Made by a program: the position numbers and the translations under genes
The notes under the pieces: model-generated
What the model was told of the DNA's origin: nothing
Databases searched by the model: none
Seen by the model: the letters and a program-made list of their open reading frames with translations, nothing else
DNA from: Escherichia coli
GTDB taxonomy: Bacteria > Pseudomonadota > Gammaproteobacteria > Enterobacterales > Enterobacteriaceae
Length of the DNA: 64,000 nt
Assembly: GCF_003018235.1 (NCBI RefSeq)
Contig: NZ_CP027437.1
Reading direction: 5' to 3' (one strand)
Shown: positions 1 through 64,000 of the stretch, one piece after another
How positions within the stretch are numbered: the first letter of the stretch is position 1
How the letters are laid out: each line of letters starts with the position of its first letter

Positions 1-10925: not shown

Positions 10926-11383
10926 CAACTCAGGTCCGCAAAAACGTCATGGATATGTTTATCGATGGCGCGCGCCGTGGCTTTACTATCGCCACCACCA
11001 ACCTGCTGCCAAACGTGGTGATGGCGTTTGTCATCATTCAGGCGCTGAAAATTACCGGCCTGCTCGACTGGGTAGGGCATATCTGTGAACCGGTAATGGC
11101 GCTGTGGGGATTGCCAGGTGAAGCGGCAACCGTCCTTTTAGCCGCATTAATGAGTATGGGCGGCGCAGTCGGTGTTGCCGCCAGTCTGGCAACCGCTGGC
11201 GCATTAACCGGTCACGATGTCACCGTTTTACTGCCCGCGATGTATTTAATGGGCAACCCGGTGCAAAATGTCGGTCGCTGCCTGGGGACAGCCGAAGTGA
11301 ATGCCAAATATTACCCGCATATCATTACGGTCTGCGTGATTAACGCATTGCTGTCGATCTGGGTTATGCAGCTTATTGTTTAA
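10922..11383 (+). CDS. yjiG: Inner membrane protein YjiG (SpmB-like)
   Basis: 153-aa ORF. Its start overlaps the yjiH stop (ATGA), indicating translational coupling. Confidence 0.75.
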   Translation: MTTQVRKNVMDMFIDGARRGFTIATTNLLPNVVMAFVIIQALKITGLLDWVGHICEPVMALWGLPGEAATVLLAALMSMGGAVGVAASLATAGALTGHDVTVLLPAMYLMGNPVQNVGRCLGTAEVNAKYYPHIITVCVINALLSIWVMQLIV

Positions 11384-11395
11384 CAAGGAGTTACC

Positions 11396-12568
11396 ATGAT
11401 TGATTATACCGCAGCCGGTTTTACCCTGCTGCAGGGAGCGCATTTGTATGCGCCGGAAGATCGGGGAGTTTGCGATGTCCTCGTCGCTAACGGCAAAATT
11501 ATCGCCGTTGCCAGTAATATCCCTTCTGACATTGTACCGGACTGCACGGTTGTCGATCTCAGCGGGCAGATCCTCTGCCCAGGTTTTATTGATCAACACG
11601 TTCATTTGATTGGCGGTGGCGGTGAAGCAGGTCCCACGACGCGCACGCCGGAAGTGGCGTTAAGTCGTCTGACGGAAGCGGGCGTCACGTCAGTGGTTGG
11701 TCTGCTCGGCACTGACTCTATCTCTCGTCACCCGGAATCCCTGCTCGCCAAGACCCGTGCGCTCAATGAAGAAGGCATCAGCGCCTGGATGCTGACCGGC
11801 GCTTATCATGTCCCTTCCCGCACCATTACAGGTTCCGTGGAAAAAGACGTGGCGATTATCGATCGCGTGATTGGTGTGAAATGCGCCATCTCTGATCACC
11901 GTTCTGCCGCACCTGACGTTTATCACCTGGCTAATATGGCGGCGGAATCCCGCGTTGGCGGTTTGCTCGGCGGCAAACCTGGCGTCACCGTGTTCCACAT
12001 GGGCGACAGTAAAAAGGCGTTACAGCCTGTCTATGACCTGCTGGAAAACTGCGATGTGCCGATCAGCAAGCTGCTGCCGACCCACGTTAACCGCAACGTT
12101 CCGTTGTTTGAGCAGGCGCTGGAGTTCGCGCGCAAAGGCGGCACCATCGACATCACCAGCAGCATTGACGAACCGGTCGCCCCTGCCGAAGGTATTGCCC
12201 GCGCCGTTCAGGCGGGTATTCCGCTGGCACGCGTCACCCTCAGCTCCGACGGCAACGGTAGCCAACCGTTCTTCGATGATGAAGGGAATTTAACCCATAT
12301 CGGTGTTGCAGGTTTTGAAACGTTGCTGGAAACCGTGCAGGTGCTGGTCAAAGACTATGATTTCAGTATCAGCGATGCCCTGCGCCCGCTCACCAGTAGC
12401 GTAGCCGGTTTCCTTAACCTGAGCGGGAAAGGCGAAATTCTGCCAGGCAATGACGCAGACTTACTGGTCATGACGCCAGAATTGCGCATTGAGCAGGTAT
12501 ACGCTCGCGGCAAACTGATGGTCAAAGACGGCAAAGCCTGCGTGAAAGGAACGTTTGAAACGGCTTAA
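11396..12568 (+). CDS. iadA: Isoaspartyl dipeptidase
   Basis: 390-aa ORF. Amidohydrolase metal-binding HxH motif (IDQHVHLIGGGG). Confidence 0.85.
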   Translation: MIDYTAAGFTLLQGAHLYAPEDRGVCDVLVANGKIIAVASNIPSDIVPDCTVVDLSGQILCPGFIDQHVHLIGGGGEAGPTTRTPEVALSRLTEAGVTSVVGLLGTDSISRHPESLLAKTRALNEEGISAWMLTGAYHVPSRTITGSVEKDVAIIDRVIGVKCAISDHRSAAPDVYHLANMAAESRVGGLLGGKPGVTVFHMGDSKKALQPVYDLLENCDVPISKLLPTHVNRNVPLFEQALEFARKGGTIDITSSIDEPVAPAEGIARAVQAGIPLARVTLSSDGNGSQPFFDDEGNLTHIGVAGFETLLETVQVLVKDYDFSISDALRPLTSSVAGFLNLSGKGEILPGNDADLLVMTPELRIEQVYARGKLMVKDGKACVKGTFETA

Positions 12569-12632
12569 ACGGTTGTCAGCCGCCCGAATGGACGTAGAAT
12601 ACCCGCAAGGGCGGCTGACAGAGTAAAACGTA

Positions 12633-13544
12633 ATGGATGACTGTGGTGCGGTTTTGCATAATATTGAAACAAAATGGCTTTATGATTTTCTGACCCTGGA
12701 AAAATGCCGCAACTTTTCCCAGGCGGCAGTCAGTCGCAACGTCTCGCAACCGGCATTCAGCCGCCGCATCCGTGCACTGGAACAGGCGATTGGCGTTGAA
12801 TTGTTTAACCGCCAGGTGACGCCGCTGCAACTCTCGGAACAAGGGAAAATCTTTCATTCGCAGATCCGCCATCTGTTGCAACAGTTAGAAAGCAACCTGG
12901 CAGAGCTGCGTGGCGGCAGCGATTACGCGCAACGTAAAATCAAGATAGCCGCTGCACACTCTCTTTCCCTCGGTCTGTTACCGTCCATTATCAGCCAGAT
13001 GCCGCCGCTCTTTACCTGGGCGATTGAAGCCATTGATGTTGATGAAGCGGTCGATAAACTGCGTGAAGGGCAAAGTGACTGTATTTTTTCCTTTCACGAC
13101 GAAGATTTGCTGGAAGCGCCGTTTGACCACATTCGCTTATTTGAATCTCAATTGTTCCCCGTCTGCGCCAGTGACGAACACGGAGAAGCACTGTTTACCC
13201 TCGCGCAGCCACACTTTCCGTTACTGAATTACAGCCGCAACTCCTACATGGGGCGATTGATTAATCGCACCCTGACGCGCCACAGCGAGTTAAGTTTCAG
13301 CACCTTTTTTGTCTCTTCGATGAGCGAGCTATTAAAGCAGGTTGCCCTCGACGGCTGTGGGATTGCCTGGCTGCCGGAATACGCCATCCAACAAGAAATT
13401 CGCAGCGGGCAGCTCGTTGTACTGAATCGGGAAGAACTGGTGATCCCGATTCAGGCCTACGCATACAGGATGAACACCCGTATGAATCCCGTTGCCGAAC
13501 GCTTCTGGCGTGAACTGCGCGAACTGGAGATTGTGCTTAGCTGA
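12633..13544 (+). CDS. hypT: LysR-type transcriptional regulator HypT (YjiE)
   Basis: 303-aa ORF. N-terminal LysR HTH ([39 protein letters not shown]). Confidence 0.8.
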
Positions 13545-13929
13545 CATTCTCCAGCGTCGCACTACGCCAACCGCCATTATCCCAGACCAGATCAAACGTT
13601 AGCGGTTCATCGTCGTGGTACAGCATTATCTCAAGGCTGATCGCCAGCGTGTGGCAGTACGCTTCTTTCAAATTGACCTGCAACGCCGCAATCCGTGGCT
13701 CATGAAATAACAGTGCAGAACGCAGCTGACGGCAATACCAGCTCTGAAGATGTTTGTCGCTCTGGTTATGCACTTGCCACTCGGGCATGCCTGAAACAAG
13801 TAATGACGGTAATGCCGAATGAGGAGAATTAAAAAGAGTGAGGAGATCGCTGCATACCGATTTACGCAGCGATGACGTTTTATTGCCTGAAATTTCAGGT
13901 AAAACAGCCTGAAGTGATTGGCGCATCAT
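13537..13929 (-). CDS. iraD: Anti-adaptor protein IraD (RpoS stabiliser)
   Basis: 130 aa from [10 protein letters not shown]. Convergent with and overlapping the hypT 3' end. Confidence 0.75.
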
Positions 13930-14600
13930 TTTGCGCACTCCTGACGTTTAGCAACATATGCGGCTTGCCCTGAACACCGGGCACCACTGTATTGATGCTC
14001 ATTTTCCATAGCCATTCCCTTTTGTTCATTACATCCATGTCAGTCTGAGACAGGCCTGAATCCTGTCAGCAAAGTATAAAACCTTACTTGCCTATGAATA
14101 TCTACTGACTTTTCAGGAAAAAAGTCATGATTTGATAAAAATCATCAAACTCAAAAAAAAACCGCTACTATATTCTGAATATTCCGAATAGTTACGTAGA
14201 TGAAAATACTTGTCACCGCCGCCACTTAATTTCGGTGGGGAATTATTTATTTCCGCATAATCATTCATGCATTATTTGAAACAATTAGTTTGTAAATAAT
14301 ATAAATTGATAACATATCAAATACATCAAAAATACCATTCACAGGCATTATTAATATAGACATCAATATAGCAACATCAAATTCCAATTAGTAATAAGAT
14401 ATGCTTTTAAATTGCATGCAAATAATTTTAAATGAGCGTTTTTTGATACTTTAGAGTGTTTCCCACCCTTTAATATCACTGTGTAGAGTTGATATCACTA
14501 CAACAGAAACATGCATGTCATTTGTTTACTTCTCTTTTTACTACAGAAAAATTTATCTATTTTTCTAAGCATCAGTGAAATACTCATAAAGGTAACTATT

Positions 14601-15431
14601 ATGTCTATGCCATTAAGCAATGCCCTTCAGAGTCAAATTATTACAGATAATCACTTCCTTCATCATCCAAAAGTCGACAATAAGTTAACACGTGAATATG
14701 AATATGCACGCATGGATACGGAAAATATCTATCTTCTGCCTCTTGCTCGTGGCAATAACCATAATTACGATGGAAAAAGCGTTGTCGAAATTAGAAAACT
14801 TAATATTAGCAAACAGTCCTGGCCATTTAATTATGTGACAGAAACATGCAGAGAATTCAATGGTATTACAACAACAGGACGTATGCTCTATCGAAACTTG
14901 AAAATCACCTCAGCTTTAGACGAAATATATGGTGGTATATGTAAAAAGGCGCATGCTGCCACAGAGTTAGCGGAAGGATTACAACTAAATTTATTTATGA
15001 AGAGCCCCTCCGATCCTGTAGAGGACTATACTGTGCATGAAATAACATTAGGCCCTGGCTGCAATGTTCCTGGTTATGCCGGAACCACGATAGGATATAT
15101 TTCAACACTTCCAGTTTCTCAGGCAAAAAGATGGACAAATGAGCAGCCAAGGATTGATATCTATATTGATCAGATAATGACGGTAACAGGGGTAGCAAAT
15201 TCTTCCGGATTCGCCGTTGCCGCATTACTTAATGCTAATATTGATATGGGAAATGACCCAATAATCGGTATAGAAGCCTATCCCGGTACCGCGGAGATCC
15301 ATGCAAAAATGGGGTATAAAGTTATCCCCGGTGATGAAAATGCGCCACTTAAACGTATGACTCTGCAACCGTCATCTCTTCCAGAACTGTTTGAATTAAA
15401 AAATGGTGAATGGAATTATATTGGTAAATAA
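14601..15431 (+). CDS. yjiC: Uncharacterised protein YjiC
   Basis: 276 aa from MSMPLSNALQ. AT-rich gene with a long AT-rich upstream region. Confidence 0.6.
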   Translation: MSMPLSNALQSQIITDNHFLHHPKVDNKLTREYEYARMDTENIYLLPLARGNNHNYDGKSVVEIRKLNISKQSWPFNYVTETCREFNGITTTGRMLYRNLKITSALDEIYGGICKKAHAATELAEGLQLNLFMKSPSDPVEDYTVHEITLGPGCNVPGYAGTTIGYISTLPVSQAKRWTNEQPRIDIYIDQIMTVTGVANSSGFAVAALLNANIDMGNDPIIGIEAYPGTAEIHAKMGYKVIPGDENAPLKRMTLQPSSLPELFELKNGEWNYIGK

Positions 15432-15571
15432 CCACTGAGAAGAATGAGTACTAATATTCAGGTTATACAGATAGTTAAACAATACCCTGCAATTTACAAA
15501 GTAATACTCATTGCAACTTCTTAATTTAAGAAAGCGCAAGGAACGTTTACCCTTGCGCTTATCATAATCAG

Positions 15572-16345
15572 TCAGGCGTCGACTTTATCCAACGGCCATG
15601 AATCAAACAGATAGCCGTCAAAATAAATATCGTCAACGTTCGAGAATTCCAGCAGACGTTGCTTAACGTTTTCCAGATGCTGCCACATTGCCAGCTTCGC
15701 CGCACGGGCATCTTTTTTGATTAACGCGGCGAGGATCTGTTTGTGATCGCCCAACCACTCTTTGCGATACAGGCTGTCATCCAGATGGCTGTGCAACTGG
15801 ATCCACATCGGATTGTTTTCCCGCCACTGCCAGGACTGACGGAATAGCTCCACCAGCATGCTGTTATGCGTCGCTTCGGCAATGGCGAGATGGAACTGCA
15901 TGTCACCACTTTCGCTGCTGCCCGGCGCGCTGGAAGCAAGCTCACGCTCTTCCAGTTGCAATGCCTGACGCATTTTGACGATATCTTCGCGGGTAGCCTG
16001 CAGGGCGGCAAATTCCGCGATGTTACTTTCCAGTAACTGACGCGCCTGTAACAGCTCAAAAGGACCGGCATCATTGCAGACGTTGGCATCCGGACTGTCT
16101 GTGTTGTGGCTGCCTGAGCTATCAAGAACATAAATACCGGCACCCCGGCGCACTTCCACCAGCCCTTTGATCTCCAGCATGATCAGCGCTTCACGTACCA
16201 CCGTCCGCGTGACATCAAGCATTTCTGCAATTTCACGCTCCGGCGGCAGCCGTTCGCCAGGATTGTACGGTGTCTTTATGATCAGATCGCGGATCATCGC
16301 CCCGACTTCCTGGTAAGGTCTTTGCGCAGAGGTGGCAGATTTCAT
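15572..16345 (-). CDS. uxuR: GntR/FadR-family transcriptional repressor UxuR
   Basis: 257-aa ORF. GntR-type HTH (GERLPPEREIAEMLDVTRTVVREALIMLEIKGLVEVRRGAGIYV). Confidence 0.85.
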   Translation of the reverse strand: MKSATSAQRPYQEVGAMIRDLIIKTPYNPGERLPPEREIAEMLDVTRTVVREALIMLEIKGLVEVRRGAGIYVLDSSGSHNTDSPDANVCNDAGPFELLQARQLLESNIAEFAALQATREDIVKMRQALQLEERELASSAPGSSESGDMQFHLAIAEATHNSMLVELFRQSWQWRENNPMWIQLHSHLDDSLYRKEWLGDHKQILAALIKKDARAAKLAMWQHLENVKQRLLEFSNVDDIYFDGYLFDSWPLDKVDA

Positions 16346-16383
16346 GGTGTTGTGTCCGTTAGGTGCGGTTAATCAAATTTTTG

Positions 16384-16420
16384 CCGGATGCGGCGTGAAC
16401 GTCTTATCCGGCCTACAACG
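16384..16420. repeat. REP element
   Basis: gccggatgcggcgtgaacgtcttatccggcctac matches the REP consensus. Confidence 0.7.
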
Positions 16421-16487
16421 GGCAATTTTACGGCACCCGTTAATCTCAAACTATACCATTAGCACTGGAAGTTGGCACGTACAGGTG

Positions 16488-16534
16488 GGCAAAAAAACGA
16501 AAACTGGTCAACCAAATATGCGTTTGATTGACCA
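16488..16534 (-). terminator. Rho-independent terminator downstream of uxuB
   Basis: 13-bp inverted repeat CTGGTCAACCAAA / TTTGATTGACCAG with a 6-nt loop. On the minus strand it is followed by TTTTCGTTTTTTT. Confidence 0.6.
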
Positions 16535-16559
16535 GTAAGTCTGTAGGGTAATCAGTTAG

Positions 16560-18020
16560 TTACAGCGCAGCCACACACTCGCGCGCACCGCGTTCGCACA
16601 GCTGCTGATATGCCGCCGTCACCGCGCCAACAAAGTCGGCATTCTGCGGCAGATCATCGGCAAAAATACCGCTCAGGCCCAGCAGCGCTTTCACGCGGTC
16701 TGCGCCCTGATACTGCGCGTTGATCTTCTGGAACTCCGCCAGCATCGGGTCGACCACGTCAATAGCTTTACCCTGCTCATCCACGCCCTGGGTGTAACGC
16801 ATCCAGCCAGCCACGCCCAGCGCCAGGTGACGCCAGCTACCGCCGTTTTGCAGATGCAGACGCACCGGATCCAGCAGACGCTGCGGTAACTTCTGGCTGC
16901 CGTCCATCGCAATCTGCCAGGTACGGTGACGCAGAGACGGGTTGCTGAAACGCTCGATCAGCAGAGTCGCATAGGCGTTCAGGTCTGTACCTTCCGGCAT
17001 CGACAGCGTTGGCGCTTGTTCCTGCATCATCAGGGCAAAGGCCGCTTTGCGATAATCCGGATTAGTCATGGTGTCGGCAATAGTTTCATAGCCGCCGAGG
17101 TAACCGAGGTACGCCAGGAAAGAGTGGCTGCCGTTCAGCATACGCAGTTTCATCATTTCGAACGGCACAACGTCTGCAACGAACTGTGCGCCCACTTTAT
17201 CCCAGTCCGGGCGACCATTAACGAAGTTATCTTCAATCACCCACTGACGGAACGGTTCGCAGGCAATGGCGCATGGGTCGTAAACACCCAGCTGGTCAGC
17301 AATTTCCTGTAAGGTTTCTGGCGTCGCCGCCGGAACGATGCGGTCAACCATGGTGCACGGGAAGGTGACGTTCTCTTCAATCCATGCCGCCAGCTGTGGA
17401 TCACGCGCCTGAGCCAGCCCCAGAACCGCGACCTTCGCCACATGACCGTTTTCACGCACGTTGTCGCAGGACATCACAGTAAACGCTTTCAACCCTTTTT
17501 CACGACGCAGACGCAAGGCTTCGACGATGTAACCAATCGCGGACTTCGGCGCAGTCGGATTTTCCAGATCGTGCTTGATCAGCGGGTTATTGAGATCCAG
17601 CTGACCGCTTGCCGCATCGGCGCAATAACCTTTCTCTGTGACCGTCAGGGAGACAATCGCCGTCTGCGGACGCGCCATCGCGTTGAGAATACCTTCACAA
17701 CCGTCGATTTCCGGATGCAGGGCTTCTTTCATCGAACCGATAATTTTCAGCTCGGTGCTTTCTGCGCCTTTTTCCGCCACGGTGTACAGCAGTTGCTGTT
17801 TTTTCAGGTTTTCGATCAGCACGCGGTCGTTACCTGGCATCAGGTTAACTTCGCAGATACCCCAGTCGCTGTCGGTGCTTTCCAGCAGATGATGGGTATA
17901 CAGCGCCTGGTGCGCGCGGTGAAACGCCCCGCAACCGAGATGCACAATGCGTGATTCCAGACGAGAATGATCCCATGACGGGCGGGCAACCGGCAGATTG
18001 CTGTCAACAATAGTAGTCAT
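16560..18020 (-). CDS. uxuB: D-mannonate oxidoreductase
   Basis: 486-aa ORF of the mannitol dehydrogenase family. Sits in uxuA-uxuB-uxuR synteny. Confidence 0.85.
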   Translation of the reverse strand: MTTIVDSNLPVARPSWDHSRLESRIVHLGCGAFHRAHQALYTHHLLESTDSDWGICEVNLMPGNDRVLIENLKKQQLLYTVAEKGAESTELKIIGSMKEALHPEIDGCEGILNAMARPQTAIVSLTVTEKGYCADAASGQLDLNNPLIKHDLENPTAPKSAIGYIVEALRLRREKGLKAFTVMSCDNVRENGHVAKVAVLGLAQARDPQLAAWIEENVTFPCTMVDRIVPAATPETLQEIADQLGVYDPCAIACEPFRQWVIEDNFVNGRPDWDKVGAQFVADVVPFEMMKLRMLNGSHSFLAYLGYLGGYETIADTMTNPDYRKAAFALMMQEQAPTLSMPEGTDLNAYATLLIERFSNPSLRHRTWQIAMDGSQKLPQRLLDPVRLHLQNGGSWRHLALGVAGWMRYTQGVDEQGKAIDVVDPMLAEFQKINAQYQGADRVKALLGLSGIFADDLPQNADFVGAVTAAYQQLCERGARECVAAL

Positions 18021-18100
18021 CGTAAACTCCAGAATCCGTCTTCAGAGAGTGACGGCAAGGAAGAAGGAACCGGCACGGCGCGCAGCCATGCCGGTGGATA

Positions 18101-19285
18101 TTAACGGCTAAAGAAAGCGCGCTGGATCGCCAGTTCGACACCGCGAACTTCGGCCAGGCCTTTCAGACGACCAATTGCGGAGTAACCTGGGTTGGTTTTC
18201 TTCTTCAGGTCGTCCAGCATCTGATGACCGTGGTCCGGACGCATCGGGATCAGGTCTTCTTTGCCTTCCGCTTTACGACGGTGTTCTTCTTCAACAATCG
18301 CTTTCACCACTTCGTACATATCAACGTCACCGTTCAGGTGCGCCGCTTCGTGGAAGGTTTTCGGGTTATCTTCACGCATGGTGGAGCGCAGATGGGTGAA
18401 GTAAATGCGCGGACCAAACTGCTTGATCATATCAACCAGATCGTTGTCAGCACGCACGCCGTAGGAACCGGTGCACATGGTGAAACCGTTCGCCATGCTG
18501 TTTACGGTATCAACCATCCACTGCATATCTTCAATGGTGGAAACAATGCGCGGCAGGCCGAGGATCGGGCGCGGCGGATCGTCCGGGTGAACAGCCATAC
18601 GCACGCCGACTTCTTCGGCAACCGGAATAATCGCTTTCAGGAAGACAGCGAAGTTTTCGCGCAGTTTGGCTTTGTCGATATCTTTGTACAGCTCCAGGTG
18701 CTTACGGAACTGGTCGAGGGTATACCCTTCTTCCGCGCCCGGCAGACCGGCAATGATGTTACGGGTCAGACGCGCTTTGTCTTCGTCGCTCATAGTGGCG
18801 AAGCGTTCAGCGGCCTGAGCAATTTCTTCTTCGGTGTAATCCGCTTCCGCGCCTGGACGCTTGAGGATATGCATTTCGAATGCAGCGAATTCGATCTGGT
18901 CGAAGCGCAGAGCTTTGGAGCCGTCTGGCAGCACGTATTCGAGGTCAGTACGGGTCCAGTCGAGCACCGGCATGAAGTTGTAGCACACGGTGCGAATGCC
19001 GCACTGCGCCAGGTTGCGCAGAGTCTGCTGATAGTTAGCGATCCACTGTTCATAGTTGCCAGTGTGGGTTTTGATATCTTCGTGAATTGGCACGCTTTCT
19101 ACGACAGACCATACCAGGCCTGCGTCTTCAACGATCGCCTTGCGTTTGAGGATCTCTTCTACGGACCATACTTCGCCGTTCGGGATATGGTGCAGCGCGG
19201 TAACCACGCCAGTTGCGCCCGCCTGACGGACATCAGCTAAAGAAACCGGATCGTTTGGGCCGTACCAGCGCCAGGTCTGTTCCAT
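18101..19285 (-). CDS. uxuA: D-mannonate dehydratase
   Basis: 394 aa from [14 protein letters not shown]. The track ORF extends 12 codons further upstream. Confidence 0.85.
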
Positions 19286-19446
19286 GATTTTTCCTCTTTC
19301 ACATAGTGGGTTCCACAGCAAAGAGACGTGGAGCCCCGGAGTTGTTTAGGTATCCGGATGAACAACCAGACCGCAGCCGTGGCGTTGCATCGGATGAGAT
19401 GGCGTATAAGTTCTACCTTTTGGTAAGACATGTCAACCCGAAATCT

Positions 19447-19463
19447 AAAATTGGTTAACCACA
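19447..19463. promoter_or_regulatory. Candidate UxuR/ExuR operator (aaaaTTGGTtAACCAca palindrome) in the uxuA-gntP divergent region
   Basis: Palindromic TGGT-N2-ACCA core typical of FadR-subfamily GntR operators, between the divergent uxuA and gntP genes. Confidence 0.5.
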
Positions 19464-19624
19464 TCACAAGAATTTCACTCTCCTGGTTGTTGCTGCAAAT
19501 TGCAGCAAAGGGTAATCGATGGTTATTGATCAGAGGATGTGACATTCATCGCAACAATGGTTGACCAATTTACATAACATGTCGCCCAAAATAACAACGG
19601 TTCAACCAGGTAAGGTAAAACGTT

Positions 19625-20968
19625 ATGCATGTGCTTAACATTCTCTGGGTGGTATTCGGCATTGGTCTGATGCTGGTACTGAATTTGAAGTTCAAAATCA
19701 ATTCAATGGTGGCTTTGTTGGTGGCGGCGCTGTCCGTCGGGATGCTGGCGGGCATGGATTTGATGTCGCTGCTGCACACCATGAAAGCGGGCTTCGGCAA
19801 CACGCTGGGGGAACTGGCTATCATCGTGGTGTTCGGTGCGGTCATCGGTAAATTGATGGTCGACTCCGGCGCGGCGCACCAGATAGCGCATACGCTGCTG
19901 GCGCGTCTCGGTCTGCGCTATGTACAGCTGTCGGTGATTATCATCGGCCTGATTTTCGGTCTGGCGATGTTTTATGAAGTGGCCTTTATCATGTTAGCGC
20001 CGCTGGTTATTGTTATTGCCGCCGAAGCTAAAATTCCGTTCCTGAAACTGGCGATCCCGGCAGTAGCAGCTGCCACTACCGCACATTCACTGTTCCCACC
20101 GCAGCCGGGTCCGGTGGCGCTGGTGAATGCTTATGGCGCGGATATGGGGATGGTTTATATCTATGGCGTACTGGTGACGATCCCAAGTGTCATCTGCGCA
20201 GGTCTGATCCTGCCGAAGTTCCTCGGCAATCTTGAGCGCCCAACGCCATCATTCCTGAAAGCAGATCAACCGGTAGATATGAATAATCTGCCCTCTTTCG
20301 GCGTTTCGATTCTGGTGCCGCTGATCCCGGCGATCATTATGATCTCTACCACCATCGCCAATATCTGGCTGGTAAAAGATACCCCTGCCTGGGAAGTGGT
20401 TAACTTTATCGGTTCCTCGCCGATTGCAATGTTTATTGCGATGGTGGTTGCATTCGTACTCTTCGGCACCGCGCGCGGGCACGATATGCAGTGGGTGATG
20501 AACGCTTTTGAAAGCGCGGTGAAGAGTATTGCAATGGTGATTCTGATCATCGGTGCGGGTGGCGTGCTGAAGCAGACCATCATCGACACCGGCATTGGCG
20601 ACACCATCGGCATGTTGATGTCCCACGGCAATATCTCGCCCTACATCATGGCATGGCTGATCACCGTACTGATTCGTCTGGCGACGGGTCAGGGTGTCGT
20701 TTCGGCGATGACCGCTGCCGGGATTATCAGTGCAGCAATCCTTGATCCAGCAACTGGTCAGCTGGTTGGCGTGAATCCGGCGCTGCTGGTACTGGCGACG
20801 GCTGCGGGTTCCAACACCCTCACCCACATTAACGATGCATCTTTCTGGTTGTTCAAAGGTTACTTTGACCTGTCAGTAAAAGATACGTTGAAAACCTGGG
20901 GTCTGCTGGAGCTGGTCAACTCCGTGGTTGGGCTGATTATTGTGCTGATTATTAGCATGGTAGCGTAA
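19625..20968 (+). CDS. gntP: Fructuronate/gluconate transporter (GntP family)
   Basis: 447-aa hydrophobic ORF of the GntP permease family. Confidence 0.85.
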
Positions 20969-21040
20969 AAGAACACCTGAGCCTGCCATTGGCAGGCTCT
21001 GACTGATGACAAAGTCTAAAAATGTGCCCGGCCAGTCCCC

Positions 21041-21190
21041 TCGCCCCTCCGGGGAGAGGGTTAGGGTGAGGGGAACAGACCAGCAAAGTGCGCTTTGTTT
21101 ATGCCAGATGCGACGCTGACGCGTCTTATCTGGCCTACAAAGGGCTAACGTGCAGGTTTTGTAGGTCTGATAGCGTAGCGCCTCAGGTAC
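21041..21190. repeat. Composite extragenic repeat: GC-rich boxC-like palindrome followed by two inverted REP copies (BIME)
   Basis: cccctcgcccctccggggagagggttagggtgagggg, then gccagatgcgacgctgacgcgtcttatctggcctac and an inverted REP-like copy. The core CCCTCACCCTAACCCTCTCC is shared with 52261-52282. Confidence 0.65.
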
Positions 21191-21217
21191 CAGCATTAGC
21201 AATGCGCTGTAATTTTT

Positions 21218-22120
21218 TTATTGATAAACAAAAGTCACGCCAATAATCGATTGCACATTCCCTGCAGTCACCTGCCCTCCGGTACGTGCGTAATTTGCCG
21301 TTAATCCCAGACTTACCGCCGAAGTCCCTACTGCTCCTAACGATACCGTGTTATTCGCTGGAATAATCGTACCGTTGCGCGTCAACTGTACGCCGACGCC
21401 CTGCGCTGGTGAAAACGACGCGGTATTGGTGAAAATCGAGTTGCCCGCATCTGCGGTTGTGCCGGAGAGGTAATACCCCAGGTTTTGGCTTTTCGCACAA
21501 TAAACGGTAAGAGGAATTGGCACTGAACCAGGGTAGTCCGGCAGAGTAACGGTGACATCACGAGCAGAAACATCACAGCCGCCAGTAGGCACCACCACAT
21601 CATTATTGGCGTAAATATTCCACACAAACTGGAAATCATCGCTGTTATAGTTGTTGGTCTGTCGCAAAATTAGCACGGCAATTAATGAGCCAGCTTTAAT
21701 CGCCACCCCGCCCGCACTGCTCACAGGCGTCAAATAAAGCGCCACCGGCCACGGCTTATCCGTTCTCGAATTATAAACAACCCGCGGCGTTTCGCTGGTG
21801 GTAGGAAATGGATAGCTACTGCCACTATATTTTACGGTCCCGGAAAAATTAGATAACACGCCGCCATAAGCCGAACCTCGTTGCAGTGTGACATAGTCTG
21901 TAATGGTTTCCGGGTAATCGTTATGGCAAAAGATTTGCGTCGAAAGATCCACGACCAGGTTTTGCCCCACATTCACGGCGGGCGCAAGGTTTACATAAAC
22001 ATTGGCGCTGCCACCGCCAATAGGGATAGCGGTGCCATTGGCGGTTTTACAGGCGAATGACCAGGCATTTACCGACCAGCCCATCAGCAGTACAGCAAAC
22101 AGGGTAATAACTCGTTTCAT
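21218..22120 (-). CDS. fimH: Type 1 fimbrial adhesin (mannose-binding)
   Basis: 300 aa from MKRVITLFAVLL. Characteristic FACKTANGTAIPIGGGSANVYVNLAP lectin domain. Confidence 0.95.
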   Translation of the reverse strand: MKRVITLFAVLLMGWSVNAWSFACKTANGTAIPIGGGSANVYVNLAPAVNVGQNLVVDLSTQIFCHNDYPETITDYVTLQRGSAYGGVLSNFSGTVKYSGSSYPFPTTSETPRVVYNSRTDKPWPVALYLTPVSSAGGVAIKAGSLIAVLILRQTNNYNSDDFQFVWNIYANNDVVVPTGGCDVSARDVTVTLPDYPGSVPIPLTVYCAKSQNLGYYLSGTTADAGNSIFTNTASFSPAQGVGVQLTRNGTIIPANNTVSLGAVGTSAVSLGLTANYARTGGQVTAGNVQSIIGVTFVYQ

Positions 22121-22139
22121 TACAATCATCTCTTCGGCT

Positions 22140-22643
22140 TCAGCTGTAGGTATAGGTGATGCTAATCACTGCCTGAATGGTTCCCTGAGTGGCTCCGCCA
22201 TTTACCGTCAATGCTCTGACCTGTAACGGGAAGTGCGCTGATTGTGAGGAATCATCCACCTGAACTGTTTTGGTTGCGCCAGTATTCAATGTGTTGCCAC
22301 TGTCATCCTGTAGCTCTAACTGGATGTTTTGCGCGGTCCCCTGGTTTTTATAATATCCGGTACTGTCGGCTGCCCCGCTGAAGCTGGCGGTGACCCTCGA
22401 CGTTCCCACCGGACAATTAGTCAACTCAAGCGCAACATCATGCCAGGCCGATGCCGCCCCGGCAGACATCAGACTGAAAGAATAAAGATCGCCGAGATCT
22501 ACCGTGGCATTGGTGGTGGAAACCGTGCACGGTTTGGCGACGACCTTACCGTTCACCGTGATGGTGACATCGGCTGCCTGTATCGTCGCACTTGCGAGCG
22601 CCAACATTGCCGCCAATAAATACCCACGTTTGCGCCATTTCAT
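22140..22643 (-). CDS. fimG: Type 1 fimbrial minor subunit
   Basis: 167 aa. Pilin fold with a C-terminal beta-strand motif. Synteny within the fim operon. Confidence 0.9.
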   Translation of the reverse strand: MKWRKRGYLLAAMLALASATIQAADVTITVNGKVVAKPCTVSTTNATVDLGDLYSFSLMSAGAASAWHDVALELTNCPVGTSRVTASFSGAADSTGYYKNQGTAQNIQLELQDDSGNTLNTGATKTVQVDDSSQSAHFPLQVRALTVNGGATQGTIQAVISITYTYS

Positions 22644-22655
22644 GAGCATCTCCAG

Positions 22656-23186
22656 TTACTGATATTCAAGAGTGAAGGTAGCCGTGGCATTGATATGCCC
22701 CGCAGTGACAGGCACCTGTGTCGCCATTAACCGGGCGTAAAAATTCAGCGTATTTGGTTTACCCAGCGTCAGGGTCGTCCACGAAATCGCGGACGATGGA
22801 GCATTAAGGGGTATTTGATTTTGCTGCTCATTCAGAAGCTGTATTCCCAGTCCCGCAGCCGCTGACACCGTATTTTCAAGTGCAAGCAGGTTGGCATTGT
22901 GGCTATCTGCAACGCCAGTAAACCCAACCTTTACGGCAGAAACGGCGTTACCACAGGGTGACAGCAAAATACGAAATGGAACGACAGGAGTCGTCGCGCC
23001 AATGTTGTTAAATTGCTTCGCCGCGTTTTCCATCAGATCAACAGTAAAATTGGTTGATTCAGCGGCCACACTACAGCCGTTATCTCTGACATAGCCGCGG
23101 ATAGTAATCGTGCTATCCGCAGCCAAAGCGCGACTTACCGCCAGCCACAAAAAAGCGCACAGAAGATAAAAAGGTTTGTTTCTCAT
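22656..23186 (-). CDS. fimF: Type 1 fimbrial minor subunit
   Basis: 176 aa. Synteny within the fim operon. Confidence 0.9.
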
Positions 23187-23195
23187 CACGCCCCC

Positions 23196-25832
23196 TTAAC
23201 GACATTCAGCTGATAGCTGGGTTAATAACTGCTGCTGACTCTCTGGTGGCAGTTGATAATTGGCGACACAGTGAGCATTTTCCTCTTCTCCCCATTTCAC
23301 CTGAACTTTTCCCGCTAAAGGCATTCCGCTGAGGTAAACCTGACCATTATCCGCAACAATGCCGCTACTCTGGCTACTCTCTGATGTCACCATCGCCCCA
23401 AACGGCAGCGGCTTATTATTGTGGGTTAGCGTCATGAGCAGTTTTATCCCAACGCGCGCTTTAAACTCTGCTCGCACTATCGCCCCACGAGTGGGAACAA
23501 CGTTAGCGACCGCGTTATCTAAATCGACGTTATCAGCCAGGGTATTGGTATCCAGCGCTACTCTGTTTTCCCGATATTCAGTGGCATAAGGCAGCACGGC
23601 ATAACCGCGCCAGTCGGTACGCACCCCCGTCTGGTTTTCGACTTTTGCATCTTTTGCGCCAGGCGCTTTAACAAGCACCACCGTATCGTTTAACGGCTGC
23701 CCCAGCGTTACGCCATTGGCATGAGCCAGTACCCCACCGCTGACTCCATAATAGAGCTGCTTAATATCATCGCTATGGCTGTAACCGATGTTGGCATTGC
23801 CGTAACCACCGCGATAATTCAGCGTGGCGTAGCCTGTGCTTCCGCTATTACCATCGCCTCCCCCGGCATAGCCGGTTTGCACGCTATAGCTGAGGTTGTT
23901 GTCTTCCAGCAACGTACCGTATACACCGGCCAGATTGGTCATCCGACCGTTGAGATCGTGTGACATGCTGTAGCTGGCACTGGCATGTCGCCACTGAGAT
24001 TTACTGTCAGAACGCAGCCAGTGGCTGAAAGGAATATTGACGTTAAGCGCTAACATCTGATCCCGTCCTTTTTGCCAGGCGTTTTTCGTCAGGCTATAGC
24101 TGAGCGTCCAGTTGATATCTTCGAATGCAGTATTTAAACCAGCCTGGAATTGCTCATCGACATTACTCGTTCCCCAATAAGTTTGATGGCTACCACTCAA
24201 ATACAGTGTTGATGTGCGCCCGAGTTGCTGAGTAACGGTGAGTTGTAATTTCCCGCGTTTGTTATAAGCGAGATTGTAATAGTCGGTGAATTTCGGCTTA
24301 ACCTGAATAACACCATCCTGTGTTTCGATGTTGTAGCCATTCATTCGACTGTATGTTGTATCAGCGAAATTAAAATACCCACTGGTCGAATAACGGTAAC
24401 CCACTAACTGAATATTCGTGCCTGATTCATTGAGCGATTTGTTATAGAGAAAACGCACCGATTGTCCGTCATGCTGACTGTCATCGGGAAGTGTGGAATT
24501 AGCCTGCGTCATATCCACAGACAGAGCGCCCAGTGCCCCCATGTTTTTCCCGATACCGAAATTAAAAGCACGATAACGATCCGCCAGTTGCGTTCCACCA
24601 TATATTGTCCAGCCAGCCGGAAGGCCGTGGAGTAATGTACTCTGGAAAAAGCGAGGTTTTTCCTGCTGCGCATTTCCACTACGGTATTCTCCTGCCGTAA
24701 TGGAATAACGAGTATGTCCTTCCCGTTGCAAAAGCGGGACTGACGAATAGGGTACGGTAAAGATCTGCGTGCTGCCGTCAGCCTCTTTAATCGTTACCTG
24801 CAAGTCACCACTATTACCTGCGGCATAGATATCGTTGATGGTAAAAGGCCCCGGTGGCACCGTACTATTATAAATGTCATACCCATTTTGTTTAATAGTG
24901 ACCTGTGCAGTACCACGAGCAATACCGTGGATCACCGGGGCAAATCCTCTTTGGCTATCGGGTAACATATTGTCATCTGAGGCCAATTGTGCGCCGCGAA
25001 AGTTAATACCATCGAAAATATCGCCCTGGGTATAACCATCACCCAGCGTCAGCCGGGAACGTAACGGAATTATGTCTCGCTCAAGCCAGGTATTGATATG
25101 CTGCCATTTATTTTTGCTACCTGATGAACTGTCGCTACTGTTATAACTCCAGGTGGTATTGTCGCGTAAACGCCACGCACCAATATTTAGCCCACTCTGT
25201 AGGTTTAAATATGCATAATGGCTGTTACTACCAATCCGATTCTGTACACTATTTCCGCTGAAATTATAATTGAGCAAGCCGGCATTAATACCGGGATCCC
25301 ACAACTCAGGAGGAATATATCCACGCGCGCGATTACTCATAAATGCCTGAGGGATCGTCAGGTTGAGTCGCTGCTGACCAACATCTAAATGCGCAGTAGC
25401 GTCATGGATCATTGAGGTTAATGGCACGCAGGCATCATCCGCCAGCAGATTCATACCGGAGACAGAAGCCGTATTCAGCCCCATACTGGCAAGTTGCGCG
25501 CGTGTCAGGCAGGGAACAATCCCTTGTTCACTGTCGCCCGTGTTAAATGTGACATCACGCGTTGCCATATAAGCATTATTCAAATAGATATCGACGCGAT
25601 ACGTCCCTGGCGGTAATTCTTGCCCATTTTCAAAACGCGATAAATCGGCCACAGCCTGGGGATCATCCGCTAAAAAGCGCGGATTAAAATAGAGTTCGGC
25701 AGATGACAAAGGTGCCTGTGCGGCAAAAGCACAGGCGACAAAGAGCCGGACAAAAAGACCAGCCAAACGATGCTTACGAACATGCAAGCATTGTGTGTTT
25801 CGCTGGTAAAGTCTTAAATTCAGATATGACAT
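23196..25832 (-). CDS. fimD: Outer membrane usher
   Basis: 878-aa usher family protein. Confidence 0.95.
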   Translation of the reverse strand: MSYLNLRLYQRNTQCLHVRKHRLAGLFVRLFVACAFAAQAPLSSAELYFNPRFLADDPQAVADLSRFENGQELPPGTYRVDIYLNNAYMATRDVTFNTGDSEQGIVPCLTRAQLASMGLNTASVSGMNLLADDACVPLTSMIHDATAHLDVGQQRLNLTIPQAFMSNRARGYIPPELWDPGINAGLLNYNFSGNSVQNRIGSNSHYAYLNLQSGLNIGAWRLRDNTTWSYNSSDSSSGSKNKWQHINTWLERDIIPLRSRLTLGDGYTQGDIFDGINFRGAQLASDDNMLPDSQRGFAPVIHGIARGTAQVTIKQNGYDIYNSTVPPGPFTINDIYAAGNSGDLQVTIKEADGSTQIFTVPYSSVPLLQREGHTRYSITAGEYRSGNAQQEKPRFFQSTLLHGLPAGWTIYGGTQLADRYRAFNFGIGKNMGALGALSVDMTQANSTLPDDSQHDGQSVRFLYNKSLNESGTNIQLVGYRYSTSGYFNFADTTYSRMNGYNIETQDGVIQVKPKFTDYYNLAYNKRGKLQLTVTQQLGRTSTLYLSGSHQTYWGTSNVDEQFQAGLNTAFEDINWTLSYSLTKNAWQKGRDQMLALNVNIPFSHWLRSDSKSQWRHASASYSMSHDLNGRMTNLAGVYGTLLEDNNLSYSVQTGYAGGGDGNSGSTGYATLNYRGGYGNANIGYSHSDDIKQLYYGVSGGVLAHANGVTLGQPLNDTVVLVKAPGAKDAKVENQTGVRTDWRGYAVLPYATEYRENRVALDTNTLADNVDLDNAVANVVPTRGAIVRAEFKARVGIKLLMTLTHNNKPLPFGAMVTSESSQSSGIVADNGQVYLSGMPLAGKVQVKWGEEENAHCVANYQLPPESQQQLLTQLSAECR

Positions 25833-25898
25833 TATTCCTCCGGTTTAAAATCACCCGGCAGTCAATTCTTTTTATTCAGGCGAAAAATTCCCCCTGCG

Positions 25899-26624
25899 TT
25901 ATTCCATTACGCCTGTCATTTTGGGGGTAAGTGCGCCATAATCATTTATTGTTCGGTAAGTAATATTGCTTCCTGCATCAGAAGGCAATTTAACCGTGCT
26001 TTCGCCCATTGGAGGCACCAATGCATTTTCAAGAACCCGGGTTCCGGCATTCAACTCTGTTACCGTCAGGTAATAGGGTGTCGGGTTAATCAGCGTCAGA
26101 GAATTCGCGCTACGACGAAATCTTAATTTTTCTGCGGCCTGATCGGGTGGCAACGCTAATTTAGCCGGGCGATAGTACAGTTTAATGCGGCTGATAATTG
26201 CGAGCTGTAGCGTATTCTCAGTCAATTTTGATTTATCCATTGACGGAATCGCTTTAACGTTCATCCAGAATAAACTTTCCCGATCCTGTGGCAATTGGTT
26301 ATTTGTTGCATCAAGAATACGCAAGGTATTCTCTTTTTTTCCCTTCATCGCAAACAGAGGAGGCGTCACGATAAAACGACCATCCTTTACACCATCGGCA
26401 TTTTCCACCCATGATTGAATTAAATAGGTGCTATTTTCATCATTATTTGTCACGGCAAGTTGCACTTGTTTTTGCCCTGCCGGATAAATTACGCGAGTCG
26501 CACCTAAGGCCACTCCCGCTTCAGCGCGTCCGGCAACCATCATTGCCATGAACATCAGGATACCTGCCAGCAAGCAGAATGTTATTTCCTGCGATTTCCT
26601 TACATTGACGTTTTTATTACTCAC
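25899..26624 (-). CDS. fimC: Periplasmic chaperone
   Basis: 241-aa PapD-like chaperone. Confidence 0.95.
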   Translation of the reverse strand: MSNKNVNVRKSQEITFCLLAGILMFMAMMVAGRAEAGVALGATRVIYPAGQKQVQLAVTNNDENSTYLIQSWVENADGVKDGRFIVTPPLFAMKGKKENTLRILDATNNQLPQDRESLFWMNVKAIPSMDKSKLTENTLQLAIISRIKLYYRPAKLALPPDQAAEKLRFRRSANSLTLINPTPYYLTVTELNAGTRVLENALVPPMGESTVKLPSDAGSNITYRTINDYGALTPKMTGVME

Positions 26625-26660
26625 TGTCCTGTTCCTGTTATCACATTATCTGCTGAACAA

Positions 26661-27200
26661 TTACTGATAGGTTAAAGAGAACCAGGCCTGGGCATTGGCG
26701 ATGCCGCCAGTAACCCGACGCCCGGTAGCACGATATTTGGCGATGAAATGTAGCGAAGTAGAGCCTGAGTAAAGCCGTTTCCAGTTTGCTGGAGGACGAT
26801 TAATCGGTACGAGGTTTCCTTCATCATCAAATAACGCTACGCCAATATTTGTGGCTATCCCTGGCCCCTCTCCCACGGAAAGCACATCCGGATTTTTACC
26901 ATCCGCGACACCGTGAAACGCCACACCCACACGTTCACTCACCACCGTGCTACATTCCCGTAAATGAATAACAAAAGGCACCGGTGCGCTATCTTCCCCT
27001 ACCGCATGAAACCGGTTACTGCTGATTTGCCCCATATTGACCGTCATTTGTTTATCACCAGCTTCAACTCGGCAAGTTTCCGCAATAATGACGCCCTGAA
27101 ATTGCATATTTCCGCCGGGCAGCGTGGTATTCCATTTATTTCCGGCCAGAGCAAACATTGGCAGCAACGACGCTAATAGAAATAATCTCTTCCTTTTCAT
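26661..27200 (-). CDS. fimI: Fimbrin-like protein FimI
   Basis: 179 aa from [13 protein letters not shown]. The reading frame stays open upstream to 27332, overlapping the fimA 3' end. Confidence 0.8.
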
Positions 27201-27264
27201 CGTTATTTTTATCGCACAAGGGTGGGCATCCCTGCCCGTAATGACGTCCCTGAACCTGGGTAGG

Positions 27265-27813
27265 TTATTGATACTGAACCTTGAAGGTCGCATCCGCATT
27301 AGCTGCGCCAGGGGTTGCGGCACCGGTTGCAAAATAACGCGCCTGGAACGGAATGGTGTTGGTTCCGTTATTCAGGGTTGTTTCTGAACTAAATGTCGCA
27401 CCGTCCAGCGCCAGCGCAGCACCCGTTCTGTCCAGGATCTGCACACCAACGTTTGTTGCGCTACCCGCAGCTGAACTCTGCAGAGCCAGTACATCAGTAT
27501 GCGTAGCATCAATTGCCGTACCTAAGAAGGCAACAGCGGCTTTTGTGGCAACAGTGGTATCGCAATCATTCAGCTGAATGTTAAAACCAACGGCAGAGCT
27601 GGTTGCTCCAGCCTGCTTCAGGCTAGCGGTACGAACCTGCCCTAACTGAACGGTTTGATCAGCAGAGCCTGCATCAACTGCGCAAGCGGCGTTAACAACT
27701 TCCCCTTTAAAGTGAACGGTCCCACCATTTACCGTCGTAGTATCAGCCAGAGCCGCTGCGGAACTGAGGGACAGAGCCGACAGAACAACGATTGCCAGAG
27801 TTTTAATTTTCAT
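27265..27813 (-). CDS. fimA: Type 1 fimbrial major subunit
   Basis: 182 aa from [23 protein letters not shown]. Confidence 0.95.
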
Positions 27814-27932
27814 GCTGCTTTCCTTTAAAAAAACTATTTCTAAATCGACATGGGCAGTCGTTCTGTACACTTTGTTTTGTCAACGAGTTTGACTGCCAAC
27901 ACTGCACAGTTTTCCCCCAAAAGATGAAACAT

Positions 27933-28246
27933 TTGGGGCCATTTTGACTCATAGAGGAAAGCATCGCGCACAAACTTTTTCAGTTTATTTGTTGGCTTAA
28001 TATTCTATTGTTATCTTTATTTATAGATTTTTATATTGCATGAGGTGGTTTTTGGAGAGAAGAATGAGGAAGATGCGTCGAGCCACAGAAACGTTAGCTT
28101 TACATTTGGCGGAGGTGATGTGAAATTAATTTACAAGAGAAATAATTTACATATCAAACAGTTAGATGCTTTTTATCGTTTTTTAATATTTTTATGCTTG
28201 AGAAAAAATACGTAACTTATTTATGATATGGACAGTTTGGCCCCAA
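27933..28246. promoter_or_regulatory. fimS: fimS invertible phase switch (314 bp) flanked by 9-bp inverted repeats TTGGGGCCA; carries the fimA promoter
   Basis: TTGGGGCCA at 27933-27941 and its reverse complement TGGCCCCAA at 28238-28246, between fimE and fimA. Best sigma70-like promoter inside the element is TTGAGA-18bp-TATGAT on the plus strand at 28198-28227, pointing toward fimE. Confidence 0.85.
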
Positions 28247-28293
28247 TTGTCTTGTATTTATTTGTTTTTTAACTTTATTATCAATAAGTTAAA

Positions 28294-28890
28294 TCAAACC
28301 TCTTCTCTTTTTAATTTTTCGTTTATGAGATTATTTCTTTCCCATAATCCGGCAAAACGAGCAGCATTACTGGCGGTATAACGTACAGTATGGCGAATAT
28401 TTCGATGCCCGAGATAATCCTGAATTAAACGGGTATCAGCACCACGCTCCGCCAGTTCATAACCGCAAGCATGCCTTAACATATGAGGATGAGTCTGCGT
28501 TACGGTTCCAGCTTCAATACCGGCATCGCGAATAATGCGATAGGCCTGCTGGCGAGAAAGTCGACTCCCGCGGCGAGAAATAAATATGGCGTCGGTCCGG
28601 TCAGCGCCTTTCCAGTTAGCACGTTCCTGGGTCCAGCGTTCCACGGCTTCACGCTCATCAAAACGTAACGGGTGAACGGTAGAAAATCCGTTCTTCAGTC
28701 GGCGAATATTTATTCGACCTTCATTAAGGTCAAGATCCTGATAATGCAGATCAAGCAGTTCACTAATACGCATCCCATGCCGATATGCCAACAGAATAAG
28801 ACAATAATCTCTGGCTCCCGTTGCCCCGTAACAAACCGCCTGCATCATGGCCTGAACTTCTTTACCGGTAAGATAACGACGTTTACTCAC
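28294..28890 (-). CDS. fimE: Tyrosine recombinase FimE (fim switch ON-to-OFF)
   Basis: 198-aa ORF with a tyrosine recombinase C-terminal catalytic region (HPHMLRHACGYELAERG, LGHRNIRHTVRYT). Confidence 0.9.
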   Translation of the reverse strand: MSKRRYLTGKEVQAMMQAVCYGATGARDYCLILLAYRHGMRISELLDLHYQDLDLNEGRINIRRLKNGFSTVHPLRFDEREAVERWTQERANWKGADRTDAIFISRRGSRLSRQQAYRIIRDAGIEAGTVTQTHPHMLRHACGYELAERGADTRLIQDYLGHRNIRHTVRYTASNAARFAGLWERNNLINEKLKREEV

Positions 28891-29367
28891 AATAGTAGTA
28901 CTCCTGACTGAGATATATTTGAATGAATACCTATAGGAAACCTCAATCGGTCAAAATTAGCCCAATAGATAAAAAGATAACCACACACGAAGTGATGTGG
29001 CTATCAGTCAATTACATTAAATATCATACAAAAATAAAATATCACTGATGTGACAACATCTATTTTCATTGATTTGATTCAATATAACAATAGATTGCAG
29101 TAGATTAACTTCCAGTTGCTTAAAAAATAAAGAAAAAAGTATGAAAACAGGCGAATTTAAGTGATGTGTAAATTTATGAATGATTTTGTTTATTTATTTT
29201 GAAGAATATAAGCCATTGTATTTTGTATGGATATGGTTAACTTAATGTTTATTATGATAATTAAGAATCACACTTACAATAACATCAATTAATAAATGGT
29301 TAATCATTTTTGATATATCGTAAGAATAATGTAGTTTTTAACACCATCCCTGGTATCTCAACTATCT

Positions 29368-29970
29368 CTATAAAACAGCGTGACGCTGTCGTCCTCTGGC
29401 TCTATCCCAGATGCCGTAAAAACGCCCTGCATTGCTGGCGGTATACCAGACAGTATGACGAATATTGCGATGCCCAAGATAATCCTGGATAAGTCGCGTA
29501 TCTATTCCCATATTCGCCAAAGCAAAACCACACGAATGGCGTAACATGTGCGGATGAATCTCCAGTGACAACCCGGCATTACCACCAGAAGTCGAGATAA
29601 TATGGTAAAACTGTTGCCGAGAAAGCGGATTCCCCTTACGTGATAAAAATACCCACTCGCTCTCAGCATGCGGATAAGAAGTACGGATACTCAACCAGTT
29701 TTTTAAAGCCTGAACTTCTTTGTTCAATAGCGGGTGCGTTGTTGAAAAGCCTTTTTTTAATCGATGGATATATATACACTTTGCCTTAAGATCAATATCC
29801 GAAATCCTCAATCGACAAATTTCACTCGCCCGGAAACCATGAATAAAACAAAGCAAAGTCAGACAATAATTACGTGCTGCATGAGGCCCGGTATTTGCTG
29901 CTTTAAGGAGTGATTCGATTTCACTATGGGTCAGGAAGTTCCTTTTTTTGTTATCAGCCTTATTCTTCAT
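29368..29970 (-). CDS. fimB: Tyrosine recombinase FimB (bidirectional fim switch)
   Basis: 200 aa from MKNKADNKKRNFLTHSEIESLL. Paralogue of FimE. Confidence 0.9.
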   Translation of the reverse strand: MKNKADNKKRNFLTHSEIESLLKAANTGPHAARNYCLTLLCFIHGFRASEICRLRISDIDLKAKCIYIHRLKKGFSTTHPLLNKEVQALKNWLSIRTSYPHAESEWVFLSRKGNPLSRQQFYHIISTSGGNAGLSLEIHPHMLRHSCGFALANMGIDTRLIQDYLGHRNIRHTVWYTASNAGRFYGIWDRARGRQRHAVL

Positions 29971-30984
29971 CGTTTTTCCCTTATAATTACAGACGCGCAC
30001 TAGCTGTGCTGGGTTAGCAATAATCCAACATTTTAATCCTGATTATGTTTATAAAAGCGAACGTTTGCTTAATAACTAACGTAAGTGGACCAGTTCTTCT
30101 GAGCGAACTTAAATGGAGTAGCGATAGTTACTTATAATAACTTTGCCATACAAACGCCATGCTCTTGCATGCTATGTACCTTTATATATTTATCAATCTG
30201 ATACGAATCTAATAATAACCCTCATCATTAATGCAACTAATCTTATCTATATATCATGTGATATGTTCTGTAACAAGTAAAATCAACATAAAAAATTCAG
30301 CAAAATTTAATATTCGTTCAACTAGCCGTCTCACATATGACATTATTAGTCAACTGCATTTGCCACAAAATGGCTATTTCATGGAACGCAGTAATTTCTT
30401 AGTGGCTATTATCATGCTAATTCTTAGATCCCTAGCGATTATTCCTGCCTGGTTCGTCAGCTTAGGCCATGAGATTGTTACATTCCTTTTTATCCTGGAG
30501 ATATGGGGGAACGCAGGCGACGCTTTTTCATCTACATCCGTTGGTAAATATGGCTTTGGTCACTACGACTTAAACCTTCCTCAATCACAGCTATTCGCCG
30601 GGCGATACGGCAAACAAACTAAGTGAAACATCATTCTGAAAACACCAACATCAACAAGCCTCTCCAGATCGACATCAGGAGTGACCAGTTACAAGACACA
30701 AACCAAGAAACATATTTCATGATGAGAATTATGCTCAGCCTGATGGCGGGTAAACACTTATTTTCACCAAGCTCACTGAGTTAGCTTGCAAAGCTTTCTT
30801 TGTTTAGATTCTAAATAAATTTTTTATAAAACATATAGTTAGAAGAAAATCTTTAGTTTTTGAAGACCACCGCAAGTGTTCGTCTGGCTTCACATGGCAT
30901 CTGCCTCTTAGAAAAAGATCGACATATTTTGTGACACGAATTGCAAATCTGGTTTTGTTGTATGGATTGCGTGATTTTTGATCT

Positions 30985-31006
30985 GGTATAACAGGTATAA
31001 AGGTGC
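30985..31006. promoter_or_regulatory. NanR operator (GGTATA direct repeats) in the nanC promoter region
   Basis: ctGGTATAacaGGTATAaaGGTGca is a GGTATA-repeat operator like that of the nan regulon. It lies in the 1.45-kb fimB-nanC divergent intergenic region. Confidence 0.6.
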
Positions 31007-31422
31007 ACCACGATAGTCAATGAGACTGGGCATCTCGTAATCTATGGCAAACATCACTTCAGTTCTTTCACATCGGGTGATGAAAATGCACTTCAGTCTG
31101 AAAGGAATATGAAAATGAGATCAACAGACACTCTATTTTATGACTCTGGGTAAAATGGATTGAGTAAGTGATATAGCTTACGAACATTCAAATCAATTAA
31201 ACATCAGAAGAGATTTTATACTCAGGTATTTAATCTGGATCTCTGTTTATTTAAATAATGTGAAAAGAGAATTTTCACAGGAGACCTTATACAAAAAATA
31301 TAAAATAAGCTACCCGTTGCCAAAGACACTATAAGCCTGGCAAAAAATATTACACAACATAAATGCTAATTGTTTATGCGGGCTTTGTATTGCTTTCTGT
31401 ATCCTACAAATGAGTGAAATTT

Positions 31423-32139
31423 ATGAAAAAGGCTAAAATACTTTCTGGCGTATTATTACTGTGCTTTTCGTCACCATTAATTTCTCAGGCTGCGACACTG
31501 GACGTACGTGGTGGATATCGTAGCGGAAGCCATGCCTATGAGACTCGACTCAAAGTCAGTGAGGGATGGCAAAATGGATGGTGGGCAAGCATGGAAAGTA
31601 ATACCTGGAATACCATTCATGATAATAAAAAGGAAAATGCCGCACTCAATGATGTTCAGGTTGAAGTTAATTACGCGATTAAACTTGATGATCAATGGAC
31701 GGTGCGCCCGGGAATGTTAACGCATTTTAGCAGCAACGGTACACGCTACGGACCCTACGTAAAACTGTCCTGGGACGCGACAAAAGATCTTAATTTTGGC
31801 ATTCGCTATCGTTACGACTGGAAAGCTTACCGACAACAAGACTTATCCGGTGATATGTCTCGTGATAACGTTCATCGTTGGGATGGATATGTCACTTACC
31901 ATATTAATAGTGATTTCACCTTCGCATGGCAAACGACGCTATACAGCAAACAGAACGATTATCGCTATGCAAACCATAAGAAATGGGCGACGGAAAATGC
32001 ATTTGTTCTACAATACCATATGACGCCCGATATTACGCCATACATAGAATATGACTACCTTGACCGTCAGGGTGTTTACAACGGCAGAGATAATTTATCG
32101 GAAAACAGTTATCGCATTGGTGTGTCATTTAAACTGTAG
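31423..32139 (+). CDS. nanC: N-acetylneuraminic acid outer-membrane channel (KdgM family)
   Basis: 238 aa from MKKAKILSGVLLLCFSSPLISQA. The track ORF begins at an upstream GTG. Confidence 0.85.
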   Translation: MKKAKILSGVLLLCFSSPLISQAATLDVRGGYRSGSHAYETRLKVSEGWQNGWWASMESNTWNTIHDNKKENAALNDVQVEVNYAIKLDDQWTVRPGMLTHFSSNGTRYGPYVKLSWDATKDLNFGIRYRYDWKAYRQQDLSGDMSRDNVHRWDGYVTYHINSDFTFAWQTTLYSKQNDYRYANHKKWATENAFVLQYHMTPDITPYIEYDYLDRQGVYNGRDNLSENSYRIGVSFKL

Positions 32140-32158
32140 TAGACAGGAGACAGTCACA

Positions 32159-33265
32159 ATGAATAAAACAATAACGGCGCTTGCTATCATAATGGCTTCA
32201 TTTGCCGCAAACGCGTCTGTATTACCGGAAACTCCTGTGCCATTTAAAAGTGGTACCGGAGCAATTGATAACGACACTGTCTACATTGGTTTAGGTAGCG
32301 CAGGTACAGCATGGTACAAGCTGGATACACAGGCCAAAGATAAAAAATGGACAGCGTTAGCTGCATTCCCTGGTGGGCCGAGAGATCAAGCAACCTCTGC
32401 ATTTATTGATGGTAATCTGTATGTGTTTGGCGGCATTGGCAAAAACAGCGAGGGCTTGACTCAGGTATTTAATGACGTACACAAATACAACCCCAAAACC
32501 AATAGCTGGGTTAAATTGATGTCGCACGCGCCGATGGGCATGGCGGGCCATGTGACTTTTGTACACAACGGCAAGGCTTATGTTACTGGCGGTGTTAACC
32601 AGAATATCTTCAATGGCTATTTTGAAGATCTCAACGAGGCTGGAAAAGATTCAACCGCTATAGATAAAATCAACGCCCACTATTTTGACAAAAAAGCAGA
32701 AGATTATTTCTTCAATAAGTTTCTGTTGTCTTTTGATCCCTCAACACAGCAATGGAGTTACGCTGGCGAATCTCCCTGGTACGGAACGGCTGGTGCGGCG
32801 GTTGTGAATAAAGGTGATAAAACCTGGCTTATTAATGGCGAAGCCAAACCAGGATTGCGAACGGATGCCGTATTTGAACTTGATTTCACCGGTAATAATT
32901 TAAAATGGAATAAGCTTGCTCCCGTCTCATCACCAGATGGCGTCGCTGGCGGTTTTGCAGGCATGAGCAATGACTCACTGATATTTGCCGGAGGGGCCGG
33001 ATTCAAAGGGTCACGGGAAAATTACCAAAACGGTAAGAACTATGCGCATGAAGGCCTGAAAAAATCATATAGCACTGATATTCATCTTTGGCATAACGGG
33101 AAATGGGATAAATCTGGTGAATTATCGCAAGGTCGGGCCTACGGAGTATCATTGCCCTGGAATAATAGTTTATTAATTATTGGCGGTGAAACTGCAGGCG
33201 GCAAAGCGGTGACGGATTCAGTTTTAATTTCTGTGAAGGATAATAAAGTCACAGTACAAAACTAA
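32159..33265 (+). CDS. nanM: N-acetylneuraminate mutarotase (Kelch-repeat beta-propeller)
   Basis: 368 aa from MNKTITALAIIMASFAANA, with repeated Kelch-like G(G)xxY motifs. Confidence 0.85.
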   Translation: MNKTITALAIIMASFAANASVLPETPVPFKSGTGAIDNDTVYIGLGSAGTAWYKLDTQAKDKKWTALAAFPGGPRDQATSAFIDGNLYVFGGIGKNSEGLTQVFNDVHKYNPKTNSWVKLMSHAPMGMAGHVTFVHNGKAYVTGGVNQNIFNGYFEDLNEAGKDSTAIDKINAHYFDKKAEDYFFNKFLLSFDPSTQQWSYAGESPWYGTAGAAVVNKGDKTWLINGEAKPGLRTDAVFELDFTGNNLKWNKLAPVSSPDGVAGGFAGMSNDSLIFAGGAGFKGSRENYQNGKNYAHEGLKKSYSTDIHLWHNGKWDKSGELSQGRAYGVSLPWNNSLLIIGGETAGGKAVTDSVLISVKDNKVTVQN

Positions 33266-33329
33266 CGCTTCAGGGTCCCAGTAAAGGGGCCCTGCTATCA
33301 ATTTGTCATTTGTATTACGCGAAAATTAT

Positions 33330-34310
33330 ATGAACGCAATAATATCGCCCGATTATTACTATGTTCTTACCGTTGCTGGTCAGTCTAATGCCATGGCGTA
33401 TGGCGAAGGACTGCCATTACCGGACAGGGAAGATGCGCCTCATCCCAGAATTAAACAATTAGCGAGATTTGCGCATACGCATCCCGGAGGCCCGTCATGT
33501 CACTTTAACGACATTATTCCACTGACTCACTGCCCACACGATGTTCAGGATATGCAGGGTTATCACCATCCTCTGGCAACGAATCATCAAACACAGTACG
33601 GCACCGTTGGCCAGGCACTGCATATTGCACGGAAATTACTGCCCTTTATTCCTGATAACGCAGGGGTTCTCATCGTTCCGTGTTGCCGTGGCGGATCGGC
33701 TTTTACCGCGGGCAGCGAAGGGAAATATTCAGAACGGCACGGAGCCAGCCATGATGCTTGTCGTTGGGGAACGGATACTCCGCTATACCAGGATTTAGTC
33801 AGCAGAACGCGAGCCGCACTGGCAAAAAATCCGCAGAACAAATTCCTCGGCGTATGCTGGATGCAAGGCGAATTTGACTTAATGACCAGTGACTACGCGT
33901 CACACCCTCAACACTTTAATCATATGGTTGAAGCCTTTCGTAGGGAGCTAAAACAATACCATTCTCAGCTTAATAATATTACTGACGCACCGTGGTTTTG
34001 CGGCGATACCACCTGGTACTGGAAAGAAAATTTCCCTCATGCGTATGAAGCTATTTATGGCAATTATCAAAATAATGTTTTAGCCAATATTATTTTCGTC
34101 GACTTCCAGCAACAAGGTGCAAGAGGACTGACGAACGCGCCTGATGAAGATCCAGACGATTTAAGCACGGGATATTACGGTTCAGCGTACCGGTCACCGG
34201 AGAACTGGACGACGGCACTGCGAAGCAGTCATTTCAGCGCGGCAGCCCGTCGGGGGATTATTTCTGACAGGTTTGTAGAAGCAATTTTGCAGTTTTGGCG
34301 CGAAAGGTGA
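33330..34310 (+). CDS. nanS: 9-O-acetyl-N-acetylneuraminate esterase
   Basis: 326 aa from MNAIISPDYYYVLTVAGQSNAMAYG (SGNH-like GQSN motif). Confidence 0.8.
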   Translation: MNAIISPDYYYVLTVAGQSNAMAYGEGLPLPDREDAPHPRIKQLARFAHTHPGGPSCHFNDIIPLTHCPHDVQDMQGYHHPLATNHQTQYGTVGQALHIARKLLPFIPDNAGVLIVPCCRGGSAFTAGSEGKYSERHGASHDACRWGTDTPLYQDLVSRTRAALAKNPQNKFLGVCWMQGEFDLMTSDYASHPQHFNHMVEAFRRELKQYHSQLNNITDAPWFCGDTTWYWKENFPHAYEAIYGNYQNNVLANIIFVDFQQQGARGLTNAPDEDPDDLSTGYYGSAYRSPENWTTALRSSHFSAAARRGIISDRFVEAILQFWRER

Positions 34311-34317
34311 GCGTTCA

Positions 34318-34518
34318 TTAATTTGATTTATTTGCATCCATTAGCGCTTTTAACTGCTCCGGCGTAAACGGTGGTTTGCGTCGGTGCAACATCGCATGGC
34401 AATTAGGGCACACAGGAAGCAAATCATTAACTGGATCCAGCTGGTAATCCTCTTTAATGGCTGAAAGCGGCACCAGGTGATGCACATTAAGCAATTTCAG
34501 AACCGCATGCTCATACAT
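34318..34518 (-). pseudogene. HNH-motif remnant ORF (66 aa), probably the C-terminal fragment of a degraded gene
   Basis: CPNCHAMLH HNH-like motif. Short ORF directly downstream of the 202-aa ORF on the same strand. Confidence 0.4.
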
Positions 34519-34577
34519 ATTTCCCCCTAAGTTTGCTCACTGCCTTTAATTTATGTCACAGGCAATGTAATTCACCT

Positions 34578-34649
34578 GAAGCTCATCTTGAATCTGTCCT
34601 TCTACTTAGTCATTACCCTACTGGCACAACCGACCTCAAGATGAGCTTC
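34578..34649. repeat. Perfect 14-bp inverted repeat GAAGCTCATCTTGA / TCAAGATGAGCTTC separated by 44 bp
   Basis: Direct reading of the sequence. Lies between the 202-aa ORF stop and the HNH remnant. Confidence 0.7.
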
Positions 34650-34655
34650 TTACTT

Positions 34656-35264
34656 TTAACGATGTATCAGAACAATCTTGCGCCGGGAGAATAGCGTTTC
34701 CGCAGACAGCTGGAATTTATATTCCGCGGCCTTCAGCTTTCGCGATTTAAGCATTTTCATCGTGATACCCCTTATTTTCCCTGACTCAACCTGTCTCTTG
34801 ATTTCGCCGGTGCTCAGCATGAGCTGCTTTTGCAAAATCGACAGCAGGCTGACCTGAAACGAACGGGAAATCCTGACGCTAACCTTGACCCATTTGCCGG
34901 GAGAAAGGCTGGCTAACCACTGCTCCTGAATGCGAAAATCAGGCCGACCCGATAGCTCTGCGTTGTTCCGCTTCAGCATCGCGATATCACAGGAAAAATG
35001 TTGAACCGTGGCTGCATCGTTGCTCATCAGCCGGTTATGAAGTTCGCGGTCAATTTTGCTGACGTGCAGGCGCGAAAATAGGGAGATATTCCAGGTGTAA
35101 TCACAGTGTGTGCATTTATAGATACTCCACACGTCCAGCACCTTCTTTTGCGAATTAATCCGAAATGCACCTGATGGCGTGAAGTCCCGTTTAATGTTGC
35201 ATGAAGGGCATCGCTTCGCAATGCGCTGATACCCCACGGGCGTGACGGTCCATGTAACTTTCAT
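34656..35264 (-). CDS. Hypothetical Cys-rich (zinc-finger-like) protein
   Basis: 202-aa ORF with CPSCN...CTHCDYTW motifs. No confident family assignment. Confidence 0.45.
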   Translation of the reverse strand: MKVTWTVTPVGYQRIAKRCPSCNIKRDFTPSGAFRINSQKKVLDVWSIYKCTHCDYTWNISLFSRLHVSKIDRELHNRLMSNDAATVQHFSCDIAMLKRNNAELSGRPDFRIQEQWLASLSPGKWVKVSVRISRSFQVSLLSILQKQLMLSTGEIKRQVESGKIRGITMKMLKSRKLKAAEYKFQLSAETLFSRRKIVLIHR

Positions 35265-35559
35265 AACCTACCTTTTTTAACCCATACAAAACCGGATCCG
35301 TACTGAACGGACCATGGATGTTTATGTATGAAAAATATTTAAGAGATATTTTTCAGAGGGTTAAAAAAAGATTTCCAACTATGCAATCCTGTCGGTGAGC
35401 AAAGAGATATAGCGAGACTATCAAAACGGCAATTATTGGGTATATGAGTTCAATCAATATTCATGATGGTTATGGCTTGTTCTATTGATCTGACACATTA
35501 AACACGGCGCATTAATTTTGTATGTTTTATGAACAACCCAACAACAAAAGGAGCGCGAT

Positions 35560-35811
35560 ATGACACAGCACGAACGGTTTTGTCAGGCCTGCGGAATGCC
35601 GATGTCCGCACCTGATGCGCAGGGGAGTAGCGATAAATACTGTGCATACTGCAGCGATAGCAACGGCAATCTTAAACCCTGGGAAGAGGCGGTATCAGGC
35701 TTGGCCAGCTTCCTTGATTCCTGGCAAAAAGTCGGTCCAGAAGAAGCACAGAAGCGTGCAAAACGTTATCTGACGGCAATGCCTGCCTGGGCTCATAAAG
35801 CGGACGAGTGA
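35560..35811 (+). CDS. Small zinc-ribbon protein (hypothetical)
   Basis: 83-aa ORF with CQACGMP...CAYCSD (CxxC-N-CxxC). Confidence 0.45.
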   Translation: MTQHERFCQACGMPMSAPDAQGSSDKYCAYCSDSNGNLKPWEEAVSGLASFLDSWQKVGPEEAQKRAKRYLTAMPAWAHKADE

Positions 35812-35875
35812 ATAACAAAGTCAGGGTGATTTAGGCAGTCTATCTTCACTCCGCTGATTCCATTAAGGAGAGCCG

Positions 35876-36268
35876 ATGTTTTCTCACATTATGCTTGGAA
35901 CCAACAACCTGCCACGCGCCATTGCATTCTACGATCCGTTGATGGATATGCTGGGGTATCCCCGCGGCGGCAGGAAGAGGAGATCGCATGGTGGGGCGTT
36001 TTCAACGGTAATAACACTACGGCACTGGGTATCAGTAGGCCATTTGATAAACAGGTTGCCACGACCCGAAATGGAGTGATGGTCGCCCTGATTGCGCGTT
36101 CTGCCGAACACATCCAGCAAGTTTCATGTGCTAGCTTTAAATCACGGTGGCACTGACGAGGGAGCACCTGGCCAGCGTCCGCATTACGGCGAAGGGTTCT
36201 ACAGCGCTTACGTCAGAGACACCGATGGCAACAAGCTGGCTTACGTTTATTACACCGCACAATCCTGA
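35876..36268 (+). pseudogene. VOC/glyoxalase-family gene disrupted by frameshifts
   Basis: The N-terminal part MFSHIMLGTNNLPRAIAFYDPLMDMLGYPR is in one frame. The middle (EEEIAWWGVFNGNNTTALGISRPFDKQVATTRNGVMVALIARSAEHIQQV) and C-terminal (HVLALNHGGTDEGAPGQRPHYGEGFYSAYVRDTDGNKLAYVYYTAQS) parts are recovered only by shifting frame. Confidence 0.6.
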
Positions 36269-36512
36269 GAACGATAAAGCGGGGGCCTCAGCGCCCCCAC
36301 CTGAAACTAAACCGATCCCGCAGATGTCAATGAGCGTTGAACGAGTTGATAAATGCCGAGATGTCTGACTGTTTTTACGCCAGAACTCCATGGTGTGACA
36401 ACCATACACATACTCCCTTCTTGACACCTTTAAACCATTTAACCGCATGCCTCTGTCTGCCCTGCAGGGACGGCTGATGCCTGTGTGTTGTCTGGCGGTA
36501 AGGAACAATACT

Positions 36513-36674
36513 ATGTACGCAAAATCCTTTATCGCTCTCGACGGGAATGGTCGTCTGACCGGTGCCCGTACTGCGCAGACCGCCCCTTACGATCGTTATA
36601 CCTGCCACCTCTGCGGTAGCGTGCTGCAATACCATCCTGAATACATCACCGAACGCCCGTGCTTTGAACAGTAA
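36513..36674 (+). CDS. Small hypothetical protein (53 aa)
   Basis: ATG preceded by AGGA. Contains CHLCGS. No family recognised. Confidence 0.3.
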   Translation: MYAKSFIALDGNGRLTGARTAQTAPYDRYTCHLCGSVLQYHPEYITERPCFEQ

Positions 36675-37266
36675 CCAACACACTGACAGAGGGCGGCGAA
36701 AATGCTTTATGCAAATCTTGATGCAAAGGCAGCCAGACGAATTCGTAAGTTACGCTTTTACGTGGCAGATACTCAAAGCAGACTGGCATTGTAGCGACGA
36801 TTGCCACGGTGAACGCTATTGTATGGCATGTAGTACCTGAGACTTCAGCCGCCCAGTAGATATAGCATCATGAAAAAACTGAAATGCTTTCTTGCCAACA
36901 ACTCACTGAGCTAGTATGCCTCCACCGATGTAACAATTAGAGCAAGCGTCAAAGTGCGAAACTGCCCTCACGTAGCTGCAAGTTAACACCAGGAAATCCT
37001 GGTTCAAACACGACCAGCTCTATGTTAGCGGCAAGCAATCGTTGAACTAAACGCATATGCAGCCGGAGATGAAAGTTAGGAAAAAAGCAGAGGCTGATAA
37101 GAATTATGCACGTTGAGCTGGGATCGTAATACCCCACTTAAAATGTACAAGGGGAGTAGTCTAATGATGTTAAATACGAACCTTCAGTATTGTTCATTCA
37201 CCAATTTTCCCATATTCTCTCATCATTAATATTCTCTGCCGAATTTTATAGGGCTAACTCGCTGAA

Positions 37267-37473
37267 ATGAATGACAAAGCTTTAACCTTGAAAGATGTGG
37301 TGGCTTACTTAAAGTTGGCAGAAAAAACAGCGTATAGGTTGACTAGCGAAGGCAAATTGCCGGGATTTAAGGTTGAAGGCTCATGACGCTTCAAACGAGA
37401 GGATTTAGATATGTGGATTGAAGGTCAGAAGACTCAAAGCTACCCGAGTATCACAAAATCCAATCGTGGTTGA
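37267..37473 (+). pseudogene. AlpA/excisionase-type helix-turn-helix regulator gene interrupted by an in-frame TGA
   Basis: MNDKALTLKDVVAYLKLAEKTAYRLTSEGKLPGFKVEGS-stop-RFKREDLDMWIEGQ. The stop at 37384-37386 sits where this family has a conserved Trp (TGG). Confidence 0.6.
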
Positions 37474-37666
37474 TCAAGTGGATAAACATGAAAAGTCGGT
37501 AGCCCTCAAAGGCCACTTGCCACATGCAGTGAAGCAAGCCGTTGTGCAAGCTCTACTGAAAGAAGGTGATATCGCCCGAACGTTGCTCAAGGATCCACAA
37601 GTTATGGCAAGTTATGTTGAGCTGATTTTCGACATGATGAAGCAGAATAAAAATATGAATATCTAA
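37418..37666 (+). CDS. Hypothetical small ORF (TTG start), overlapping the HTH remnant out of frame
   Basis: 82-aa ORF from the track. Non-ATG start and no recognisable motifs. Confidence 0.25.
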   Translation: MKVRRLKATRVSQNPIVVDQVDKHEKSVALKGHLPHAVKQAVVQALLKEGDIARTLLKDPQVMASYVELIFDMMKQNKNMNI

Positions 37667-37708
37667 AAGATTTTGGGCTATCTATTACGTTTTAAAATGA
37701 GATAAATA

Positions 37709-40246
37709 ATGATAAATGACCATGAAGAACTAGAACTTGCTAAAGCTCAGGCAAAAGAAATATGGAAGATCCTTGATTATGTTCGAGGAGCATCACCTAT
37801 ATCTAATTATCGCTCATTAGCGTATTCAATCTTCTTCGTACGCTATCTTCAATCCAATACAGGTCAGCATTTTGAGGCAGAAAGGTTCGACTCTTTTAAT
37901 GTCATCGCCCAGTATTCCTACGATCTTGTAAACTATGCCGTTCAACTTGGATTGATTCATAGCGACGTATCTAAATTCTTAATTTATTATTTAGAAAACA
38001 CACTCCGTTCATTTGTCAATATTGATGAGTCTTTTGTTCGTTATGCAATTAGAGATGGTCTACTCAATAAAACCCCTGCAATAGCGTCGCTTTCTTTATC
38101 AGAACTGGATTTACTTTTTGCCGAGAATGAAGGTAAGTCAGGAGGTGAGTTTTATACCCCTAGAGACGTCAACTTATTGGTTAAAATATTAGGATTGAGT
38201 TATCAACCAAAGTCAATATGTGACCCATTTGCAGGTGCTGGAAACACAGCATTTCCTTTTGCCAATACTGGTATTGAAAAAGTTAGGATTGATACTCAAG
38301 AAATTAATAGAGATGCTTACTTTAAACTAGTAATAAGTAGAGTCATCAGGAAAATAGAAGGTCGAGACTATTTCGGCGATTCCCTATCACAACCATTATA
38401 TCAAGAAAATAAATATGATCTGATAGTTTCTTTCCCACCTTTTGGCATGAAAATTCCTAAAGCCACTCGAAATAATATTTACTATAAAACAAGTAATAAG
38501 TGGCTGGATATTACTGAAATCTTGCCAGAAAGTAGAAGTGATTGGTTTATAACATTATCAATGCTTCCAGCCCTTTCTGAGGGGGGTAAGATACTAGTAG
38601 GTATGTCACTTGGGGCTTTGACAAGAGCAGGCTCTGAGGCAAAGGTTCGTGAGTATTTAGTCTCTCGCGGAATTATCGAACAAGTAATTCTTTTACCTAA
38701 AAATATTTATTACTCTACGGCTATCTCAACTGTACTTCTTGTCCTCAACTCAGGAACAAGTAACATAAATAACAGAAGTATTAAATTTGTAGATGCTTCA
38801 CTGTTTTACGAGCCTGCCCGTGGTCGAAACACCCTCACAACAAAAAATATAAATGAGATCGTAGAGGCTTGTCATAAAGATGGCCGATTTAGTATTAGTT
38901 CATCTCATACCCAAATAGCAAACAGAGACTTTAATTTAGATCCGTCTCTTTATGTACGTAAAGATCTCAAAATCAGTGAGGTTTCTTTAAAAAATTTTAG
39001 AGGATACTCTGACTTTAAAGTTTCGATACATCCTTCTTTAAATGTATTGGTTGGTGAGAACGGCGTCGGGAAAACTTCGATATTAGAAGCATTAGCATGT
39101 GGCCTTGGTCCTTTCCTTACTGCTATGCCTGATGCTAAAGGAAAACTGATAAAAAAATCAGATATCCATATAAGTTCAAAAGGAATCGCAAATTATGCTC
39201 GAATATCGATTGAAACAACATCAAGTTTAAGTTGGGATCTTGTGGCAAAGGGGGTTGATGTTTCCGAGCCCCCTAAGATAGGAACATCAGCATTAACTAG
39301 CTACGCTACTCATCTTGTAGATAGTCAGTCTGAATATCCACTCATTGCTTATTATGGGACTAACCGTGCTCTTACTTCTACCAGTTCTAAAGTTGCAATA
39401 AATCCATTCGAGAAAGAAAATCGTGGGGAAGGTTATGACTTTGCTTTAGATGCTAAAGTTAACTACGGCATCTTAAAGAACTGGTTTTCAAAAATAGAGG
39501 TTGATGAGCTTCGAAAACGTGATGAACTAAAAGACCATAAATTCATTCATCCGGCTAAGAGACTTGTTTCAGAGGCTGTTTACCAGATTGTTGATCGAGC
39601 TACATGCTTGGAGTTCGACAAAAATAGTAACGATGTTATGGTTCATTGGAAAAATGAGCAGGGAGAGTGCGTAAAGCTTACATTGGAACAACTAAGTGAA
39701 GGGTATAGAAATATGGTATCCCTGACCATTGACCTAGTGAGGCGTGCTTATTTACTTAATCCTACCAAACCGAAACCGCTAACAGTTAATGGGATCGTTT
39801 TAATTGATGAAATTGAACTTCACTTGCACCCTAGATGGCAGCAAAAGATTTTAAATGATCTTACTAAGCTGTTTAAGAATATTCAGTTTATTGTCACGAC
39901 ACATAGTCCTCAAGTCTTAACAACAATCAAAGCCGATTGTATCCGTATTGTTTCCGTCAATGCTAACGAAGCAAAATTAGTGACAGGAACTACTACTTAC
40001 GGTTCTGAAAGCTCAAGAATGTTGGAAGATGTTTTAGGTGGTAACAATCGCGCCCAACATCTTGATATTGTTAAAAAACTAAACCGTTATACAGAGTTAG
40101 TAGAGGCCGACAAATGGGATACCGATGAGGCATTAGAACTCAAAAAAGAGTTATATAAATGGGGTGGTCAGACAGAAGACGAGCTTCAAAAATTAGAAAC
40201 TGATATTCGAATTCGCGAGTTCGAGCGTGGCAATGAAAAAGATTAA
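37709..40246 (+). CDS. Fusion protein: N-terminal HsdM-like N6-adenine DNA methyltransferase domain plus C-terminal ABC/AAA_21-type ATPase domain (PtuA-like)
   Basis: 845-aa ORF. Methyltransferase motifs GGEFYTPRDV, ICDPFAGAGNTAF (motif I) and DLIVSFPPFG (motif IV region). ATPase motifs: Walker A VLVGENGVGKTS, signature-like LSEGYRNMVSL, Walker B VLIDEIELHLHP, H-loop FIVTTHSP. Confidence 0.75.
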   Translation: MINDHEELELAKAQAKEIWKILDYVRGASPISNYRSLAYSIFFVRYLQSNTGQHFEAERFDSFNVIAQYSYDLVNYAVQLGLIHSDVSKFLIYYLENTLRSFVNIDESFVRYAIRDGLLNKTPAIASLSLSELDLLFAENEGKSGGEFYTPRDVNLLVKILGLSYQPKSICDPFAGAGNTAFPFANTGIEKVRIDTQEINRDAYFKLVISRVIRKIEGRDYFGDSLSQPLYQENKYDLIVSFPPFGMKIPKATRNNIYYKTSNKWLDITEILPESRSDWFITLSMLPALSEGGKILVGMSLGALTRAGSEAKVREYLVSRGIIEQVILLPKNIYYSTAISTVLLVLNSGTSNINNRSIKFVDASLFYEPARGRNTLTTKNINEIVEACHKDGRFSISSSHTQIANRDFNLDPSLYVRKDLKISEVSLKNFRGYSDFKVSIHPSLNVLVGENGVGKTSILEALACGLGPFLTAMPDAKGKLIKKSDIHISSKGIANYARISIETTSSLSWDLVAKGVDVSEPPKIGTSALTSYATHLVDSQSEYPLIAYYGTNRALTSTSSKVAINPFEKENRGEGYDFALDAKVNYGILKNWFSKIEVDELRKRDELKDHKFIHPAKRLVSEAVYQIVDRATCLEFDKNSNDVMVHWKNEQGECVKLTLEQLSEGYRNMVSLTIDLVRRAYLLNPTKPKPLTVNGIVLIDEIELHLHPRWQQKILNDLTKLFKNIQFIVTTHSPQVLTTIKADCIRIVSVNANEAKLVTGTTTYGSESSRMLEDVLGGNNRAQHLDIVKKLNRYTELVEADKWDTDEALELKKELYKWGGQTEDELQKLETDIRIREFERGNEKD

Positions 40247-41021
40247 TAAGCTAGATGAGCCAAATCGGCTTGGTGTGTTCAAGGCTACTCATCCTAATGC
40301 TTTGTGGGAGAGGGATAAAAACTCAATTGAAGAGGCTTTCCGTTGTTGCATTGCCAGATATCAAGAAACTCTACAACAATTACGTACGGACCAAGGTAAT
40401 TTATGTGCATATTGTGAACAGGATTTAATGTCTGGAACTAATGGGGCATTAGATGACTGCCGTATTGAGCATTTTCATCCGAAATCTAAACGTGAACAGG
40501 GAGAACCTAATTGGGCTTTGGAATGGAGCAATTTGTTAGTTGTTTGCTGTGGCGGAAATCAAAGTAAAGTTGTTAATCCTGGGCAAAGATTTGATGCTGA
40601 TCCCAAAAATTACTCTTGCGATGTACCAAAGAGTGACAAAATTTTAGATACCATTATATTAAATCCACTTAATTTACCTGAATTAAATATCTGGAAGTTT
40701 CATCGTTCTTCGGGGCAAATTTCCGTAAATGAAGATTCCTGTTTAGAATTTGGTATAAGTGTTGAAATGGCACACCAAACAATTAAAGAATTGAATTTAA
40801 ATTCCCCTCGATTAATTAGATTTCGAAAGGCTATTCTAAATAATCTCAACATTTTAATAACAGAAAGGCTGAAGAAGGGACAAACGGTAGAGCAAGCTGT
40901 TAGATTTATTGCCATATCACTCTTTAGAAAAAATGGAGCAGGTGATTGGCCCTCTTTTTTTAGTGCAACACGATATTATTTAGGTCAGCAGGCTGAGCTT
41001 GTTTTAGCCCAACCTATTTAA
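40233..41021 (+). CDS. HNH endonuclease (PtuB/TIGR02646-like), translationally coupled to the upstream fusion gene
   Basis: 262 aa from MKKINKLDEP. HNH motifs CAYCE, CRIEHFHPKS, NLLVVCCGGN. Its start overlaps the 3' end of the upstream gene by 14 nt. Confidence 0.7.
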   Translation: MKKINKLDEPNRLGVFKATHPNALWERDKNSIEEAFRCCIARYQETLQQLRTDQGNLCAYCEQDLMSGTNGALDDCRIEHFHPKSKREQGEPNWALEWSNLLVVCCGGNQSKVVNPGQRFDADPKNYSCDVPKSDKILDTIILNPLNLPELNIWKFHRSSGQISVNEDSCLEFGISVEMAHQTIKELNLNSPRLIRFRKAILNNLNILITERLKKGQTVEQAVRFIAISLFRKNGAGDWPSFFSATRYYLGQQAELVLAQPI

Positions 41022-41040
41022 CATACTTTCAACTAGTTAG

Positions 41041-41063
41041 AGAGGCTGCTTTTGGCAGCCTCT
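41041..41063. terminator. Hairpin between convergent genes (AGAGGCTGC-TTTTG-GCAGCCTCT), likely bidirectional terminator
   Basis: Perfect 9-bp stem with a 5-nt loop in the 60-bp gap between the 3' ends of the convergent genes. Confidence 0.55.
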
Positions 41064-41081
41064 TGCAGAGTGCAGAATCGA

Positions 41082-42515
41082 CTACAGGGGCGATGCTAGC
41101 TCAGAGAACCAAGCGTGAACTGATCTGTAAAATGTGCTGATTGACCAAAACTCACTGCATGCAGCAACTAACAGAATGACCACTAAGAGGATCACTACAG
41201 TAGAAGTCATTCTTTCCACACGGCAGTATGATCCCATCGCATCTTTTACAGGTTGTCTAGCCAGTTCCTGATAATCCAGCTCATCCAGAAATCCGTATAA
41301 TTTAGTTCTCCAGGTGGTTCTAACTCTTTCAAGTAATGAAATTGTTTGCCTATTAATATAGACAGACATTCCATAGGAAATAACTATATAAACCGCGATA
41401 GCACAAAAAACCAAAGCGTAAATATTTTGCAAACCAACTGATTTTACTGCATCCAGACTGTAGCGAATAACCAAGACACTAATTACAAGAGCCATATCTT
41501 TCCATAAGGAAGAGGACAAATCTCGGGATTGCTGAATGATCTTTTGTGTATCTTCAGCCAGCGTTTTCCGCAAATCACCCAAGGATTTCATAGTATCTTT
41601 ACCACCAGTCCTGATATGGGCCTTATACATTAACCGTGCAGACTCCAAAGCTGATGAGAGTCGAAGCATCACTCCCTCACAAAAGTTCAGGTCTGAAGGC
41701 CACTCTCTAGCCAGCTCGCTGGACAAAAACGTATGTTTCAGCTCAGTTTCATTCCCCTCTAGAAAAATCCACTTTGCCGCTTCCTGGATAATATCAAAAG
41801 CAGGTAACGCTGCCGTCTCATCGCCGAATGCTATTTTTCTGGGAGGCTTTCCCGCAAGCCCCACCATCATTTCGTCAGCAAAAAAAAGTTCATTTGCAAA
41901 ACATTTCAGCAACTCTCGGCATCCTAGCAATTTCCATATCTTGATTGCTTCATCAGTCTTCTCACTACAAGTTTCAAGTATCCAAGGGGCAATGGCATCT
42001 GGAGGAAGAAAAGTTGTTGAATAACATTTGATGATACTTTTTGTTACTGAAGGCTTAGTGATAGCTGTTGCATCACCAGCACTCACCGGCTGTATCTCCT
42101 TCCATGGATGCACATACCAACTTATTGTCTGAAAGCCTTCAGTAATAAACAGCCCATAAATATGTTTGTACCGACAGAGTTTGCTATCTTGAAGTAAAAA
42201 AGTGCGCCATCCTTCTAAGGTAAAAAGCCTCAGTATCCCCGGAATTTCATTATAAGTGATGGTAATGTAGTGCTTCTGCCCTGGGACCCCCTCTCTCGGA
42301 TGAATAACATCTCTGCTCTCATCGATAAAAACGATCTTGAGATCTTCCGCATGTACATCCACTATTTCTCCCCATAAATCAAGGGATTCACTATCCATTG
42401 TGGCGGAAATAAAAAGCTTATGGATAGACACCTGCTGGTCCTCTGTGATCACAAGGTCAGATAAATGTCGTGAGTGGCATATAGCCTTACCGATTTTTTC
42501 CAATATCGATATCAT
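41082..42515 (-). CDS. Hypothetical protein with two C-terminal transmembrane helices (membrane-anchored), second gene of a two-gene cassette
   Basis: 477-aa ORF. Hydrophobic stretches LVISVLVIRYSL...IYALVFCAIAVYIVISYGMSVYI and TSTVVILLVVILLVAACSEFW. No recognisable catalytic motif. Confidence 0.5.
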   Translation of the reverse strand: MISILEKIGKAICHSRHLSDLVITEDQQVSIHKLFISATMDSESLDLWGEIVDVHAEDLKIVFIDESRDVIHPREGVPGQKHYITITYNEIPGILRLFTLEGWRTFLLQDSKLCRYKHIYGLFITEGFQTISWYVHPWKEIQPVSAGDATAITKPSVTKSIIKCYSTTFLPPDAIAPWILETCSEKTDEAIKIWKLLGCRELLKCFANELFFADEMMVGLAGKPPRKIAFGDETAALPAFDIIQEAAKWIFLEGNETELKHTFLSSELAREWPSDLNFCEGVMLRLSSALESARLMYKAHIRTGGKDTMKSLGDLRKTLAEDTQKIIQQSRDLSSSLWKDMALVISVLVIRYSLDAVKSVGLQNIYALVFCAIAVYIVISYGMSVYINRQTISLLERVRTTWRTKLYGFLDELDYQELARQPVKDAMGSYCRVERMTSTVVILLVVILLVAACSEFWSISTFYRSVHAWFSELASPL

Positions 42516-43548
42516 CTGTTACCAATCCTGCAGTCACAATTACAATTCGTTTTCGCCCGTCTTCCATATTTTCTACTTCTGGTGCATTGTCTTCATCGTA
42601 GATAATGATTACATCTTCCAATGTTTCCAGTTTTCTCTTCCGGGGCTTCTGAATGTTATCGGGAATGATGCGGAAAGATTCACCTGAAATTCCTAAATCC
42701 TTTATTTTACGAAAAAAATACTTAACCAGAGGGTGTTCTTCCTCCAAAGGACCAAAAATCTGGGTCAACAATGGCAGTGCTTCATCAGTATTAAAATCCT
42801 GTTCGCCATGGCGTAAAGTTTCATAAATTTTGTTTACTCCGCTGCGCTTGATCTCTTCAGGTAGTAAGTTTCGATGCTTTTTATATACATCTTTTAATAC
42901 AGTAACTAGCTTATCGCTGAGCTGAGTTGGGTCATTGACGCGCTTAACCTGTAGAAATCGTTCAAAATAGACAGAGATGTTAGTACGTTTGCTGCGATCT
43001 CGTACGACAACTAATCCGCCCGGCAAATCTTCATTCAGCCGTACCAGTGCGATTTTCTGCATGGCTTCGGCTTTTTTAACGAAACTTTCGCGAAAGCGTT
43101 CGAGTTTAGGTACCTGAAACTCATCTCCTTCAACATCCAGCACATAACGGACTACATCTTCATTGTCATACTTAATCAACGCATACAGTTTCTCATCGTT
43201 GAGTGTATGAAGTTCAAAAAGGAAAAAAACGCCCATACTGGCATTCTTGGTATGGTGGTGAGACTGAAAATCGCTTGCCAATAAGGAGGATTGCTCAGTA
43301 AAGCAGCCGATATCGGTGTCTGCATGTTCCCTGATGATCCTCAGGATTCGCTCTGTATTTGACAACTCCTTAAAATGAAACATATTGCCACTAACTGCAG
43401 ATTTGATACGTTCCAGAAAGAAATCAACATGCTCCGGAGGGGAAATTTCGCTGAGTAAAACAGGGACTTCCAACTCACCGCCAACCACATGAAAAATCAT
43501 CCTTTTTATTGATAATGCATTGATTTCTTCATCCGTTAAAAAACTCAT
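42487..43548 (-). CDS. Hypothetical cytoplasmic protein (353 aa), first gene of the two-gene cassette; weak NdpA/YejK-like resemblance at most
   Basis: ATG start confirmed. Overlaps the downstream ORF by 29 nt. Acidic C-terminus. No confident domain assignment. Confidence 0.5.
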   Translation of the reverse strand: MSFLTDEEINALSIKRMIFHVVGGELEVPVLLSEISPPEHVDFFLERIKSAVSGNMFHFKELSNTERILRIIREHADTDIGCFTEQSSLLASDFQSHHHTKNASMGVFFLFELHTLNDEKLYALIKYDNEDVVRYVLDVEGDEFQVPKLERFRESFVKKAEAMQKIALVRLNEDLPGGLVVVRDRSKRTNISVYFERFLQVKRVNDPTQLSDKLVTVLKDVYKKHRNLLPEEIKRSGVNKIYETLRHGEQDFNTDEALPLLTQIFGPLEEEHPLVKYFFRKIKDLGISGESFRIIPDNIQKPRKRKLETLEDVIIIYDEDNAPEVENMEDGRKRIVIVTAGLVTDDIDIGKNR

Positions 43549-43744
43549 TTTTATTTCTCAATATAGTGTTTATATTTACTACCGTGAGCCATCTTACCTA
43601 AGCGTAGAACGTGGCGGAAAACACGATAACATTATTGCATAGCTTACGGCGTAACTTATCCTCGCCCCAGACAGAATAAACGTCAAAATAAAATAATGAA
43701 AATATGATCGAGACAGCATTAGCTGCCCCGCTTTCTTAGACTTT

Positions 43745-44998
43745 TTACATTATTAGGGCAAAATCAAACGGACTCACCCCCTTCTCCCGATTCGCATCCA
43801 GATAATTTGCCCACCACTGCAGCATCAACCTACGCTCCCCAAGATGTTCCGCCTTATGGATGTATGCCGCCCGCACAGAGCTACGCTCCTGATGGCTCAT
43901 CTGCCGCTCCACTGCATTCCTCGACCACAATCCTGATTCAATAAGTGAACTACAGGCCATCGTCCTGAAACCATGCCCACAGACTTCCGTTTTGGTGTCA
44001 TAGCCCATAACTCGCAAAGCCTTGTTCACCGTATTCTCACTCATCGGCTTATGCGGATCGTGATCGCCCACAAAAATCAGCTCTCGATTTCCATTCATGC
44101 TTTTGATCTTTTCCAAAATAGCTAAGGCCTGCCGCGATAAGGGTACAAGATGGGGAGTTCGCATCTTCGAACCACGCTGAGAATGTTTAACACCGTCCAA
44201 CGGTTCACGCTCACCGGGGATCGTCCACATGGCCGTTTCAAAATCCACTTCTGACCAACGGGCAAAGCGCAGTTCGCTTGAACGGATGAAAACTAACAAA
44301 GTGAGTTCGACAGCCAGTCGAGTTAACGGCCTGCCGGAGTAATGATCAATGCGGTGAAGTAATTCAGGTATGCGGTTAAGCTCCAGAGCCGCACGATGCT
44401 GTCTTTTAGCAGTAGCAACCGCACCGGTAATCTCTTGCGCGGGGTTGTAGTCGATTAAGCCGCTCTGAACGGCAAAGCGCATAATCGCGGTAGTTCGCTG
44501 CTGTAAACGGGCGGCGACTTCAAGACGTCCGGATGACTCCACCGCTTTAATGGGTACAAGAAGATCCCGAGTCTTAAGCTCTGCAATGTTCCGCTTACCG
44601 ATAGCAGCAAAGAGATTATCTTCTAGGCTTTTCAATACACGAGCACTATGCGATGCAGACCACTTCTGATTACTGGCATGCCAGTCTCTGACGACCACTT
44701 CAAACGTTATCGCCTCTTGCTCCTGTTCTACCTTAACCGCTTTCTTGTTTTCACTGGGATCGACGCCGTTCGCTAAAAGCTTACGCGCTTCGTCTCGCCG
44801 CGATCGAGCATCAGCTAACGAAACTTCAGGATACTTCCCTAGCGCCAGCATCTTCTCTTTACCACCGAAACGATAACGAAGCCGCCAGTATTTGGAGCCG
44901 TTAGGGTGAACCAGCAAAACCATGCCTTCACCATCAGTAAGTTTATAGGCTTTTGCTTCAGGCTTTGCCGAACGAACCTTCACATCACTCAGAGCCAT
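43745..44998 (-). CDS. int: P4-family tyrosine integrase
   Basis: 417 aa from MALSDVKVRSAKPEAKAYKLTDGEGMVLLVHPNGSKYWRLRYRFGGKEKMLALGKYP (P4-type integrase N-terminus). Catalytic region HGFRTMA...Y. Lies directly beside the tRNA-Leu 3' end. Confidence 0.9.
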   Translation of the reverse strand: MALSDVKVRSAKPEAKAYKLTDGEGMVLLVHPNGSKYWRLRYRFGGKEKMLALGKYPEVSLADARSRRDEARKLLANGVDPSENKKAVKVEQEQEAITFEVVVRDWHASNQKWSASHSARVLKSLEDNLFAAIGKRNIAELKTRDLLVPIKAVESSGRLEVAARLQQRTTAIMRFAVQSGLIDYNPAQEITGAVATAKRQHRAALELNRIPELLHRIDHYSGRPLTRLAVELTLLVFIRSSELRFARWSEVDFETAMWTIPGEREPLDGVKHSQRGSKMRTPHLVPLSRQALAILEKIKSMNGNRELIFVGDHDPHKPMSENTVNKALRVMGYDTKTEVCGHGFRTMACSSLIESGLWSRNAVERQMSHQERSSVRAAYIHKAEHLGERRLMLQWWANYLDANREKGVSPFDFALIM

Positions 44999-45196
44999 GA
45001 TGAATATCCTTTCAAGGGTTCTGTGTGGGTACAAACATTATCGAACCGGGATATACCCGCAGTTGTACCCGCATCAGTAAGTTGATGTAGATTGAATCAG
45101 GTTGACTTAGGTTGAGTGAAAAAGCGAGGAAAGCCTTGCGGATACTGGATTTCAGGCATAAAAAAAGACCTCAGTTGAGGTCTATTTACATACTTA

Positions 45197-45281
45197 TGGT
45201 GCCGAAGGCCGGACTCGAACCGGCACGTATTTCTACGGTTGATTTTGAATCAACTGCGTCTACCGATTTCGCCACTTCGGC
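45197..45281 (-). tRNA. leuX: tRNA-Leu (anticodon CAA)
   Basis: The minus-strand sequence reads GCCGAAGTGGCGAAATCGGTAGACGCAGTTGATTCAAAATCAACCGTAGAAATACGTGCCGGTTCGAGTCCGGCCTTCGGCACCA (85 nt), with a CAA anticodon loop and a CCA end. Confidence 0.9.
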
Positions 45282-45476
45282 ACTGAAGAGGTATGCGGAA
45301 AACGTTGTGGATTATACCTGTCGCACGCCACCATGCAAGCGCCAGCTTGCTCGCACCTCGCTAAGTGCTGAAATTTTCAGCATTGCATACAGTGATGTGT
45401 AACCTTTGTCACACTCCAGGCACCCCGCCCTGCCATGCTCTACACTTCCCAGACAACACCAGAGAAGGACCAAAAA

Positions 45477-46496
45477 ATGTCGATGATAAAAAGCTATGCT
45501 GCAAAAGAAGCGGGCGGCGAACTGGAAGTTTATGAGTACGATCCCGGTGAACTGAAGCCACAAGATGTTGAAGTGCAGGTGGATTACTGCGGGATCTGTC
45601 ATTCCGATCTGTCAATGATCGATAACGAATGGGGATTTTCACAATATCCACTGGTTGCCGGGCATGAGGTGATTGGTCGCGTAGTGGCGCTCGGGAGTGC
45701 CGCGCAGGATAAAGGTTTGCAGGTCGGTCAGCGTGTCGGGATTGGCTGGACGGCACGCAGCTGCGGGCATTGCGATGCCTGTATTAGCGGTAATCAGATC
45801 AACTGCGAGCAAGGTGCGGTGCCGACGATTATGAATCGCGGTGGCTTTGCCGAGAAGTTGCGTGCGGACTGGCAATGGGTGATTCCACTGCCAGAAAATA
45901 TCGACATTGAATCTGCCGGACCGCTGTTGTGCGGCGGTATCACGGTCTTTAAACCGCTGTTGATGCACCATATCACTGCCACCAGCCGCGTTGGGGTAAT
46001 TGGTATTGGCGGGCTGGGGCATATAGCTATAAAACTTCTGCACGCAATGGGATGCGAGGTGACAGCCTTTAGTTCTAATCCGGCGAAAGAGCAGGAAGTG
46101 CTGGCGATGGGTGCCGATAAAGTGGTGAATAGCCGCGATCCACAGGCACTGAAAGCACTGGCGGGGCAGTTTGATCTCATTATCAACACCGTCAACGTCA
46201 GCCTCGACTGGCAGCCTTATTTTGAGGCGCTGACGTATGGCGGTAATTTCCACACCGTCGGTGCGGTTCTCACGCCGTTGCCGGTTCCGGCCTTTACGCT
46301 GATTGCGGGCGATCGCAGTGTCTCTGGCTCTGCTACCGGCACGCCCTATGAGTTGCGTAAGCTGATGCGCTTTGCCGCCCGCAGCAAGGTTGCGCCGACC
46401 ACCGAACTGTTCCCGATGTCGAAAATTAACGACGCCATCCAGCATGTGCGCGACGGTAAGGCGTGTTACCGCGTGGTTCTGAAAGCCGACTTCTGA
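45477..46496 (+). CDS. ahr: NADPH-dependent aldehyde reductase (zinc-type alcohol dehydrogenase)
   Basis: 339 aa from [14 protein letters not shown]. Zn-ADH motifs GHEVIGRV and GIGGLGH. Confidence 0.85.
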
Positions 46497-46625
46497 TCCC
46501 TTTGCCGGGTGCCTGTCGCCCGGCGTTTAAATCTCTTTGGAAGGCGTCTCGCAATCTGCTGAATTTAGCGGTGAAGAGTGCGCAGCCGTTGCCTATACTC
46601 CAGGCAGGAAACTGGAGGATATCTC

Positions 46626-48128
46626 ATGAGCGAACCCCTGTTAATTGCCCGCACGTCGGACACAGAACTGTTTTTATTGCCGGGAATGGCGAATCGTCAC
46701 GGGCTGATTACTGGCGCAACGGGGACGGGTAAAACCGTTACGCTGCAAAAGCTGGCGGAGTCATTGTCGGAAATCGGTGTTCCGGTGTTTATGGCCGATG
46801 TGAAAGGTGATTTAACGGGAGTTGCGGAGGAAGGTACATCTTCGGAAAAACTGCTCGCAAGGCTTAAAAATATCGGCGTAAATGACTGGCAACCTCATGC
46901 TAATCCGGTGGTGGTGTGGGATATCTTTGGCGAGAAAGGCCACCCAGTGCGGGCGACGGTTTCGGATTTGGGGCCTCTGTTGCTGGCGCGACTGTTGAAT
47001 CTCAACGATGTGCAATCTGGCGTGCTGAATATTATCTTCCGCATTGCGGACGATCAGGGATTGTTGCTGCTCGACTTTAAAGATTTGCGGGCGATTACCC
47101 AGTACATCGGCGATAACGCCAAATCCTTCCAGAATCAGTACGGTAATATCAGTAGCGCATCGGTTGGTGCCATCCAGCGCGGGCTGTTATCGCTGGAACA
47201 GCAAGGCGCGGCGCACTTTTTTGGTGAGCCGATGCTGGATATCAAAGACTGGATGCGTACCGATGCCAACGGTAAAGGCGTTATCAATATCCTCAGCGCC
47301 GAGAAGCTTTATCAGATGCCGAAACTGTACGCCGCCAGCCTGCTGTGGATGCTTTCAGAGTTATATGAACAATTGCCTGAAGCGGGCGATCTGGAGAAAC
47401 CAAAACTGGTGTTTTTCTTCGACGAAGCACATCTGCTGTTTAACGATGCGCCACAGGTACTGCTGGATAAGATTGAGCAGGTGATAAGGCTTATTCGCTC
47501 AAAAGGCGTGGGCGTCTGGTTCGTTTCGCAAAACCCGTCAGATATTCCGGATAATGTGCTCGGACAGCTAGGTAATCGCGTTCAACACGCTTTGCGGGCT
47601 TTTACGCCCAAAGATCAGAAAGCAGTAAAAGCTGCGGCGCAAACCATGCGGGCCAATCCGGCGTTTGATACCGAAAAGGCAATCCAGGAACTGGGGATCG
47701 GCGAGGCGTTAATCTCGTTTCTCGATGCGAAAGGAAGCCCTTCAGTGGTGGAACGGGCGATGGTGATTGCCCCCTGTTCACGAATGGGGCCGGTGACGGA
47801 AGATGAGCGTAATGGCTTGATTAATCACTCCCCGGTGTATGGCAAGTACGAGGATGACGTGGACCGGGAATCCGCCTATGAGATGTTGCAAAAAGGCTTT
47901 CAGGCCAGTACCGAGCAGCAAAATAATCCTCCCGCGAAAGGGAAAGAGGTGGCGGTGGATGACGGTATTCTTGGTGGATTGAAGGATATTTTGTTTGGCA
48001 CTACCGGACCACGCGGCGGGAAGAAAGATGGTGTGGTGCAAACAATGGCGAAAAGCGCCGCCCGCCAGGTGACGAATCAGATTGTGCGTGGGATGTTGGG
48101 GAGTTTGCTGGGGGGGAGAAAAAGGTAA
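46626..48128 (+). CDS. yjgR: DUF853-family P-loop NTPase YjgR
   Basis: 500 aa from [10 protein letters not shown]. Walker A GATGTGKT. Confidence 0.8.
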
Positions 48129-48140
48129 GTCAGGTGCGAT

Positions 48141-48200
48141 TTGTCTTTGCCTGATGCGACGCTGGCGCGCTTTATCATGCCTAAACTACTGCAATATATT
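48141..48200. repeat. REP element plus conserved tail TGCAATATATTGAATTT
   Basis: gcctgatgcgacgctggcgcgctttatcatgcctaa followed by ctgcaatatattgaattt, the same tail as at 9380-9397. Confidence 0.7.
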
Positions 48201-48288
48201 GAATTTTCATGATTTTTCAGGCATGAACGAAGCACACTTTGCTAACAATAATAAAGGGAGCTTTCGCTCCCTTTATTCGTTCATCAGG

Positions 48289-49371
48289 TTACGATTTTCT
48301 CATTAACAGCCACAGGCTGATTAAGAAGAAGCTGGCGCTTGGCAACAGTGCGCCGATGATCGGCGGGATGCCATAAACCAACGTCAGCGGGCCGAAGATC
48401 TGGTCCAGTACGTAGAAGACAAAACCGAAGCTAATACCAGTGACCACACGCACGCCCATCGGTACGCTACGCAGTGGGCCAAAGATGAACGACAGCGCCA
48501 TCAGCATCATCACCGCCACGGATAGCGGCTGGAAGATTTTGCTCCACATGTTGAGCTGATAACGTCCGGCATCCTGACCGCTCGACTTCAGATACTTCAC
48601 ATAGTTGTGCAAACCGCTGATAGAGAGTGCATCCGGGTCCAGCGCCACCACGCCCAGTTTGTCTGGCGTGAGGTTGGTTTTCCAGGTGCCGCTCACCGTC
48701 TGCGAACCGGTGATCTGTTTCGGATTGGTCAAATCAGATTCATCAACCTGCGACAGACGCCAGACTTTATGTTCCGGGTCAAACTTCGCGGTAGCGGCAT
48801 AGCGTACGGATTGCAGACGACGATTCTCGTTAAAGGCATAAATACTGATGCCACCTAACTCTTCGTCACCTTTAACCCGCTCAATGTAGACGAAGTTGTT
48901 GCCATCTTTCGCCCATAAACCTTGCTGGGTAGAGAGCAACGAGCCGCCGTACATCGCCTGCGCACGGTAGTTACGCGCCATCTGCTCGCCCTGCGGCGCG
49001 ACCCATTCACCAATCGCCATCGTCAGCAAGACCAGCGGAATGGCGGTTTTCATCACCGACAGCGCAACCTGCATACGGGTAAAACCAGAAGCCTGCATCA
49101 CCACCAGTTCGCTGCGCTGCGCCAGCATCCCAAGACCAAGCAACGCCCCAAGCAGAGCCGCCATCGGGAAGAAGATTTGCACATCTTTCGGCACGCTCAG
49201 CAAGGTATACATTCCTGCGCCTAACGCGTCGTAACTCCCCTGCCCGGCTTTTTTCAGCTGATCGACAAATTTGATAATGCCCGACAGCGACACCAGCATG
49301 AACAGCGTCATCATGATGGTGGTGAAAATAGTTTTACCGATATAGCGGTCAAGTACGCCAAAAGGTTGCAT
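48289..49371 (-). CDS. lptG: LPS export ABC transporter permease LptG
   Basis: 360 aa from MQPFGVLDRYIGKTIF. Confidence 0.9.
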   Translation of the reverse strand: MQPFGVLDRYIGKTIFTTIMMTLFMLVSLSGIIKFVDQLKKAGQGSYDALGAGMYTLLSVPKDVQIFFPMAALLGALLGLGMLAQRSELVVMQASGFTRMQVALSVMKTAIPLVLLTMAIGEWVAPQGEQMARNYRAQAMYGGSLLSTQQGLWAKDGNNFVYIERVKGDEELGGISIYAFNENRRLQSVRYAATAKFDPEHKVWRLSQVDESDLTNPKQITGSQTVSGTWKTNLTPDKLGVVALDPDALSISGLHNYVKYLKSSGQDAGRYQLNMWSKIFQPLSVAVMMLMALSFIFGPLRSVPMGVRVVTGISFGFVFYVLDQIFGPLTLVYGIPPIIGALLPSASFFLISLWLLMRKS

Positions 49372-50471
49372 CACACCGCTCCTTTACGCGAAAAACTGGC
49401 GCGCAGGCGGCGGACCGGCACGGTGTCCCAAAGGTTGAGAACAATCGCCAAAGCCAGATAAATCAGGTTAACGGTCCACATCCACAGCGTCGGGTCCAGC
49501 TTACCTTTACCACCGTTCGATTTCAGGGAGGTCTGGATCAGGAAGAAAAGTAGATACAGCAGCATGGCTGGCAGCATCGACAGTACGCGTCCCTGACGCG
49601 GGTTAACCACGCTCAGCGGTACGACCATAAGCGCCATCATAAACACGGTGAATACCAACGTGATACGCCAGTTCAGTTCTGCGCGGGCACGATCGGTGTC
49701 AGTGTTCCACAATGTGCGCATGTCCATCTGGTCGGTATCGTTCGGGTCGAGCGCCACCGCCTGGTGACCAATGATCGCCTGATAATCCTGGAAATCCGTA
49801 ATGCGGAAATCACGTAACAGTGCAGTGCCTTCGAAGCGCGTTCCCTGGTTGAGAGTGACGACCTGGGAGCCGTCGCGCAGCTGGGTTAAATGTCCGGAAT
49901 CGGCCACCACCACAGAAGGACGTGCATTACCTTTTGGTCGAATTTGCGCGAGGAACACATCTTTGAAATCGCTGCCGTCAACGCTTTCGATGAACAGCAC
50001 CGAGCTGCCATTAGTCGCTTGCTGGAATTGCCCTTGCGCCAGCGCCGCCATGCCAGGGTTCGCTTTCGCTTCTGCTAACACTTCATCCTGATGACGCGAT
50101 GACCACGGTCCCGCCCACATCACGTTAACCGCCGCGACGATTGCCGTGAATACCGCAAGGATCATTGCCGCTTTCACCAGAACCGCTTTGCTCAGGCCGC
50201 AGGCATGCATTACCGTAATTTCACTTTCGGTATACAGTTTGCCCAGCGTCATCAGCAGCCCGAGGAACAGGCTTAATGGCAGGATAAGCTGCGCCATTTC
50301 CGGCACGCCCAACCCGAGAAGGGAGAGCACCAGATTCGCCGGAATATCGCCGTCAACCGCTGCGCCGAGGATCCTCACTAACTTTTGACAGAAGAAGATC
50401 AAAAGCAAGATGAAGAGTATCGCCAGCTGGCTTTTGAGCGTCTCCCGCACCAGATATCTTATGATTATCAC
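49371..50471 (-). CDS. lptF: LPS export ABC transporter permease LptF
   Basis: 366 aa from MIIIRYLVRETLKSQL. Its stop overlaps the lptG start by 1 nt. Confidence 0.9.
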   Translation of the reverse strand: MIIIRYLVRETLKSQLAILFILLLIFFCQKLVRILGAAVDGDIPANLVLSLLGLGVPEMAQLILPLSLFLGLLMTLGKLYTESEITVMHACGLSKAVLVKAAMILAVFTAIVAAVNVMWAGPWSSRHQDEVLAEAKANPGMAALAQGQFQQATNGSSVLFIESVDGSDFKDVFLAQIRPKGNARPSVVVADSGHLTQLRDGSQVVTLNQGTRFEGTALLRDFRITDFQDYQAIIGHQAVALDPNDTDQMDMRTLWNTDTDRARAELNWRITLVFTVFMMALMVVPLSVVNPRQGRVLSMLPAMLLYLLFFLIQTSLKSNGGKGKLDPTLWMWTVNLIYLALAIVLNLWDTVPVRRLRASFSRKGAV

Positions 50472-50734
50472 TTTAAATACGCCCGTAAAAACTCGTCTTT
50501 TGCAGGATTTTAGCTTGTTTCATGGCTTAAACGTCATTTATTCTCTTGAGTCGTCGAAATCGTCGCTAAGATAATTATACTCAACGGATTCACCTCTCAG
50601 ATTTTGTTCTGACGTGCCAATGCCGTAATAACGTTAAGATTAACACGAAGTCATCGCAACAGCGGACATGAGTTACGAAAGCTTGCAATTCTATCTGTAG
50701 CCACCGCCGTTGTCTTTAAGATTCAGGAGCGTAG

Positions 50735-52249
<1,515 letters not shown>

Positions 52250-52260
52250 GTTTGCGTTTT

Positions 52261-52294
52261 ACCCTCACCCTAACCCTCTCCCTAAGGGAGAGGG
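52261..52294. repeat. GC-rich palindromic extragenic repeat (boxC-like): CCCTCACCCTAACCCTCTCCCtaaGGGAGAGGG
   Basis: 9-bp stem CCCTCTCCC / GGGAGAGGG with a 3-nt loop. The 20-bp core is identical to the inverted copy at 21041-21085. Confidence 0.65.
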
Positions 52295-52382
52295 AACCGA
52301 TCGAGCGCAATAGAAATTCATTGCTCATCTTTCAGGGTGAGGAATGCAGCAATATTTAAATCCACCACAAGAAGCCCCATAT

Positions 52383-52826
52383 ATGAAAAACGCAACGTTC
52401 TACCTTCTGGACAATGACACCACCGTCGATGGCTTAAGCGCCGTTGAGCAGTTGGTGTGTGAAATTGCCGCAGAACGTTGGCGCAGCGGTAAGCGCGTAC
52501 TCATCGCCTGTGAAGATGAAAAGCAGGCTTACCGGCTGGATGAAGCCCTGTGGGCGCGTCCGGCAGAAAGCTTTGTTCCGCATAATTTAGCGGGAGAAGG
52601 ACCGCGCGGCGGTGCGCCGGTGGAGATCGCCTGGCCGCAAAAGCGCAGCAGCAGCCCGCGCGATATATTGATTAGTCTGCGAACAAGCTTTGCAGATTTT
52701 GCCACCGCTTTCACAGAAGTGGTAGACTTCGTTCCTTATGAAGATTCTCTGAAACAACTGGCGCGCGAACGCTATAAAGCCTACCGCGTGGCTGGTTTCA
52801 ACCTGAATACGGCAACCTGGAAATAA
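52383..52826 (+). CDS. holC: DNA polymerase III chi subunit
   Basis: 147 aa from [12 protein letters not shown]. The track ORF starts 13 codons upstream. Confidence 0.85.

Positions 52827-64000: not shown

What the first reader, a model, noticed from the sequence alone, without database searches (positions are those of the whole stretch)
38426..38446. Non-canonical catalytic motif IV (S-F-P-P-F instead of D/N/S-P-P-F/Y) in the methyltransferase domain
In N6-adenine methyltransferases the residue immediately before the PP dipeptide (Asn, Asp or Ser) contacts the target amino group. Here the sequence reads DLIVSFPPFG, with Phe immediately before PP and Ser one position earlier. Either the domain is catalytically impaired and has been repurposed as a DNA or modification sensor for the ATPase-HNH effector, or it uses a shifted motif. 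Either outcome changes how the system would discriminate self from non-self.
Basis: partly seen in the sequence, partly recalled or inferred. Interest (0 to 1): 0.6.

Follow-up and report, generated by a model that had tools for sequence, protein, structure and literature searches.

The report
Dead methylase domain on Septu ATPase
A phage-defence ATPase (PtuA of the Septu system) carries a restriction-enzyme methylase domain that has lost its catalytic residue yet is strongly conserved, so it most likely acts as a sensor or bait, perhaps for phage anti-restriction proteins, rather than as an enzyme.

Summary
Window 38426-38446 encodes VSFPPFG, and Phe242 occupies the position of the invariant catalytic Asn of NPPF/Y in type I HsdM methylases. 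The alignment is ungapped, so the motif is not shifted.

The 845-aa protein (37709-40246) has an HsdM-like domain fused directly to a PtuA ABC ATPase. The next gene is the PtuB HNH nuclease, so this is a Septu system with an extra N-terminal domain.

In about 68 homologue clusters (42-100% identity) the Asn position is F, L, I or C. Only one divergent member keeps NPPF. The AdoMet-binding motifs stay invariant, and dN/dS of the domain (~0.09) equals that of the ATPase. The domain is therefore a selected pseudo-methyltransferase.

The fusion lies next to a complete type I R-M operon in 7 of 12 lineages, against 2 of 77 plain PtuA loci. In E. coli it is an orphan 3.65-kb cassette in the leuX island. 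Two related fusions exist: HsdS::PtuA, and HsdM-like::AriA-like ATPase, which has also lost the Asn.

The best reading is an R-M-mimicking sensor, probably for anti-restriction proteins, as in PrrC, PARIS and Ronin. The trigger is inferred, not shown. This is a new variant of a known kind.

The parts
37709..40246 (+). 845-aa fusion gene: HsdM-like pseudo-methyltransferase fused to PtuA ABC ATPase
   Evidence: ORF. Pfam N6_Mtase at aa 137-418 (7e-42) plus AAA_23, SMC_N, AAA_15 and AAA_21. PADLOC PtuA at aa 420-843, 4.7e-106. RefSeq annotates it as 'N-6 DNA methylase'.
37709..38116 (+). N-terminal helical region (aa 1-136), equivalent to the HsdM N-terminal domain; the least constrained part of the protein
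   Evidence: Weak alignment to HsdM N-termini. All-helical in the AF2 model. dN/dS 0.30 against Klebsiella and 0.14 against Pantoea.
38117..38962 (+). HsdM-type Rossmann methyltransferase-fold domain (aa 137-418), predicted non-catalytic
   Evidence: pLDDT is mostly 80-93. dN/dS 0.086 and 0.093.
38141..38161 (+). GGEFYTP (aa 145-151), the 'xGEF' pocket motif with FxTP; conserved
   Evidence: F148, T150 and P151 are invariant in the family. The AGEF/AAEF motif is described as part of the catalytic pocket in PacII (PMC9613975).
38222..38242 (+). Motif I DPFAGAG (aa 172-178), the AdoMet-binding glycine loop; invariant D-P-x-x-G-x-G
38297..38302 (+). Q197-E198, the acidic residue at the end of strand 2 (motif II, ribose contact in this fold); invariant
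   Evidence: The functional assignment comes from general knowledge of class I methyltransferases.
38429..38443 (+). Degenerate motif IV S-F-P-P-F (aa 241-245); F242 (38432-38434) replaces the catalytic Asn
38966..40243 (+). PtuA ABC-type ATPase (aa 420-845) with intact Walker A GENGVGKT (39053-39076), signature LSEGY (39692-39706), Walker B IVLIDE (39794-39811) and H-loop TTHSP (39896-39910)
   Evidence: Motif residues are invariant in alignment A2. Foldseek finds PtuA of retron Ec83, Ec78 and Eco7 and of E. coli Septu (8eea, 8ee4), E about 1e-21 to 1e-25.
40233..41021 (+). ptuB, HNH nuclease (262 aa from the ATG at 40233); overlaps the 3' end of the fusion gene by 14 nt
   Evidence: PADLOC PtuB 1.9e-100. 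NCBIfam TIGR02646 scores 83.6 bits, above its cutoff of 52. RefSeq annotates it as 'retron system putative HNH endonuclease'.
37441..41087 (+). Extent of the mobile two-gene cassette shared with Klebsiella (95.5% nt identity); low GC (36-39%)
   Evidence: blastn of the window against L005 and L006. Composition profile.
43745..45281 (-). Island boundary: P4-type tyrosine integrase (43745-45034) and tRNA-Leu(CAA) leuX (45197-45281)

Best explanation
The locus is a Septu-type defence system (PtuA ABC ATPase plus PtuB HNH nuclease). Its PtuA has acquired an N-terminal domain derived from the type I restriction-modification methylase HsdM. That domain keeps the HsdM fold and the AdoMet-pocket motifs. 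It has lost the catalytic Asn of motif IV and lacks the C-terminal helices through which HsdM binds HsdS. It therefore cannot act as a sequence-specific adenine methylase.

It most likely serves as the infection-sensing module. PtuA oligomers would display pairs of HsdM-like domains that mimic the DNA-binding clamp of a type I methylase. A phage anti-restriction factor that targets type I enzymes (a DNA mimic such as Ocr or ArdA, or a similar protein) would bind this bait. Binding would change the conformation of the PtuA assembly and license PtuB to cut host or phage nucleic acid, tRNA or DNA as in other PtuAB systems. The result would be aborted infection.

Where the module sits behind hsdMSR it backs up that R-M system. 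In E. coli it is an autonomous decoy cassette.

Shown here: domain identities, loss of the Asn across the family, purifying selection, intact ATPase and HNH motifs, linkage to type I R-M, and convergent fusions. Inferred: lack of methylase activity, the display geometry, the nature of the trigger, and the nuclease target.
For: Domain architecture. F242 sits on the invariant Asn.

Family-wide replacement: that position is F in 15, L in 4, I in 1, C in 1 and N in 1 of 22 sampled members. The aromatic after PP is lost in four sampled members, reading I, M or L. Further positions that are 90-98% conserved in HsdM are also changed (W to I/V/L at 249, H to S at 284, N to S/T/A at 210, F to H/Y at 334).

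The domain is still under selection. dN/dS is 0.086 and 0.093, against 0.076 and 0.096 for the ATPase. Motifs X, I and II are invariant.

There is no linker and no HsdM C-terminal tail. The HsdM alignment ends at aa 417-418 and the PtuA profile starts at aa 420.

Context: a complete type I R-M operon is adjacent in 7 of 12 lineages, usually with the hsdR stop abutting the fusion start. At least four different R-M families are involved. Only 2 of 77 plain PtuA loci show this (Fisher p = 3.7e-6).

Parallel fusions: HsdS::PtuA sits inside a type I operon. HsdM-like::HEC-01A (AriA/PARIS-like ATPase) plus a DUF4276 protein has independently changed Asn to I or L.

Precedents: Ronin uses HsdMS as a decoy for Ocr, ArdA and Aop1 and does not need methylase activity (bioRxiv 10.1101/2023.04.06.535777). 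PrrC/EcoprrI/Stp and PARIS are described as R-M guardian systems (PMC12707154). Ocr and ArdA bind type I M2S complexes as DNA mimics (PMC9613975).
Against: No experiment or structure links this domain to any anti-restriction protein, so the trigger rests purely on analogy.

Ocr and ArdA bind the assembled M2S1 clamp, including HsdS, and this fusion has no HsdS.

Strict conservation of the AdoMet-binding motifs is not required of a pure protein bait. It hints that ligand or DNA binding matters.

Five of 12 lineages, E. coli among them, lack an adjacent R-M. The domain is only 25-26% identical to the neighbouring HsdMs, so it is not a close mimic of them.

The R-M association test used crude tblastn detection of HsdR and may undercount in the plain PtuA set.

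Loss of methylase activity is inferred from sequence only.
Confidence: 0.45

Rival explanations
1. DNA or modification sensor. The dead methylase domain still binds DNA, and perhaps flips or probes adenines. It recognises unmodified, hypermodified or otherwise foreign DNA and directs or licenses the PtuAB nuclease on it. This would make a restriction-like system in which PtuAB replaces HsdR.
For: The HsdM fold and the 'GEF' and PP-F pocket elements are retained in most members. PtuAB complexes are nucleases that act on DNA or tRNA (PMC12819146). The dimeric display on PtuA could form a DNA clamp.
Against: The fusion has no HsdS or other specificity element, and orphan loci such as E. coli have no partner methylase. 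It is therefore unclear how self DNA would be spared. The aromatic that stacks on the flipped base is replaced by I, M or L in some members, and the H-bonding Asn is gone. The convergent AriA-like fusion points to the PARIS type of trigger, which is a protein.
Confidence: 0.2
2. Docking adaptor, a guard acting in cis. The HsdM-like domain inserts PtuAB physically into the resident type I R-M complex, for example by taking an HsdM position or contacting HsdR. PtuB is then held inactive until that enzyme is inhibited, exactly as PrrC is held by EcoprrI.
For: The fusion start abuts or overlaps the hsdR stop in several genera. HsdS::PtuA fusions would necessarily assemble with HsdM. The PrrC precedent applies. 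The near-identical E. coli strain carries an EcoAI-family type I system 51 kb away.
Against: The domain lacks the HsdM C-terminal HsdS-binding helices. The module is found with at least four unrelated type I families and also with no adjacent R-M. Such promiscuity argues against a specific protein-protein fit. The fusion diverges much faster than the adjacent HsdR (about 45% against 80% identity).
Confidence: 0.15
3. AdoMet-level sensor. The domain binds AdoMet but does not turn it over. Loss of the ligand when a phage SAM lyase (T3 type) depletes AdoMet would switch PtuAB on.
For: AdoMet-pocket motifs stay invariant down to 42% identity (FxTP, DPxxGxG, QE, G-D/N-S-L) while the catalytic residue is lost. 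A 2025 review lists sensing of cofactor depletion as an expected but still unidentified trigger (PMC12707154).
Against: In the independent HsdM-like::AriA-like fusion the glycine loop is itself degenerate (GxG becomes GxA), so ligand binding is not a shared requirement. Motif conservation may only reflect fold stability. There is no direct evidence of binding.
Confidence: 0.12
4. It is still an active methyltransferase that uses a non-canonical motif IV, either on DNA or on another substrate, and so provides self-protection or a modification signal for PtuAB.
For: The AdoMet-binding motifs are intact and the domain is under purifying selection. One family member retains NPPF (P0067).
Against: Asn or Asp at this position is invariant in 60 of 60 canonical relatives. 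In the family the position varies among F, L, I and C, which is not the behaviour of a catalytic residue. No Ser shift is present. There is no specificity subunit. The convergent loss in a second fusion family points the same way.
Confidence: 0.05

Closest known systems
Septu (PtuA/PtuB), including the PtuAB effector pair of type I-A retrons (Ec78/Eco7, Ec83)
   Same: The C-terminal 426 aa are a PtuA ABC ATPase with intact motifs, and the downstream gene is a TIGR02646/PtuB HNH nuclease. Profile and fold matches are strong. As in retrons, an extra module is grafted onto PtuAB, presumably as the sensor or regulator.
   Different: There is no reverse transcriptase or msDNA. The added module is instead a covalently fused HsdM-like pseudo-methyltransferase of 419 aa. 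It scores below the NCBIfam retron-PtuA cutoff (329 against 500 bits). The module is frequently linked to type I R-M operons, which plain PtuA loci are not (2 of 77).
Ronin (HsdS-HsdM decoy plus RonA toxin; Silas et al., bioRxiv 10.1101/2023.04.06.535777)
   Same: Type I R-M methylase components without HsdR are coupled to a toxic effector. In Ronin, methylase activity is dispensable for the response to Ocr, ArdA and Aop1. Ronin is also an E. coli island system and is often found without any complete type I R-M in the genome.
   Different: Ronin uses separate, catalytically canonical HsdM (NPPF) and HsdS proteins and a 61-aa membrane toxin. Here a single naturally Asn-less HsdM-like domain, with no HsdS, is fused to an ABC ATPase that partners an HNH nuclease. 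No sequence relationship beyond the general HsdM family was established.
PARIS (AriA ABC ATPase plus AriB TOPRIM), triggered by T7 Ocr
   Same: An ABC ATPase scaffold holds a nuclease until an anti-restriction protein appears. A related AriA-like ATPase (PADLOC HEC-01A) also occurs fused to an Asn-less HsdM-like domain.
   Different: The effector is HNH rather than TOPRIM/DUF4276. AriA senses Ocr without any methylase-like domain. The ATPase here belongs to the PtuA family, not the AriA family.
PrrC / EcoprrI (anticodon nuclease embedded in a type IC R-M operon, activated by T4 Stp)
   Same: An ABC-ATPase-type defence protein is genetically embedded in or appended to hsd operons and acts as a back-up when restriction is inhibited.
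   Different: PrrC carries its own nuclease domain and no HsdM-like domain, and it depends on physical association with EcoprrI. The present module also occurs as an autonomous cassette.
Canonical type I HsdM (EcoR124I, EcoKI, PacII M1/M2)
   Same: The fold is the same and motifs X, I, II, PP, V and VI are retained. Pfam N6_Mtase scores 7e-42 and Foldseek hits 3lkd and 7vs4.
   Different: The catalytic Asn is Phe. Several other invariant positions are changed. The C-terminal HsdS-binding region is absent. Identity to true HsdMs is only 25-34%.

Membership tests
Septu (PtuA + PtuB) | PtuA-family ABC/SMC-like ATPase with Walker A, signature, Walker B and H-loop | tested here: met
   PADLOC PtuA 4.7e-106 over aa 420-843. 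Foldseek to solved PtuA structures, E 1e-21 to 1e-25. Motif residues invariant in the family.
Septu (PtuA + PtuB) | Adjacent co-oriented PtuB HNH nuclease (TIGR02646 family) | tested here: met
   PADLOC PtuB 1.9e-100. TIGR02646 scores 83.6 bits, above its cutoff of 52. The gene overlaps ptuA by 14 nt. PtuB is present downstream in all homologous loci examined.
Septu (PtuA + PtuB) | Confers anti-phage defence | not testable with these tools
   Requires plaque assays with the cloned cassette.
Type I-A retron (Ec78/Eco7-like) | Reverse transcriptase and msr/msd ncRNA next to ptuAB | tested here: not met
   No RT ORF appears among the ORFs or annotations upstream or downstream. NCBIfam retron PtuA scores 329 bits against a cutoff of 500, and PtuB 127 against 150. 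An Rfam scan for msr/msd was not run.
Active N6-adenine (gamma-class, HsdM) DNA methyltransferase | Motif IV (N/D)PP(F/Y/W) with Asn or Asp contacting the target amino group | tested here: not met
   F242 lies on a column that is Asn in 60 of 60 canonical relatives. The family shows F, L, I or C there, with N once.
Active N6-adenine (gamma-class, HsdM) DNA methyltransferase | AdoMet-binding motifs (X, I, II) | tested here: met
   GGEFYTP, DPFAGAG and QE are conserved or invariant. Actual binding was not tested.
Active N6-adenine (gamma-class, HsdM) DNA methyltransferase | C-terminal region that assembles with HsdS to give sequence specificity | tested here: not met
   HsdM homology ends at aa 417-418 and PtuA begins at aa 420. 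There is no hsdS in the E. coli cassette.
Active N6-adenine (gamma-class, HsdM) DNA methyltransferase | Demonstrable methyl transfer | not testable with these tools
   Needs an in vitro assay or methylome sequencing.
R-M guardian or decoy systems (PrrC, PARIS, Ronin) | Genetic linkage to, or mimicry of, type I R-M components | tested here: met
   HsdM-derived domain. Type I R-M operon adjacent in 7 of 12 lineages against 2 of 77 controls, p = 3.7e-6. HsdS::PtuA and HsdM-like::AriA-like relatives exist.
R-M guardian or decoy systems (PrrC, PARIS, Ronin) | Activation by a phage anti-restriction protein, leading to growth arrest or death | not testable with these tools
   Requires co-expression of Ocr, ArdA, Aop1 or Stp and phage escape genetics.

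The most novel reading that the evidence does not exclude
PtuA::pseudo-HsdM is a natural, hard-wired bait. A catalytically dead, AdoMet-binding type I methylase domain would be displayed on an ABC-ATPase scaffold to detect phage counter-measures against restriction, either DNA-mimic proteins or AdoMet depletion by SAM lyases. The same solution would have evolved at least twice, on PtuA and on AriA-like ATPases, and a third time with HsdS. That would make decoy domains borrowed from R-M enzymes a general design principle of ABC-ATPase defence systems. It would also give Septu, whose natural trigger is unknown, its first defined sensor.
Probability: 0.35. Interest if true: 0.72.

Novelty: new variant of a known kind. 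Interest (0 to 1): 0.58.

Why it matters
How stand-alone Septu systems sense infection is unresolved. Here the sensor appears to be written into the domain architecture, which makes the question directly testable. The test set is the cloned 3.65-kb cassette, Ocr, ArdA or SAM lyase, and F242N or domain-deletion mutants.

The locus extends the guardian or decoy logic of PrrC, PARIS and Ronin to a new effector family. It is a clean natural example of a pseudo-enzyme retained as a sensor.

The convergent loss of the same catalytic Asn in two independent HsdM::ABC-ATPase fusions suggests selection against, or at least no need for, catalysis in such baits.

There is also a practical point. Annotation pipelines call these proteins 'N-6 DNA methylase', which is probably wrong and would mislead methylome and R-M surveys.

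Tried and rejected
1. Shifted-motif idea (Ser241 as catalytic residue). Rejected because the alignments are ungapped and Ser or Ala precedes Asn in normal HsdMs.

2. Recent duplication of the neighbouring hsdM. Rejected because identity to adjacent HsdMs is only 25-26%.

3. Decaying pseudo-domain. Rejected because dN/dS is about 0.09 and there are no frameshifts across about 68 clusters.

4. Retron-type Septu. No RT is present.

5. The genome-contig scan chose peptide patterns in the ATPase. It therefore returned mainly plain PtuA loci and only 3 new fusion loci. I reused the plain loci as a background set for R-M linkage.

6. PADLOC scan of ten other HsdM-like proteins with a non-Asn motif IV. 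It showed only generic type I methylase or HsdS architectures and gave no further insight.

7. The promoter and terminator scan around the cassette was at chance level.

8. Literature searches for a described methylase::PtuA fusion found none in the held library. Krishnan et al. 2020, the ABC ATPase classification, could not be read, so prior mention there cannot be excluded.

9. I considered co-folding the domain with Ocr. I did not run it because the structure tool takes a single chain and reports no interface metrics.
Full report
OBSERVATION

The + strand at 38417-38446 reads gat ctg ata gtt tct ttc cca cct ttt ggc, which encodes D237-L-I-V-S241-F242-P-P-F245-G246.

phmmer against all PDB chain sequences aligns this stretch, without gaps, to the motif IV region of four solved type I methylases. 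For example, EcoR124 HsdM 'FDAIVSNPPYSVK' aligns to 'YDLIVSFPPFGMK'. In a MAFFT alignment with 60 canonical HsdM relatives, the column holding F242 is Asn in 60 of 60. The preceding column is Ser in 27 and Ala in 25.

Phe242 therefore replaces the catalytic Asn. Ser241 is the ordinary strand residue that normally coexists with Asn. The 'shifted motif' reading fails.

WHAT THE GENE IS

ORF 37709-40246 encodes 845 aa. Pfam finds N6_Mtase at aa 137-418 (7e-42) and ABC/SMC-type ATPase families from aa 421 onward. PADLOC assigns aa 420-843 to PtuA (4.7e-106). The next ORF overlaps by 14 nt (ATG at 40233, ending 41021) and is PtuB (1.9e-100). NCBIfam places it in TIGR02646, the 'retron system putative HNH endonuclease'.

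An AlphaFold2 model (mean pLDDT 77.6, methylase-like domain mostly 80-93) matches solved PtuA structures from retrons Ec83, Ec78 and Eco7 and from E. coli Septu (8eea, 8ee4). It also matches HsdM structures (3lkd, PacII 7vs4).

Walker A, signature, Walker B and H-loop residues are intact and invariant in the family. No reverse transcriptase is nearby. The locus is thus a Septu (PtuAB) system whose PtuA carries an extra 419-aa HsdM-like N-terminal module. HsdM homology ends at aa 417-418 and PtuA begins at aa 420, so there is no linker. The C-terminal helices with which HsdM normally grips HsdS are absent. (That role of the C-terminus is established knowledge of EcoKI and EcoR124I architecture.)

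GENOMIC SETTING

The genes lie in the leuX tRNA island. tRNA-Leu(CAA) is at 45197-45281(-) and a P4-type integrase at 43745-45034(-). GC content is 36-39%, against about 50% in the flanks.

Only 2 of 5426 complete E. coli genomes carry the cassette. A 96%-identical protein is common in Klebsiella. The DNA shared between E. coli and Klebsiella is exactly window 37441-41087, a 3.65-kb two-gene cassette.

THE FAMILY

A word-indexed search found about 68 clusters with the same architecture, at 42-100% identity. They come mostly from Gammaproteobacteria, with a few from Undibacterium. An exhaustive HMMER search of 1.84 billion representatives shows the N-terminal domain forms a compact clade of four 50%-identity clusters scoring at least 265 bits. 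The clade is well separated from ordinary HsdMs, which score 128 bits or less.

Motif IV reads SFPPF in most members. Variants are SLPPF, SIPPL, SFPPI, SFPPM and SCPPF. Only one divergent member (P0067, 44% identity) keeps SNPPF.

A column-by-column comparison with canonical HsdMs shows what is retained. These are GGEF-Y-T-P (motif X, the 'AGEF' pocket motif of PMC9613975), D-P-x-x-G-x-G (motif I), Q-E (motif II), G-D/N-S-L, the PP dipeptide, and R306, E310, R314 and L-P 329-330.

The same comparison shows what has changed. Besides Asn242, these are W to I/V/L (249), D and R becoming variable (262, 264), F to I/V (281), H to S (284), N to S/T/A (210) and F to H/Y (334).

Nei-Gojobori dN/dS for the methylase-like domain is 0.086 (against Klebsiella) and 0.093 (against Pantoea). 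That is indistinguishable from the ATPase (0.076 and 0.096). The N-terminal helical region is looser (0.30 and 0.14).

The domain is therefore not decaying. It is a conserved pseudo-methyltransferase with an apparently intact cofactor pocket but no catalytic Asn. In some members the aromatic that stacks on the flipped base is also gone.

CONTEXT ACROSS GENERA

The fusion plus ptuB lies immediately downstream of a complete hsdM-hsdS-hsdR operon in six genera: Klebsiella, Photobacterium, Undibacterium, Shewanella, Moritella and Pseudoalteromonas. The fusion start often abuts the hsdR stop. In Plesiomonas it lies convergent to such an operon.

No R-M is adjacent in E. coli, Pantoea, Serratia, Aeromonas or the NPPF-bearing metagenomic member.

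The tally is 7 of 12 lineages, against 2 of 77 plain PtuA loci scanned the same way (Fisher p = 3.7e-6). One caveat applies: HsdR was detected by tblastn with four queries, so divergent enzymes may have been missed.

The partner R-M systems belong to at least four unrelated families. The fusion's domain is only 25-26% identical to the neighbouring HsdM. The adjacent HsdR can be about 80% identical between genera whose fusion proteins are only about 45% identical. The module therefore evolves fast and is not tailored to one enzyme.

A near-identical E. coli strain carries an EcoAI-family type I system 51 kb away.

PARALLEL FUSIONS

1. P0069 and four further clusters (Photobacterium, Vibrio, Pseudoalteromonas) are full HsdS::PtuA fusions. 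In the one locus examined (P0069, L003) the gene order is hsdS'-hsdM-[HsdS::PtuA]-ptuB-hsdR.

2. P0090 and five further clusters are HsdM-like::HEC-01A fusions, followed in the loci examined (L016, L017) by a DUF4276 protein. This is the AriA/AriB (PARIS-like) type of ABC ATPase plus TOPRIM pair. Their methylase domain is closer to real HsdMs (45-50% identity). Even so, five of six have replaced the Asn (four read IPPF or LPPF, and P0234 has a further degenerate motif), and the glycine loop is altered (GxG to GxA). The most divergent member keeps NPPF.

3. A stand-alone FPPF HsdM-like protein sits between a half-HsdS and a canonical HsdM.

Fusion of type I methylase parts to defence ABC ATPases has thus arisen repeatedly, and loss of the catalytic Asn is convergent.

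MECHANISM

The literature held here describes three systems that fire when phage anti-restriction proteins attack type I enzymes.

- PrrC is embedded in EcoprrI and released by T4 Stp.
- PARIS is an AriA/AriB pair that Ocr triggers.
- Ronin uses HsdS and HsdM without HsdR to sequester a small toxin. It responds to Ocr, ArdA and Aop1 even when motif IV is mutated.

Ocr and ArdA bind type I methylase complexes as DNA mimics. In retron-type PtuAB, the retron is the add-on that sequesters and regulates the same effector pair.

By analogy, I propose that the pseudo-HsdM domain is the add-on sensor here. Paired on PtuA oligomers, it would mimic the type I DNA clamp and act as bait, or as a guard interface. 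Binding of the trigger would license PtuB.

Shown: architecture, loss of Asn, selection, linkage and convergence. Inferred: inactivity, display geometry, trigger and nuclease target. I put about 0.8 on 'non-catalytic sensor or regulatory domain of a Septu variant' and about 0.45 on the specific anti-restriction-bait mechanism.

Rivals:
It is weakened by the lack of any specificity or self-protection element and by loss of the base-contacting residues.
- Docking adaptor to the resident R-M complex (0.15). It is weakened by the missing HsdS-binding tail and by promiscuous partners.
- AdoMet-depletion sensor (0.12). It is attractive because the cofactor motifs are invariant and because such a sensor is predicted but unknown. 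It is not supported by the second fusion family.
- Still-active enzyme (0.05).

NOVELTY

I found no description of a methylase::PtuA fusion in the searchable literature. One relevant classification paper could not be read. RefSeq labels the protein simply 'N-6 DNA methylase'.

Defence-system finders would call the locus Septu. The pseudo-HsdM sensor module and its R-M linkage make it a new variant of a known kind, not a new category.

VERDICT

The finding is real and biologically meaningful. The 'shifted motif' branch is wrong. The most informative facts came from outside the given coordinates: the Septu identity, the type I R-M linkage and the convergent fusions. Interest is 0.58.

Noticed in passing
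window 41082-42515 (-) and 42487-43548 (-): An overlapping two-gene cassette lies between ptuB and the leuX integrase. One gene encodes a 477-aa protein with no Pfam, PADLOC or NCBIfam match. The other encodes a 353-aa NA37 (nucleoid-associated protein) homologue (Pfam 1.5e-12). Its position in a defence island makes it a candidate accessory or defence module. Klebsiella has different genes at this position.
   Followed up: partly
L003 8001-11293 (Photobacterium carnosum); also P0350-P0353: A full two-TRD HsdS is fused to PtuA and followed by PtuB. The pair is embedded inside a type I operon in the order hsdS'-hsdM-[HsdS::PtuA]-ptuB-hsdR-YgjP-like. The architecture recurs in five protein clusters from Photobacterium, Vibrio and Pseudoalteromonas.
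   Followed up: partly
L016 752-3639 and L017 (metagenomic); P0090, P0231-P0235: An HsdM-like domain is fused to a PARIS-like ABC ATPase (PADLOC HEC-01A, 5e-118) and followed by a DUF4276/HEC-01B protein. Motif IV reads IPPF or LPPF in four of six members. Motif I reads GTA instead of GSG. The most divergent member keeps NPPF. This is an independent, convergent loss of the catalytic Asn.
   Followed up: partly
L014 1320-3932 and L015 174-3145 (metagenomic); P0171: A stand-alone 455-aa HsdM-like protein with the same SFPPFGM motif lies between a half-size HsdS and a canonical type I methylase gene. This suggests that unfused 'dead' HsdM paralogues exist inside type I operons.
   Followed up: no
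proteins P0085-P0230 (nearest 50%-identity cluster representatives of the domain): About two dozen of the 146 nearest HsdM-like representatives have a residue other than Asn or Asp before PP (H, T, V, C, A, Q, S, I). Some of them are fused to HsdS-like regions. Non-canonical motif IV may be commoner among 'type I methylases' than annotation suggests.
   Followed up: partly
window 37418-37666 (+): An 82-aa ORF lies just upstream of the fusion gene. Its 3' part (from 37441) is homologous to the C-terminal half of a 146-aa ORF that sits between hsdR and the fusion in Klebsiella (L006 9518-9958). It looks like a truncated remnant that marks the left edge of the transferred cassette. It has a weak PADLOC PDC-S15 hit (4e-6).
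   Followed up: partly
window 35958-36630: This 673-bp stretch differs from strain CFSAN018748, which has an ISEc31 (IS3-family) element at the corresponding site. The surrounding region (about 34300-37400) is a patchwork of gene fragments: a truncated HNH, DUF1062, a zinc ribbon, a VOC-family fragment and a short HTH.
   Followed up: no
L098 (NZ_CP028192.1 4755981-4763472), outside the window: The near-identical E. coli strain carries an EcoAI-family type I R-M (hsdR-M-S) flanked by GmrSD/DUF262-HNH type IV-like genes. This lies about 51 kb from the PtuAB cassette, so a type I system is available in trans.
   Followed up: no

What the first reader, a model, noticed from the sequence alone, without database searches (positions are those of the whole stretch)
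41082..43548. Convergent overlapping two-gene cassette of unknown function with a membrane-anchored component
A 353-aa cytoplasmic protein and a 477-aa protein with two C-terminal transmembrane helices overlap by 29 nt, so they are probably co-translated. Neither shows a recognisable catalytic motif. They lie between the integrase and the methyltransferase-ATPase/HNH module, facing it across a shared hairpin terminator. A soluble partner paired with a membrane-anchored one in an island-cargo position is reminiscent of abortive-infection or toxin-type modules. It could be a second, independent defence system, or an accessory to the first.
Basis: inference. Interest (0 to 1): 0.75.

Follow-up and report, generated by a model that had tools for sequence, protein, structure and literature searches.

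The report
PANGU-like nucleoid-sensor membrane-effector defence pair
The two overlapping genes encode a distant relative of the bacterial chromosome-binding protein YejK and a membrane-anchored partner, an architecture that two 2026 studies showed to be an anti-phage "suicide" system, so this is most likely a second, independent phage-defence module in the island and not a new kind of system.

Summary
ORF-A (42487-43548, minus strand, 353 aa) and ORF-B (41082-42515, minus strand, 477 aa) overlap by 29 nt. They lie between a P4-type integrase at tRNA-Leu (leuX) and a methylase-PtuA/PtuB (Septu) module. ORF-B matches no Pfam, NCBIfam, PADLOC or PDB entry. It belongs to a large family: 639 clusters at 50% identity, all named members in alpha-, beta- and gammaproteobacteria. 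It has a confidently modelled N-terminal alpha/beta domain with no solved structural relative, and two to three C-terminal hydrophobic helices. In every locus examined an ORF-A homologue lies directly upstream with overlapping reading frames. The neighbours change each time: CBASS/AbiJ, Hachiman, an ars operon, Rac-like prophage, a temperate phage, plasmids. The pair is therefore autonomous and not a Septu accessory. The architecture matches type II PANGU (bioRxiv, April 2026): a NAP sensor released when phage degrades the chromosome activates a membrane effector, causing abortive infection. It also matches DefensePredictor DS-1, but ORF-B is not homologous to DS-1B. Sequence identity with the tested PANGU operon could not be checked. 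Verdict: probable new member of a known kind, moderate interest.

The parts
42487..43548 (-). ORF-A (pagA-like): 353-aa soluble NA37/YejK-family nucleoid-associated protein, the proposed DNA-bound sensor
   Evidence: ORF. Pfam NA37 E = 1.5e-12 over the full length. RefSeq 'nucleoid-associated protein' WP_097336606.1. No TM segment, pI 5.5. No BLASTP similarity to K-12 YejK. 115 homologues, nearly all with a PF04245 hit.
41082..42515 (-). ORF-B (pagB-like): 477-aa membrane-anchored protein, the proposed effector
   Evidence: ORF. No Pfam, NCBIfam, PADLOC, PHROG or PDB sequence hit. 93 homologues. 639 clusters at 50% identity by profile search. AF2 model pLDDT 84.4.
42487..42515 (-). 29-nt overlap of the ORF-A stop region with the ORF-B start (likely translational coupling)
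   Evidence: Overlap is conserved in relatives, although its length varies: 29 nt (Citrobacter and E. coli variants), 35 nt (Bosea, Methylobacterium, Methylocaldum), 14 nt (L015), 4 nt (L017), 11 nt (phage vB_ThpS-P1).
41691..42515 (-). ORF-B residues 1-275: cytoplasmic alpha/beta N-terminal domain, candidate NAP-binding ('DMK'-like) domain
41496..41744 (-). ORF-B residues 258-340: most conserved stretch of the family (HTFLSxELAREW ... ARLLYKAHLRSGSKDTLKALADLRKTLADDVQK), the juxtamembrane helices
   Evidence: Alignment of 38 homologues. Helices 257-269, 278-303 and 306-356 in the model.
41133..41495 (-). ORF-B residues 341-461: hydrophobic helices (341-357 moderate; about 364-387 and 438-461 strong) with a conserved, K/R-rich 50-residue loop between the last two
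41040..41064 (.). 11-bp GC-rich hairpin between the convergent stop codons of PtuB (41021) and ORF-B (41082); possible bidirectional terminator without a U-tract
   Evidence: dG -20.7 kcal/mol, z -2.0. Not called by the terminator scan.
43709..43730 (-). Terminator-like hairpin plus T-run downstream of the integrase gene, implying that ORF-A/B have their own promoter within 43549-43708
   Evidence: An equivalent hairpin follows int in the Citrobacter and E. coli relatives. No sigma-70 consensus was found on the minus strand.
43745..45034 (-). Context: P4-type tyrosine integrase, with tRNA-Leu(CAA) leuX at 45197-45281
   Evidence: It is 69% identical to the integrase that precedes the ORF-A/B pair in Citrobacter and Enterobacter islands.
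37709..41021 (+). Context, not part of the system: N6-methylase-PtuA fusion (845 aa) plus PtuB HNH (264 aa), a Septu-type module
   Evidence: PADLOC PtuA E = 4.7e-106 (residues 420-843) and MTase_I E = 1e-30 (residues 137-418). PtuB E = 1.9e-100. NCBIfam results.

Best explanation
The cassette is an autonomous two-gene anti-phage abortive-infection system of the 'nucleoid-associated-protein sensor plus membrane effector' kind. This is the type II PANGU architecture, Pag2A/Pag2B.

Proposed mechanism:
1. ORF-A, a diverged NA37/YejK-family protein, sits on chromosomal DNA in the healthy cell. The family assignment is shown. DNA binding is inferred from the family and from Pag1A/Pag2A in the preprint.
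2. A phage such as T4 degrades the host chromosome. ORF-A loses its DNA substrate and becomes free. This step is inferred, by analogy with Pag2A-GFP relocalisation and denA escape mutants.
3. Free ORF-A binds the cytoplasmic N-terminal domain of ORF-B at the inner membrane. This is inferred. It is supported here only by strict gene pairing, overlapping reading frames and correlated divergence.
4. Binding switches the conserved juxtamembrane helices and the two to three hydrophobic helices into a membrane-damaging state, probably oligomeric permeabilisation with loss of membrane potential. The cell stops growing before phage progeny are made. This step is my inference. The effector chemistry of Pag2B is also unknown in the literature.

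The pair is mobile cargo. It travels next to P4-type integrases, in lambdoid and Mu-like prophages and on plasmids. It is functionally independent of the adjacent Septu module.
For: - ORF-A is a full-length NA37 match.
- ORF-B has an N-terminal soluble domain and C-terminal TM helices. This is the layout described for Pag2B.
- The pairing is conserved in every locus inspected, across three proteobacterial classes and down to 28% (A) and about 25% (B) identity.
- At least 25 more contigs carry both genes. A-B distance correlation is r = 0.84, Mantel 0/2000.
- Neighbours are repeatedly defence genes or prophage accessory-gene (moron) slots: Septu here; AbiJ plus CD-NTase/patatin CBASS; HamA/helicase Hachiman plus a reverse transcriptase; between Q and hok in Rac-like prophages of 30/5426 E. 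coli genomes; beside the CI repressor of temperate phage vB_ThpS-P1; 8 IMG/VR contigs; 10 plasmids.
- Type II PANGU from E. coli needs both genes, is non-toxic without phage, protects against T4 by abortive infection, is escaped by denA (EndoII) mutants, and its Pag2A leaves the nucleoid on infection.
- A second, non-homologous NA37+TM pair, DS-1, was also validated as a defence.
- DefensePredictor scores the Rac-prophage ORF-A homologue (60% identical) as a 'predicted novel defense gene', log-odds 8.4.
Against: - Nothing was tested on this locus.
- The sequences of the tested PANGU operons are not available, so homology of ORF-B to Pag2B is unproven.
- At least one other E. coli NA37+TM family exists, DS-1, and it is unrelated to ORF-B (hhalign probability 0.3%).
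- The preprint describes type II (Cluster 2) as inter-phylum. Every named member of the ORF-B family is from Pseudomonadota.
- The ORF-B N-domain is only mildly acidic (net -9 over 340 residues, pI 5.65), and its surface electrostatics could not be computed. The 'DNA-mimic' property is therefore not shown.
- ORF-A is so diverged that BLASTP finds no similarity to K-12 YejK.
Confidence: 0.72

Rival explanations
1. It is a maintenance or housekeeping device of mobile elements, not an immune system. A xenogeneic NAP would bind the island or prophage DNA, and a membrane partner would tether or silence that DNA. This would be nucleoid-membrane anchoring or control of element gene expression.
For: ORF-A belongs to a DNA-architecture family. 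ORF-B has no toxic domain. The pair always rides on integrase islands, prophages or plasmids.
Against: The element backbones are unrelated to one another: P4-type integrase islands, lambdoid, Mu-like, plasmids. A backbone-specific maintenance role is therefore unlikely. The pair occupies the accessory-gene (moron) or cargo slots where defence genes sit. Architecture-equivalent operons were shown to protect against phage, with both genes required.
Confidence: 0.08
2. It is a superinfection-exclusion system. The membrane protein blocks DNA entry or an early membrane step of incoming phage, and the NAP-like protein acts as a regulator or chaperone. There is no cell suicide.
For: It is prophage-borne in several hosts and lies near sieB in Rac-like prophages. 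ORF-B is an inner-membrane protein.
Against: For type II PANGU the trigger is intracellular chromosome degradation (denA escape mutants), and cultures stop growing at high multiplicity of infection. This indicates abortive infection, not exclusion. Strict co-evolution with a cytoplasmic DNA-binding-family protein is not expected for an entry block.
Confidence: 0.07
3. It is a classical type II toxin-antitoxin or addiction module. ORF-B would be a membrane toxin held in check by ORF-A, stabilising the island.
For: It is a two-gene overlapping operon on mobile DNA. A membrane protein could be toxic. A hok/gef gene lies next to the Rac-prophage copy.
Against: Both proteins are large (353 and 477 aa). 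The upstream gene is a NAP-family protein, not a small labile antitoxin. In type II PANGU neither gene alone nor both together were toxic. There are no TA family hits.
Confidence: 0.05
4. It is an accessory component of the adjacent methylase-PtuA/PtuB (Septu-type) system, together forming one four-gene system.
For: The two modules are immediately adjacent, convergent, and share an intergenic hairpin. The exact four-gene arrangement recurs in the two E. coli genomes that carry this allele.
Against: None of the other loci with ORF-A/B homologues has PtuA or PtuB nearby. The two E. coli genomes are 99.8-100% identical here, so they represent one event. Convergent transcription argues against one operon.
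Confidence: 0.03

Closest known systems
Type II PANGU (Pag2A NAP sensor + Pag2B transmembrane effector), Li et al., bioRxiv 10.64898/2026.04.06.716658 (April 2026)
   Same: It is a bicistronic operon with the NAP gene first. The NAP is a YejK/NA37-family protein of at least 300 aa. The partner has an N-terminal soluble domain and a C-terminal TM domain. It is found in E. coli, linked to known defence genes (Hachiman is named in the preprint and seen here in L005), and is spread by horizontal transfer.
   Different: The ORF-B N-domain is only mildly acidic by composition. The preprint calls Cluster 2 inter-phylum, whereas the ORF-B family as seen here is confined to Pseudomonadota. This allele sits in a leuX island beside Septu and is rare (2/5426 E. 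coli genomes). It has not been tested experimentally.
DefensePredictor DS-1 (working id D390; WP_000355468.1 + WP_000150292.1), DeWeirdt et al., Science 2026 (PMC13092281)
   Same: It is an E. coli two-gene unit: an NA37 protein followed by a protein with an N-terminal soluble part and a C-terminal TM region (269-404). It is validated as anti-phage. It is prophage cargo beside the Q antiterminator, the same slot as the Rac-prophage copy of the ORF-A/B family.
   Different: There is no homology. DS-1B against the ORF-B profile gives hhalign probability 0.3%. DS-1A against ORF-A gives no BLASTP hit. DS-1A carries an N-terminal zinc ribbon. The DS-1 genes do not overlap (2-nt gap). In the part of Table S7 that was read (part 1 of 9), DS-1 has rows for Bas1, Bas26, Bas3, T3, T5 and T7 and none for T4. 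DS-1B relatives are essentially limited to Enterobacterales. DS-1 is present in 106/5426 E. coli genomes.
Type I PANGU (Pag1A NAP + Pag1B GRel toxSAS)
   Same: It uses the same sensor family and the same proposed logic: the NAP is released from a degraded chromosome and then binds and activates its partner.
   Different: The effector is a soluble alarmone synthetase with a C-terminal DNA-mimic domain. ORF-B has no toxSYNTH domain and is membrane-anchored.
E. coli YejK (NdpA), the housekeeping 37-kDa nucleoid-associated protein
   Same: It is in the same Pfam family, NA37, and is of similar length (335 against 353 aa).
   Different: There is no detectable pairwise similarity. yejK is a standalone core gene. 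ORF-A is island or prophage cargo, always coupled to ORF-B.
RexAB of phage lambda (soluble sensor RexA + membrane ion-channel RexB)
   Same: It follows a similar logic: a prophage-encoded two-gene abortive-infection system with a cytoplasmic sensor and a membrane effector that depolarises the cell (my own knowledge of the system).
   Different: There is no sequence relationship, since no PADLOC family of any kind is hit even at E <= 10. RexB has four TM helices and no large cytoplasmic domain. The sensed signal differs.

Membership tests
Type II PANGU (Pag2A/Pag2B; 'Cluster 2' of Li et al. 2026) | The operon encodes a YejK-like NAP (IPR007358/PF04245 profile, E < 1e-10, at least 300 aa), with the adjacent gene less than 40 bp away | tested here: met
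   Pfam NA37 E = 1.5e-12, 353 aa. The genes overlap by 29 nt. Criteria taken. The E-value is close to their cut-off and was obtained with Pfam's profile, not theirs.
Type II PANGU (Pag2A/Pag2B; 'Cluster 2' of Li et al. 2026) | The partner protein has a C-terminal transmembrane domain and an N-terminal soluble domain | tested here: met
   Hydrophobic helices at about 364-387 and 438-461, with 341-357 weaker. Confident alpha/beta N-domain.
Type II PANGU (Pag2A/Pag2B; 'Cluster 2' of Li et al. 2026) | The N-terminal domain is an acidic, DNA-mimicking ('DMK') surface that binds the NAP with nanomolar affinity | tested here: inconclusive
   By composition it is only mildly acidic: net -9, pI 5.65; family median pI 5.3. 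Binding cannot be tested in silico here.
Type II PANGU (Pag2A/Pag2B; 'Cluster 2' of Li et al. 2026) | Sequence homology to the Pag2B of PANGU-Ecu, or a match to the authors' Cluster 2 HMM | not testable with these tools
   No supplementary files or accessions are held for the preprint. Indirect point: the only other E. coli NA37+TM family found, DS-1, shows a phage range in the part of its table that was read (rows for T5, T3, T7 and Bas1, none for T4) that differs from PANGU-Ecu (T4 yes, T1/T5 no).
Type II PANGU (Pag2A/Pag2B; 'Cluster 2' of Li et al. 2026) | Located within 10 kb of known defence genes | tested here: met
   PtuA/PtuB lie 60 nt away. Relatives lie next to CBASS/AbiJ and Hachiman.
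Type II PANGU (Pag2A/Pag2B; 'Cluster 2' of Li et al. 2026) | Inter-phylum distribution | tested here: not met
   All named homologues are Pseudomonadota. Most of the 639 clusters carry no taxonomy, so the test is weak.
Type II PANGU (Pag2A/Pag2B; 'Cluster 2' of Li et al. 2026) | Both genes are required for protection against T4; escape by denA mutations; the NAP leaves the nucleoid on infection | not testable with these tools
   Experimental criteria.
DefensePredictor DS-1 | Homology to DS-1A (WP_000355468.1) and DS-1B (WP_000150292.1) | tested here: not met
   hhalign probability 0.3% for DS-1B against the ORF-B family profile. No BLASTP alignment between DS-1A and ORF-A.
NA37 / YejK (NdpA) family (for ORF-A) | Full-length match to the PF04245 profile | tested here: met
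   Residues 20-337 match model positions 3-317 of 325, E = 1.5e-12. ORF-A is not an orthologue of yejK.
Septu (PtuAB), as an extra component | Conserved co-occurrence with PtuA/PtuB | tested here: not met
   No PtuA or PtuB in any of the other loci with the pair.
Any system in PADLOC-DB v2.0.0 (including RexAB, Kiwa, PDC candidates) | A profile hit to a component | tested here: not met
   Zero families for either protein, even at E <= 10.

The most novel reading that the evidence does not exclude
The ORF-A/ORF-B family may not be the Pag2A/Pag2B lineage tested in the PANGU preprint. It could be a third, experimentally untouched NA37-coupled membrane effector lineage, alongside DS-1 and the real Pag2B. 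It would be widespread in alpha-, beta- and gammaproteobacteria. Its N-terminal domain has a fold with no solved relative. Its conserved juxtamembrane helices and two to three hydrophobic helices would form a NAP-gated membrane-disrupting device. In that case NAP-based 'chromosome integrity' sensing would have been joined to membrane effectors independently at least three times. This family would then be the largest handle on how such an effector kills the cell.
Probability: 0.3. Interest if true: 0.55.

Novelty: new member of a known kind. Interest (0 to 1): 0.4.

Why it matters
If the reading is right, this leuX island carries two stacked defence systems: a methylase-fused Septu and a NAP-sensor/membrane-effector pair. 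The ORF-B family then becomes useful for an open question. The PANGU preprint states that how Pag2A engages and activates Pag2B 'remains to be determined'. The material assembled here gives concrete targets for mutagenesis and structural work:
- a family of at least 639 clusters at 50% identity;
- a confident model;
- an invariant HTFLSxELAREW...YKAH...DLRK motif next to the membrane;
- a conserved third hydrophobic helix.

The analysis also shows that E. coli holds at least two unrelated NA37+membrane pairs, both placed beside the Q antiterminator in lambdoid prophages. This supports modular, repeated recruitment of nucleoid proteins as infection sensors. In practical terms, the pair is absent from PADLOC v2 and is annotated as 'hypothetical protein' plus 'nucleoid-associated protein', so current defence annotation pipelines of that vintage miss it.

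Tried and rejected
- PADLOC, NCBIfam and PHROGs searches: no hit for ORF-B. For ORF-A, only an unnamed PHROG (phrog_1974, E = 1e-4).
- PDB sequence search: nothing for either protein, even at E <= 1 and E <= 10. If the Pag1A-Pag1B cryo-EM structure has been deposited, it is not detectably similar to ORF-A by phmmer.
- Foldseek against AFDB50: only uncharacterised or 'transmembrane' proteobacterial proteins.
- Search for an att direct repeat of the tRNA-Leu 3' end to delimit the island: none within the window.
- Promoter scan upstream of ORF-A: no minus-strand sigma-70 consensus. Alignment of the int/ORF-A spacer with relatives shows no clearly conserved element beyond the int terminator.
- Attempt to obtain PANGU-Ecu sequences or accessions: no supplements held, and no accession, residue range or size for Pag2A/B in the text.
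- Test of whether DS-1 is the same family: negative.
- Search for this locus's own RefSeq protein accessions in the DefensePredictor tables: not found, but several of the tables were truncated when stored.
- The 'accessory to Septu' and 'classical TA' readings were considered and rejected for the reasons given under the rival explanations.
Full report
**Setting**

The window is Escherichia coli chromosome around tRNA-Leu(CAA) leuX (45197-45281, minus strand). Core genes ahr, yjgR, lptG, lptF and pepA lie on one side. A low-GC island (GC 0.36-0.44 against about 0.52) lies on the other. The 2.7-kb segment with the finding is 100% and 99.8% identical to only two of 5,426 complete E. coli genomes. 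In one of them RefSeq annotates, in order: tRNA-Leu, tyrosine integrase, 'nucleoid-associated protein', 'hypothetical protein', 'retron system putative HNH endonuclease', 'N-6 DNA methylase'.

**Check of the observation**

ORF-A (42487-43548, minus strand, 353 aa) and ORF-B (41082-42515, minus strand, 477 aa) are present and overlap by 29 nt.

RefSeq starts ORF-B 28 codons later in one strain. The long form is nevertheless correct:
- The N-terminal 28 residues are conserved in 38 homologues (MSILxKIxxAIEASR..., E25 nearly invariant).
- The gene callers behind the protein database give 477 aa (P0001).
- The Rac-prophage paralogue is annotated with the same 29-nt overlap.

ORF-A has no hydrophobic segment. 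ORF-B has two strong ones, about 364-387 and 438-461. It also has a conserved, weaker one at 341-357 whose family-mean hydropathy (1.60) equals that of TM1 (1.61).

The 60-nt gap to the convergent PtuB gene holds an 11-bp GC-rich hairpin at 41040-41064 (dG -20.7 kcal/mol, z = -2.0). It has no U-tract, and the terminator scan did not call it. A terminator-like hairpin follows the integrase gene (43730-43709), so the pair probably has its own promoter.

**What the proteins are**

ORF-A is a full-length match to Pfam NA37, the YejK/NdpA 37-kDa nucleoid-associated protein family (E = 1.5e-12). It is very far from the housekeeping YejK of K-12, with no BLASTP alignment.

ORF-B matches nothing in Pfam, NCBIfam, PADLOC, PHROGs or the PDB sequences. 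AlphaFold2 with a 38-sequence alignment gives a confident model (pLDDT 84.4):
- an alpha/beta N-terminal domain, residues 1 to about 230;
- three helices, 233-303;
- three very long helices (306-356, 363-406, 412-456) that contain the hydrophobic segments.

The most conserved stretch of the family is the juxtamembrane region, residues 258-340 (HTFLSxELAREW ... ARLLYKAHLRSGSKDTLKALADLRKTLADDVQK). By composition the N-terminal part is mildly acidic: net -9, pI 5.65, family median pI 5.3.

**The pair is a conserved, mobile unit**

ORF-B has 93 homologues in the 90%-clustered database. A profile search finds 639 clusters at 50% identity (372 with E <= 1e-30), almost all 440-530 aa long. ORF-A has 115 homologues whose source contigs mirror those of ORF-B. 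At least 25 contigs carry both.

In every locus I opened, an ORF-A homologue lies immediately upstream with overlapping frames:

| Locus | Host or element | Overlap |
|---|---|---|
| L002 | Bosea | 35 nt |
| L003 | Methylocaldum (upstream gene split into two ORFs) | 35 nt |
| L005 | Methylobacterium | 35 nt |
| L006-L009 | Citrobacter / Enterobacter | 29 nt |
| L011, L012 | E. coli | 29 nt |
| L013 | Rac-like prophage | 29 nt |
| L015 | distant member; its ORF-A homologue is still 28% identical, E = 2e-20 | 14 nt |
| L017 | distant member | 4 nt |
| L018 | temperate Thiobacimonas phage vB_ThpS-P1 | 11 nt |

Pairwise distances of the two proteins across 26 pairs correlate (r = 0.84, Mantel 0/2000). 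ORF-B evolves faster (mean p-distance 0.58 against 0.42).

The neighbours are different every time:
- Septu here.
- AbiJ plus CD-NTase/patatin CBASS in Bosea.
- HamA plus helicase (Hachiman) and a reverse transcriptase in Methylobacterium.
- An ars operon or an SrfB island behind a 69%-identical P4-type integrase in enterobacteria.
- The slot between the Q antiterminator and hok/ninG in Rac-like prophages of 30/5426 E. coli genomes.
- Beside the CI repressor in a Mu-like phage.
- Ten plasmids and eight IMG/VR viral contigs.

This pattern rules out a role as a Septu accessory. It is the typical footprint of a self-contained defence or accessory (moron) cassette.

**What is known about such pairs**

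[quoted passage not shown] It defines PANGU as two-gene operons of a YejK-like NAP (PagA) plus an effector.
- Type I pairs the NAP with a GRel toxSAS.
- Type II pairs it with a transmembrane protein, Pag2B. [quoted passage not shown] The isolated N-domain binds Pag2A with a KD of 19 nM.

- It protects against T4 by 3-4 logs.
- It needs both genes and is not toxic without phage.
- It behaves as abortive infection.
- It is escaped by T4 denA (endonuclease II) mutants that no longer degrade the host chromosome.

How Pag2B is activated, and what it does, is stated to be unknown. The authors' bioinformatic criteria are met by ORF-A/B: NA37 profile E < 1e-10, at least 300 aa, neighbour within 40 bp, within 10 kb of a known defence gene (compare).

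**A complication that I tested**

DefensePredictor (Science 2026, PMC13092281) validated a system containing 'a YejK nucleoid-associated domain'. Its supplementary tables identify it as DS-1 (working id D390). It consists of WP_000355468.1 (391 aa, zinc ribbon plus NA37) followed by WP_000150292.1 (404 aa, TM region 269-404). This is also an E. coli NA37+TM pair, so it could equally be the 'type II PANGU' that was tested.

I compared it with the present pair:
- DS-1B does not match the ORF-B family profile (hhalign probability 0.3%).
- DS-1A gives no BLASTP alignment with ORF-A.
- DS-1 sits between Q and the holin in lambdoid prophages. It occurs in 106/5426 complete E. coli genomes, and its relatives are essentially limited to Enterobacterales.
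- In the part of Table S7 that I read (part 1 of 9), its rows are Bas1 (7.6 logs), Bas26, Bas3, T3, T5 and T7, with no T4 row. PANGU-Ecu protects against T4, and T1 and T5 are resistant to it.

That difference suggests DS-1 is not PANGU-Ecu, which leaves the ORF-A/B family as the best E. coli candidate for Pag2A/Pag2B. I put the probability that the ORF-B family is the Pag2B family at roughly two in three.

One observation points the other way. The preprint calls Cluster 2 inter-phylum, whereas every named ORF-B homologue is from Pseudomonadota.

Independently, DefensePredictor's genome-wide table lists the Rac-prophage ORF-A homologue (WP_001586997.1, 60% identical to ORF-A) as a 'predicted novel defense gene' with log-odds 8.4.

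**Mechanism proposed**

Shown here:
- ORF-A is an NA37-family protein.
- ORF-B is membrane-anchored, with a large cytoplasmic-type N-domain.
- The two genes are obligately linked, overlapping and co-diverging.
- The unit is mobile and sits in defence or accessory (moron) positions.

Inferred from the PANGU work:
- ORF-A coats chromosomal DNA.
- Phage-induced chromosome degradation frees it.
- Free ORF-A binds the N-domain of ORF-B.

My own inference:
- Binding re-arranges the invariant juxtamembrane helices and the two to three hydrophobic helices into an oligomeric, membrane-permeabilising state that collapses the membrane potential and aborts infection.

**Verdict**

The feature is best filed as a probable new (divergent, untested) member of the recently described NAP-sensor/membrane-effector class. 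There is a real chance, about 0.3, that it is a separate third lineage of that class. It is not categorically new. The residual interest lies in the unknown effector mechanism and in the size and conservation of the ORF-B family.

Noticed in passing
window 37709-41021 (+): The neighbouring system is an unusual Septu. An 845-aa protein fuses an HsdM-like N6-adenine methylase (residues about 137-418; PADLOC MTase_I E = 1e-30, TIGR00497 E = 2e-35) to a full PtuA ATPase (residues 420-843, E = 5e-106). It is followed by PtuB (E = 2e-100), which overlaps it by 20 nt. Both score below the NCBIfam equivalog cut-offs (329 against 500 bits; 127 against 150 bits).
   Followed up: partly
window 37418-37666 (+): An 82-aa ORF just upstream of the methylase-PtuA gene has a weak hit to the C-terminus of the PADLOC candidate PDC-S15 (E = 4e-6, positions 307-376 of 380). 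RefSeq annotates a shorter hypothetical protein here and a 39-aa HTH regulator just upstream. It may be a regulator of the Septu module.
   Followed up: no
L001 12083-13432 (NZ_CP028192.1, locus tag C7A99_RS24830) = window 41082-42431: RefSeq's start for ORF-B in strain CFSAN018748 is 28 codons too short. It removes a family-conserved N-terminus and hides the 29-nt overlap with the upstream gene.
   Followed up: yes
L018 545-1597 (KT381864.1, gene vBThpSP1_052): In Thiobacimonas phage vB_ThpS-P1 the ORF-A homologue is annotated as 281 aa, but the ORF extends to 350 aa from an upstream ATG. The NA37-like/TM pair sits at the genome end beside the CI repressor and is annotated only as hypothetical proteins.
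   Followed up: partly
L013 4880-7343 and L027 6001-8393: Two unrelated NA37+membrane-protein pairs occupy the same slot in lambdoid E. coli prophages. One is the ORF-A/B family; the other is DefensePredictor DS-1. Both sit immediately next to the Q antiterminator gene and are transcribed against it. This suggests a prophage hotspot into which NAP-based systems are exchanged.
   Followed up: partly
L003 6982-8035 and L004 465-1518 (Methylocaldum): The gene upstream of the ORF-B homologue is split into two overlapping ORFs of 177 and 193 aa, with no Pfam hit on record. The same split appears in two independent assemblies. It is probably a frameshifted ORF-A homologue, either a pseudogene or programmed.
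   Followed up: no
window 43745-45034 versus L006 5508-6761, L008, L012: The trio integrase / ORF-A / ORF-B is conserved as a block (integrase 69% identical). It is inserted at different chromosomal sites in Citrobacter, Enterobacter and E. coli, with different downstream cargo (SrfB island, ars operon, Septu). The pair therefore occupies the integrase-proximal cargo position of a family of P4-type-integrase islands.
   Followed up: partly
window about 34300-37400: The far end of the leuX island contains short broken ORFs where CFSAN018748 has an ISEc31 (IS3-family) element, plus a DUF1062 gene (34656-35264). No direct repeat of the tRNA-Leu 3' end was found in the window, so the island boundary is degraded or lies elsewhere.
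   Followed up: partly
window 14000-15000, 56000-57000, 59000-61000: Three further low-GC stretches (GC 0.33-0.36 against about 0.52), which may be other horizontally acquired segments. Not examined.
   Followed up: no

Follow-up and report, generated by a model that had tools for sequence, protein, structure and literature searches.

The junction between ahr and yjgR at positions 46497-46625 of the window, the 64,000-nucleotide stretch of Escherichia coli DNA analysed here, is very probably an old and intact empty-site (idn-minus) allele residing in an E. coli-type chromosome, and not the outcome of a recent idn deletion. Its spacer holds 90 bp that are missing from idn-plus genomes and that are orthologous to the corresponding spacers of E. 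albertii and Citrobacter werkmanii, which argues against a recent deletion. The spacer is an ordinary intact intergenic region, in which an ahr hairpin is followed by a conserved block, a TATACT hexamer, a ribosome-binding site and yjgR, and in idn-plus strains an idnK/idnDOTR cassette of about 5.1 kb stands in place of the first 90 bp. Homologous recombination in the leuX hot region appears to have moved both alleles from lineage to lineage within E. coli. Most E. coli have the empty ahr-yjgR site, which is the usual arrangement and an already known polymorphism. As a widespread difference in accessory-gene content between E. coli strains, it carries little weight alone; what we add here is the exact breakpoint, an intact and probably old spacer allele, and population frequencies.

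The ahr-yjgR junction and its surroundings

Read directly from the sequence, the last base of the ahr stop codon (TGA) is 46496 and yjgR opens with an ATG at 46626, leaving a spacer of exactly 129 bp (46497-46625, plus strand), so that the first-pass annotation, which had stated that a 129-bp spacer alone separates the two genes, gave the correct coordinates. Both genes are adjacent and co-oriented between leuX and lptG, in the order leuX-ahr-yjgR-lptGF-pepA-holC-valS, and RefSeq annotation of other idn-minus genomes agrees with this layout; in the closest genomes it places the same two genes on either side of the same featureless 129-bp gap. Since the junction is a gene-order fact, a chance test is not applicable to it, and its recurrence in 3211-3212 independent complete genomes indicates that it is not an assembly artefact.

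The left boundary of the locus is leuX, the gene for tRNA-Leu(CAA) (45197-45281, minus strand; identified by ARAGORN and by the Rfam tRNA model with 59.4 bits), which is 100% identical to K-12 leuX and is an island-integration site, with an integrase gene further left. The next gene, ahr (yjgB; 45477-46496, plus strand), is intact and encodes an NADPH-dependent aldehyde reductase that scored 552 bits against the NCBIfam Ahr equivalog NF047908, whose cut-off is 470 bits. Because the profile match starts at residue 15 of a 353-aa ORF, the true start was placed at 45477, giving a protein of 339 aa with 99.1% identity to K-12 Ahr (95.6% at the DNA level). On the other side of the spacer, yjgR (46626-48128, plus strand) is likewise intact and encodes a 500-aa HerA-like P-loop ATPase (Pfam HerA_C, formerly DUF853, 1.6e-253) with 94.3% DNA identity and about 98.6-98.8% protein identity to K-12. 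The conserved right-hand synteny anchor is formed by lptG and lptF (48289-50471, minus strand; NCBIfam LptG, 456 bits), both of whose proteins are 100% identical to those of K-12. Over lptG-valS, practically every E. coli genome matches the window at 95-99% identity, which indicates an E. coli-type chromosome. Additionally, the intergenic region between yjgR and lptG contains, at 48177-48216 on the minus strand, a sub-threshold Rfam match to the sRNA ES036 (CssrF), with 29.9 bits and E = 0.0044 against a gathering score of 37.6 bits.

To the left of the locus, the window carries a small leuX island in which an 845-aa fusion protein (37709-41021, plus strand) has an N-6 DNA methylase domain at residues 137-418 and, fused to it, a PtuA-type AAA ATPase at residues 420-843. 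The ATPase part matched PADLOC PtuA at 4.7e-106 and is followed by a PtuB HNH protein (1.9e-100), whose gene RefSeq names 'retron system putative HNH endonuclease'; by these profile matches, the two proteins make up a Septu-like defence pair in which a methyltransferase is fused to the N terminus of the ATPase. Two further island genes lie between this pair and the integrase (41082-43548, minus strand): the 477-aa protein gave no match in Pfam, NCBIfam or PADLOC, and the 353-aa protein gave a weak match to the nucleoid-associated NA37 family (1.3e-12). Most of the 21-45 kb part of the window is covered in only one of the 5426 complete E. coli genomes (CFSAN018748).

The absence of idn at this site, also reported in the first-pass annotation, extends to the whole window. 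Word-7 blastn with the K-12 idn block against the 64 kb returned only the 39-bp leader shared with K-12 and a 68-bp match between the paralogues GntP and IdnT, and tblastn with the Idn proteins returned only paralogues, namely GntP as the IdnT paralogue (40%; gntP gene, 19625-20968), an SDR protein at about 62.4-63.1 kb (27%) and Ahr against IdnD. Neither blastn nor tblastn detected an idn gene or idn gene fragment at the junction, and none of idnK, idnD, idnO, idnT and idnR was found within the 64-kb window, which consequently carries no GntII locus. GntII (idn) is a subsidiary route for L-idonate and 5-ketogluconate; the main gluconate genes are sited elsewhere in the genome, and gntP is in the window. 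On established pathway knowledge, the strain is most likely devoid of the GntII route for L-idonate and 5-ketogluconate.

Spacer anatomy and the replaced segment

The K-12 gene order, read from NC_000913.3, is valS-holC-pepA-lptF-lptG-yjgR-idnR-idnT-idnO-idnD-idnK-ahr-leuX, and the placement of idnRTODK between yjgR and ahr in K-12, as given in the first-pass annotation, is therefore correct. In K-12, idnK is convergent with ahr, with 3 bp between its end and the ahr stop codon, and yjgR begins 77 bp past the end of idnR, in the same orientation. Of the window spacer, the first 90 bp (46497-46586, plus strand) are limited to idn-minus genomes and matched nothing significantly in the 18-kb K-12 locus, whereas idn-plus genomes match the spacer only at positions 91-129 (46587-46625). 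These last 39 bp (plus strand), common to idn-plus and idn-minus genomes and 100% identical to K-12, form the yjgR 5' leader. What replaces the first 90 bp in idn-plus genomes is a segment of about 5.1 kb that comprises idnK, idnDOTR and about 38 bp after idnR. The difference between idn-plus and idn-minus alleles is a replacement, with 90 bp on one side and about 5.1 kb on the other, and no simple deletion.

Within the 90-bp segment, the terminator scan identified a terminator-like hairpin with a G+C-rich stem of 9 bp (46503-46525, plus strand), 7 nt past the ahr stop codon. Its fold has an energy of about -16 kcal/mol in the window, and E. coli, E. albertii and C. werkmanii all have a fold at this position, with energies of about -16 to -19.5 kcal/mol and modest z-scores of -1.3 to -2.0. 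Directly after the stem stands GTTT, ACTT or GATA, and the tail that follows is T-rich, interrupted and not conserved, reading GUUUAAAUCUCUUU in the window, ACUUAAAU in DETEC and O157 and GAUAAAAU in E. albertii. The hairpin probably ends or stabilises the ahr transcript; its U-tract is weak and variable. Further downstream, the block AATTTAGCGGTGAAGAGTGCG (46562-46582, plus strand) is conserved at 21 of 21 positions in C. werkmanii and at 20 of 21 in E. albertii and does not occur in idn-plus genomes, and we regard it as a candidate yjgR upstream control sequence.

The shared leader contains a -10-like hexamer, TATACT (46594-46599, plus strand), which is invariant in the genera compared and represents a candidate yjgR -10 element, followed by GGAGGA (46614-46619, plus strand), the yjgR ribosome-binding site. 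Also in the leader, GTTGCCTATACTCCA does not vary among Escherichia, Citrobacter, Enterobacter and Leclercia. No plus-strand promoter of the sigma-70 type passed a consensus scan of positions 45000-47000, and no -35 element was found there, so the yjgR promoter stays putative. An inverted repeat, CTCCAG-N8-CTGGAG (46599-46619), overlaps the ribosome-binding site; it is found in Escherichia and Citrobacter and missing in Enterobacter and Leclercia, so that a conserved regulatory structure is improbable here.

Two other readings of the spacer were considered and rejected. A structured RNA was discarded after an Rfam search of 44500-48500 gave no match in the spacer, its sole matches being leuX and the sub-threshold ES036 (CssrF) one, and the fold of the whole spacer gave a z-score of -0.87. 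A deletion scar or target-site duplication was discarded as well: the sole likeness between the 90 bp and K-12 is the 9-nt CTTTGCCGG near the junction, which adjoins both junction types and is not significant (E = 4.4). The identity at CTTTGCCGG could be a remnant of the ancestral spacer in idn-plus alleles; MAFFT set the idn-plus TCTCTTTG against another copy in the spacer, and the microhomology is thus ambiguous.

Related genera and the age of the two alleles

For the comparison with other genera, scanning contigs with YjgR gave eight usable Enterobacterales loci among the matches listed, which were mostly from Betaproteobacteria and included neither E. fergusonii nor Salmonella. A Salmonella-type locus was reached through a search for IdnD homologues, its IdnD belonging to a cluster named Salmonella enterica. 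The outgroup set is composed of few taxa, with E. fergusonii and the cryptic Escherichia clades outside it.

In this set, the site is also empty in E. albertii NBRC 107761, whose orthologous 129-bp spacer is 94.6% identical to that of the window and shares the hairpin and TATACT, and in C. werkmanii NBRC 105721, whose orthologous spacer of 136 bp is 73.5% identical and shares the 21-nt block and TATACT. In C. werkmanii the hairpin is likewise in place, with a stem whose sequence differs through compensatory changes, and the spacers of the two taxa have diverged about as much as one expects between species and between genera, respectively. More distantly, Enterobacter cloacae and Leclercia have CGCAA-N7-AATT(T/G)A (AATTKA) at kept spacing upstream of yjgR, before the common GTTGCCTATACT motif, although their likeness to the spacer consists of short blocks. 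That these two genera share yjgR-upstream blocks without having idn here suggests that the idn-minus upstream sequence is ancestral.

The slot itself is occupied in Enterobacter. Both in E. cloacae (locus L006, 8217-9863) and in Enterobacter sp. Ag1 (L007, 8224-9930), a gene encoding 548-568 aa on the opposite strand fills the space between ahr and yjgR, and judging from the translation its product looks like a Dak-like (dihydroxyacetone kinase-like) protein. In Leclercia (L008), the ahr-yjgR gap is about 1.9 kb, the same size as in Enterobacter, and probably holds a like gene. Together with the idn-plus and the empty loci, Enterobacter indicates that the same intergenic site holds different cargo in different genera. 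The slots of Enterobacter and Leclercia are flanked, like that of the Salmonella-type locus, by ahr at one end and by the GTTGCCTATACT motif or what remains of it at the other, but they differ in the cargo.

Turning to the idn-plus loci, Citrobacter sp. FP75 has the K-12 organisation and the same right junction, and the Salmonella-type locus reads leuX-ahr-idnK-idnDOTR and then lptG, with yjgR missing. After idnR, this latter locus (L091, 9339-9545) contains a degenerate yjgR-upstream motif (TTGCCTGTGCT) and REP-like repeats, followed by lptG. The right idn-plus junction, CTCTTT..GGAC and then RTTGCCTATACT, is identical in K-12, Citrobacter sp. FP75 and the Salmonella-type locus, and the idn DNA identity among these three genera is 78-81%, in parallel with 80-84% for ahr and 85-86% for lptG. 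Kluyvera intermedia carries the idn cassette in an unrelated context, where homology to K-12 stops at the coding boundaries.

Given that the junctions are fixed and each allele occurs in more than one genus, we infer that both alleles are old, each of single origin. The empty site probably represents the ancestral-type allele rather than the product of a loss from a K-12-like state, and the idn-plus allele would have arisen most simply if a portable cassette was inserted and 76-90 bp of spacer were lost, a moderately supported reading in which the direction of the change is unproven. The empty allele could also be the derived one, if an ancestor with both idn and the full spacer had undergone one old and precise excision that produced the idn-minus allele, and the idn-plus allele had separately lost 76-90 bp. 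Such a history would suit the presence of idn-plus in Escherichia, Citrobacter and a Salmonella-type genome, with a divergence that parallels that of the host genes, and the resemblance of CTTTGCCGG by the idn-plus right junction to the start of the idn-minus spacer; however, this microhomology is not significant, idn and the 90 bp were never seen together in one allele, two events are needed instead of one insertion-with-deletion, and Enterobacter and Leclercia have parts of the yjgR-upstream spacer and no idn at this site. We consider a derived empty allele unlikely.

Taking the empty site as an old allele, a broader possibility, which we put forward tentatively and hold to be rather doubtful, is that the presence/absence polymorphism has been long-lived across genera and predates the Escherichia-Citrobacter-Salmonella split, by coexistence or exchange, each allele having its own yjgR upstream control. 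If this were true, yjgR would keep the 21-nt block and sit behind the ahr hairpin in idn-minus strains; in idn-plus strains, yjgR, 77 bp behind idnR, could, speculatively, get read-through from the idonate-induced idnDOTR.

The empty site within E. coli and relative to K-12

Population counts were taken over 5426 complete E. coli genomes. In 3212 of them (about 59%) ahr and yjgR are contiguous, and 3211 have the full 129-bp spacer, with 95-100% identity over at least 80% of its length and no annotated feature. The idn cluster is found in 2055 genomes, always on the chromosome and nearly always in a single copy, and no copies were found on plasmids among the 5426. Comparison with reference genomes thus makes the empty site the majority state, with 3212 genomes against 2055 that are idn-plus. 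A third state of the locus is present in about 147 of the 5426 genomes, in which ahr is cut to a 236-bp pseudogene fragment (8746-8981 in locus L083, from E. coli AHM8C160RI) near an intact yjgR, and no more than the last 79 bp or so of the spacer are kept, with about 86% identity.

The description of this junction as a known variable locus agrees with the literature, where idn is already treated as accessory (PMC8545132, PMC5369007). According to a pangenome table, idn genes are carried by 83% of pks-positive genomes and by about 31% of pks-negative ones (PMC8545132), and idnK is missing from ST131 H30 and H22 strains and present in the H41 strain SE15 (PMC5369007).

The contiguous, idn-plus and ahr-truncated classes together account for 5414 of the 5426 genomes, so very few idn-minus genomes can carry idn anywhere else. 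This bears on whether the strain might hold idn at another place in its genome and not be idn-negative at all, as the portability of the cassette, with its unrelated site in Kluyvera, and the 64 kb of genome covered by our search would allow. Against this, the classes are nearly complementary (3212 + 2055 + about 147), genomes that match the 39-bp leader alone number about 2064, nearly the 2055 with idn, every inspected idn-plus E. coli locus lies at this site and no plasmid copies were found, and we judge a second location very improbable. Least probable of all, and largely refuted, is a recent strain-specific deletion of idnK-idnDOTR from a K-12-like ancestor with the 129-bp spacer as its scar: K-12 and 2055 of the 5426 genomes do have idn at exactly this site and the 9-nt CTTTGCCGG adjoins both junction types, but 90 bp of the spacer do not exist in the idn-plus locus, so that deletion cannot have made it, the same spacer occurs in 3211 genomes and has orthologues in E. 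albertii and C. werkmanii, and no fragment of any idn gene is left in the window.

The flanks of the empty site are mosaic. Between E. coli strains, ahr and yjgR differ by 2-7%, with some 300-bp patches only about 90% identical (window positions 45477-48128 compared with L001, L002 and L084-L089), whereas in the same comparison identity stays at about 98-100% for lptF, lptG (98.6%) and the idn genes. The best complete RefSeq genome over ahr-yjgR reaches 98.0% identity. A link between the class of ahr/yjgR allele and idn status was considered and rejected, since the window ahr is nearer to that of the idn-plus strain E5 (98.0%) than to those of several idn-minus strains (only 94-95%). The locus falls in a leuX-centred hot region of phylogenetic incongruence that spans 4421-4618 kb in K-12 coordinates (PMC2617782). 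A mosaic of ahr and yjgR alleles that does not track idn, in a recombination-prone region around leuX, makes idn status a poor lineage marker; the first-pass suggestion that the locus is useful mainly for strain typing consequently stands as regards its variability, and its typing value is limited.

The closest known systems include other idn-minus E. coli such as O157:H7 G5295, DETEC-S792 and AMSHJX01, with which the window shares a featureless 129-bp spacer (95-100% identity) and the gene order. It differs from them in that the flanking ahr and yjgR alleles diverge by up to 5-6% among idn-minus strains and in that the leuX island at the left varies by strain. The reference for the idn-plus state is the GntII or L-idonate locus of K-12 MG1655, credited to Bausch et al. 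1998 where it is cited in PMC3251573. The window has leuX, ahr, yjgR, lptGF and pepA in common with this locus, in the same orientation and synteny, as well as the last 39 bp before yjgR, without a single difference. K-12 is without the 90 bp of native yjgR-upstream sequence that most E. coli carry, a minor point for those who work on yjgR or ahr. The window, in turn, is without all five idn genes, and has 90 bp of sequence peculiar to idn-minus genomes where K-12 has about 5.1 kb.

What the first reader, a model, noticed from the sequence alone, without database searches (positions are those of the whole stretch)
52261..52294. Shared GC-rich palindromic repeat family in two intergenic regions, and REP elements with a common 17-bp tail
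CCCTCACCCTAACCCTCTCC occurs after pepA and, inverted, after gntP (21041-21085). Two REP copies (9341-9397 and 48141-48200) are each followed by TGCAATATATTGAATTT. These are interspersed extragenic repeats that may act as terminators or insulators.
Basis: seen in the sequence. Interest (0 to 1): 0.2.

Follow-up and report, generated by a model that had tools for sequence, protein, structure and literature searches.

The report
Known E. coli intergenic repeats: BoxC, BIME-1
The finding is real but ordinary: it joins two unrelated, already published families of E. coli intergenic repeats, the G-rich BoxC element and the REP/BIME-1 element whose conserved linker is reported to carry an IHF-binding site.

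Summary
Both observations are correct and far beyond chance. They concern two different repeat families, both already described.

**GC-rich element (BoxC).** This is BoxC, also published as PIT, TMECO and the HPG1 G-quadruplex motif.
- The gntP-fimH copy is identical to TMECO no. 23 of E. coli K-12.
- The pepA-holC copy is identical to a TMECO listed for E. coli HS.
- These two copies are the only canonical G4 motifs in the 64-kb window.
- Neither looks like an intrinsic terminator. The literature reports no promoter or terminator activity for this family.

**17-mer (BIME-1 linker).** TGCAATATATTGAATTT is the core of the conserved L linker of BIME-1 (RIP/RIB), which is reported to carry an IHF site.
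- In 47 of 51 enterobacterial occurrences it lies between two inverted REPs.
- Both window copies have lost the second REP by internal deletion.
- Both copies lie between convergent genes.

**Added by this work.**
- The pepA-holC spacer has two main forms in E. coli: BoxC in about 26% of complete genomes and a REP/BIME form in about 74%.
- Three outgroup contigs carry BIMEs there, so the BoxC form is probably derived.
- At four loci, BoxC presence or absence comes with replacement of neighbouring spacer sequence, not a clean insertion.

Verdict: already known, low interest.

The parts
52259..52311 (-). Complete BoxC unit, type A with a perfect stem, in the pepA-holC spacer. Read on the minus strand it is: 5' flank GCGCTCGATCGGTT, C-block CCCTCTCCC, loop TTA, GGGAGAGGG, TTA, GGGTGAGGG. 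On the plus strand the blocks are 52262-52270 CCCTCACCC, 52274-52282 CCCTCTCCC and 52286-52294 GGGAGAGGG.
   Evidence: Sequence. The 34-mer is identical to TMECO no. 80 of E. coli HS, which lies between holC and pepA. The flank consensus comes from 11 type A copies. It is one of only two canonical G4 motifs in the window. The 9-bp hairpin folds at -17.3 kcal/mol.
52250..52346 (.). The stretch of the pepA-holC spacer that is replaced between alleles. It carries BoxC here and a REP pair (BIME) in K-12 and most E. coli.
   Evidence: K-12 sequence. BoxC allele in 1404 of 5426 genomes; BIME allele in 4018. Spans of 701, about 727, about 825 and about 921 nt occur among strains. Three outgroup contigs carry BIMEs here.
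52334..52342 (+). AGGGTGAGG, complementary to 52263-52271. It closes a long-range predicted fold over the whole insert. It is probably specific to this locus and not part of the repeat unit.
   Evidence: The fold of 52250-52343 has z = -5.1. The 9-mer is absent after the near-identical copy in E. coli E69 (L211) and after other copies.
21020..21079 (+). BoxC unit, type A with one mismatched position, in the gntP-fimH spacer. The core 21038-21073 reads CCCTCGCCCCTCCGGGGAGAGGGTTAGGGTGAGGGG; the 5' flank GTGCCCGGCCAGT is at 21024-21036.
   Evidence: Sequence. The core is identical to TMECO no. 23 of K-12 and is HPG1 motif no. 52 (fimH-gntP) of Kaplan et al.. It is identical in K-12. About half of E. 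coli genomes lack it.
21082..21191 (+). BIME directly next to the BoxC. It consists of the flank motif CAGCAAAGTGCGCTTTGTT, a z2-like REP at 21103-21138, a linker, and an inverted y-like REP at 21161-21191.
   Evidence: There is a sub-threshold Rfam match to naRNA4, which I recall is REP-derived. The right-hand REP is replaced in K-12 and O157.
9335..9439 (+). Truncated BIME-1 (RIP/RIB) between iatD and kptA. It consists of the left flank GACTGATAACAAACGCTACATT, a y-like REP at 9357-9384, the L-linker core 17-mer at 9393-9409, and a remnant of the z1 REP (TTTTTGTA...CCGGCATGAACG, 9415-9439) with the hairpin deleted.
   Evidence: and the alignment to 24 enterobacterial copies. The kptA stop codon at 9408-9410 overlaps the 17-mer, and the remnant encodes the last ~10 residues of KptA.
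48133..48255 (+). Truncated, atypical BIME-1 between yjgR and lptG. It consists of the flank GTGCGATTTGTCTTT, a z2-like REP at 48149-48183, the L-linker core 17-mer at 48190-48206, no z1 REP (deleted), and the retained right outer flank GGCATGAACGAAGCACACTTTGCTAACAAT.
   Evidence: The same truncated structure is present in K-12.
16383..16416 (+). Solitary z1-like REP (GCCGGATGCGGCGTGAACGTCTTATCCGGCCTAC) between uxuR and uxuB. It is a further member of the REP family in the window.

Best explanation
The finding combines two unrelated, previously described families of enterobacterial dispersed repeats.

**1. The GC-rich element is BoxC** (also called PIT, TMECO, and the HPG1 G-quadruplex motif).
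- Structure: a unit of about 55 bp made of a conserved flank (GNGCNCGAWCGGT), a C-rich block, a short loop and two G-rich blocks (GGGAGAGGG-TTA-GGGTGAGGG).
- Behaviour as a single strand: the C-block pairs with a G-block to form a hairpin. Published in vitro work shows the same strand can instead form an intrastrand purine triplex or a G-quadruplex.
- Most likely role (inferred): it is not a terminator or promoter. It is a structure-prone, largely selfish or neutral repeat. Its main consequence is to make the spacers it occupies unstable, so they are replaced between strains.

**2. The 17-mer is the core of the conserved L linker of BIME-1** (RIP/RIB).
- The canonical element is y-REP, L, inverted z1-REP, with inverted outer flanks, located at the 3' ends of transcription units. 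L is reported to carry an IHF-binding site.
- Both window copies kept one REP, L and the outer flank, but lost the z1 hairpin by internal deletion.
- Most likely role (inferred from the family, not tested here): the remaining REP hairpin in the transcript protects the upstream mRNA from 3' exonucleases, and L, if still bound by IHF, bends the DNA between the convergent genes.
For: **BoxC identity**
- The gntP-fimH core is identical to TMECO no. 23 in Table 1 of PMC4666352 and corresponds to the fimH-gntP HPG1 entry of PMC5100583.
- The pepA-holC core is identical to the TMECO listed for E. coli HS at 4520554-4520587, which lies between holC and pepA.
- It has the same three-block layout and flank as the K-12 copy upstream of fabI and 10 other type A copies.
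- It is dispersed: other copies were detected in 5078 of 5426 genomes, with a median of 3 places at a strict E-value. The literature gives 23 copies in K-12.
- The two copies are the only canonical G4 motifs in the window.

**BoxC and spacer instability**
- The pepA-holC spacer has two main forms.
- Spacer replacement was also seen at gntP-fimH, tauD-hemB and adk-hemH.
- This agrees with the main conclusion of PMC4666352.

**BIME-1 identity**
Fifty-two are in Escherichia, Pseudocitrobacter and E. coli-type contaminant contigs.
- My REP test scored 51 of these; L123 was missed because its REP has mismatches. Of the 51, 47 have REPs on both sides.
- The other 70 occurrences (including L123) showed no REP and are otherwise singletons in unrelated taxa.
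- The alignment shows y-REP, L, z1-REP plus flanks, and shows the z1 deletion in both window copies.
- PMC3333891 states that BIME-1 consists of z1 and y REPs separated by a conserved long linker L that frequently carries an IHF site.
- Both copies lie between convergent genes.
Against: - Function was not tested for any of the four copies.
- For BoxC, the in vivo DMS footprinting in PMC4666352 did not support stable triplex formation. The link to instability is a correlation.
- The match to the IHF core consensus (ATTCAATATATTG, 12 of 13 positions) is uninformative on its own. Matches of that quality occur 2.6 times per kb in the window.
- With one REP missing, it is not known whether IHF binding or any REP function survives.
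- The copy at 9335-9439 is not entirely extragenic, because it overlaps the 3' end of kptA.
- The REP type labels (y, z1, z2) rest on my memory of the consensus sequences plus the pattern.
Confidence: 0.92

Rival explanations
1. The GC-rich element is an intrinsic terminator or an insulator for pepA and gntP.
For: It lies directly after the stop codons of pepA (12 nt away) and gntP (about 70 nt away). It contains a strong GC hairpin of -17.3 kcal/mol.
Against: - No terminator-like site at either BoxC copy; the only one in the two scans is gntP's own hairpin at 20979-20999.
- The two copies face opposite ways relative to the upstream gene.
- gntP has its own hairpin at 20979-20999.
- PMC4666352 reports that PIT elements showed no promoter or terminator activity and found no bias in orientation or distance.
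- About half of E. coli genomes lack the element at gntP-fimH, and about three quarters lack it at pepA-holC.
Confidence: 0.05
2. BoxC is a G-quadruplex/hairpin/duplex switch that regulates neighbouring genes, as Kaplan et al. 2016 proposed. Here the affected genes would be holC-valS.
For: - GGG-AGA-GGG-TTA-GGG-TGA-GGG is a canonical G4 motif.
- The two copies are the only such motifs in 64 kb.
- 23 of the 52 such motifs in K-12 belong to this family, and circular dichroism supports both hairpin and G4 forms in vitro.
- The pepA-holC copy lies about 90 nt upstream of the holC start codon.
Against: - No consistent position, strand or gene class was found.
- The element is absent from the same spacers in many strains, so any regulation is dispensable.
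- The perfect 9-bp hairpin competes with G4 formation.
- There is no in vivo evidence.
Confidence: 0.12
3. BoxC is a miniature mobile element that inserts into spacers, often beside or in place of REP/BIME sequences, and creates target-site duplications.
For: - It has a discrete unit of about 55 bp with a conserved flank.
- Presence or absence varies between strains at every locus examined.
- At gntP-fimH it sits inside a BIME flank motif, with similar ...CAAAGT motifs on both sides.
- All four combinations of BoxC present/absent and the neighbouring REP variant exist.
- It replaced a probably ancestral BIME at pepA-holC.
- The exact 21-mer with a matching C-block occurs in at least 120 IMG/VR contigs.
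Against: - No clean filled versus empty site and no convincing target duplication was found at any of four loci. At gntP-fimH, 81 nt are replaced by 12 unrelated nt. At tauD-hemB, adk-hemH and pepA-holC the whole spacer differs.
- No terminal inverted repeats.
- No associated transposase is known.
- The motifs flanking the gntP copy are also explained as ordinary BIME flank sequence.
Confidence: 0.12
4. The shared 17-mer is a chance match or a locus-specific signal such as a promoter, not part of a repeat family.
For: - It is AT-rich, and shuffles gave two or more matches with up to 3 mismatches in 7 of 100 trials.
- Weak promoter-like hexamers overlap it at 48172-48220.
- About 69 unrelated genomes hold single chance copies.
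Against: - Both window matches are exact.
- Both lie in the same orientation and at the same spacing after a REP, and similarity continues beyond the 17-mer.
- There are 18 copies in the E. albertii type strain alone, and 47 of 51 scored enterobacterial copies lie between two REPs.
Confidence: 0.01

Closest known systems
BoxC, also published as PIT (potential intrastrand triplex) element, TMECO (Holder et al. 2015, PMC4666352) and HPG1 G-quadruplex motif (Kaplan et al. 2016, PMC5100583)
   Same: Both window copies are sequence-identical to published members (K-12 no. 23; E. coli HS no. 80). They share the C-block, loop, GGGAGAGGG, TTA, GGGTGAGGG layout of type A, the intergenic position, dispersal across the genome, and strain-to-strain variability of the loci.
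   Different: Nothing essential. The pepA-holC copy is absent from K-12, which has a BIME there. The conserved 13-nt 5' flank (GNGCNCGAWCGGT for type A, GGTTTTCT for type B) is not part of the 33-37-nt 'triplex motif' as published. It does fit the older description of BoxC as 56 bp.
BIME-1, also called RIP (repetitive IHF-binding palindrome) or RIB, of E. coli (described in Ton-Hoang et al. 2012, PMC3333891)
   Same: A REP hairpin followed by the conserved L linker, whose core is the 17-mer. The outer flank motifs are present. Each locus holds a single copy, at the 3' ends of convergent transcription units.
   Different: Both copies lack the z1 REP through internal deletion. The yjgR-lptG copy has a z2-like rather than a y-like REP, which would make it an 'atypical' or chimeric BIME. 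The iatD-kptA copy runs into the kptA coding region.
REP/PU elements and their RAYT (TnpA-REP) transposase system
   Same: The REPs here have the imperfect palindrome and the GTAG/CTAC tetranucleotide. Copy number and presence vary between strains at the same locus, as published.
   Different: BoxC has no REP-like sequence and no known associated transposase. No RAYT gene was looked for in the window.
Whalefall-1 RNA motif (Rfam RF01762)
   Same: The consensus has a CUCUCC/GGAGAG hairpin and a downstream AGGGUGAGG, as BoxC does.
   Different: The score is 19.7 bits against a gathering score of 37. The model has 24 nt between the hairpin and AGGGUGAGG, where BoxC has 3. No match reached gathering in 12 viral contigs rich in BoxC-like motifs. 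This is a resemblance only.

Membership tests
BoxC / PIT / TMECO / HPG1 | Three-block core: C-rich block CCCTC(T/G)CCC(C), a 3-5 nt loop, GGG(G)AGAGGG, then TTA (type A) or CCG/TCG (type B), then GGGTGAGGG(G) | tested here: met
   Both copies are type A. 21038-21073 is identical to TMECO no. 23. 52261-52294, read on the minus strand, is identical to TMECO no. 80 of E. coli HS.
BoxC / PIT / TMECO / HPG1 | Intergenic location, with no fixed orientation towards neighbouring genes | tested here: met
   The copies lie in the gntP-fimH and pepA-holC spacers, in opposite orientations relative to the upstream gene.
BoxC / PIT / TMECO / HPG1 | Many dispersed copies per genome | tested here: met
   Other copies were found in 5078 of 5426 E. 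coli genomes, at 1-7 places each under a strict E-value. There are 13 copies with flanks in the loci fetched. The literature gives 23 copies in K-12 and 823 in 56 strains.
BoxC / PIT / TMECO / HPG1 | Unit of about 56 bp, that is, conserved sequence beyond the core | tested here: met
   The 5' flank GNGCNCGAWCGGT is shared by 11 type A copies, including both window copies. The 56-bp length is quoted in PMC2267715.
BoxC / PIT / TMECO / HPG1 | Forms an intrastrand triplex or a G-quadruplex in vitro | not testable with these tools
   Only the Watson-Crick hairpin could be predicted. The sequence fits the canonical G4 pattern.
BIME-1 / RIP / RIB | Conserved long linker L between the REPs | tested here: met
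   The 17-mer and its neighbouring bases align with the linker of 24 enterobacterial copies.
BIME-1 / RIP / RIB | One y REP and one z1 REP in inverse orientation on either side of L | tested here: not met
   The z1 REP is deleted in both copies, leaving only its ends. The left REP is y-like at 9357-9384 but z2-like at 48149-48183. These are truncated derivatives, not complete members.
BIME-1 / RIP / RIB | IHF binds the linker | not testable with these tools
   The core consensus WATCARNNNNTTR is matched at 12 of 13 positions, but such matches occur 2.6 times per kb. IHF binding is stated for the family in PMC3333891.
BIME-1 / RIP / RIB | [quoted passage not shown] | tested here: met
   The copies lie between iatD and kptA and between yjgR and lptG, which are both convergent gene pairs.
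REP / PU | Imperfect palindrome of 30-40 nt with the conserved GTAG/CTAC tetranucleotide | tested here: met
   9357-9384, 16383-16416, 21103-21138, 21161-21191 and 48149-48183. Some copies are slightly degenerate (CCTAT at 9380-9384, TGCCTA at 48178-48183).
Intrinsic (Rho-independent) terminator | GC-rich hairpin immediately followed by a T-run | tested here: not met
   No terminator-like site at either BoxC or at the two 17-mer loci. The only hits nearby are gntP's own hairpin and one inside kptA.

The most novel reading that the evidence does not exclude
BoxC and REP/BIME elements may compete for the same intergenic sites. BoxC-bearing spacers would then spread as alternative haplotypes, by recombination or by a mobilisation mechanism not yet known.

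Three observations are consistent with this:
- At pepA-holC, a BIME that is probably ancestral across genera was displaced by BoxC in about a quarter of E. coli genomes.
- At gntP-fimH, BoxC sits inside a BIME flank.
- All four combinations of the two linked polymorphisms at gntP-fimH exist.

If true, BoxC would be an active player in intergenic turnover rather than a passive structural oddity.
Probability: 0.15. Interest if true: 0.4.

Novelty: already known. Interest (0 to 1): 0.1.

Why it matters
It matters little for discovery. Both families have been described since the early 1990s, and both BoxC copies appear in published tables.

It is useful for annotation:
- These four loci should be labelled BoxC/TMECO or truncated BIME-1, not as terminators.
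- The repeat content explains why these spacers differ between strains.
- It explains why gene callers extend holC to 160 aa.
- It explains why the KptA C-terminal tail is encoded by repeat-derived sequence.

The pepA-holC spacer, with its BoxC and BIME forms, could serve as a natural allele pair. It would let someone test whether BoxC affects read-through into holC-valS.

Tried and rejected
1. **K-12 repeat annotation.** I looked for repeat_region annotation in NC_000913.3. None is present in this copy.
2. **Literature search for the 17-mer.** Full-text searches for it or its sub-strings found nothing. PMC413762 (Boccard and Prentki 1993) is not held.
3. **Target-site duplication at gntP-fimH.** This was rejected. 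Between identical anchors the filled allele has 81 nt and the empty allele 12 unrelated nt. The motifs on either side of BoxC match ordinary BIME flank sequence.
4. **Clean empty sites at tauD-hemB and adk-hemH.** The alternative alleles replace the whole spacer.
5. **AGGGTGAGG at 52334-52342 as a terminal inverted repeat of an 80-bp element.** This is not supported. It is absent after other copies with the same core and flank, although the predicted fold is strong.
6. **Rfam.** Nothing reached gathering in the window apart from a tRNA and Ysr276. The whalefall-1 resemblance is sub-threshold and was not recovered in 12 viral loci.
7. **IHF consensus match as evidence.** It is too common to count.
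8. **Extra conservation of the BoxC core relative to its spacer, window versus K-12.** The 8% divergence is concentrated in one replaced REP, so the comparison is uninformative.
9. **Outgroup state from loci already fetched.** None covered pepA-holC. It was obtained instead through HolC homologues.

Full report
**1. Checking the observation**

The 20-mer CCCTCACCCTAACCCTCTCC occurs exactly twice in the window, at 52262-52281 (+) and 21053-21072 (-). None was expected in shuffled sequence, even with three mismatches allowed. The 17-mer TGCAATATATTGAATTT occurs exactly twice, at 9393-9409 and 48190-48206, both on the + strand. Each lies 6-8 nt after a REP hairpin.

The window is an E. coli chromosome segment, with at best 99% identity to complete genomes. 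The neighbouring genes are:
- iatD> <kptA
- gntP> <fimH
- yjgR> <lptG
- pepA> holC> valS>

. It turns out to concern two unrelated repeat families.

**2. The GC-rich element is BoxC**

On its G-rich strand the element reads: C-block, loop, GGGAGAGGG, TTA, GGGTGAGGG.

A sequence upstream of fabI in K-12 is nearly identical to the gntP copy. From memory, BoxC was first described at the fabI (envM) locus.

A full-text search for the 21-mer found two papers on exactly this sequence:
- Holder et al. 2015 (PMC4666352) call it BoxC/PIT/TMECO. Their Table 1 lists 23 copies in K-12. No. 23 (4549883-4549848) has the 36-mer found at window 21038-21073.
- Kaplan et al. 2016 (PMC5100583) list the same fimH-gntP site as G-quadruplex motif HPG1 no. 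52. They report that 23 of the 52 canonical G4 motifs in K-12 belong to this family.

In the window, the only two canonical G4 motifs on either strand are the two BoxC copies.

The pepA-holC copy is not in K-12. Its 34-mer occurs 12 times in Holder's supplementary table, for example in E. coli HS at 4520554-4520587. I confirmed that this position lies between holC and pepA. Both copies are therefore already catalogued.

**3. Extent of the BoxC unit**

I compared 13 E. coli copies. The repeat is longer than the published 33-37-nt 'triplex motif':
- Type A copies (TTA) share a 13-nt 5' flank, GNGCNCGAWCGGT.
- Type B copies (CCG) share a different flank, GGTTTTCT.

This gives a unit of about 53-56 nt, in line with the 56 bp quoted for BoxC in PMC2267715. 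The pepA-holC unit is 52259-52311.

A downstream AGGGTGAGG at 52334-52342 closes a strong predicted long-range fold (z = -5.1). It is not found after other copies, so I treat it as specific to this locus.

**4. What BoxC does**

Neither copy has a hairpin followed by a T-run. The two copies face opposite ways relative to the upstream gene.

According to Holder et al.:
- earlier work on PIT elements found no promoter or terminator activity;
- there was no bias in orientation, distance or gene class;
- in vivo footprinting did not support a stable triplex.

Their positive result is that loci carrying the element are unusually variable between strains. My comparisons agree with this:

| Spacer | With BoxC | Alternative |
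|---|---|---|
| pepA-holC | 1404 of 5426 genomes | K-12-like REP pair in 4018; spans of about 727, 825 and 921 nt imply 1-3 BIMEs |
| gntP-fimH | about half of genomes (2811) | 81 nt replaced by 12 unrelated nt |
| tauD-hemB | 3601 genomes | whole spacer differs |
| adk-hemH | 2913 genomes | whole spacer differs |

Three outgroup enterobacterial contigs (pepA 85% identical) all carry a two-REP BIME, built from their own REP types, in the pepA-holC spacer. This suggests that REP occupancy is ancestral and the BoxC form derived. I did not identify the organisms behind these three contigs.

No locus gave a clean insertion junction or a convincing target duplication. This argues against simple transposition.

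At gntP-fimH, all four combinations of BoxC present/absent and of the neighbouring right-hand REP variant exist. This implies either recombination within about 100 bp or recurrent gain and loss.

My best reading is that BoxC is a structure-prone, largely selfish or neutral repeat that marks, and probably promotes, spacer turnover. The published data and my comparisons show the correlation. The causal step is inferred.

**5. The 17-mer is the core of the BIME-1 linker**

They fall into two groups.

- **Enterobacterial group (52 occurrences).**
  - E. albertii: 18
  - Pseudocitrobacter: 17
  - two E. coli genomes: 13
  - E. whittamii: 2
  - contigs that look like E. coli contamination: 2
  - My REP test scored 51 of these and missed L123, whose REP has mismatches. 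Of the 51, 47 have REPs on both sides, 3 on the left only, and 1 is cut off by a contig end.
- **Remaining group.** The remaining occurrences showed no REP. They are singletons in unrelated, mostly AT-rich genomes, as expected by chance.

The alignment gives the canonical element: left flank (GACTGATGACAAACGCAAAAT), y-REP, about 8 nt, the 17-mer, about 10 nt, inverted z1-REP, right flank (TGAACAAAGCGCACTTTGTCAGCAATCTGA).

Ton-Hoang et al. 2012 (PMC3333891) describe BIME-1 as z1 and y REPs separated by a well conserved long linker L that frequently carries an IHF site. They summarise the roles of REPs as terminators, mRNA stabilisers, supercoil insulators, and binding sites for IHF, Pol I and gyrase.

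The 17-mer matches the IHF core consensus at 12 of 13 positions. Such matches are common (2.6 per kb), so they add no evidence.

**6. Both window copies are truncated**

In the alignment, both copies keep the left REP, L and the beginning and end of the z1 region, but lack the z1 hairpin:
- At 9415-9439: TTTTTGTA[deletion]CCCCAGCCGGCATGAACG.
- At 48207-48255: GATTTTTCA[deletion]GGCATGAACGAAGCACACTTTGCTAACAAT, so the right outer flank is retained.

The yjgR-lptG copy has the same truncated form in K-12. Its REP is z2-like rather than y-like.

The iatD-kptA copy is not wholly extragenic. The kptA stop codon (9408-9410) overlaps the 17-mer. The last ten or so residues of KptA, beyond the end of its Pfam domain at residue 175 of 194, are encoded by the remnant.

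Both copies lie between convergent genes. This fits the published location of RIB elements at the 3' ends of transcription units (title cited). Whether the truncated copies still bind IHF or stabilise mRNA was not tested.

**7. Verdict**

Its functional guess of terminator or insulator is not supported for BoxC and has only generic support for the REPs.

Everything central here is already known. The additions are modest:
- the frequencies of the pepA-holC alleles and their probable polarity;
- the flank that completes the BoxC unit;
- the truncated state of both BIME-1 copies;
- the lack of clean insertion junctions.

Noticed in passing
window 52250-52346 and the same spacer in 5426 E. coli genomes: The pepA-holC spacer is hypervariable. 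There is a BoxC form (span 701 nt in my query frame) and BIME forms of about 727, 825 and 921 nt. HS (BoxC) and K-12 (BIME), both commonly placed in phylogroup A (from memory), differ.
   Followed up: partly
window 52344-52385: The BoxC allele creates an in-frame ATG 39 nt upstream of the true holC start at 52383. A 160-aa HolC is called in many assemblies: the cluster P0001 has 653 member sequences, against 147 aa in RefSeq.
   Followed up: partly
window 9408-9440: The kptA stop codon overlaps the BIME-1 linker 17-mer. The last ~10 residues of KptA (...[11 protein letters not shown]) are encoded by the remnant of the deleted z1 REP, downstream of the end of the Pfam PTS_2-RNA domain.
   Followed up: partly
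window 21139-21200, compared with K-12 (L262), EC5931 (L251) and O157 SS52 (L252): The right-hand inverted REP of the gntP-fimH BIME is intact in the window and in EC5931 but replaced in K-12 and O157. All four combinations with BoxC present or absent occur, only about 100 bp apart.
   Followed up: partly
L260 (E. coli 357900, tauD-hemB), alignment A2 columns 123-173: A 51-nt insertion lies directly 5' of the BoxC. It is bounded by GGAC(G/A)GTC direct repeats and contains a second copy of the BoxC 5' flank motif without a core.
   Followed up: no
IMG/VR loci L003-L122, e.g. L044 and L069: The exact 21-mer GGGAGAGGGTTAGGGTGAGGG, always preceded by a matching C-block, occurs in at least 120 viral contigs from very diverse samples. 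L044 has 6 BoxC-like motifs in 10 kb next to a phage tail-collar gene. Holder et al. reported no association with phages. Some hits may be host flanks of predicted prophages.
   Followed up: partly
L154 (Desulfosporosinus sp. OT, 262-bp contig) and L191 (contig of an uncultured Bacteroides MAG): Both contigs carry a typical Escherichia-type BIME-1 (y REP, L, z1 REP). They are probably contamination or mis-binning in those assemblies.
   Followed up: no
window 52261-52296 (-): There is a sub-threshold Rfam match to the whalefall-1 RNA motif (19.7 bits against 37). The whalefall-1 consensus shares the CUCUCC/GGAGAG hairpin and a downstream AGGGUGAGG. No match reached gathering in 12 viral loci.
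   Followed up: partly
window 51296-51490 (-): A full-length Rfam match to Ysr276 (Yersinia antisense sRNA, 185.8 bits) lies antisense inside pepA.
   Followed up: no
window 45200-45281 (-) and 30000-45000: A tRNA gene lies about 15 kb from the fim cluster. From memory, in K-12 the corresponding interval holds the much larger KpLE2 element next to leuX, so this strain seems to lack it or to carry something else.
   Followed up: no
window 1115-1412: A tandem array of nine 24-nt units lies inside a gene annotated as a pentapeptide-repeat protein.
   Followed up: no
window 4047-9287: iatD (inverse autotransporter) is an intact 1746-aa ORF here. It is annotated as frameshifted in the closely related strain CFIAFB20140388.
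   Followed up: no
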